From NCBI GenBank assembly GCA_977030845.1, contig OZ365110.1, forward strand, positions 45,818,001-45,882,000: a stretch of DNA of 64,000 nt, written 5' to 3'. The stretch comes from Fimbriosthenelais zetlandica (lineage: Eukaryota). This document shows, piece by piece, positions 1 to 64,000 of this stretch. The notes under the pieces were generated by a model. That model saw only the letters and a list, made by a program, of their open reading frames with translations. It had not been told where the DNA came from and searched no databases. How positions within the stretch are numbered: the stretch's first letter is position 1; each line of letters starts with the position of its first letter. The translations under genes were made by a program, and so were the position numbers.

Positions 1-11680: not shown

Positions 11681-14013
11681 TTATAGGGAGTCTGAAATCG
11701 GTTTGTTATTCCATTGTCGGTTCGCTCAGTGTGTTCCTGGCTTAGCCCTCTCCTTTGTTGATAGGCTTACCAACTTGACGACAGCTAGCACGTGCTTATC
11801 GCCCTGCTAGAGATTTGAGATTTGACTTACTTACTGACTGAATATAGCACCACAATAGGATTAATAGAGTAAATCTGTAAAATATTATATCATTAAAATA
11901 TATCACTGTTTGTTCCGAGAAAATAAATCATTTATAATAGGCAATGTTATAGGCTAATCCATGACACATAATATTTTAATTTTCATAGACTTAATTAGCT
12001 TAGACCTATATTTTGTAGGTTATTCATAGGCCTAATTCCACAAAGAAAACATTTAAGTGATGAAAATAAACATCTCTGGAGGTGGGGGCAAAACATACTA
12101 TTCGAGCGTCAAAACACTTCTCGAAGTAGAAGGGGGCATCCTGATCCCTACCCCCACCCCACCTCGAGCCCTCCCACTTGGATCCGCTCGTAACAGTAGG
12201 CCTATAAAACATAGCCCCTACTAGCCTGCAATCATTGGCTTCCTTCCAGCTACTACCAAACTATTACATTATACTTGACGGGATCTTCCTAAATAGTGTT
12301 ACACGAGCCAAAGTAAGGAGAATTATGAGCACAATCCCCCACAAAGCGTGTTACATTATAGACCACTAGAGTCCTGTATATTGCCTTTCCGGTATTTCTG
12401 TGGGAATCCCATGTTGATGAACATGCAAAGTTACGGATTATTACGAGAGGAGTGCTGGATATATACTTTCTTGCTACTATAGTCTTTCATCAAGGAAGTT
12501 AAACAATTCTTCTCTCACATAGTGTAGGTACTTACATATTTTGTATGCATTATAATTTATTTCGAGATGATATGGGATGTTTTGAAGACATTTTATATAC
12601 GCCTATAGACTATATATTTTTATTTTGTATATTGGATGTGAGACTGCAAAGAATATCCAGCTGTGTTGAAATGAAATGTTCTTTAAAGAGATGTGGTGGT
12701 GGGAAAATTGAAAGGCACAATTACAATTTTGTCAGTGGTTAGCCTTATAGGCTAATAACTAGGTGTAAAGCACTGTTAAGATTACAAGCATTGGGTGTGA
12801 CTAGAAATATCGTTTGGCGCAGCTATCGCTTGGAGAATCGCCTATAATTATAATGGGGACCTGGCATTAGACTTTATATTAAATGTATGGGTATAAGTGG
12901 CTAGCATTAATTATTTCCCTTATAGAATTAGTATATACATATAGTATATATAAAATGTCTACAAAGCATGCAGGTCTTCCGAGCTAGTTTTTCTAGCTAT
13001 TCATCGGATTAAATCTGCTGTTACTGTCATACAATTCTGGAATTCAAAGTTCATTGGCGATTTCGAAACCCAACTCTGATATTAAATAATTATTGGATGA
13101 ATGTGGATATCTAGTATTTTATCCCTCAAACTAGTGTATGAAATAACATGCATGCATATTATAATGCATACCCCGTCCTTTTCCGTGCATCATTTAATTT
13201 GCAGTGTTTGTTTCAGTTATTCACCAAATTGCACCTGAGCCCTATTTTATTTCTATCCTTAAACCATTTTCAGGTTATCCTTAAATGCCACAGTTAAATC
13301 TATTCGTGTTTTCAGCTTTTTTTTATTTAAGCAATATTCACGCAATATGATAATGTACATTGTAAGAGATTAATTTAGGTCTATATTATTATTCATGTTC
13401 AGTGGTTATAAAGTCTGTATAGGTTATGGCTCAATAGTTTCTATTGTAATGATTCAAAAAGATTCAATCATCCAAGCAAATTAGACACACAGGGAGCCAC
13501 CAAACAGTGTCTGTCTTTTATATTAAAACCTACATGTTAGACTTATGAAGCCTCGATATTGGACTCTGTCCTGCAATATTGGTTAATTTCGTTTGGTTTG
13601 TCAGGATCTTGGCCAAGTTCTGGCGTTATGATCCCAATAGATCTACCTCGTTAATATATTTTTTTTTAATAATTATTGACAACATGAGTAAAGAGACGGG
13701 TCCCCACTTCAATGCGACCGCTACAGACCCTTACCCTTGACCTACACTTCCTGCAAACCCTTCTTTTATTATGATATATCATTGGTAACCACTAAGAATA
13801 AGGGTAACTCTTTTGAAATTTATTCATGTTTTATTTGGGTTTATTGCAGTCATTCAAAATTGCGTGCAATTTGGACAGATTGCAAAAAATACTGTACACA
13901 CAGTTTTTCCCATAAACTGAAATTGCCATGGAATGAATATTGATACAAAAGAGTCATGTCATGTCCTAATAGAATAATTTAAATTGATTTTCCAGAGCTG
14001 ACACTTCGACCAA

Positions 14014-15333
14014 ATGCCGACATTAGGTCGTTGGGAGGAGGCGCCCACCCTGGCAATGAACAGGCTGCGAGCCTATCGACAACTCCTCAGTCGTTCCTCC
14101 TCTCGTTCAAGCCTCTTTGAAAATATTGCTTACCACGACATCATGGCTGACAAACAACGAAAATCTGTACCCATTGTGAAATTAAAAATCGGCGAGTCTC
14201 TCGCCACATTTAGGCGAGGCCACACTGTTGCCCAATTGAACAATGTGAGAGGCAATTACAGCAACTATTGCCATTACAGGGCAAGTAGCAATGGCAAAAA
14301 GGAATTCCCTCCATTGCAAAGGGGCAGGTCCCCTTCCCCGACTCGTGATGCTAGGGTCATACTGATGCTTAGAGGAACTGAGAGAAAGGCAAGGGCAAAG
14401 AAACCAGACAACCCGGGAGGTACTTCTGTGACCCAAAGCACTCCTGTGGAACAATCACTGAACTCTGGTAGTCAAACCTTATGCAGTCATATCATTGTGA
14501 AGAGAAAAGAGACAGTCTCACCCTACAAGTCAGTGGATGTGACCCTAGCCACATCTCCTAATTCAGACAAATCCACCGAAGGAGTCGATGGGTATGAAAT
14601 CAGAGGAAGTTCTGTTTTCAAACCAAGCACTCCTGATAACAATCCCAAAGTTGGCGAGGATGATTTTCGCGACCCGATTAAAACCCCAACGAGAAGCCCC
14701 AGTTTTATCGTTCGCCAACCAGGCATGTCTGAAAAAGCGCGCAACGGGCGGTTCATCCCGCGACCCGGAAGTTACGTCACAAACACTCGGAGGTATCGCG
14801 ACATGTTCAACTACGAAAACGACCTTCACGTCGGTCCTCGCGCGTCTCGCGAGAGGAAAACGAAACTTGATGAGAAAACAAGCTCAGCCAACAGGTTTCC
14901 TATAGAACTATGTGACCGTTCAGCCTTGAAAGTAAACTCCCATTCTCCCTCAATGCAACAGCCACTGGAGCTGACACAAAAGAACCTACAGATGTTTAAC
15001 AATCTCATCAACCCCCAAAATGACTTGGCAAACGGGGAGCCGTTAGAGAACGGGGACAAACAAACAGTGAACATGAGGGTTCTGAATTGGATCCAGGAGC
15101 GACAAGTGAACATGGCTGAAATCATCCAGGAAGTGATGGATGAGAATTTGGCTGCTCATGCACATGTCCAGCATGAGACGCCAGTTCCTGAGAACACTCA
15201 GGAGGATGGGCCAGTAGTTGATGAAGAGGATCCAGACTTAGAGGTCTATGATTTAACACATCATGACGATTATAGATCGCATGATGAAGTCATAGATACT
15301 GTGGTGGATGCACCCTCAACAAATGGCCATTGA
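14014..15333 (+). CDS. Uncharacterised 439-aa protein, whole CDS in one exon (basic Ser/Arg/Pro-rich N-half, acidic C-terminus)
   Basis: Long ORF with GC content above the flanks, preceded by a splice acceptor (ttttccAG at 13994-13995) and an in-frame upstream stop (13999), so the upstream exon(s) are 5' UTR. No domain recognised. Confidence 0.7.
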   Translation: MPTLGRWEEAPTLAMNRLRAYRQLLSRSSSRSSLFENIAYHDIMADKQRKSVPIVKLKIGESLATFRRGHTVAQLNNVRGNYSNYCHYRASSNGKKEFPPLQRGRSPSPTRDARVILMLRGTERKARAKKPDNPGGTSVTQSTPVEQSLNSGSQTLCSHIIVKRKETVSPYKSVDVTLATSPNSDKSTEGVDGYEIRGSSVFKPSTPDNNPKVGEDDFRDPIKTPTRSPSFIVRQPGMSEKARNGRFIPRPGSYVTNTRRYRDMFNYENDLHVGPRASRERKTKLDEKTSSANRFPIELCDRSALKVNSHSPSMQQPLELTQKNLQMFNNLINPQNDLANGEPLENGDKQTVNMRVLNWIQERQVNMAEIIQEVMDENLAAHAHVQHETPVPENTQEDGPVVDEEDPDLEVYDLTHHDDYRSHDEVIDTVVDAPSTNGH

Positions 15334-16440
15334 AATAATATAAAATCTATAGATTTTGATCAATTTTAGTATAGAAATGTATCAATTGTGGTTGATTTTC
15401 AACATCATGTTGGACATGAAAGGGTAATGATATATATATTATGGAAATGCAATAATTTTGGTTGCTGGAATTGTGCAGATTCTTGGCATGGGTCTATTTT
15501 GGGACGGTGACGTTTTATTAATGTTGACTCATGGACTTCGAATTGCCTGCAATTCTCACAAAACAGGCTGGGTGAGGATGCAATGGGGAAAGGATGCAAT
15601 GGGTTATTTTCTTCCCGGTGACCCCCAAATGAGGAATATCATCCGAGTCTCCTAGAAGGGACTGAACCCCAAATATCCTTCCCCTTCCCCGTAAATTAAA
15701 AAGCATACCAAAAACAATTTAATATAGGCCTAGTGTTTTCATTTGTTGCACAATTAAATTAAGCAATTCTATAATTTCTGGGTATAGATATGTTAAAACC
15801 TAGTTCTTTTTTGTATTATGTCTATTATAGTTTTTAAATTCTATTAAGTTATTGAAATCATTGACTGCATAGTTAATTCATACAATGTATGTATACCTCA
15901 AAGTATTATTTGGTAATTCAGCTGCTGTTCTTTAAAACTTGTTGCTGTGTAAAATAATGTATATACTAAATGACATTGAAAAGACAAATTATAACAAAAT
16001 ATATATATGTTTTCATTATTTTTTTATTCCTATGTCTACGTATTTTGGGATATTTTGGACTATAACTAGTTCCACAATATCGTACACTCAATGTATCTAT
16101 ATCTAATATCTAATAGCACTCTCTTCATAAATAATTAATATGTCCCTTAACAAAATATATGTACACTAAACTTTTCAACTATATACCATCTAATATGAGC
16201 TCTAGTATAATCTAAACATAGAAACCAATGAGAACAAATTATCCCTAAATGGAACAGAAATCAGATAAATAAAAATGTAAAAGAAATCGTCGGTTTGAAT
16301 TCATATTTTTTCATATCAGTTCATATCCATAATTTGTTCCCCCAAATCAAACTTTAGATATAAAATATATTTCAGCTCTTATATAGGCTAAGCTACTAGC
16401 TTGGAATTAAGTTAAGTATAAAAAACACTGTCCAATATCT

Positions 16441-18670
16441 TTAGCATGGAGCTGATCGACTGTAGCTTTGATCATAGTTCATTGCATTGCCTTGCACGGA
16501 CATACCATAGGGTCCGATCGGATAATTTTGTTGATTTTGAGAGCACAATCCAAAAGCATTGCCAAAGTGAGCTTGAGATTGGTCGAAGCTCCTTCCTGCC
16601 TGCGCAATGGCAGTAGATGTTGGAATATTGTAGGTATACACTGAAAGTGGAGACAATGGAAATCCTTGAGAGGAATTCCCATGGAAATGCTTTTGTTGAT
16701 TGGCGACTGGAATAGGTGCTGAAGTGCGTGCGTTTCCCATGATATTTCTCGCGTTTGGGGTCACCATCGTGTTCTCCTTTGATTGCTGGACTAGCTTTTT
16801 GGCCTCGCGTCGCCTGAAGTCTCCTGATTTGAACATGTCGACACAGGCGGGGTGGATGGCCCAGTAGAAACCACGCCCGCTCGAAGCTCGACCAGCCTTC
16901 ACAAAGGAATCGTTGATGGAGAGATTATGTCGGACCACGTTCCTCCAGGAATTCTCAGCCGTTTTGAAGTAGGAATACTTCTCCTGGAGGGTGTCGTAAA
17001 TATCCTGAAGGATCATTTTCTTCTCTTCCGATCCGAGGAGGATCTTAGCGATGAGGGCTATGTAGGGTTCCTTTGGTTTTACATTCTCGGTTTTTGGAGA
17101 TTTCTTTTCTTTTTCGTTTCCAGAAGCTGCTGGGTTATCAGTTTCAGTTTGTATAGCCTCGATGTGAGAAAGAATGTTTTTGTCGAGATGTTCTGTGTCT
17201 TCTGCGTCTATCGTGTCGGTTGTGCTTTCGTCATGAGGTTGGAAGCTTTCGGTGGAGTTTGGATTGTTTGATAGCGGGTAGGTGAAGATCGGGGTGGGAA
17301 TTTGAGGAAGGTCGGCTTTGTCTGGGGGGCTGTATAGCAGGACGTCAGGTGATTGGCTGAGGTTGGACAGTGTTTCTGCATTGGAAGGTGTTCCGAGGTA
17401 GGAGGTTCCTATAATAAAAATTTAAAAATTGAATTACCATACTAATAAAGGATAAAAACATTACAAAAATAATAAATATAAAAAACAAAAGCTAATTATT
17501 CTTTTAAAAGTTAAGATTTGGACGAATGTAATTTAATAGTAGGCCTAATTATTCATGAATAGGCCTACTACTTATTTTGAGAAGTTTGAATTAATGACTT
17601 CGGTGTGCATAAAAACCTTCCATCTCTCAGTAATTCTTAGGTCAGAATCTATAGTGAGGGCCTGGTAGGCCTATTTTCGTCGAGTTCACCCCCATCCCTG
17701 ACGTTTTATTTTTATTCCATGGTCCGTACGTTCTTAAATGATACTTTTTTTTGTGTTATGAAAAAGAAATTACCGAAATATGACGCCATAGTGACAGTCG
17801 CAAAAGCGGGCTACTTAAGTACTACTTATTGCCTGCTCTCAAACCAACTATGGAATAATGACTAAATGCAATGTTGAAACTTTTTAATGGAAAAATAATT
17901 GAGTATAATAATTTACCTTGATAAATAATGTTATTGTCTGAGATGTCGCTGAAGTTTGTACTTTGGGCGCGTGGCGTTTTGTCCTCCTCACTTTCTTCTC
18001 CCGCCAATATGTTCTTGTCCATGGGACTCGGTTGCGTCTCCAAAAGAGATTCGTATATATCCCACTCTGCCGGCGACGACGGCGATTCTGTAGCCATCAT
18101 ACTGATCGCTTCGTCGCTCAATTCTAGCGACAAAGACGGTGAAGAAAATCCGAAGAATCCACTCGAGTTGGAAGAATATCCGCTCGTGTCGGAAGTACTT
18201 TTTCGCGGAGATGGCGACCCTCCACTGCCGGGAGAAGTTCCGTCTTTGGTCCCGAGGGGAGCCATGGGTTTAACCTGCCTAGGTGGCGCTGGGGTGCTGT
18301 GGGTAGCGGGAAAGGGTAAAGTGAATTGTCGCCGGGCACAGGAGGGCAATTTCGGTGGCGTCAGAATCTTCTGCGGTGATCCATACGGTCTCCAAGTTGA
18401 ATCTTCTTCCAAATTTGGAAATTTGAAATGCATGTCCCTCGTTGGTGTCAGAGGTTTGGGTGACCATGGTTTTGGTACTTGCCACGTTTCAGTGCCGATG
18501 AGATCTGTGAAATTCAGGTCAGAATACCATTTGGGAACGATGTCTTCAGATGTGCATGCATTTTCAAAGCCAGTGGGTTGGACTTCAATATTGAACGCAT
18601 CCATTCCAGAGATTTCTTCGGAAGGGAAATTATTTAAAATATTTAATCCTATTGCCTCTTTCTCGTCCAT
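16441..18670 (-). CDS. foxQ2-like: Forkhead transcription factor, divergent FoxQ2-like
   Basis: Exons 18670-17917 and 17408-16441 (phase-1 GT-AG intron) give 573 aa. Forkhead domain KPKEPYIALIAKILLGSEEKKMILQDIY..WRNVVRHNLSINDSFVKAGRASSGRGFYWAIHPACVDMFKSGDFRRR; the WAIHPAC..F..GDFRRR tail is characteristic of FoxQ2. A possible extra upstream exon 19011-18906 splices in frame to an acceptor at 18696. Confidence 0.85.
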
Positions 18671-19997
18671 CCTTATGCAGATTCTTTTTGGAGAGGCTAA
18701 TTAAGTAAAATCAGTCGAAGTGCACTTTCCAAACTTGTTCCTCAACTTGTCCAAAACTTTGCAATCCAGGATGCTATGTCCTATACTTAAATCAGATATG
18801 ATCGACTCATTTCCTGGCACCTCATTTTATACAGAGCAGGTCGTGGTGTCAACTTAATCATGTCATAAAATTTGTTGGATATGTCGCGCGATTTCTAGAT
18901 GACACCTGCTGCGACGGACTGTCGCTCGTGCGTCCACGCGTCACTTATTCGCGTGACAGATGTAGGCGACAAACGTTTCAACGGAACCTTGAGCTGAGCC
19001 GGGAGTGTCATTAGGCCTATACTAACACTTGGAATTGTTAACACATCGTTAATGGCTAAGTGAGTGTGAAAATAAATTTGACACACTATAATGAGTAGTT
19101 AAATTCCTCGGTCCTTCCTCCGCCCAAAAGCCGAGAAATAACTAATGGTTTGGGCCTCCTCCGTCGAGGGTAGGCCTATAGTAGATGTCTTATTTACTAG
19201 GCATATTCCTTTCCTGTATGTCAACTTGAAGGAAACATTACTGGGTTTCACCTGGAGCGTATATTAACTGTTAACTATTATTATGGTCTACTAATTGTGG
19301 ATGTGGATTTGGATGTCTACTAATTTTTATGGGGCTAGCCTACTCTAGGCCTACTAATTTTTATGGTCTACTAATCTTCACAACAGTTACCTACAAATGT
19401 AATTCAACAAAGGCAGGCGGCTGGCCGATATAGGCCTAATGCGTTTAAGCATTTTTGATTATAGATGCATATGTTTTTCTCTCATATTGGTTTGTAGGCC
19501 TACTCAGAGGTTAAAATAGTTGCAAACTTTGCGAGTAGGCCTAACAGTCATTTTCTTTTAGCAAAGTAGCCTAGCATTTTTATTCGCAAATTGCGACAGT
19601 GCGATCGGGTAGAGTGAGCCTAGCTACACCGTAGGCTATCGGTAGGCCTATGTAGGCCCAGACCAAAAAATACCCACTTAGGCTAAATTCCAAAATTTTG
19701 CGGGGGGGGTCATGCCCCCGGGCCCCCCTAGCGGGGCGCGAGTTTCATCAGGCTCTAATACATGCCCATGCTGTAACCCTGCTTTAAAAAAATCCTGTAG
19801 GCCTATGCAGCCCTATAAGAAGATAAATAGTTCTAATTCTATGATCGTCCTTTTTTCCAGTTCCCATCCGCTCAAATAGATGGCGGCAGGATCAACTGAA
19901 AGACATCTGGGCTATAGCGCACCCTGATATTTTGTTGGAAGGATAAACTTGTTCCGAACCTCGCTTCCTTATTTGGCAGACCACAATAATAACAAAG

Positions 19998-23426
<3,429 letters not shown>

Positions 23427-24562
23427 GACCATATTCAACACTGCTTCATCATTGTCAAACTGTTTTTGTCTTTGGAGCTCCTATAATTTTCCATGTAAAT
23501 AACATTTGTGTTTCATGTTAGTAATGCACTGGTGTCTCACTAAACGACCATCACACTAAAGTGACCGCTTCAGTAAACTGACTCTAAGACTATCCAACTG
23601 CCAAAAGGTCGGAGGCACTTTTATAACATGTAAGGTATAGATGTACTGCACTTTCCAAAGCGCCCATCCAGCTATATGACCAAGATGAGTTCAGTCCCAA
23701 GTTTGGTCGCTTTAGTGAAACGTCACTGTATTCTGTCATCAAGATGGCATGCTCTCCCTTGTCTGTACTTTTTTTATAATCACCCATTTCGGTCGTTGTA
23801 AATTTATAATATTGGCAGATTTCACAAGAAATAGATCATTTTTCCCCTCCCAAAATTCTGTGAAAAGTCCATTGCAATAATATTTCCTTGTGACACAATA
23901 AGGTTTTCCATTGAATAACATTTGGTGCTGTGATCAGATCTGTTATTGGTAACTATAATAGTTTTTTGTTTAGAAAAAAATATTAGAAATAGTGTAGCTT
24001 AGAGCTAACCCATGCACAAAAATTATATTATCTAGGCTGACTTGTGTGTTTCTTTTATGCTGCATAACCTTTTTTGAAAACAAATTATTTTGATTGGGAT
24101 TATGGCACTTCTAGAAGTACCTCGTCAGCTATAGGCCTAGTTAGTCATTAGGTAGCTTGTATTCATTAGTATATTTTCCCACTATTTTAACATATATGAT
24201 ATTTTTTAGCGGTGATGTATGTGTTGCCTAAATATCATTTATATTCTGCCTTGAATGGTTTTGTTCTACATATGTTATTTTTGTGATGTTCCAAGCCTCA
24301 CTTGATCAGTTCGTCCATGATAAAGTTTGTTGTGCATATCCAGTCAGATCAAAAGCAGGCTTCTCTGAGTATTACATGTTGATATCTCTCAAAATGCTTT
24401 TAAAAAGGTTCGATATTTTTTCTATTGGGGGTAGGGGTTGCTGTACCTTGGAAAATATAACGGTTCTATATACAAGGTTGTGATTGATTCAGTGGCAATA
24501 GTAGATATCCAAGATATCCAACTTTTGAAAGGTATTGTGGATTTCAAAACACTTGAGATTTA

Positions 24563-24759
24563 AGGGCCCGTTCAACTATACGGATTTTCCATCGGACATA
24601 CAGCCAATTTTCTTTTCTTAAATATTTTCAAAAAACAATTATCATACTTGTCCCAAGTTGTAAGCACTCACTGGCTAAATTAGAAATATTTAGCACTATT
24701 GAGAGGAATAAAAATCGGTCGATTGTCTGATGGAAATTTCATTAGTGGAGAAGTGCCCT
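24563..24759. mobile_element. About 200-bp MITE with imperfect TIRs, TA-flanked
   Basis: ta|AGGGCCCGTTCAACTAtacggattttccatcggaca ... tgtctgatggaaatttcatTAGTGGAGAAGTGCCCT|ta; the arms are complementary over about 50 bp. Confidence 0.7.
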
Positions 24760-26867
24760 TAGCTCACTTCAGACCAAAGATTCCGATTTAATGCTAGTCT
24801 TCTTCCTTGCTCATATCTCGGTCTCTTGGAGTTACATCGTTACAAAATGTATAACAACTTCAGGTTCACTCAGTCCACCCATTGCATGACAACATTTCTA
24901 TGTAAACTCAATGGAAGATACTTGGTTGTGCAATGGGTTGATGCGTTGAATTATTCAATGTAGGCCAAGCAAAACTATCGAAGAGACCAGTTCTATGCAA
25001 TAGAATACAGTATTCCCAGCCCAAGAATTGTTATTAAAACACCAAAAAAAACATAAAAATTCCATGTAGTGAATACTGCAACATAGTGTTCACTATGTGA
25101 CAATCAGAGGGAGCCGTACATGACACCTCATAAATTTGAGATTTTTTTCGCTATTCAGAGGTGTCCTTTAAATCGGAGGTGTTTGCTATGTGAGGTGTTA
25201 TACTGTATATTATAGTACTTATGCTTCTGGGATAGGGAGGGATAGATGTTCCAGGATAGAATAGTTTATTTGTCTTCCAAAGAAATACATACAATGTAGG
25301 AACCGATTAATTATTACTGATACGGGTTTTTCGAGGGACATGCATCATCTTCCGCTTTGAAATCATAGTCGAGGAAAACGGTTCAACAGAACAGAAAATA
25401 CAGAAATATTACACAAATATGTATATTTGAGGGATGTCGTTTTAAATGGATATTCTCTGCTTAATATGTCGGTTCATATTAATGTGATTTTTTTCTTTTA
25501 CTCTCGTTTTTATTCACTGTTCATTTTGAGTGTATAAGCCTACATGTATAAAGGTAGCTTAGTGATAGAACACTTTCCCCCATTTCCACACTGACGGTAT
25601 CGGACTATCAAATGCCCAGGCAGCCAGTTCATCATTGTCGTTCACCCACAAACGGTGGCAGAAAAAATAAAATATCTCAATAACATAGAGTGGTAGAAGA
25701 GTTAGGAGTGAGACCAGGGCCTTTGGGGGCACACATTGCACTCATAATTATTAAGGACTTTCAGGCTACGATTTCATACCATATCATTAATGATCATTAA
25801 TGTGGCAGTCGCAGCACAGCAGAGAAATACACCGGCCATCCATTGTATTCTTGGTTCGAGAAATTGTTCGTTGAGGTACTGGTAATTTTGTTATACAAAA
25901 ATCCTTGTTTCGAGAAATTCTTGATTCAAGAGCGTCTTAGTTCATATTCTCATGAACTTATTGACCTTATTCGTTCAAGAACAGACTTCTTCGTTCAAGA
26001 AGTTGTCATTCTTTGGAATCGGTCAAATTCGCAGATTAAGCCAATCGAGTTCCACTTACACTTTTTTGGTCAAAGTGCATTCTGAGTGAAGAAATTAATT
26101 CCAGATTCACTCTCTTCTGATAACAATAACGGTTATGTGATTACATCTATCGCACATGATTATTGACAGAACATCTCAAATCAACATATAGGTAGGCCCG
26201 ACTGTTCTTGGTTGACATTATTTGGTTAAAAAAGTTGAAGGGAATACCATTCGTTATTAGGACAACCTATTGAATTATGGTGCCTTTGCCTGATATCAGC
26301 ATACATAATGTATAGAGGCGTTCATATATGTCCGATGTATATCAAAATATTTCATTCCATATTATCAACTCCACTTGTGTATACATGTATAAATGTATGA
26401 TGATTTAGGGATGCGAGTTTTCAGATTATTATCTGAATTCAGATATTCAGGAGATCATCATTGAATCTTCTGCCTGAATGAATGTTTCTGAAACTTTGGG
26501 ATGGTAATTGGAAGCCATATTGGCTATACATTTTTAAATCATTTCTTTTTGGCAATACCAAACTTGCATCCCTATCTTGTGTTTTTGTGATTGTGTATTA
26601 GACGAATCTGATGTACGTGTATATACCCACTATCGGTACGGTATATCAAAATTCATGAATATTAATGAGGGTCATTTGCATAAAATGTCATGCTGTTACA
26701 TAATAAGAGCTACTTTTTATACCATTAATCCATATTTAGATAATTGAGGTTGCATATAGGTTGTGTAAAGGGGTACTATAATATTAAGTACTAATATTTG
26801 ATCTTCCGCTTAAACCTCAGCACTGTAGTTTATAAGGTATACATGTACTTGTCCCCACCTCAATATT

Positions 26868-27040
26868 GGTTCCACACGCTAATCCGATTCTCTATCTGGC
26901 TCCATCCGATAATACACCAATTTGTAATTTTAACAGTCCGTTACACGTAATTAACCAAGGCTAACCGACACAATTTCAATCATTGAATGTCTTGAGGGAT
27001 AGGATGGCGACGGATTGGAGAATCGGATTAGCGTGTGACC
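26868..27040. mobile_element. About 170-bp MITE
   Basis: Perfect 20-bp inverted repeat CACACGCTAATCCGATTCTC / GAGAATCGGATTAGCGTGTG at the ends. Confidence 0.7.
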
Positions 27041-27442
27041 ACTTATTCATTTAATATGTTCAGGATGAACGCATCAAGTTTGATTTTAATAAAATCCAAA
27101 ATGGATATGATCAAACCTACTGAATTTATTTTTCCCATCCATTAGTTAATGTGACTGGGGTAGAATTAACAAGAATATACTTCCATTTTACTTTTGATTT
27201 GTTTTATTCACTTAATACAATTTTTATGGATCAATTCGTTGACCAAATTAGACCCATAGTGCATTACTATGAACTATAAAGGTATAGTAACTGTTCTATG
27301 GTGGCAATCCTTGCGACCTACGGTATACATACGGCAAACAGAGGAACTAAGTTTAGATCTCTTTCGGCCCTATACGATTACCCCACCACCGGCAATAGGG
27401 GGAACTAATGAACAGAATGATATAATTCTATCTATCCTATCT

Positions 27443-28284
27443 ACGGGGGAGGAACGGATGCTCTGTCTATCTATCCTATATCTTCTATATTACGGTACTT
27501 TTTTTTTGAAGGATTTTGTGGTTTAATTGCAAATATTTGAAGAATTTTATTGGTGAAACCTCCCAATGGTCCATTTCCATAGAAGTAGAAAAGACTTCTA
27601 GACCTGGCTTATTTTTTGCGCGATTCAAGTCTTGGTTTTAGCATAAAGGCTCCCTGTATACTTATTACTATTCTTGCTTCTATCAGAGAACTAGAGAGTT
27701 CTCTCTAGTTCTCTGTTTCTATGCTGTAAGCGAAGTTGCGACTTGCCCCACCACCGGGAAAATCGGGAATTAATTATCAATGCTAAGTGAATGGGGCGTC
27801 GATCGGAATATTCAGGCGACGTTTGCAGATCAAAGAACGCTCCTAAATGGGCCAAACTTGAAATCAGTCGGTAGATTTACATGGAGAGTTTATCGCGTCC
27901 AAGAGAACAGAGCTAAGTTGTCTGTAAGCCTGTAAACGGCGAGATAATGGAAGCAGTGTTGTTGTTGTTGTGGGCGATAATAGGCGCTGTTCAGTGCTGC
28001 CACGCCACCTTGTGTATCGCGAGTGAACTGAGCTCCGCCGTGCCTTTACTTCAGCTGGAAACCACCAGGTGGCAGCACTGTTTTTGGTCGCCCCATCAGC
28101 TGAGCGCCCAAGCCGAACCGGTCCATGCAGGCGTCGCTAGGAATTTTCAGACGGCGTTTGTAGATCTAGGAAAGCTCCTAAATGGACTAAAATTGCCACC
28201 TTGTGTGTCGCGAGTGAACTGAGCTCCGCCGCGCCTTTACTTCAGGTGGAAACTATATAGACAGAGCATCCGTCCCTCTCCCGT
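27443..28284. repeat. Composite repeat: 28-bp inverted arms enclosing a perfect hairpin and a 60-bp direct repeat
   Basis: Inverted arms at 27443-27470 and 28257-28284 (gga.cggatgctctgtctat). Hairpin AGAGAACTAGAGAG-TT-CTCTCTAGTTCTCT at 27685-27714. Direct repeats at about 28004-28064 and 28195-28255. Confidence 0.65.
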
Positions 28285-28516
28285 CATAGAAGTTCTATCA
28301 CAGTCACAGATGGTTTTCATGTTTTTGTAAATTCCAGAATAAAGAGTTCCATTCACGTAGACTACCGTCATAACATAAGGCAGCGCAAGGTCCTCTTCTT
28401 GTGTCACCCTTGGTCATTCTAAAACGCCCCTGCCCTGCAGTGGGCCCTCTGAATTTCCCCTAGCAACAGTGGCAGGTGCTCGTTGGTCCCAGGGTCGCTG
28501 GTTGGACCTTTAAATC

Positions 28517-28570
28517 GGGTCAAAGGTCAAAGGTCAACATACGTCACCTCCGCCATCTCAGCCAATCAGA
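28517..28570 (+). promoter_or_regulatory. Promoter motifs upstream of the Cut8-like gene: triple DR1 half-site array, CRE-like site, CCAAT box
   Basis: GGGTCA-A-AGGTCA-A-AGGTCA (28517-28536), TACGTCA, AGCCAATCAG. Confidence 0.5.
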
Positions 28571-28907
28571 GCGCAAGGAGTGATGTCCTATTCGCGCCAT
28601 TACTCCATATTGTAAGCATTGGTAGCGTGGGACAGTCAGTGGCTCCGCGGATATTAGCGGCTGTGAAACCTTCAATAACATTCTCAACAAGGACAATATT
28701 TTACGTTTATCAAGAACGGATCTTCATTTCATGATGCTATAAGTTTCGGGGACAAAAGGTGTCTTGTTCGGATGCTAGGAGCCAAGTGAAACACATTGTC
28801 ATCTCCCAGTCAGTGAGTCTTCGTTCCCCCGGCCATACCCCCTCCCGTCCCATTTGTTGACACTGACAGACTAACACATTCCCGCATCCTCGACTCTCTG
28901 CAGAAAG

Positions 28908-31900
28908 ATGATGGCTATCTCTCCACGCCGCCTTGTTCTGGGAGAACTCGGTAAATCGGATCTTACCCACAGAGGTAGGTGCTTGTTATTTTTAAAAGGA
29001 ATCTTCGTTCTGATACAAATATCGCCATTCATGATCGCTTGTTGTTGTGGGACCTTTAAATTTGTTTTCACTGATGGCTGACGCCATTGTTGTCAGTCTC
29101 GCTCTGTGACAGGAGAGCGTGGTGAGTTGATGATTTCACGCTTTCAATTTCATTCAAAGCAAGACTCACCAAGCCTGATCATTGATGTGAGCCAATGCAA
29201 AAGATGTTTTGATTTCTGAATGTGGCGGGGGAATGAAATAACATGTCTGTTTACTTGGGATTTAAGGGTGGCAATCTTTGTGTTTGGGTAGCGAACAGGT
29301 GTCAGTGAGACTGTGAGTGAGGTGTGTATTGGAATGTGACCAGGCCTAGTAGGCCTATAGATGCATACTATCACTGTCTATGACCATGGTCTTGAGCATT
29401 GACTGTCACTTGAGATCTTCATATCAATTTAGGGTCTACCTATTTTGTTTTGTACTCTTTATTTTGCCTATAAATACAACATAAATCAGAAAGTATCTGA
29501 TATTATCTGAAAAGTTTTTTCAAGTTTCTGAGATAAATTTATGTATTTTCCCCATAGACCTGTCACCTAGACCCTTCATTCAAACTATACTGCCTAACAG
29601 TTTCCCTTTAAAAATGGAGAAAAATTTATAAATAAAGTATAAAAAACATGGGTAGATAGAACTTCTTGCCATTCTGTTTTATAATTATAGTCTTAAGTAT
29701 CTAAGGAAATAATTTTACATTTACAGTTATTTTGCAAATGCAATTTTATTTACTTTGTCCAGTTGGTATTTAGGCTAGATAATCTCTGAACCAACACTGT
29801 CGTTGATATAGACCTAAATGACTAGAGATACACATCTCTTTATCTTCATTAAGTACATTGGCAAATCAGTTCCAAAATATAGCCAACTTCTTGTGTGTAT
29901 GATATGTGGGTAGATAGAAGGATTAATTATATCCACAAACTCCATTTCTGAATGTATGCACGTGGTGGGACCCTTTGTGTTTTAGGATGGACATAGTTCC
30001 TAACCGTTATTTGTGAAATGATCAATGCACATTTTGCATGATATTTACCAAAATGTTATACAGTTATGTTGGTCATATTGAATCAAATATATTCTGGATG
30101 AAGCCTTACAATCACCTGCTATTTAAAATTGAAAGGGGCCCCATTTAAAAATAATAAGACGCCATTTCATTAAAATTAAAGGGACCCCCATGGTGCAGTA
30201 AACCCTTTACATGTTTGTCCATTGTTTCAGCCCTTTGAATTTAGATGACTATCTAATGTTTGACCTGATATGTTTTGGTCTGATAATGGCCTAATGAAAA
30301 CCCATTATTGCATTAAAAATAAAAACAATGTAACCACAATGCAATAATGCTTTGTGACAAAAATAATTTTTGGATTTTGGCAAGCCCCTTGATCATTCAC
30401 GAACCAACATTAATGACTATGCAACAAAGAAAACGATATACCTGTTTGATAATATCTATATTGTTTATTTTCTAGTTGTGGATTCCGAATCTAACATGGT
30501 ACTGGTACCCGACTTGTACCTCACACCTTCCCCAGAGGAGCAGATTATTAGACAAAGAAGCGTTCATCAGCTGGGCACACCAGTCTCTCTCAAGATGGAC
30601 AACATTGAAAGTAAGTGATTTTAACTGTATAGAAAGAATAATTCATAGTATATTTGTCTTTAATTTCTCAGGAATTTTATATTTATTTTTTATCCATTTT
30701 AATCTTCAAAATTCCTTTTGTAAAACCTTTTCCATTTGTTGAATCAGAATTTAAGCAATCTCCATTTGTAAAATTGAAGAAATTACTTCAACATTGTAAT
30801 ATTGCAGCACTAAGATCTGAATCATGGGGTTACATAACAATGAATTATGGTTAAATAAATATTAAAATGTTGAATTGGATCAAGTTCATTGCAATGCATG
30901 GTACATTTTGAGGGAAAAAATTGCAAGAAATGCTGAGTTCAATATTATATTATTTTCTTTTTCAGAGAAGCGTCGTTTAAGTTCGCCTAATAGGATATCC
31001 CACACTAGGAAAAGGCTCATCTTGACCCCTCCCTGCGCCTCCTCATCTCCTTTCAAAGATCAAACTGGCGCATCTCGTTCTAAACGATGCCGCTTCCATA
31101 AGAGATCTCAGAGCGTGCCCCTCTCCACCCACCTCAAAGGTTACACCACCGAACAACTCGCCAATGTGATAGACAATATAGTGTTCAGATATCCAGAACT
31201 TGAAGAGGTCAGTCATTCTTTAATTTATATTATTTAAAAAAAAATAATTTGAATTATGCAATGGAATATCAAGAGATACATGATTTAAACTTTGTATTAA
31301 GTTCGCCACGATCTCTCACCGCCTGACTCCTAATTACAATGAAAAAAGTGAAATTTTTTTAATATTATTATGATAATGAATAATTAGCTTATCCTCAGGC
31401 ATTCCATAGAATCTAGAAAAGAAGTTTTCTTAATGCAAGCTACACTTTAAGTCTTAAGACTTTACATTCACAACTGCAAGCTCCACTTTAAGACTTCACA
31501 TAAGTCATTCAGTTGATGAAAACCTCTGATTGGAGATCGTTGGGAGAATGTTAATAAATTAAATAAAAATTTTAATAATAATAATATATTATTGTAGGAG
31601 GTACGCCAGGACCTGTCCCTGCCTGACATCCAGCCATTAGAGGAACGTCTCAACTATCTCCACCACAACATCTTCCGCGCCATGCCCTCCACCAGATGGT
31701 GTTCCACCAGGGACGCTTACGCCTACCACAGGGTCAAAGGTCACATCGACGCTTTTAAGGTATGTCCATAGTATTTTAAAACAAGTATAGAATGTTTTTA
31801 CGATTTTTGTGTGTGAAATTGGGTTCAATTTTGTGCATGTTGTCTGTCCCTTCACTACTTTTATTTTTTTGTTGAAGTTTTATTAAAAATAGAAATATTT

Positions 31901-33042
31901 TTCACAACTCCATAATCATTATAACGCTCGTAATCTTGATTTCTGCGACTTTCGACACCTCGAATATTTCTGAGGTTAAAGTATATTTTTGCCTGGTTTC
32001 TACATCTATAATTTAGACGAAAGTTTTGGAAAACCTCTGAAAAGTTATGAAATGAAAAATCAAGATTATGCAGTTGTTACGACATGGTACACTAATATTC
32101 ATACAGTGAGCAATAAATAAATAATGATTTCTATGTTATAAGAAAATTCATTTTCCCTAATCCCCGGGAAAAAGTTATGCAAAGTTTTCGTTTTGGAATG
32201 TCATGGAAAAGTTATGGATTTTCATATTTCTGTGGTAACCAAGTATATGATCTGATCATCTATATTGTAAATTAAAATAGTTCTGTTTTTTTTCTGTGTT
32301 TATAGAAAGTGGAATTAAAATTGTTATATTTTTGTCTTTACAGAAAGTCTGCACGGAACAGGGCAAGGTTTTGGTGGACGCTGAGTGTTGGGAGGCAGTG
32401 TTTCGGTATTCACTCACTAGCTGGCGCTACGTACACCAGCTCCCAGCCTGGGACGACCCATCTCATAATGACTCCAAAACCTCCTGCTTCAGACACTTGG
32501 CTGCTCAGTGCTTAACAGCGCTCAAAAAATCATCCCTCGAAACAGACTACCTCAAAGGCCTACGCCAAAGGTAGGATTACTTCATTTTCCTTCAAGGCAT
32601 CATGTTTAAACTGATTTCAAAAAAGAATTCCGCCAACATTTAATGCCGGTTAAATTACTTTCATTCATGCTGCTTTAATGCTTCTAAATATTTATACAGT
32701 TAGGTAAAATTTTAAGATTAACTTTGGTGCTTATTTGCCCTTTACTAAGGTTGATGTTTACTCGGGTTTTCTTTTTGTGATTGTAAAAATCGTAGAATTC
32801 AATTAATCTACAAATGCCTAGAATGTACACATGGATATAAATACGTATATTTTGTATTTTCAAATGTACTCATTTTCTTTAAAATATAATATTTAAATAA
32901 ACACATTTTCCTTCTTTTTAGATTGGCCGTGGCCTCCCAGCTGAGCGCTGAAATCCAACCGTGCATCAACTACATTGACAAAATCCTCAAGAGTCAAAGC
33001 CTCACTGAAGAAGAGATGGAATGCCATTCTGGCAGTTCGTGA
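28908..33042 (+). CDS. cut8-like: Cut8/STS1-like nuclear proteasome tethering factor
   Basis: Exons 28908-28974 (least certain; alternative donor at 28950 has the same phase), 30476-30610, 30966-31207, 31598-31759, 32344-32570, 32922-33042 = 954 nt, 317 aa. The segments L..HLKGYTTEQLANVIDNIVFRYPELEEEVRQ and RDAYAYHRVKGHI resemble the Cut8 helical domain (DYAYNRV..HL); basic NLS-like KRRLS and KRCRFHKR. Confidence 0.75.
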
Positions 33043-33472
33043 TCTAAAGAAAAAATGAAACAACTACATTGCCAGGATTGGGTTTACCATTAAAACAAAC
33101 CCCCGTCACCAAAGTTATGCTTACCAAACGAGTATTAGCAGTTTACTCTATCTGGGAGAAAAACTGAAAATTCCCTGAAAATATTGGATCATGGGATTTG
33201 CATAAAGAGACAAGATGTTACAAGAGAAAGGACTTTATGTTGGGAGTTGGTAACCGCGCAAGGTTACAGTCTGTGGTGTTCCATGATGGGAACAGATATA
33301 AAAAAAAACTCCAAAAACTCCACAAAAAAAGGAAGATTTTTTCATTTTCTTGTGGGATAGTGTTATGCCCACACATGTACCTTTCACCACTGTTAGTGTT
33401 CATTCCTATTGTTACTCGATTTATTAGACCATTGATGTACTTCTTACATTCTCAGGTCTTTTGCTGATCGCA

Positions 33473-33588
33473 CAAGGTTGTATCCAGGATTTTTGTAAAG
33501 AAGGGTAGGGGGTCTGACCCCTTGCCCCACTGAAGATTTTTTTTTGATCCATGCAACCACCGCCCACACCCCCATGGATCCGCTCTTG
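33473..33588. mobile_element. Short GGATCC-ended (CAGGGGCGGATCCAG-type) non-autonomous element; related fragments near 12135-12190, 19690-19800, 53271-53330
   Basis: caaggttgtatccagg...ggatccgctcttg imperfect inverted ends with a G/C-run interior; caggggtggatccag at 53271. Confidence 0.45.
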
Positions 33589-35713
33589 CCCCAATCGTTA
33601 GTTTTCACTGTTAGGTATAGTGTAGTTATTACTTGAATTGAAGAGAACAATTTCTTTTCTTGATCAATTTCCTTTCAATTTAGAACTGGAGGGAATCTTT
33701 TCATTTTGAATTGAAAGGAATCTCCATTTCATTTTAAAATGTAGGGTTTCTCCTCTTTATGATCTGATAATACTTTCCATTTTTACATGAAAAAAAAATT
33801 GTGTTCAAGAAGATACTTTCTATTTGTACATGACAATTCTTTTATCAAGAATAAGTGCCTCAAAGTGACCAAATATATGATGCTGATATTTTTTTTTTCC
33901 GCCAGTGGCGAGTGATTTTTTTTTGTACCGTTGTAGAGGATTTTTTGAAATCCTCCACGATCTCGCAGCATAACTTTCAAACAGAGAGAGTATATATATG
34001 TTATTTTTGAGATTCATACCTTATTCCATGGGATATGTAACTTTAGTTATTCAAAGAGAAAACCTTTCTCTGAAAATCTCATTGAACCGATGTGTTCGAC
34101 GAACGGAAATTGTATGGTCGTTGGTTTAATAGACTTGACGTTATTTCTTCATAACCGTTATATTATGGGAATTGAGAAAAAATACATTGGTTGTATTAGT
34201 CTGTTACTTTCTTGACATTTGTTCAAATGTTGACATCGAAACTGTTAACTTTCTCACCATTTTTTCTATGGTGGTATTGATGTATTAACTTTGCACCACG
34301 CAATGTGTTCATGCCGATTTGTGTTCATATTTCAAGATTCCATTAAAAAAACGAGAGTCCCTGTCGAAAATAGCTCTTGTCATGCAAAAGCATTATTGCC
34401 AGTGCACCATCGTTGAGATAAAAAATCCAGTATTCTTTAGTTTACGAAGAGATTATCTTTTGTACTTTTTGATTCTTAAAAATAAAATTGATTGATAACA
34501 AATATATTGCTATCTTGGGTCTTAAGTTGTTAGGCCTATTGTTTCAACCAGGGAAACAACCTTTAGGCCTGTGTCTTGCATGTATTGTATATGGCCATCC
34601 GTAAAATTTAATGACACCACACCTGGGTCGTGGTTGGTAGGTCCAAAGATAAGGAAGAAACCATGACTAAAAGGCGGGGGCGGTGTTCAAAATTGCTAAT
34701 TAAAGTGTGACATCCTTTGTGATAATAATTTAGTTATGGTTAACCCCTATCCTATTGAGTGTTATAATATATGCTTTATCAAATTTATGATTTTTGGTTT
34801 AGATTTTCTGAATTTCTTTGTCTTGGGATATGATATATTATGATGTAGTTTTCTGAAATTTATTTCTTCTGTTTGAGACATTATGGGCCTGTAATTGCCA
34901 TATAGGCCTATAGGGGCATCAAAACCTATACGGGTATTGGGTCTCGGTGACACATATTGACCTCAAAATGTTTAATTCTAAAAGATATTTTTAATTTTAA
35001 TACTTGGAATACTCGCAAAATTTTTAATCTATTCAAGAAATTAAAAAACAAAATTTCATTTCAGTTCCTACTGCACATCCGGGCCGTCAAATTGAATTCA
35101 TCTGTATATGGATGTATTTAAATTCTTCCTGTTATTAACTATAAGTTTAATAATTTATTTTCGACTTGTAATTCTATTCCAAATGAAATCCCAAAAATTA
35201 TATATACAAGAAGAATATATAAACTGCATGAATGTGAATATTTGAATATAAGGATATGATCTAAATTGCATGCATCTGCCTGCCCATACTGAGCTATAGA
35301 TAGATACATTTTGATAAGAATATTACACCATGCTGGCACCACGTGCTTTAAGCTCAACAAGTGGCATGATAAGTGAATGTCACATACACCCACACTCCCT
35401 CCCTCGCTCGCTGCGTCCCTTCAGTAGCAGACCACTCCCTCATTGGCTTGGCCTACCACCACCTTCCCGCTCCCTGCATCACCCAATGCTTTGTGCCAGT
35501 TAGTGAGATAGACAGAGAGAGATAGAGGGAGACGCTGAACACTTCTCCTACTGCACACACGTGCTACCTCACACACATTACCTACTCTCAGGTCAACCAA
35601 CCAACACATCCCCCAACCTCTCTGTCAAATTAACGGGGTTTGGAATAACCTCCCAACCACACACAGCCAAGTCCATACCTGGATTTTTTTTTTTTAAACG
35701 GAAAAACTTCAAA

Positions 35714-36239
35714 ATGAAGAAAAAACAGAAGTATGATGTTGGCAATGCTACAGCACCAGCTGCTGCCTCCAATGGTCCCACGGAAGCTGGGGCTGCCGAG
35801 GCCAACAACCACAAGGATGACAACAACCTCATCAAACTAAAACCGAAACTTAGTCTCGTCAATGGAGTCACTGTCATCGTCGGTTCTATTATCGGTTCTG
35901 GCATTTTTGTCAGCCCTAAAGGCGTTCTCCAGTACACAGGATCGGTTGGCATGTCCTTGCTTGTCTGGCTCCTGTGTGGTCTCTTTTCCCTCGTTGGTTC
36001 ATATTGCTATGCTGAACTGGGAACAGCCATAACTCGGTCGGGAGCAGACTATGCGTACATATTGGAAGCGTTTGGACCTTTCCTCGCCTTCCTCCGCCTC
36101 TGGGTTGAGTCCCTTATCGTTCGCCCCTGCACTACTGCCATCGTTGCCCTTACCTTCTCCTACTACCTGGTCGACCCTCTTTTCCCTGATTGTGAGCAGC
36201 CGGAGATTGCACTCAGACTCTTGGCAGCTGTTTGCATTG
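35714..36239 (+). CDS. L-type amino-acid transporter (SLC7A5/SLC7A8-like) first coding exon, copy A (N-tail plus TM1-TM3)
   Basis: aaaATG..., 175 codons + 1 nt, donor ATTG|GTGAGT. Encodes [55 protein letters not shown] (the Cys that bonds to the heavy chain) and LLAAVCI. Confidence 0.92.
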
Positions 36240-38920
36240 GTGAGTCAATATTGAAGTTTCTTTCTTCTATAGATCTAGGTACTTGACCATTGCCCCAGGC
36301 AAGACGTCAAAGTAAACTTGTTTCCATCTTTCAGCATACAGGATACAGGGGGTCTTGCAGAGTGATGTTTTTAAGCAAGTTACTTTGTAGTAAAATTCCA
36401 TTTTGCCCACATTTAGTTGCATATTATCTGTCTGTACGTTTACAATATTTAGTACAGATGCACTGGGCAGCATTAAAGCGTAAAAAAAGATAAATATTAA
36501 AATTTTTATGAGAAAATGAGTTGTAATAACCCTGCGTAGCTACAAATATTCGATATAATCGTTGCATGTTTTTCTATAATTTCTTATAAATCATAACACA
36601 AGATACATTTTGGAAGTATGTATTATTTATAGATAGGCAGTCTCAGTATTGTTGCTAGGCAACATTATTTAGTGGATGTAATTTAATACATCAGGCATGG
36701 CGTCACAGATTATAATTAGATTTATATCTTATGCTTCTCAATACATCCGACTGATGACAAGTTTCCTAATTCAATGTCACAGTGAGTCTCTATGTAAGGG
36801 CTGTATTTGTCACCCATCTTCCTTTTTCTTTCTTATTTTATATTTTAGTATCTACCCTCCTAAGGTTATAAGAAGCTCATTGGCAAAATGACAGAAGGAA
36901 CGTAAAAATAATATAGGGGGCGGTACCATTAGGCGTTGTATAAAAGAGTACTTAGTAGATATTCTCTTTAAAACAAATCTTAGTCTGGGAGCTTTCCGCT
37001 TCGCCCTACCCCTAAAAAACTTGGTGGGAAAGCTCCCCCACCGCCCAAAAAGGAAAGTACAATGTAATCTACACGGTGCTTTAAAATGTTAGGATAGGTT
37101 CGTTAAGCTTTTCGCTATAGTCCCTTATGGCACGCCCCCCCCCCCCTTTACACCACCCTATAATTAAGTTATCTTTTCATTTCAAAGTTTTTATTTGAGA
37201 AAGGTATTTAGCTAATCCATAACTCATCCATCTTTTCCATTGACCCCCAGTTCAACCATGGATAGCTTAATACGTATATATAATATAATATTTTCATGTA
37301 GCCTACACATAGCCTTGCTCAGACCAGTATACTGATCTCGGCCCTTTGAAATTCCAGTCACGATTTTCCGAATCCTTGATTTCCGTAACATAATATTTTA
37401 TCAATAAGGACTAATCACGCTCGAACAAAGCGAGAACTAATTTTTAGGTAACTTGCAACCCCTCGGAAATGATCACTGGAAATACTTTGATTATGTTTGA
37501 GTTGCCAGATACGCAACCCACAAGTATCAGATTATTTTAAAGGACATAATGTCCTCGGAATTATAATGCCCTCCTACGCAAAAGACCCTTTTCAAACCAA
37601 ATGTTTTGTTTAAACTGCTGTTCTTTATTGACTTTTAAACCCAAATTGTATTTACTTGAGGGTTGGTGCCACCTGGCATTGAGCTGGAACCTGTATTTGG
37701 TCGCACATCATCGTACATGAGCAAGACCACCATGTCTAGCTGAGAGAGGCTATTTACCTATTGTCAAGGTTGTCTGGATCCATAATTTAATCAGGTGATC
37801 CATAATTTAATCAGGTGTTTTGTATCAATATTATTGTTTGGTTTTGCCACCTACCTATTGAAAAATGCGCAGCTACATACATATTTTGGCATGACCTTGT
37901 ATTCACTAAATTATATTCTGAGCCAATCTGACTAGTGCAATCTGCACATTCTGTTACTCAATACAACACTGAAAAAGTATTTCTTGTGGTCTGTTGGAGA
38001 TTGCTCTAGTCCAAATTACATAGCCAGATCTCTACGTAGGTCTTTTCATGGCACAAAGCACCATATAATCCAAAAAGGGCACGGGTTAGGGCCCTAACTT
38101 TCCAAGATGTTTTCATTGGTCAAATAGTAATTCTTTTGGACCACACAGGCTGCACCCACCTTTCCTAAATCCATCCTAAATCCAATATATTTCATTATAT
38201 CCCTTGACATTGTTACTGGCTCCAGATCAACATTAGAGTAGTTAATGTTTGGGATGACCCTGATGACTGCACCTTGCATAATTTAATGGTACAGTGCGTA
38301 TAACCTATTCTAATCTATAGACATACCACTCTTTACAATGGGACATAATTGTACATAAATTAATAATATAATTGTGTGTACATGTATGTATTTCAGCCTG
38401 TTGCAATTACCAGGTGTGTGTGGAAAACAGCATTGCATGACTGGTAATATGCATAGTAATTGAGCAAAACATGCAGTAATTATATCCTAAATTGTATTTA
38501 ATGCACTTTTATCAGATGGTGAGCAATTGCAGTTATGTTGGTGCAGAAAGGAAAATTAACTAATCCAGAAGAGGAACAAATCATACTGTATAATTATACA
38601 ATGTGTTTACCACGGAATTATCGTAAAATTTCAATATCACCTGCTAACAAGTTAGTAGGTGGTATTGATATATTTTTCTATAATTTTTAAATAGAAATTT
38701 ACTTTTCCCATAGATTATTTGCAACAAATGACAATGAACTTATCGAATTTTGTCCCTGATACCGCGCAGCAGCAGTGCATTTCATTATAGATAACATAAT
38801 AAAATGATTATGAAAATTTGACAGGGTACAACTACTCTAGCTATATAGATAGCTGGACATCACAGGCTCCATTCATAACATTTGCACAATGTACAATAAA
38901 CGCACAACCCCTCCAGCCCT

Positions 38921-38995
38921 TAGACGAGCGCTCGTCCCTATGACACTCGATCAGTGACAGAGAATCCAATCCAATCAAAGACTTGCGCAAGTCTA
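38921..38995. mobile_element. Second copy of the palindrome-ended mini element (see 9147-9278)
   Basis: TAGACGAGCGCTCGTCCCTATGAC ... CAAAGACTTGCGCAAGTCTA. Confidence 0.55.
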
Positions 38996-41900
38996 TCCAG
39001 CTCTCTAGACCCATATTTTACTGTCATATCTCCGGAACCTCAGTGTGTTTTTTTGACATCTGATGTTGTCAAGTCATAGAATGTATGTCATACGCAACTC
39101 AATTACTATAGTCATAATGTCATAATGACACTCTGTCAACTTAACCTCAGAGTAATGGTTATAAGGCCAAATTATTTTTTAGTGCACATCACTGTGCATT
39201 TCACTTTTTTTTCGTTCTCTCACAATTTTTGGTTAAATTCAAGTTATTTAGCCTTAGGTTACATCTAGGCCATTCGTTCTGTTCTGGTTTCAAGACATTT
39301 TATTTTTTTATTCCTCGATACAAATAACGAAAATGACTCGTATAAGAGTTGCATTTCTTTACATTTTCAATAATAATTGGGATTGTATAATCAAACCTTT
39401 TTGGCAGTGGTGGTGACGCTAAACACATTCCTTTTTTGTCTAAACCCCGGGATATAATCACACCAGTTTGATAGCCTTCTCTTATTATGAAATCGGCCTC
39501 TGGTCTGCACTAATAACATTGTGACGTGTCCCATATAGGTCATTTATGGCTGGATAATGACTTAATTTACGACAGACAAAACAGCCCTGGATGTTTGTAT
39601 TTCTGATTTAATGCAATTGATCACGTTCAGTAGTGTGGTAATAAAAATAATAGTAGGGGAAATTATATAGTTGACTGTTCGGAAATCTGTGGTTGAAACT
39701 TATTAGTAATGAATAGGAAAAAATGTGAAAAATTTATTATAAATGGATTTTAAAAATGTGAATAAATTAGTATAAATGGATAGAAAAAAAAAGAAACATT
39801 TAGTATAAATGGATAGGAAGAAATGATGAAAGAAGAGACATACAATGTACATATGTATAGTGAGAAAGTGAATATTCAATCAAGCTAAATTGGGCATTGA
39901 CTGTCATGCAGTTGCTTTCAATTCTTAATGTAGAATTCTTTCTTTCATTCAATAAGTGCATTAAATCTTTCTTCGCCGGGAAATGTAATTTCACACTCAA
40001 TTTCTTTAGTATGTTTTATGATTTCATCGCATTTCATTACAACTTCAATGCTTTTGTATTCATAACTGTACTCCCCTGTAACAGTTGCCTGTGGAGTTTA
40101 TTAAATAGTTCTCTCAGATGTGTTATCTGCAATATACTATGACAAACATGAAAGATTAGTGAAAATTATCTAGATGTTTTTTTGTCAGTAGTTTCCTACT
40201 TTTATTCATTATAGCTGTAATTTCAGCAGCTTTCAAATTCCACTTATTAATGCATATATTTCACACTTCCTGCACATGTACATGAATAGTTATAAGACTT
40301 CTTTGTTTCCAGAGATAATACAAACATACATTGTTTTACAAAAAAGGAATTTTTACATTGTAAAAAATAACTTCATTTGGTCATTTTAGGACAGTTGAGA
40401 ATTGAATTTTCTTTGAGAAAACATGTTTTTTAAAATTTTGTTTTATGAAACAACCTCAGCCTCTTGCAGCTCTGAAGTGAACCTTGGCTCACTTTTCAAA
40501 ATGAATTAGTGAACAACACTATACCGTTGATACCTACATAATTAGACAACAGCTTCCTGTGTATCTATCACCTTCCAGTTTCCTACTTAACGTTAATCTT
40601 TATGATATAATTGTTCTACCTCAATTGCCTGCTTTGTTGATAATCTAAAATGGAGTGTCTGTTATAGATAACCCGTCTACACATTGTCATTGAGTTAGGT
40701 ATCCTATCCTGGTTAGAACATTGATGGTACATTAGACCCCTCAGTTGAAAAAGTTGTAAAATTTACTTATAATTATATTTCATAATTTTTTTTATATTAT
40801 TCACTGTGATAACGTCCTCAGCTTACTTTCCCGATCAACTATACACTCCGACTAGATCTGACCTCTACTTTCCAACCACTTTCCGATTATATATTAATTT
40901 TATCTATAGAACAATATATTTCCCCCATATAACTTCATGATATGATCAGTAAGTCTTTTTTTGGTCCATTGCATTGAGAATCTGCATATAAAAACTTGAC
41001 CATATCTTATACGTTCTTTTGTGTATAGGATACTGTACTTGATACATACAATACACACAAAATTGATAAGAAATGTAAAAATAGAAATGCAATACTACTA
41101 TGCTACTCATTATTACCCTTCTAAGGGCCAGAGCAGGGCTACTCATTTACATCACTGATATTCATAATTTGCCTCCGGAAATTCTGATCTAAATGTTATT
41201 TTTTACTTTTTGTGAGTGTCTCTACTTGCTCCAGTGAACTTAAAAAAAAAAAAAAAAAAATTGACCCGCACATCTTAGACATTTATCTCAGTCATAAATT
41301 CGGAAACCGGTTCTGCTTCTATAACTGAACTTCAACCGTTCAGTAGCACTTCAAATTTAAATTCCAATCATTCTTATTTTGTCCACTGATTCGCAAACCC
41401 CTTGCAATGCCTTACGAATCACTTGCAATGTTTTTCTCATGTTTGCAAGCATGTTCCTCCACTTTGAGAATGGAGAGTTTGCGAATGTCACTCAGACGTC
41501 GCAAGCAGTCACATCTAAAATTAAAATCATTTGATTTTTGTATTCACAATAATCGCAAGCCCTCCTCCATTATGATGATATATTGCTTGCGATTAAATGC
41601 CTGCGAAAATATTCTCAGAGCTATCACAAGGCAAAAATTTACAAATATTGGAGTAGCTTAATATTGTAAGCTTGGGAAATTAGCACAAGCCACCAGATGA
41701 TATTTCACTTCAGCCCACTTCAGATTTGGATCTTTATATAGAACTTTCTATTTATAGACATTATTACCATCAATAATATGTGTTTTTGTTTTGTTTTGTT
41801 TTAAAAATATTTCCATTTTTCTGTCCTAACATGGCCCAGTAACCTCAGATTCTCAAAAGGCAGGTGTTACTGATATTTTGGATCTTTTGTGTGTGTTATT

Positions 41901-43449
41901 TATTGCCCTTAAAAAGTTTTGTTGACACAGGATCGTGTTACATCGTGTGATCTGTGCCTTTGAACTCTGACAGTTAATAAACAGTTCTCTAAACAGACCA
42001 GACAAATAAAAATTAGACGTAGAAAGTATACATATATGTTCATATACAGTACTTAGTTCCCCCTTCAATTCCCCCAAGCACTCTCCAAAATAATATGCCA
42101 ATGTCCCTCGAAACGCAGTGCTGCTCTATAAAGGCGAGGGTCATAAAAAGAAACCCCGGGAAAAGAAACATAAGAGTGCAGCCGTCAGTTTCAAATTTAC
42201 ACATAGGAAAGCCCCACAGACCCTGACTCTTGCCATCTTGGAAGGTCCATAACAGACTGAAGCGAGTTTCTCGGGCTAGGCATAATAATGCACCCCAATA
42301 TAATATTATGGTACAATAATGTCATATTTTTAAGTAGAAAAAAAAACAAAAAATGGTTGAGAGTATCATGGTCCATGTGATTATCCCCAGACTGTAAGTG
42401 ATACCGGAACAAGAAATGTTGATGTAATAATTGACAGAAAGTTTTTGTTTTTATTTTGTGAGCCTGTAGGCCTACTCTCATGAAGTCCCATTGAACTCAT
42501 GGGAAGGTCACATGCATCTGCTCTTCCCCACTCACTCACCGGTTGCCTGGGAGTGGGAAGTGATCTAGGTCAGCATTTTTCTAGGTCACTTCTAGGTTTA
42601 TTTATCACATATCGGTGGCAGACAGGTAGGCCAGAGGCTGGGGTCTGGGACTTTAGGCCAAAAAAATCTGTTTCTACGGCTCCCAGTTTCAGTAAACTTA
42701 AATTTTGAATAAATCCATTCACCACTAAAATTCCATCTCGAAAAAAGGTTAAGAATATATAAAACTCAAAATAATGATTTCATATCATATATTTAGGGCC
42801 AATTGGCACAATTTTAAAAAAAATATTCAGTCGAAAGGAATCTTGGCTTACATTACACTGACATTAAATTTGTAGGGAATTTCAGGTTTCGTCTTTTAAT
42901 ATTAGTTTAACATCGAATTAAAACCTAAAGTTTCTTTACCTTTTTAATCACCTGTAATCGAACTTGGTGTACAGCCACACAGTTTTACTAGTCTTAGTTA
43001 TTTTTATTATAGAATAGCTCTATTCTATCTAGTAATATAGGGCCCTAGATATCAAAGAAAATGTTAATGAAAATGCAAGATCTTGTCAAAAGGGACATAT
43101 GACAGAATGATGGAATGACTTGACAACCTTATAGTATGTTATAGCCTCTGGGGAACTAGTTGGTCATTGTCAGACAAAATGCTTCATTATCATGAGAGGT
43201 CTTTAGATTTGCCACTCAGTCATAATGTTTGCCCATCTCCCCTGATGAACTATTGTTCACTAATGTTCCTCTTGGGTAATTAAACAGATTTCCCCCAATT
43301 GAGTTAATTGGCACAATAAAAAAATTATCATCCACCCCTGTCGAATTTCCTCTAGAAAAGAGTAGTTTTTTAAAAATTGTTAATAGTGTGTCAATGAATG
43401 CATTTAATTGTGGTTCCTTCAAAATATTTTGAGTTACAGCTTCCCTGGC

Positions 43450-43800
43450 TCACGAGTCAGAGTACATCAGAGTGTTCAACTGGAATTTGGGACGTCTTGG
43501 GTTCAATTCCCGTAACAGTTATTACCAGTTTATCCAATAGTCCTTCCACCAGTGCTTCTAAATGGTTTAGCGAAAGCCAGTCATGTCTCCCACTGTCTAT
43601 GGTGAGAGGCATATAAAAGGCCCGTCATGTCTACAACTGCCTATGTTGCATGAGTAATATATAAAAGGCCATTCATGCCAGTCTCCCGTGCATTGTCTAT
43701 GGTGATGGACATGTAAAATGTCAGTCATGACTCCCACTCTCTGTGATAGGAGGGTATTTTATAAAAGGCCAAGCCTGTCTCCTATACCAGAGACCGTATA
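43450..43800 (+). mobile_element. Degenerate tRNA-derived SINE with an internally duplicated 3' part
   Basis: B-box-like GGGTTCAATTCCC at about 43499, followed by tccaccagtgc..tggttt..gtctatggtga..catataaaag; the ctccc..gtctatggtga..taaaa segment recurs 2-3 times. Confidence 0.5.
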
Positions 43801-44494
43801 TACTGGCTCTGCCTATACTGCCTATCAACCTAGCGCTATGATGAGAGAATAATAGAACCATTGCTGACAGCATATTTCCTACTTGTTGAATTGGAAGTGC
43901 AACAAAACTTGCTTTCACATTGACTATATCAGAGATGCAGCATTCTGAGAATGCATCAAAAACATAATTAATCAATGAAGCCACTTTTACCATAGCCTCC
44001 CCCTTGCTTTGAGCTGAATCCATCCACACATTTTACCAAATCCTGACATACACGATGTTCTATATGTTCATATATATTATTTTTGTTCTATAACACCATG
44101 CCAAGCCTGAGAATAGCTCTGTATGCTGCGAGTTGTTCCACTTTAATGAGCTTCATTAGGACTGGATGGTCGCCCAGGGAGCACTAGCATACCGAGTAGA
44201 TACCACACCTCCCTCACTCTCTCACTACCCTCAAGGGGGCGCCTCTGGGCCTAATCAAACGCCACTCCGACCTCCATGCCTGACATTTGCCATCCCGACT
44301 CTTCAGATGCCCACAATCCTTAATCTTATTTTTGTACCAAAATCCCTTCTCTGTTTCCCTCAATCATTAATCTAGATTTTATTTTTGTCCTATGGATTCT
44401 TGAATTATAATTTCTCTGATAGCGTTTTTAATGCGTTGCTTTAAACCACCTATTTCTAATGTTAATTGGCAGGAGATTTAATGAATGTAATGAA

Positions 44495-44715
44495 ATTTGG
44501 GCGGGTTGCGGAATCCCAGTTGGCTTGTAGAAACAATCTCGCTCGCCAATAAACCATGTTTGCAGCAGAAAATGCGTGCATTGCTGAAACCAATCAGTTT
44601 CTGCTCGCCGCCAAAATAAGGTCTAGCCCTATTTATTGTTGGCGAAACATCGCAAGCAAAAAAAAAAAGAAAAAAGTGGGCGATTTTGGTCAATCGCAGG
44701 TTCCTAACCCTGGCT
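44495..44715. mobile_element. Interspersed repeat copy related to 960-1105; CCCTG end suggests a hAT-like non-autonomous element
   Basis: Shared blocks listed for 960-1105; terminates ggttcctaaCCCTG. Confidence 0.6.
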
Positions 44716-45360
44716 CCGTCCGGACGCCTGGTGTTTTGTTTATGAACTAAAGACACTCATGGAGTTCCTATTTTTTCCGTTACTCTTGTGGTGGCAGAAC
44801 TGTTGTAGGCTATTGAATTAGGAACTCCAGAAGTCTGTTTCCAAATGAATATCAACCATTAGCATTTCTAATATTCCTTTTGAAACAGGCCTCAGGTCAA
44901 AAGCACCTTTAAAGTATATTTTTACATTTATCATACTAAGCTATTTCTACCAACTTTCTTGGACCTTGGGACAACAACAAAACAACCCTTCTGGAACAAA
45001 TTAATGTCCAAATTGTACATGGTCAAATTTCCCATTCGTTTTCATATTACAGTCATATCTTTCATTCATTCTTTTCTGTCCTATTTTCTTGGCAAGTTTC
45101 AGCCACAAAAACTATTGGATTGTTGCCACGCGTCACAACCAAACACTGAATAAAGTACACCCTCCCACCGTCCCATTCAATAAATATCAACGGGCCCAGT
45201 CAAAACACCTTGAAAATCCCCGCCCACCTCCCTCCTCCCCCACCCCTCCCCACCCCAGGCCTTAAGTTTCAATACACAGTAAGACTCCCACGCGTTAATC
45301 CCCTGCCCACCTACCCTCCCTCCCTCCCTCGCTTTCCTCAAACACCTTTTCCCGTAGTGG

Positions 45361-45453
45361 TGACGTCAGAGCGTTCATTGCATCAGGGACGCCTGCCCAT
45401 AGAGTGGCATGTGTGAGGGAGCCGTCAATGAATGAGTGTGAGGGCCACGTGAC
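45361..45453. promoter_or_regulatory. Enhancer-like cluster: CRE, C/EBP-ATF amino-acid-response element and E-box, about 1 kb upstream of SLC7 exon 1B
   Basis: TGACGTCA 45361-45368; ATTGCATCA 45377-45385; GCCACGTGAC 45444-45453. Confidence 0.6.
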
Positions 45454-45949
45454 AGAGGCCGGTCCCCCCGCCTGGGGGAGGGGGGCACTCCAAAAAAAGG
45501 GCTACCATGATGCTACTTCGCAGTACTTTTAGGAACATCATGCAGACCTTTTCAAGTGATATAATTATGTTGATATATTTTCATATTCCCAAGACACTAT
45601 TTGGAAAAAAGTAGGGTATACCTTAAGAACATCGCATTATAAAATATATACCCCAAGTAAAAAGCTTTAAAACAGGCCCACTGCCCCATTTTTCCCATTA
45701 ATATTCCCATTATTGTTTTGAAAAGCACAGAATACACTATTTAAATATATACATAATGTATAATTAAAATTGTCTATTGGGCAGATGGTGATAGGCCTAT
45801 TATTAAAAAATAAAATAACTATTTTAAAGCTATTAAAATATTTTAAGTCTAAGAATGATACAATAGCATTCAGGGCTGTAGGCCCTGGAACGAAAGACTG
45901 AACCCTACTTTTTGAGAGTACCCCCTCCCTCTTCCCCAGCCGAGTGGGG

Positions 45950-46300
45950 GGGATAGTAGGGGAGTGGGTGGGGCGGGCGTGGGGCGGGACAAGCAATAAC
46001 AAAACAGCACGCTGCAGCGGAACTGCCACGAGAACAGAGTAAACTGCCATCACTGGCACGGTTAATACAACAAGGGAAGCTAGTGATAAACACACAACCC
46101 AAGCAGCTCCCCCATTCAAAACTTCAGTCTGGCCATGTGAGTCTTACCATACGGACGTGCATATATACATAAGCCTACAAGACATGGAGTGAGTTCATAC
46201 TACTACTGGAGCGGTAGAATATATTAGCTTCAGTCAGCATCCTTTGATTCAGAGTAACCTACACAACGGACTATAAAGCGACTGCTGCTGCTGCTGCATC
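45950..46300 (+). promoter_or_regulatory. Core promoter of SLC7 exon 1B (GC boxes, TATA box)
   Basis: GGGCGGGCGTGGGGCGGG at about 45970-45987; TATAAAG at 46272-46278, about 140 bp before the ATG. Confidence 0.55.
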
Positions 46301-46414
46301 TGCTCATACCAAACTCTCTCCCTCTCTCCAGAGCTAGGCCTATAACCCAGGTGTATCATCATAGTAGTCTTCATATACCCACCTCCTCCTCCCTCTACCT
46401 CACGGCCCCCTTAG

Positions 46415-46949
46415 ATGCCAAGCATGGCGGGCGGAGGGGATGTAGAGAAAAATTCAGCCAGCAAGAAAGATTCTCTGGCCGCCAATGGATCGGTGGCCAG
46501 TTCGGGCAAAGCCCAGAGTATTGACTACGATGATGGCAAGGTTAGGCTGAAGCCGAAAATCACGCTTCTCAATGGAGTCACTGTCATCGTGGGATCTATC
46601 ATAGGATCTGGCATCTTTGTCAGCCCACGAGGTGTATTGGAGAATACAGGCTCCGTGGGTCTATCTCTCATCGTATGGGTCCTCTGCGGCGTTTTCTCTA
46701 TGATCGGTGCCTACTGTTATGCTGAGCTAGGCACTGCTATTGTCAGATCGGGAGCCGATTATGCTTACATTTTTGAGGCCTTCGGACCTTTCTTGGCCTT
46801 CCTCAGACTGTGGGTAGAGTGCATGATCGTGCGCCCCTGTTCTACAGCCATCGTGGCTCTCACATTTGCTTACTATGTCATCGAGCCACTCTTTCCCGAC
46901 TGTGAGCAACCAGCCATAGCCGTGCGACTCTTGGCTGCTGTCTGCATTT
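46415..46949 (+). CDS. L-type amino-acid transporter first coding exon, copy B (N-tail plus TM1-TM3)
   Basis: 178 codons + 1 nt, donor ATTT|GTAAGT. Same motifs as copy A and ends at the identical codon and phase (LLAAVCI). Confidence 0.93.
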
Positions 46950-46993
46950 GTAAGTATATTTTACATTGACATTGCCATTGTCCCCCTCCTCTT

Positions 46994-46998
<5 letters not shown>

Positions 46999-47072
<74 letters not shown>
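46999..47072. repeat. (CT)n microsatellite, about 37 units
   Basis: Uninterrupted CT run 50 bp downstream of the exon 1B donor. Confidence 0.95.
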
Positions 47073-47074
<2 letters not shown>

Positions 47075-48908
47075 GCCCATCCCCCTGTCTCTGTCTGCCA
47101 CTCCCCCTTGTGAAATTTCACCTTGACCGGGTTGGGGAAGCATGGGGGAAACCAGTTCAGGGCGGTATGGTTCTAGACATGTGCTCCAGCTGCAGAGACA
47201 GCAGATGGGGCATCTGCTTCTCCTCCACGGGTTGTAGCATGAGTAACTCCCTGACCAGGATCTGCTCCCCCAACCCTAAAATTAAATATAGACCAACCAC
47301 GTGTAGAGTGGGAAAATCCATAATTATCCCTCCCCACCTCAACCTGTTACTGAAAATATAAGTCTCCCAAACCAACTCTAATAATTTGCTGATCTGGCAG
47401 TTTCCCTCTATAATGTCCCAGATATTGCCTGTCCATTGGTATTTATGAAATTTTAATTGATTTTTTTTTACATCCATGTTCTTTGGTATTTGGTATTTAT
47501 TACTAGACCAATGCATTAAATCCTGCATTAAAGTAGCGATATGTATACCTCTCAATCTATTTACTATTTAATACATGATACTATAAATATAATTGAAGTA
47601 TTTAATTGAGTGGAACTATTGGTTCTATTTTATTGTCTGTTATAATAAGGATACGCATATAGCCACAGGGAATTTGAGCCAACTAACCAGCAGATTTTAC
47701 ATTATCTGCCATACCACGCCTCGCTCAATTTGAAAACAAATCAAAGTAACATACCAACAGATAAAATATGGCCAAAATAAAATATAGGCCTCAGTTCCAC
47801 TCTCAGGGCTTGATAACCATCGGTTGTTTGGAACAAACTTAAGAGAAAAATGTCGGATGGGTTGACCTATAGTATTGGCCAAGTAACATTGAATTATGAA
47901 CTGAGTCAGTGAGTCAAATGCAGGTTGTAACCATGCATAGCTAACCTGCTGGGACAGGCCATTTCATCACCATGCCCATCCCACGTGGGTTACCAACACA
48001 CTCTATGTAGGCCTACTGTAGCCTACTGTGAAGGAAAGGTGTGCACACACCAAACCGAATGATGCCAACCGACCGACCGATTATGCACATTTATGTAAAC
48101 GTCTATCATATCGGTCAGTTTGTGAACCGACAAAAGATAGATATGGAATAATGAAAATTTGCAGATTGCATAAAAAATAAAGCAATTTGGTCTATGTAGA
48201 TTATAAAGTATATTAAATATTTGGGTGATTGGTCCGACTTTTATAACATTCCTGTCTGTTGGTCAGGTTGGTATGAGTTTGTTCTAGTTTATAAAAGAGA
48301 TAGGGAACCGTTGATAGAAAGATGTGTAGAGACGAGAACTCCTGGTGGGAGCTAATCTACGCTAATCTACGACTTCTAGTCGCCTGGTTTTATCTTGAAA
48401 AACTAACACACTGTCGCTACCTATACTTTTTCACAGTACACTGTATATCCAGCTTCCAGAGATAGCTTGGAGATATACTGTATTGCTATCTCTTGGACAT
48501 TATGGGCAATCCTTACTATTCTTGTTTAAAATGAATAAGATTAAAAGTAATTCCATTGAACCATACCTGCTCTCTGCATATTTCAGATCGCCCTATAGTG
48601 TCTTTTAATATCACAGTGTCTTATAATGCAACTGTATATTTATGCTTTGAGTAAAATACTATAGTGGCATTAAATAACACATTAAAACACAATGTTATCT
48701 ACGTTTAGGTATCATACTTGTTGTGGATTGCGAATTAATTGATAAACGGTATTCTAGAATATTAAATACACACGTTTATCGTAGCCTATTATGTTCAGGA
48801 AAGCTTGTTAATAGACTAAACAATAATGTTTCTGTCATAGGGAACAATAAATATTATGTTTTAGGGGACAAAATTCACACATGTATGTGAAATTACAGTC
48901 AGTGGGCG

Positions 48909-48917
48909 TGATGCAAT
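48909..48917 (+). promoter_or_regulatory. Perfect C/EBP-ATF (AARE) site in the intron after exon 1B
   Basis: TGATGCAAT; TACGTCA lies about 30 bp downstream. Confidence 0.45.
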
Positions 48918-49666
48918 TGTCGAAGTCTGACAAACGTAGGCCTACGTCAGGAAAACTGCCCAGTAGATCTGTGGCCATTACGGTCTATTTACCTCAGTTT
49001 TATTGTCCCATAATTATAGTCTCCAGTTCATATTTCCTAGCCGAACATGGTGACGAATCAATGTACACAGTTTTGATTAGCATAGTTCTAATCATGGGCA
49101 TAGCATACGTATGTATTTGATAATGACCCCTTAGGCCTGCTGTGGCCAGAGGCCTTTTGTTACAAAACCACACGTTTTAACGGTTTTCTTGACAGCTGTA
49201 GTGGTTAAATCCATTGGAAAACTATAGAAAATCCTCTGTTTGTTTCTATTGGAAAACTATAGACAATTCTCTGTTTGTTTAGGATGAAATATTCTTGTTT
49301 TGGTCTAACGCATCGAGACTGGGATACTAGGATCTACCTATACCCAAATATAATGCACCAGGTCATGTTGGCATTTCTACCGGAAGAGTAAACACAATTC
49401 TGCTCCAAATATTTGATGTTGGACCACGTGACTCGGATGTTTTGATATACGATATATGTTGTAATGAAATATATGCTATAGTAGGAGCAAAGATCGTTAT
49501 CAAAAAAGTGCATTCCCACGAGTGTTAGAGTAGGCTATAGCCTATAATATACATAGTTACCTGGCACATTTATTTAGTTATAATTATACATTCCATTTAA
49601 CAATTATTTCACCTGACGAACTGTTTGACAGTAGATTTTCTTGTTGCGTTTAGCAGGAGTTGGTGA

Positions 49667-49675
49667 ATTGCATCA
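49667..49675 (-). promoter_or_regulatory. Perfect C/EBP-ATF (AARE) site in the intron after exon 1B
   Basis: ATTGCATCA. Confidence 0.4.
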
Positions 49676-50859
49676 TCCTATAACCCATTTTTGGAATTAA
49701 AATGTCAGTTCAGGATACCGGTCCCCACCTCGCCAAGAGATTATTTTTTAGGCCGCAATTAATTTATGGTATTTAAATATAATACTGACTAATTTGGCTA
49801 TTATAAATCTGTAAACATAGTTGTTTATTCCAATGTCAAAGAGTGTCTTGTGACAAATTGGGTCAAATATTATATTCATGAATATTTTTGGGGGGTTATT
49901 CTGCCATGGTAAAATGATTTTTTACTTTAACTAACTTTTCTTAAATCAAGGATTGGAATGCAGAAAAAATAAGCTTGTAATAGATACGTGTCAATTAACT
50001 ACCCTGCAGGCTTTTTTTGGTTCACTTCAGATGGGTGTCGTTCAGGTGTTGGCATCATTCTTCGTTTTAAAGAAATATAGCATTTAGTCTTCGTGTATTA
50101 TTTGTTTTCTAACGAACTGTATGAAGGATTATGAAGCTTACCATGAATACATATGTGAGGTAACACCACAAAAGCCATAATCTTACATAATACCATGTAA
50201 TATGGACTTAATGAGCTGAATTTATGATAGAAATATGCACGCAGTTAAGTATTATGTCTCCGAACACATGCTGGCCAAGTGAAAAGCAATACCCAAACAA
50301 TGCAAACAATGCAAAGTGACCAAGCTTTGTTCAAACCCTTCTTGTTATGAAATTTCAGCAACAGTTGCATCCAATGTGTGAAACAGGGATAGAATTATTT
50401 TCCTCCCGATTCCTGGACATATTTTACAAACTATTTCTGGAACAGTTATTAGATTTCACATTAGATTTAAATTAACCAAAAATAGTGATTGTATCCTAAA
50501 AGATTTTTGTGATAGCCTGACACCTGTTCGATCCTCAGATTTAGATTTAGACTCAGATTTAGTTGAATCTTCATGGAGAAAAAAATCCGATTTTAGTTGT
50601 TGCCCATCCTTGAGTCGGTCTATCTCTTTTTAACGGTAGAAGAGGGTTAAGGAGTGAGGAGGGCAGCTGGTATGGTATTCATCTTCTAGTCATCTTTCCT
50701 TTTGAAGTTATTCTACATCAGCTGTGTTCATGTTCAGCTTCTGGCTTTCTGCCTCTCAGAGGTGACTCAGTGCAAACTCAAGCACTCAATGCAATATAGC
50801 TTCTCATACTTTCTTATTTCTACCCATCGCTCTTAATTGTTTTTGTCTTGCTATACATG

Positions 50860-51090
50860 TGCTCCCTCCCTTTGTCTCTCTCCTCCCCTCTTTTCCCTCC
50901 CCCTCCCTCTTCCCATCCACTGACTCCCTTTCTCTCCCACTCTTCCCATCCCTTCTCTCTCCTATCCCTCACTTTTCGATCTATCCGCTCCATGTCCCTC
51001 CCCTCACTCCCTCCGCCTTCTCCCTCCCCTCCTCCCTATTCTCTCCATCTCCCCCCTCTCCCCCACCTTCTCTTCCACACATCCTTCTCA
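50860..51090. repeat. Long polypyrimidine (C/T) low-complexity tract, intronic
   Basis: About 230 bp dominated by C and T. Confidence 0.85.
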
Positions 51091-54000
51091 TAATCTTCAT
51101 CCTTGTGCAATGTCCTGCCAGTACAGAGTGCAGGGCGCCAAGGCCACACACCCTGCCTTTTAGATACCATCAAAAGTGAACAACAGATATCTGGAGAATT
51201 ACAAATAAATAGAATATAAAAATAGGGAGGTCATATGGTATAGGGGATGACAGGAGGTCTTGTGATTTGACTTTTTATAAAGCACTCTAAGATCCTGGTC
51301 CTACGCATATTCCAAAATCCAAGGACAGTCTGTCCTCATCCCGAAAGGCCACTTGTCTCTAAACTGGAAATGTTCCAGTGAATACACAAGGTCGGGGTGC
51401 CGGTGCGGGGTTGCCTTTTCGGAGATAATTTGTTGTCACTCAAAATAGTAACTTTTTTCATAGCTGACATCCCACCCCAACTCAACACCACTCTTTACCT
51501 CATTTCTCTCCAAAGTTTGGATCCCTGCCCCTTTGAATGCTTTATAGTAAATTTTTATTTAATAACTAGACATTTGTTTGGGTTCACATCCTGTATGGAG
51601 TCTGCAATTAAATGGCAGATGTGTTAATTAGTGCATAAAGAAATAAATTGGGACTCATTAAATATCATTATATTAAATATATTAGATTGTCAATGATGGC
51701 CTAATGAGTGGGGAAGTATATAGCCTATATTCATTGTATATTATATGAATCAGAGAATACCAAAAAGGGTTCAGTGTCTGGTTAAATACGCCCAAGTTAG
51801 AAGTGGAAATAATCTAAGGCTCGGTTATGCCTAAATGAAACTGTCAAAACTGAATATTATTTTGACGAATTATTATTTAATCAAAAAAATATGATTAAAT
51901 ATTCCGAATATATTGACACATTCTGTGAGAACATATTTAGAGAATGTTACGGTATGCTATCTCGTATACATGACCCCTTAAGTTAAGGCATGCATGCATC
52001 AAGATTTCAGACATTGACCGATTGCAGACAAATCACTGATTGTCAGAATTTCTAAATTGAAATAATGAAGAATAATGTCCTAGACGGACCAGAAATAGTA
52101 TTTTCTAACTATTATTTTCATTGAAACCCTCAAAAACTGAATAGTAGGTTTTAAAACCTTAATGATTATAGGAATTACGGTACCTGAATTGCATTCCTTC
52201 TATCTTGTATATAGAAGCCCCTAAGGGGCTTTGGAAGAACTGGTCATTTTATTGATCAATATAGGATAGATTCTCTCTTCAGGGTTACCATTAGCCCTAC
52301 ACACCTGCATGCAGACCATTTCATGAAGGAGTTGCCCTAAAAATTAACCTATTTTATTAGTATTTCTAGTGAAATGTCACAACCGTGAATGCTTCATTTT
52401 CAGAGTGATTAACCTCAATTCAAACCTATATGACAGATAATCAGATATGATTATATGATCGATTTAAATGTTTCCCAGATAGCTTTAGTGACATTTAGAA
52501 CACATTTCCAACATTTCTACCTGTCAATTTCCCTCTACATCATGCCCAAACCCAGACAGCACAGTTCCAATACGAAGACAAGCCAGCCAGAATGTCATTA
52601 TAAAACAATATATCAAGTCATCGAGAAGCTAAGCAGGAGACTCTCCATGCTTATCGAGTTTCCCACTAGAAGTCCGATCCAGTTCCCTCTCATCCCACTC
52701 TCAGTATCTCTCAGACTCCTCTCCACTCACTGGGGCCTGTTCCACAAAAATTGTATTCATATAATAATGTACAAAGGTCTTATGTACCAGTCAATGTGAC
52801 TCAATAAGAAAATCTGATCGGAGCATGCACTCGATTACTGGCAATTTTTCTCCAATCGCATGACAAGAAAAACGCAAGTAACCAGAGACCGTCGTAGTCT
52901 GTTTCAGTCATAAGACTTCGGTCTATATAATAAACAATACATGTATATGTAGTCTTAGGCATTGGGTTATAATTGCGCATTTTTATTATGAGACAAACTC
53001 CAAAATAGCAGCTGTGCACGCTCACATACCAGCAATGTATATCTAATCTAAAACAACTCTGTGTGTGACCGAAACTTTGCCTCTTTCCCAGTGCTTTATA
53101 TGATAAGATAATAGATTACATGTATCTTCTTACTGTTTCTTACTGCCCGATAAAATATGTGAAATGTGTCCCAGTTATGATACCATGGTTAAAGTCTGTC
53201 TTTCATAGACCCTTTGGCGATTAAAGGGCAATATTATGATTTTTTTAATGATCCCCCTAACATAGGTTATCAGGGGTGGATCCAGATGTTAAACTTACTC
53301 TTTTTTTTTTTTTTTTTGGGGGGGGGGAGGGAAATTTGTGCACATCATTTTTTTGGTGATACATTAAATGTAATCGAGATATCTTTGATCATTTTTTGGG
53401 GTGATACGGTAAATTTAATGTAAAGTCGATATGTCTTTGACCTTTCGAACTGTCCATCAGATGTCGATTGATGTATAATTATAATAAAGTCACACCAGCT
53501 GGTGTTCTTCACTGTCCTTCCCTTCTACAGTTGATCGACACATGGACATGACATGGACAGGTCAACAACACATGGTCATGTTTGTATGATAGGCTTCATG
53601 TTCACATCTCAAACTCTGACATGACATCATTCTCTTCATGTCAAACTCAGAACCCCTATAATATAGACATGAATATGAACAGTAGAATTGCAGGCCATAA
53701 CCCTTAATCCAACAAAATGCTATGACGAAACAATTTTTCTATTCAATAAGAAGTCTGTTAATCCCTTCTATACATAACAGTGATGAATCCTCATGTCCCC
53801 TGAGTTTCACAAATAAGGGTTGAACAGAGTGTGTCGACAGTCTTTCCACTAATCTTGAGATATCTGAATGGATGGTAAACAATACACAATAACAAATCCT
53901 TTATCCATTGTGCTGTTTCGCTATAGGCCATACATTATAGGGAATCCCGGATATATGCAGTGATGGCCCTACAATACACGTACTAGACACTAGTTTACAA

Positions 54001-55749
54001 GTGCACCTTGGAAAACATGATAATTTTTGGGGCAGTGTTGTAACTTATTTATCCTGTTCCACAATCAATTCACATTAGCTATATAGTGTTAATATAGACT
54101 TGAAAGTCTATTATATTATTAAGTATCTAATTGTGTAGGGGTCAGGGCCTTAACATTACAGTACATGTATAGCCCGTTTATGATGTGCCAGCCTTCATTC
54201 AGCCTCCCTATCGCAACCTCTCTCACGACCTCAAGGGGTACGGACAGTAGGCCCATACAGCCCAGATTCAGTTATCATAATTATGTCATATAATGTCGAT
54301 AGTTAATATCCAATAACTCCAATAGGCTTTCCATGAAAATATCTGCCACTGACAATGCACCAAACCCCAAAGAATCGAGATCAGAGTCAGTTAATTTTAG
54401 TTAGTTCACTTGAAACTTAAATATCTCAGAGTGGCAAGTTTCAATGTAATATACGCTGATTTTGATTTTATTGCTTGTCGTTTGGAAGGTTTTCCAATGC
54501 TTTTAATTTGAATATAAGGTGATACGAGCAAAAAAAATGACCCCAATATACTAACAAAAATGTAATGTTTCCAACTAATACCGATTTAGAATTGTAAACC
54601 ATTATTCGTTAAGATTGTCCATAGAAACTTATAATATAGGATTGTACAAGAAATTACTACTACTGAAAACGTTTGAACTTTTCAAAGTCTCAATGGAATT
54701 CTAGGAATTATTTCTGTTTGACATCTCTGAAACATGTTGTTCCCCTAGGCTTATACTTTCCCATGTGAGTAGTGTAGTAAATCTGTCCATGGTTCCAGGC
54801 CTTTCTCACCCACTCACCACCAATATACTATGGGGACCCTAACTGATTCTGCTAATCGACCACTCTCCTCACAGTAAGCTTTCCATCCCCCCGCCTACCC
54901 CCCAACATACCGCCCAACCAAACTGTCCATATTCCAAGCACCCAATAAACACATTCTTTCACTTTGCCCTCACACATTGGGATGGTGCGCCAGACTAAAG
55001 GCTGTCCGCCATTTTGCTTGCGACAGTTCTAGAACAAAAATATTTGTACATGTCGCAATGATAAATGTACCAGTGGAGGACGGCCTTAAGGCCTTGGACA
55101 CCTCAACAAAAATTTACAAATTTGATAGTGACACAAGCATCACCTTTGTATCAGCAGTTAATTAATTACCGCGTTGTATCACTTCAATGGTTCTGAAGTA
55201 TTTGAAAATAATCTTAACTTAATCTTAAATTTAATTCTGTTTTGTCAACAAAAAACCTCATGTTCTTTAAGTATTCAATTCCCTAATGGCCTGTCATGAG
55301 GCTCTTTTTTAAGTAAGATGTTGTGTCGTCTGTTTTTCTCGTTGCTCGTTTCTTTATCAAAGATCAGGGCCTGAGACTCTACCACTCGCCTGATTACATT
55401 TCTCTTAAAGACTGTGGAAGACCTCAGTCTGGTGATGTGCACAAAAACCAGCCAACATCTATAGCTCTAAGATAGGAGCTATATGTAGGTTTTCCACTTG
55501 GACCTGTTTATTCCTGAAGCTTGTTTCAAAAGCAACGTTTTCAATACCGATACTTCAATACTATGTAGTCAAAAGTTCGCAAGTTTTTCCCCTTAATTAA
55601 AGTACTTTAATATGGAGCCAGACCACCACCCGCCTTAAAGTGTGAAATCATGGTAACTGATATACATGCAGCTGTTTTATCAGAAATTAATGTAGGCCTC
55701 AGACTACCACCTACTACTGTTGTAAAGGACTTAAATTTATAAAAAGACT

Positions 55750-56750
55750 TTTGAGATGGCCATCAAGTCTGTGGCTAATATTTTCCTTTAAATTCTAAAG
55801 GCATCAGTAGTGATTTTCTTGAGGACGAGTGATGAAAGGAAATTTTGTATGTTCAAATCGAGAATATTTCTTGTTTGTTTGACTGATAGTTCGGTCCATC
55901 AAGTCAAGCCAGTTGATTGGCAATTGCGATTGATCAAGAAAACGAACCAGTGGACATGGGCCTTAATCTTAAAAGTTCTGACCTTTACACCAGACCTGGC
56001 TTGTCCTTCTTGTCCACAATTTGATTTTGGTATTCTATACGTTCTCCCTCGCTTCAGGGATAAAACCTCCTCTTAGGTACTCGATACATCAGGACTGATT
56101 GGGTTGGATAGGGGGAAGGCAGGTGTCCTCAGATTGAGTTTGGGTGGAAAGGGCGAGGGCTAGTATCTGTCAATCAGGGTTCTGTGCCTTAGGTTTATCA
56201 TGGCTGAATCAATGTCTGATCTGTAGTATTATAAGAAATGGACTGGGGATGTTTTGGTAAAGGTGGAGTCAAAATGGATGAGATGTTTCCTTGAGATATG
56301 CCCGGAATTGTGGTATAGATATAGGCATAGATATTGACATGCACTTTATGTATGTAGTACTTTATGTATGTAGTACTTTACAAGGTATAAACTATAAAGC
56401 CAGTGGTTACCATTTATTTTTTTGGTTGCAAATTCAAAAGTTTTCAAAATTTTTATTATGCCTTCACTGGAAAGATGATTATTTTGTTTGCCTGATGCAC
56501 AGACCATTGTACAACAATGCTTAAGCATGCCCCAATTGCCCAAGTCTTTCTAGGCAATGGTATAAGTGCACTTGTCCAATGACCCCTTTATTAAATACAC
56601 AAGTGTGAACGAAGTCCAGTGACTCCACCATAATAGCATCTTGATGTGAAGGCATTAACACTAAATTATTATCCATTATGATAAGCAGTATTTGCCTGAT
56701 GTCAATCACCACCCAACTTCCCACATTGCTCCGTTGTGGAGCTCACCCTA
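55750..56750 (-). mobile_element. Possible heavily decayed CR1/L2 LINE relic (end of endonuclease and linker)
   Basis: Broken minus-strand frames give PSHQD..ESLDFVHT (cf. PTH..GHTLDLV.T) and KVRTFKIKAHVHWF (cf. K.RT...RP..PWF). Many stops; weak similarity. Confidence 0.3.
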
Positions 56751-58759
56751 CTCCAGCCTAAGCACTGTTGTCAAGTACTGATAAACTGTAGAATTGATAA
56801 TAGATGTGAGATAGAACTACTCTGACATCTTTTATAAGTTTATCAACATCCCTCTTCATTCTAACACGTCCTTTATTGCCACCTGTGAGGCTCTCTTATC
56901 TTAGAAGAGATAAGGTGTTATAATAGGATGGCTATTGACAATATCAGGTCTATGTAGATCTATATAGGCTATAGCTCTAGGGGATGACTGTAACTGATCA
57001 TCTGGACATGATCTGTTTTTTTTGGTATACAAAAGAATCTTCGCATAACGGTCACAATGTCAATAACGAATATCATGCATAACTTCCTGTTATAACTCGC
57101 TCAGTCAGTGTACTGTCATTGTACAATGTCTTATTTAGAGCATTGTACAACGGTGCTTTAAGCAATGGTTGTAAAATGCCTGTATTAGTAAGGTGCTTTA
57201 ATGTATATAGACAATATGAGGTCTTTCACATGACGTCACAACTCGACGACGTAGGCTACGTCCAAACAAAATTCAATTCAAGTACATTCATTCTTGGTCA
57301 ATTGCAATCTGGGTAAGCCTGGCCAACCTTAGATCTAGCAAAATTACATGAATGATAAAGTGACTTTTCGACATAAACTGTGTTAAAATTCAGACTTGTT
57401 TTAGCCTGAAAAGGTCAGTTTTCAAACTGAGAACTTACTCTATTAGGTCGAGATGGCAATATATCGGATATCCCTGCCTTTAAATCATCAATCTCTTCAC
57501 CCAAACATCTGTATTAATGACTCATGGATTTGACAGTTGTTTAAATAGTAAAGCTTGATTAGATGGGATACTGTGAGCAGGCTACTGTGTGATGAAATGC
57601 TTGATTGGGTAGCTCAGTGTGTGGCAATTAATTTATAATGTGCCTTAATTGATGTAGGATTCCAGCCTCTGAAAGATTTATGCTTCACTGGAGCATTCAG
57701 TCAAGGTTGATAGTTGATGCGGGCACTTATTATATCAATGCAGAACTGAACTGAATCATGAAATTCATGATGATTGGCAGATATTGTATGTTCAAAACGT
57801 GGAGTGTAAATCATTTATCAATGCAGCCTTTAAAAAGATGAATAAACAAGATACTATCATGGTACATGCTTATATTAATATATACTTTCTTCCTTGAAAA
57901 ATATCTTATCTGTTGATTTTGACACCAAATGAATGATATTGCCATCACTTGACATGAAAAAACACAAATGAACATAATGCTTTGGGGTCAATCCTATCTC
58001 TATAGTTCAAGATGGCACATATTTTGTGTGTATAAATCCTATGTAAGATATGGATCAAGAGATCAAGACTACTGGTTCAGTAAGGAAAAGACACGCCAGA
58101 TATCTGTTTTATCTATGACCCATATTATATGATCAAAGTGGTTTAGGTGTTATCAGTGAACTGTCCTCTGATTAGCAGCTGTTGTTCTCCAAGGAAACAG
58201 CTGTTATTTTCAAATCTGATGAACCGTATTCCATTCTCACATTCACAATAAATGTGAATGGTGGGGGCTTGAAGTTTTTGAAGTAGTCAGGATTTTTCTC
58301 AATTTGTTTTATCCAGATAAAAAATAGTAAAAGTATTAAATGTTTGATTGATTTCGTAATATATACTAGTAATTAATTTTAGTTTTATTAATTGATAAAA
58401 TGATTAAAATAATGTGATGAAAATTGTCGGTTATATATATATATAGGCTTCAACCAACCCAGCATGGAAAATGTTTCCTCACCTTTTTTATTAATATATA
58501 ATGGAATTATGGTAGATTAAAATGCCTTAATTTTGGGATAAAATCGGTACTTAAGTTCGAGATAATAGTAAGGGCTCCCCCAAACAATAAAAATCTTTAA
58601 AATAATATAGTCTTATGGCATTATAATTATATTAGGGAAATTCAGGGAATTCTGACGTCATTTCAGAGTGTGGAGCTGGTATTTAATCTCATATTTTCTT
58701 ATTAATATCGCAAAACAATATTGTTGAGCTATTTTTGATGTTTAATGGTTTTCTTGCAG

Positions 58760-58885
58760 TAATTCTGACTGTGGTGAACTGTGTGGATGTGAAGTGGGCA
58801 ACACGTGTTCAAGACATCTTCACTTACGCCAAGCTTCTAGCTCTAGTACTCATCATAGTCACTGGAGGTGTGCAACTATTTAGAG
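58760..58885 (+). CDS. SLC7 transporter exon 2 (TM4-TM5); the only copy seen; gene continues beyond the window
   Basis: Acceptor ttttcttgcAG|, phase 1, encodes [42 protein letters not shown], donor AG|GTAAGC. It joins in frame to either exon 1A (..VCI-V-ILT) or exon 1B (..VCI-L-ILT). Confidence 0.92.
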
Positions 58886-59009
58886 GTAAGCCAAACATTG
58901 TATTTCTATCTCCCTGGAACCTGCTTAACGAGCAATGGAATCATTCAGACCTTCAAGTGCTCTTGTACATTCAATGCCAAACCAAAGTTGTTCAGGCAAT
59001 TGTTTAAAA

Positions 59010-59900
59010 GTCAATTAATCCGTCTAAGGAACTGAAATGCCTTAAGGTATTCACTAGCTTTGGAGGCACAGTGCCTTGATGAATTCCCCAGCAACGGAGG
59101 CGTAATGCCTTGAGAAATTCCCAAGTAATTGGAGGCATAATGCCTTGAGAAATTCCCAAGCAATTGGAGGCATAATGCCTTGTGGAATTCCCCAGCAACG
59201 GAGGCGTAATGCCTTGAGAAATTCCCAAGTAATTGGAGGCATAATGCCTTGAGAAATTCCCAAGTAATTGGAGGCATAATGCCTTGAGAAATTCCCAAGC
59301 CATTGGAGGCATAATGCCTTGTGGAATTCCCCAGCAATTGGAGGCATAATGCCTTGTGGAATTCCCCAGCAACTGGAGGCATAATGCCTTGAGAAATTCC
59401 CAAGCAATTGGAGGCATAATGCCTTGGGAAATTCCTCAGCAACTGGAGGCATACTGCCCTATAATTTCCCCAGCTAATAATGCGTTGAGGATTCTCAAGC
59501 TTCCAGAGGCACAATGTCTTAAGGCGTCTGTATATTTTTACTTAAGAAATAGAAAAACTTTGATTCCCAAGTGTAAGTCGCATGGCAAATTAAACTGTCG
59601 CAAGGATTGTATTCAGTTGGAAAAGTGCAAACTTTTGGGCAGACATCTTGATAGTAGAATCTCTAGAAAATGTCAAATGAGTTGGCAAGATACAGGAGCA
59701 ACATATGGACTTGAACATCTAAACATGAGATGATGTCTTGAGACTATGGTGAAGAGAAAGTCGCCTTGTGTGAATAATAGCATCATACGCTTAGTGAATC
59801 CATCAGTCTGCTGGAAAATCCCACACCATACATTGCCCCATGAGGTCACCCAGGACTTCCCAGAGGTCATATAGGGCAGTCCATGTACAACACATTAAGT
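59010..59900 (-). mobile_element. Decayed CR1-like LINE reverse-transcriptase fragment, interrupted by the minisatellite
   Basis: Minus-strand pieces in RT order: DIISCLDVQVHMLLLYLANSFD (cf. D...LD...VD...LDF.KAFD), W..KFF.FLSKNIQ, VPLEA*ESST, then GIPQG / GIHQGTVPP. Confidence 0.5.
59062..59475. repeat. 34-35-bp minisatellite, about 12 units
   Basis: Unit ggaggcataatgccttg(agaa/tgga)attccc(a/c)agcaatt with an internal dyad AGGCAT-A-ATGCCT; no unique spacers. Confidence 0.95.
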
Positions 59901-62085
59901 GCTTTTCGCATTAATTGAAACCCCGCACCATGTAATACGAGTTTTCCCCTTCTACACTAGACAAGCAATCTTTAAATCGGTCAAAGGGTTGGAATGAAAG
60001 GAAAACAAATCCTATAGCTGTAACGGTGTACCATTGTTTACCTTACATTTTAGTCAACTGGGAAACTTTTGATCCCGCTGTTAAAATGTAATTCTATTGT
60101 TATTGTGACATACACATTGGGACTATAAGGTTTCTGCTATACATTTTCATCAGAATATTCATGTTCTGAACTACTTGTATGGATTCTAAGGCTCCAGAGT
60201 AATTATATTTTTTCTTATCAACTTAATGGAATTTAGTTGCTATTGCGAGTCAAATGGCTTATGGCTGCTATAAGCTTTTGCTTATCCACTGTAGTTAGTT
60301 GTATTTACAAGTTATGGCTAGTATGCTTTCATTATCATTGTTTATCTGGATTTTAGGCCATTGAAAATTTTACAATTGACTTTATTGTTACTGAATATGA
60401 TAATCCGCTGCAGAAACCTGATATATTTGCTTTTGAAGTAATTGTGTCACTTGAGGTTGGTCCTAACTATATGAATTTAGTTGTATTTTTCCCCGCCAAC
60501 TCCCATCACTTATTATGGTTTCGACAGTGTTAACAATATCGCTTTCTGATGGCAGTGAAAATGCAGCTTCCAACAGCCCCTCTTATGGGGTAGCTCCACT
60601 GCCGTTCTTTTGCCGTGTTGCGATTTGTTGCGGCTAGGCTGACTTTTCTATGACCTCAACTGCCATATCTGCCACAACATTCTCAAATGGAGCACAGTAT
60701 AGGCAGTCCTCACAAGTAACTAACCCCTGCTAGTTACACTAATTTGCGGCAGTTCCAACAGAACCTGCAGTAGAGCTACCCTCCAAGTGTTAGATCATAT
60801 GACACAAATTTAATCAGAGGCAGGTCCTATCTGTCCACTGAGAATGTTAAGGTGAAAAAGCTTTGGAGGTGCAGTCATATATATTTTGGCCTAAGACTGA
60901 AAATGCTTCTAGGGCTTATAACTGATTTCCAATGAAGATAAAGTAAAATAAAGTAATCTAACCAATGAAATCTGAGCGTCAGAGTGAGGAAATATATACA
61001 TGCTGTGAGCGCAAACATAATTCCTCCCACATATAGTATGAGATCTCACGTTCCCTTTTTCATCTAATCAATCCCCCTATATATACGAACAGACAATCCA
61101 TGTGGATATGAAGTAATTTTTCCCAGTAGAAAATGAAGGATTGTAAGCTTGGCAACGCCTTTTTCCAAGTGAAGAACAGCATATTAATTGCTTCTACATA
61201 TTTAGAGCATATCCAAATCATTTAGTGAACTATAAATTGATAAGATTGCTTGGATGTGGACAAAAATTTTCCAATTAAGGAACATCACATTCCCTCCCAA
61301 TTTTCAAATATATATATATTTAATTTGTTACTGATTTTCTTTGAGTACTAATATTATTGCAGCAGGTCAGACTCAGTGCACGGTAGCTCATGTAATATTT
61401 GTTTGATGACCGCTGGGGGAAAACAATATTAAATATTCACATTATTTAGTTGGCCCGTCGACCCAGATAGTGGTCCATCATAGGTCAACCCTATAATGAA
61501 CCCAATAACGTCTGGCATCAACTATACAGGTGCAAATCTTCATCCTCTATATATTTATATCTGGCTTATTTTATTTTATTTTATTAAAAAAAATCTATAT
61601 TAATGACCTCATGCTTCATTAAAAAGAATCCAGGATCCAATATGCCAGAAATTACTTGTCTCTAAGTACAATGGAAGGATTCAAGTCTGATCTTCCCACG
61701 CTTTTAATTTAGTGGAAAAGAGCTTGAAAAATGTGTTTCCTTTGCTCCGATGCTGCCCCACATAGAAAAGTGGCAGTTAGCAGATTGCTCGCAGCTTGAA
61801 AGGCCCATGTTTAACACACGTTTCATTAAGCATCATTATAGACTTCCAGCCCCGATCAGGGCCCTGTCTTGTATCCAATCCCTTGGATCCATGGACTTAT
61901 TTGCTGTGCAAGTACTATTGCAGCCAGCCCCATTGCCAGCACTTCCTGCGGCAGTTGCAGCAGATTCCCTTCTTGCAACACTGATGGGGTAGCCACTGGG
62001 ATTCATTTGCCTTGCTAGTGTTAACCCTCGCAAGCCATCTCCACTACGGCAAGAAGACAGGGACTTCCTCCCAGGTGCTGCAAGG

Positions 62086-62280
62086 AAAAATCGCAACGAA
62101 AAATGTTTTCATTCCAGTGTAGATTCCCAATTAGTAAAAGTGTGAATCAAGTAAAAATCGCAACGAAAAAGGCTTAAATTCTGATAGTTTCCCAATTAGT
62201 AAAAGTATGAGTCGAATAAAAATCACAACGAAAAGGACTTAAATTCCAGTGTAGTTTCCCAATAAGTAAAGGTCTGAATG
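62086..62280. repeat. Three tandem copies of a 65-67-bp unit
   Basis: aaaaatc(g/a)caacgaaaa..ttcc.agtgtag.ttcccaat.agtaaa restarts at 62086, 62153 and 62218. Confidence 0.85.
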
Positions 62281-64000
62281 ACAGCTCAAACAGTGAGTCC
62301 ATCTATACAAGTATAAACCCTTAAAGGCAGTACCCAAAAGGATGCTGGGTTGCCTTTGAAACGGAGATAATTCCTTTCAATCACAAAGCATGACATTGGC
62401 CTTGGAAGCGTTGAATATGGATGAAAGTAAAAAAGAGTTCAATGTATTAACACCGGATGAAAGAAAAGCATTTCAGTAAGCACATGCACTTATCGATCCT
62501 TACCCTATGTTTTCCCCGATGGACACCTCCGATAAAATCAGCTCCCAAGCTTAGTGCTTACATGTGCCATCAGGGCAGGTTTCTTAACCAAGATGTGCAA
62601 CGTTGTCCAATGATAAGTCTATGGGCTAATGGGTAACATCTTTCTTCTGAACAAGATCCCTGTTTTTCGGCTTCCCAGACTACTTTCCCATTGGACTAAT
62701 GGTGCCACTTTAGTTCCCTACTCTGCAAGTGGATCTCATAGGATGTTTCAAAGACACTTGCATAGTGCATTCATTACAAGAAGCCCTCTTGGATTGAGAT
62801 TTTAAGGCGATCTCAAATTATAGCCATAGTTCGTTCTGCATGCATCTCATCATGAACAGTGGGAGACATGCCTCGCCTTGGGTATCCCAGTTAGCAGCAC
62901 TGGGTAACTTGCCTGATTATGCAAGGCCCCCTTATAAAACAGGGTTGCTGGAAATTTTTTTTTTCTGAAACACGCCCCTTGTTTTCTTTCACAGTGAACA
63001 TTGAATGCTTGTCCTCTGTGTATAATAGACTCTGCTCAGCCTTGCCTGACTTACTTGTCTTCCAATCAGAGACTCATCAATAACTTAGTGTTTCCCTTTA
63101 TTGCGCCGTAGACATGATCTCTTACCGAGACCCCAGGGCTGAGCAGAGGATAAAACGAGAGTGTGGCTGCTATTTTTAACCAGCGATTTATTGAAGACGC
63201 AAGTGATCGCAAGATAATTCGTATTCCATTAAAGGTGAAAACACAAGAATCATAAACAAAAAACTTGAATTGTTTATCCTGAGATACATTTGGTGACAAA
63301 ATATAGAATGTTTAGCAAGTTATTTCAAGAAAGCGTAGATCTGGGGATCAATGACGTCACTCAAACTGCCGTTGGTGCCCTCTGATGAATATAGGACTAA
63401 TCCTCTATTGGCGTTAATGGAGAGACAGAGGGTTTTCCCTTTTAACTACCCATAAAAATTAATACTCATTTCAAAATAATATTTTATATAATTCAAGCCT
63501 TTATATAAAGGCTTGTATACTGAATCAGTATACTGAATCCAGCTCATAATGATGAATAATTACAATGATACTTTATATTATTGTAAAATATTTTAGAGAT
63601 ACATTATGATATATTATGGGTTTTTAACTGAGAATTGCCGAGTCCATAAATTATTATCACTTCAGACCTCAAATACCTCAAAATACCTCCCGCATGAACC
63701 TTAAAATAACATAAATCTTCTAAACACTACATGAAGTTTTATACAGTCTGTGGGTTGTGTGGATATTATTGTCATTTCATATAATAAAGATCTTAATCAT
63801 ATTTCTCATATGTCTCGGAGGATATATGTTCCCTGATGACAAGTCTTTGAAAATATACACCAAGTATGCGGGATATTTGGCTGCATTATCCACATAGTTG
63901 GCAGGATAATAGTTGATTATTACATAGAGTCACTAAGCCAAAGTCAAAGCCTCTTGTGACGCATTTTCACTGTATGAATTATGAATGGCATTACGGACCA

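Follow-up and report, generated by a model that had tools for sequence, protein, structure and literature searches.

The window analysed here, a 64-kb stretch of Fimbriosthenelais zetlandica DNA, covers a transporter gene only through exon 2, with exons 3 onward lying beyond it; all features described below are on the plus strand. Two first coding exons are present, each an open frame with its own start codon and a phase-1 end: exon 1A (A-type, 35714..36239) and exon 1B (B-type, 46415..46949). Translation showed that exon 1A consists of 175 stop-free codons plus one base, followed by the donor G/GTGAGT, and that exon 1B, counted from 46415, consists of 178 codons plus one base, followed by T/GTAAGT. 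Exon 1A encodes a 40-residue N-terminal tail, TM1-TM3, and a loop cysteine that aligns with C164 of LAT1, while exon 1B encodes TM1-TM3 and the same cysteine behind an N-terminal tail unlike that of 1A. A previous, sequence-only reading had described two intact first exons with their own ATGs and with phase-1 GT donors at the same codon, and the translations and donors bear this out. Its placement of the 1B start at 46415 needs correction, however: the start is likely the second ATG, at 46424, because orthologous proteins begin with MAAG or MSAG, the ATG at 46424 has an A at -3 and a G at +4, and an in-frame TAG directly adjoins 46415 on its 5' side.

The only exon 2 in the window (58760..58885; acceptor ttcttgcag/, donor GTAAGC) continues, as had been proposed, the reading frame of 1A as well as that of 1B; the codon split by the junction becomes GTA (Val) with 1A and TTA (Leu) with 1B. 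By tblastn, it matches P0333, a spliced, transcript-like protein 92% identical to 1B, from residue 138 on, i.e., directly past the end of exon 1. The 10.2-kb interval between the first exons (36240..46414) is devoid of LAT exons; it would be intronic in 1A transcripts and would house any promoter of 1B. The 11.8-kb intron between 1B and exon 2 (46950..58759), delimited by tblastn and sequence reading, carries a (CT)37 microsatellite (46999-47072) just 3' of the 1B donor.

By homology, the gene belongs to the SLC7 LAT / y+LAT type within the APC superfamily, whose members encode light chains of heteromeric amino-acid transporters. Both exons matched Pfam AA_permease_2 beyond its curated cut-off (E 2.4e-17 for 1A and 3.7e-16 for 1B), and the nearest solved structures were those of y+LAT2 (E 2.6e-55), y+LAT1, xCT, and LAT1, with values for 1A ranging from ~1e-55 to 1e-49. 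The unwound G-S-G motif of TM1 (IIGSGIF) is present in both 1A and 1B and aligns with the vertebrate LAT1-like protein P0075, as does LFPDCEQP of both exons with FPTCPVP of P0075. The cysteine lies 99 residues past G65, in agreement with C164, the residue of the TM3-TM4 loop through which LAT1 is disulfide-linked to its heavy chain. Both P0333 and the orthologues from molluscs span the full length of the protein.

Divergence of the first exons and selection on them

To compare the two exons, we aligned their conserved cores and found 110/135 residues identical (the earlier hand count was 110/134), with DNA identity of 72-74%. The many synonymous differences noted previously amount to saturation (pS 0.78, against pN 0.11), and the N-terminal tails, at 5/40 identical residues, are indeed unrelated. 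In blastn comparisons, DNA likeness ended ~13 bases into the intron and was absent upstream of the conserved cores, and neither duplicated flanks nor a second copy of the exon 2-region DNA was found in the window. An assembly artefact, in which a collapsed or duplicated haplotype would have produced the pair, is ruled out by this divergence (26% of nucleotides differ between the copies, synonymous sites are saturated, and neither tails nor flanks are related) and by the separate orthologues that 1A and 1B each have in other assemblies.

Searches for further exons gave the same three places each time. Six full-length LATs used as tblastn queries across all 64 kb matched only 1A, 1B, and exon 2, as did P0333 in a sensitive tblastn search of the 64 kb (word size 2, E up to 20), and no third first exon was found by tblastn in the window. 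The earlier statement that nothing like exon 2 lies in the 10.2 kb separating 1A from 1B stood up: the best tblastn match within 36240-46414 had an E of 3.7, which is at chance level, with no sign of a hidden exon 2 or body. Two complete genes in tandem were rejected, as the interval from 1A to 1B in the window holds neither an exon 2 nor a body.

The same layout, which the sequence-only reading had suggested looking for in related genomes, was found in one of them (ENA ERZ25767047, ctg38692), where the orthologues of 1A (485-994) and 1B (30480-31005) lie on one strand and in the same order as in the window; a search of positions 1-19065 and 20480-48651 of this contig, which take in all but 1.4 kb of the interval between the exons, yielded no LAT body exon. 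In a third genome, an A-type and a B-type exon occur together on one contig. Exon 1A and its orthologue P0151 are identical at 129/135 residues (dS 1.76, omega 0.02), and 1B and its orthologue P0153 at 130/135 (dS 2.2, omega 0.02). Strong purifying selection acts on 1A and on 1B.

These values bear on the reading that 1A is a non-functional duplicate of exon 1 alone, like the partial copies of human SLC7A5, with the transporter made from 1B only. In its favour, searches yielded no transcript-like protein of the A type for the window's lineage: in protein databases and JGI metagenome contigs, A-type matches were genomic, while spliced ones were B-type or other. However, 1A is not expected to be a relic, because its omega is ~0.02 against its orthologue at near-saturated dS. 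Its frame, start codon, donor, and heavy-chain cysteine are intact in the window and in two further genomes, and annotated full-length isoforms of three gastropods contain an A-type exon (Haliotis asinina, Gigantopelta aegis, and Haliotis rubra X2, whose RefSeq models were the only full-length A-type proteins found). We therefore consider a relic very improbable.

Isoform genes in molluscs and a copepod

In Haliotis asinina, the RefSeq proteins "LAT2-like isoform X1" and "Y+LAT2-like isoform X2" are identical over their last 331 residues, and in Gigantopelta aegis the "Y+LAT2-like" isoforms X1 and X2 are identical over their last 329; these are automatic RefSeq annotations, whose RNA support we assume from NCBI practice for isoform models. 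Both pairs part exactly at the exon 1/2 boundary, such that exon 1 alone differs. When mapped to the genomes, the two first exons were found 11.5 kb (Haliotis asinina) and 21 kb (Gigantopelta aegis) apart, followed by a single exon 2 and body. Isoforms X1 and X6 of the copepod Tigriopus californicus switch at the same exon boundary, and Plakobranchus has two such first exons 40 kb apart on one strand. The Plakobranchus exons had been called as separate fragment genes by the annotation pipeline; in another gene model, P0001 (910 aa), two LAT units are merged into one protein.

The mollusc isoform genes resemble the window in having two paralogous first coding exons of ~165-170 codons, phase-1 GT[AG]AGT donors, a long intron, and one body. 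They differ in that the B-type exon lies upstream of the A-type exon; the order is B then A in three gastropods and A then B in the window. The two-first-exon layout of LAT genes is thus real and is not unique to this locus. The arrangement was not known to the earlier reader from a LAT gene, but it is already in databases as isoforms X1/X2 in molluscs; as a weak negative, our search of the literature brought up no account of a LAT gene with alternative first exons.

Exon 1A might instead encode a stand-alone, short, three-helix protein, or form part of another gene, the rest of which would lie beyond the window. Purifying selection by itself is no proof of splicing to exon 2, and the body past exon 2 does lie outside the window. 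Against this, a phase-1 GT[AG]AGT donor is kept at the same codon in 8/8 first exons from four genomes, on read-through of the 1A donor the frame closes at 36286, no more than 16 codons on, and no second exon 2 is present in the 47-64 kb part of the window. Moreover, a single body stands behind both exons in Haliotis and Gigantopelta. Either arrangement is, in our judgement, improbable.

An alignment of five species showed that A-type and B-type cassettes differ consistently at LAT1 positions 51, 100, and 144, and these differences hold in the window's lineage and in two gastropods despite the opposite exon order. Phylogenetic analyses of the exons gave differing pictures: A-type exons grouped together under LG+G4 (UFBoot 70) but not in a site-heterogeneous tree, and AU tests rejected neither the monophyly of A-type exons (p 0.137) nor that of A and B of the window's lineage (p 0.415). 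It is conceivable, albeit tentative, that LAT-type genes of protostomes share a recurrent or ancient two-cassette module of first exons that swaps the tail and TM1-TM3. If the A/B duplications were independent, they would represent parallel evolution of one isoform pair, and a parallel origin, if true, would mean that selection has favoured transport or regulatory properties particular to each form.

Candidate signals for exon choice

Exon choice could operate through separate promoters or through splicing, and candidate motifs lie upstream of the two exons. Upstream of 1B are two GGGGCGGG boxes (GC boxes; 45970-45977 and 45981-45988) and a TATAAA (46272-46277), which are promoter candidates by motif only and, in comparison with the related genome, have no conservation at the DNA level. 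A candidate for 1A, also by motif only, is an inverted CCAAT (ATTGG; 35442..35446) ~270 bp 5' of its ATG. The composition profile showed that GC content rises locally at both first exons, to about 0.5 in 45970..46277.

The same upstream regions also read as possible splice sites. A polypyrimidine tract ending in ctctccag/ (46312..46331) is a candidate 3' splice site ahead of the 1B ATG, and ctactctcag/, near 35591, is a candidate acceptor ahead of the 1A ATG. Such polypyrimidine-AG sites upstream of both ATGs favour a reading in which one promoter and a common non-coding exon 0 precede 1A and 1B, which would be internal exons used in a mutually exclusive way, an arrangement that would yield the same products. 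When 1A is joined to the acceptor at 46331, a TAA is reached after four codons, so double inclusion would be non-coding, as in a mutually exclusive pair, and the gene ranges for Haliotis and Gigantopelta, being CDS-only, are silent on 5' UTR exons. On the other hand, alternative first coding exons with their own ATGs usually have their own promoters, the TATAAA and the two GC boxes lie 5' of 1B, and GC content rises at both exons. Furthermore, a DNA alignment of the window with the related genome, examined for promoters or a shared exon 0, aligned only the two exons, with no candidate exon 0 and no conserved non-coding block. We consider a shared exon 0 the less probable arrangement, and choice through separate promoters would be preferred, at odds of nearly two to one, over a common 5' exon with mutually exclusive splicing.

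We also looked at nutrient-responsive elements. The starvation-response element TGATGNAAY occurs in the window at chance level (9 copies vs. 8.8 expected), and exact TGATGCAAT occurs three times vs. 1.3 expected, a count of at least 3 being reached in 15/100 shuffles. All three copies of TGATGCAAT fall within 45377-49675, flanking 1B, a placement that is suggestive only but may link the module to nutrient-responsive promoter use.

A probable single transporter locus with exchangeable first exons

Taken together, we assign a probability of about 0.8 to the reading that this is one gene in which two alternative, paralogous first coding exons are spliced to one exon 2 and body to give two transporters. 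The original proposal, in which a single locus carries a pair of interchangeable first exons in front of a common body, is well supported by the comparative evidence, because the open frames are conserved with omega ~0.02, searches in the window and in the related genome yielded no body exon between 1A and 1B, and RefSeq isoform pairs exist. Each first exon would provide its own start codon, cytoplasmic tail, TM1-TM3, and the cysteine linking the heavy chain; 1A or 1B would then be joined via its phase-1 donor to the common exon 2 and to a body mostly beyond the window. Both junctions, 36239>58760 and 46949>58760, are predicted to be in use in Fimbriosthenelais zetlandica, and the two resulting transporters would differ over about the N-terminal third of their length. 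The tails may set the isoforms apart in regulation or trafficking, or TM2/TM3 may do so in substrate handling, the equivalent of LAT1 Ser144 being among the positions concerned. The earlier suggestion that part of the substrate site differs holds only in part: at the Ser144-equivalent, a binding-pocket residue, there is a conservative Ser/Thr difference between A and B, but the GSG motif of TM1 is identical in 1A and 1B.

Whole-gene duplication is usually seen as the route by which heteromeric amino-acid transporters diversify, as with LAT1, LAT2, y+LAT1, y+LAT2, xCT, and others in vertebrates. Here, one gene appears to gain two carriers by swapping the exon for the regulatory tail, TM1-TM3, and the heavy-chain cysteine, and the module is under strong constraint in several genomes and recurs at the same boundary in a copepod. 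The A/B pair would offer natural chimeras for asking what roles TM1-TM3 and the tail play in specificity, trafficking, and regulation. The layout is also relevant to annotation, as pipelines can split LAT genes with two first exons into fragments, or fuse LAT units.

Tandem paralogous first exons with their own start codons and shared downstream exons are, from general knowledge, a likeness between the window and UGT1A or the clustered protocadherins. In both of those systems, one promoter for each variable exon is established, and, as in the window, the variable exons specify the N-terminal portion that faces the substrate. However, the window has two variable exons, whereas UGT1A has 9-13 and the protocadherins have dozens, and the protein family is unrelated. 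Within the SLC7 family, the mutually exclusive exons of SLC7A2 specify CAT-2A and CAT-2B, two carriers that differ in substrate affinity. There, as would be the case in the window, the swap of one paralogous coding exon gives two carriers from one SLC7 locus, although SLC7A2 belongs to the CAT branch and swaps an internal cassette of ~40 residues, whereas the window swaps a first exon in the LAT/HAT light-chain branch. Finally, human SLC7A5P1/P2 and related copies on chr16 arose, like the exons described here, by duplication of a LAT gene's large first coding exon. Those human copies are dispersed relics of segmental duplication that lack a shared body, whereas the copies in the window are in tandem, upstream of one body, and under strong purifying selection.

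Two first coding exons and a single exon 2

Two open coding exons lie on the forward strand, 1A (35714-36239; 175 codons plus one base, then GTGAGT) and 1B (46415-46949; 178 codons plus one base, then GTAAGT), upstream of an exon 2 on the same strand (58760-58885) that follows the acceptor ttcttgcag. Exon 2 is in frame with both, the split codon at the exon 1/2 junction being GTA from 1A and TTA from 1B. The cores of 1A and 1B share 110/135 residues and are 72-74% identical in DNA, while their N-terminal tails are unrelated, and nucleotide similarity is limited to the coding cores and ~13 bases of the donor region. Both exons matched Pfam AA_permease_2 above its cut-off, and a search of solved structures, performed with 1A only, returned y+LAT2, y+LAT1, xCT, and LAT1 (E 1e-55 to 1e-49). 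Tblastn of the whole window with full-length LATs found no LAT exons besides these three, and these three alone were hit again when the spliced relative P0333, which shares 92% identity with 1B plus exon 2, served as query at higher sensitivity. Open frames, donors, and split codons therefore agree with the sequence-only reading, which had proposed two intact, paralogous first exons carrying unrelated tails on similar cores, and one exon 2 in frame with both and no other between them.

Translation of 1B probably begins at its second ATG (46424), since orthologues begin MAAG/MSAG, the Kozak context is better, and a TAG directly precedes 46415. A perfect (CT)37 microsatellite (46999-47072) begins 50 bases past the 1B donor, and a 35-bp minisatellite (59060-59458; 11.5 copies, 88% matches) lies ~175 bases past exon 2.

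Elsewhere in the window, an ORF on the reverse strand (16444-17421), ~18 kb upstream of 1A, encodes a Forkhead domain (Pfam PF00250, E 1.2e-26), probably as one exon of a Fox transcription factor gene that runs opposite to 1A. The adjoining reverse-strand ORF (17825-18700) had no Pfam match, and two long forward ORFs (5224-6537 and 14014-15333; 437 and 439 aa) matched no Pfam family, the former being of low complexity and sharing its span with further long ORFs in different frames.

Orthologues and selection

The evidence that both first exons serve one locus is comparative. Protein searches yielded close relatives but nothing from the genome that contains the window. On contig ctg38692 of a related genome (ENA ERZ25767047), the 1A orthologue (P0151; 485-994) matches 1A at 81% overall and at 129/135 core residues, with an MxxKKxYDV start in common, and the 1B orthologue (P0153; 30480-31005, same strand) matches 1B at 87% overall and at 130/135 core residues, with tail motifs in common. 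In the searched parts of this contig (1-19065 and 20480-48651), neither the interval separating the exons nor the 17.6 kb beyond the 1B orthologue showed a LAT body exon. In another assembly (ERZ26222911), one 398-kb contig bears exons of both types, P0154 (A-type) and P0164 (B-type).

Nei-Gojobori estimates on the exon cores gave dS 1.76, dN 0.039, and omega 0.02 for 1A against its orthologue, and dS 2.2, dN 0.052, and omega 0.02 for 1B. Since 96% of residues are kept while synonymous sites are near saturation, these estimates indicate that 1A is a working coding exon and no relic. For 1A versus 1B, pN was 0.11, and omega is not estimable with dS saturated (pS 0.78).

A dead exon-1 copy at 1A is contradicted by its omega of 0.02. 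Against two tandem genes stands the lack of a second body in the window and in the searched parts of the related contig; tblastn likewise revealed no exon-2 paralog between 1A and 1B, whose presence the sequence-only reading had named as fatal to it. Another outcome named there, an assembly artefact, is contradicted by the 26% nucleotide divergence between the exons, each of which has its own orthologue. That 1A yields a stand-alone three-helix product is unlikely: its phase-1 donor is conserved, and the frame read past that donor meets a stop after 16 intronic codons.

Proposed choice between 1A and 1B

Candidate promoter motifs precede both exons: TATAAA and two GC boxes for 1B, an inverted CCAAT for 1A. 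Local GC content rises at both exons. These features fit separate promoters. We favor alternative promoters as the probable basis of the 1A/1B choice, with a probability of about two in three. Mutually exclusive splicing, against which the same motifs and GC rise speak, is the less probable explanation; polypyrimidine-AG sites also lie upstream of both ATGs, and joining 1A to the site at 46331 stops the frame after four codons, as expected of such a pair. Comparison of the window with the related genome showed no non-coding conservation, the exons alone aligning. A loose starvation-response motif occurred in the window at a chance-level count. Exact TGATGCAAT has three copies (1.3 expected), and every one falls within 45377-49675, which is suggestive of starvation-response elements around 1B but not significant.

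The layout in other animals and its possible consequences

Two RefSeq isoform pairs came from searches seeded either with an A-type exon that lies within a 309-residue ORF or with the whole Haliotis X2 protein. The last 331 residues are identical between Haliotis asinina X1 (P0273) and X2 (P0287), as are the last 329 between Gigantopelta aegis X1 (P0309) and X2 (P0311), and both pairs diverge exactly at the exon 1/2 boundary, LLAxxC(I/V) followed by (L)LLTFVNC. In locus coordinates, the Haliotis first exons (10001-10504 and 21558-22055) precede exon 2 at 40863 and one compact body extending to 47781, and those of Gigantopelta (10001-10501 and 31248-31739) precede exon 2 at 53978 and one body. 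All first exons of the window, the related genome, Haliotis, and Gigantopelta (8/8) end in phase 1 with GT(A/G)AGT. Plakobranchus ocellatus has two such exons on one strand, 40 kb apart (BLXT01000492.1, 188472 and 229216), annotated as separate fragment genes. In Tigriopus californicus, isoforms X6 (P0391) and X1 (P0399) have entirely different first exons, with the switch at this boundary. A short internal cassette differs between them as well (…LSLCYLCSSNIYALINYVGF… versus …LSLIYLTSSNIFALINYTGF…), so that this LAT gene may have two swap points. RefSeq isoforms usually rest on RNA alignments in the NCBI pipeline, as is assumed for the Haliotis, Gigantopelta, and Tigriopus isoforms.

Macrobrachium rosenbergii isoforms X2 (P0406) and X5 (P0407) are identical but for the last ~20 residues, suggesting an alternative last coding exon in this crustacean LAT gene. 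Exon 1 occurs as two paralogous types, marked by …VRPCAAAI… and by …VRPCIIAI…, in animal-derived contigs from JGI host-associated metagenomes (L008-L060), and each type reads into the intron; therefore, another lineage too has two versions of exon 1. In one 910-aa gene model (P0001), two complete LAT units follow one another, probably two tandem genes joined by the predictor, and therefore whole-gene tandem duplication occurs in the LAT family as well.

The duplication took place before the three closest genomes diverged, at the latest. In an LG+G4 tree, window 1A grouped with gastropod A-type exons (UFBoot 70); under a site-heterogeneous model, the A and B exons of the window lineage grouped together instead, and AU tests rejected neither topology (p 0.137 and 0.415, respectively). 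The A exon lies upstream of the B exon in the window and related genome, and downstream of it in Haliotis, Gigantopelta, and Plakobranchus. Two histories are conceivable: a single old duplication with later rearrangement or gene conversion, or independent duplications in which LAT1 positions 51, 100, and 144 changed in parallel.

These position numbers come from an alignment of the two exons with a vertebrate LAT1-like protein, in which G65 of GSGIF and C164 served for calibration and showed the expected spacing of 99 residues. Across the three closest genomes, A and B have different fixed residues at ten core positions, and at three of them the difference recurs in Haliotis and Gigantopelta: 51 (A-type Ser, B-type Thr), 100 (Ser, Ala), and 144 (Thr, Ser). 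In LAT1, Ser144 lines the substrate/inhibitor pocket; LAT2 has Asn at this site, and leucine transport is lost in the S144N mutant (PMC11828871). Swapping the first exon therefore reaches into the pocket, but through a conservative change. The proposal that it alters part of the substrate site stands in part: position 144 differs, but by Ser/Thr only, and both exons retain the TM1 motif GSIIGSGIF. The loop cysteine is present in both. The largest A/B difference is the N-terminal tail: A and B tails are unrelated, and tails of one type are partly conserved (between-species identity 22/38 for B and 11/34 for A). Our best guess is that regulation or trafficking would differ between isoforms at least as much as substrate handling.

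A literature search found no published description of alternative first exons for LAT-type light chains; the layout is already in automatic annotation as isoform pairs of molluscs. The layout would gain significance were the two forms to prove functionally distinct, or the parallel-evolution reading to hold. Genes that place variable first exons ahead of a constant body are already known as a class, and within SLC7, the family of the gene described here, CAT-2A/2B is a known exon-swap pair.
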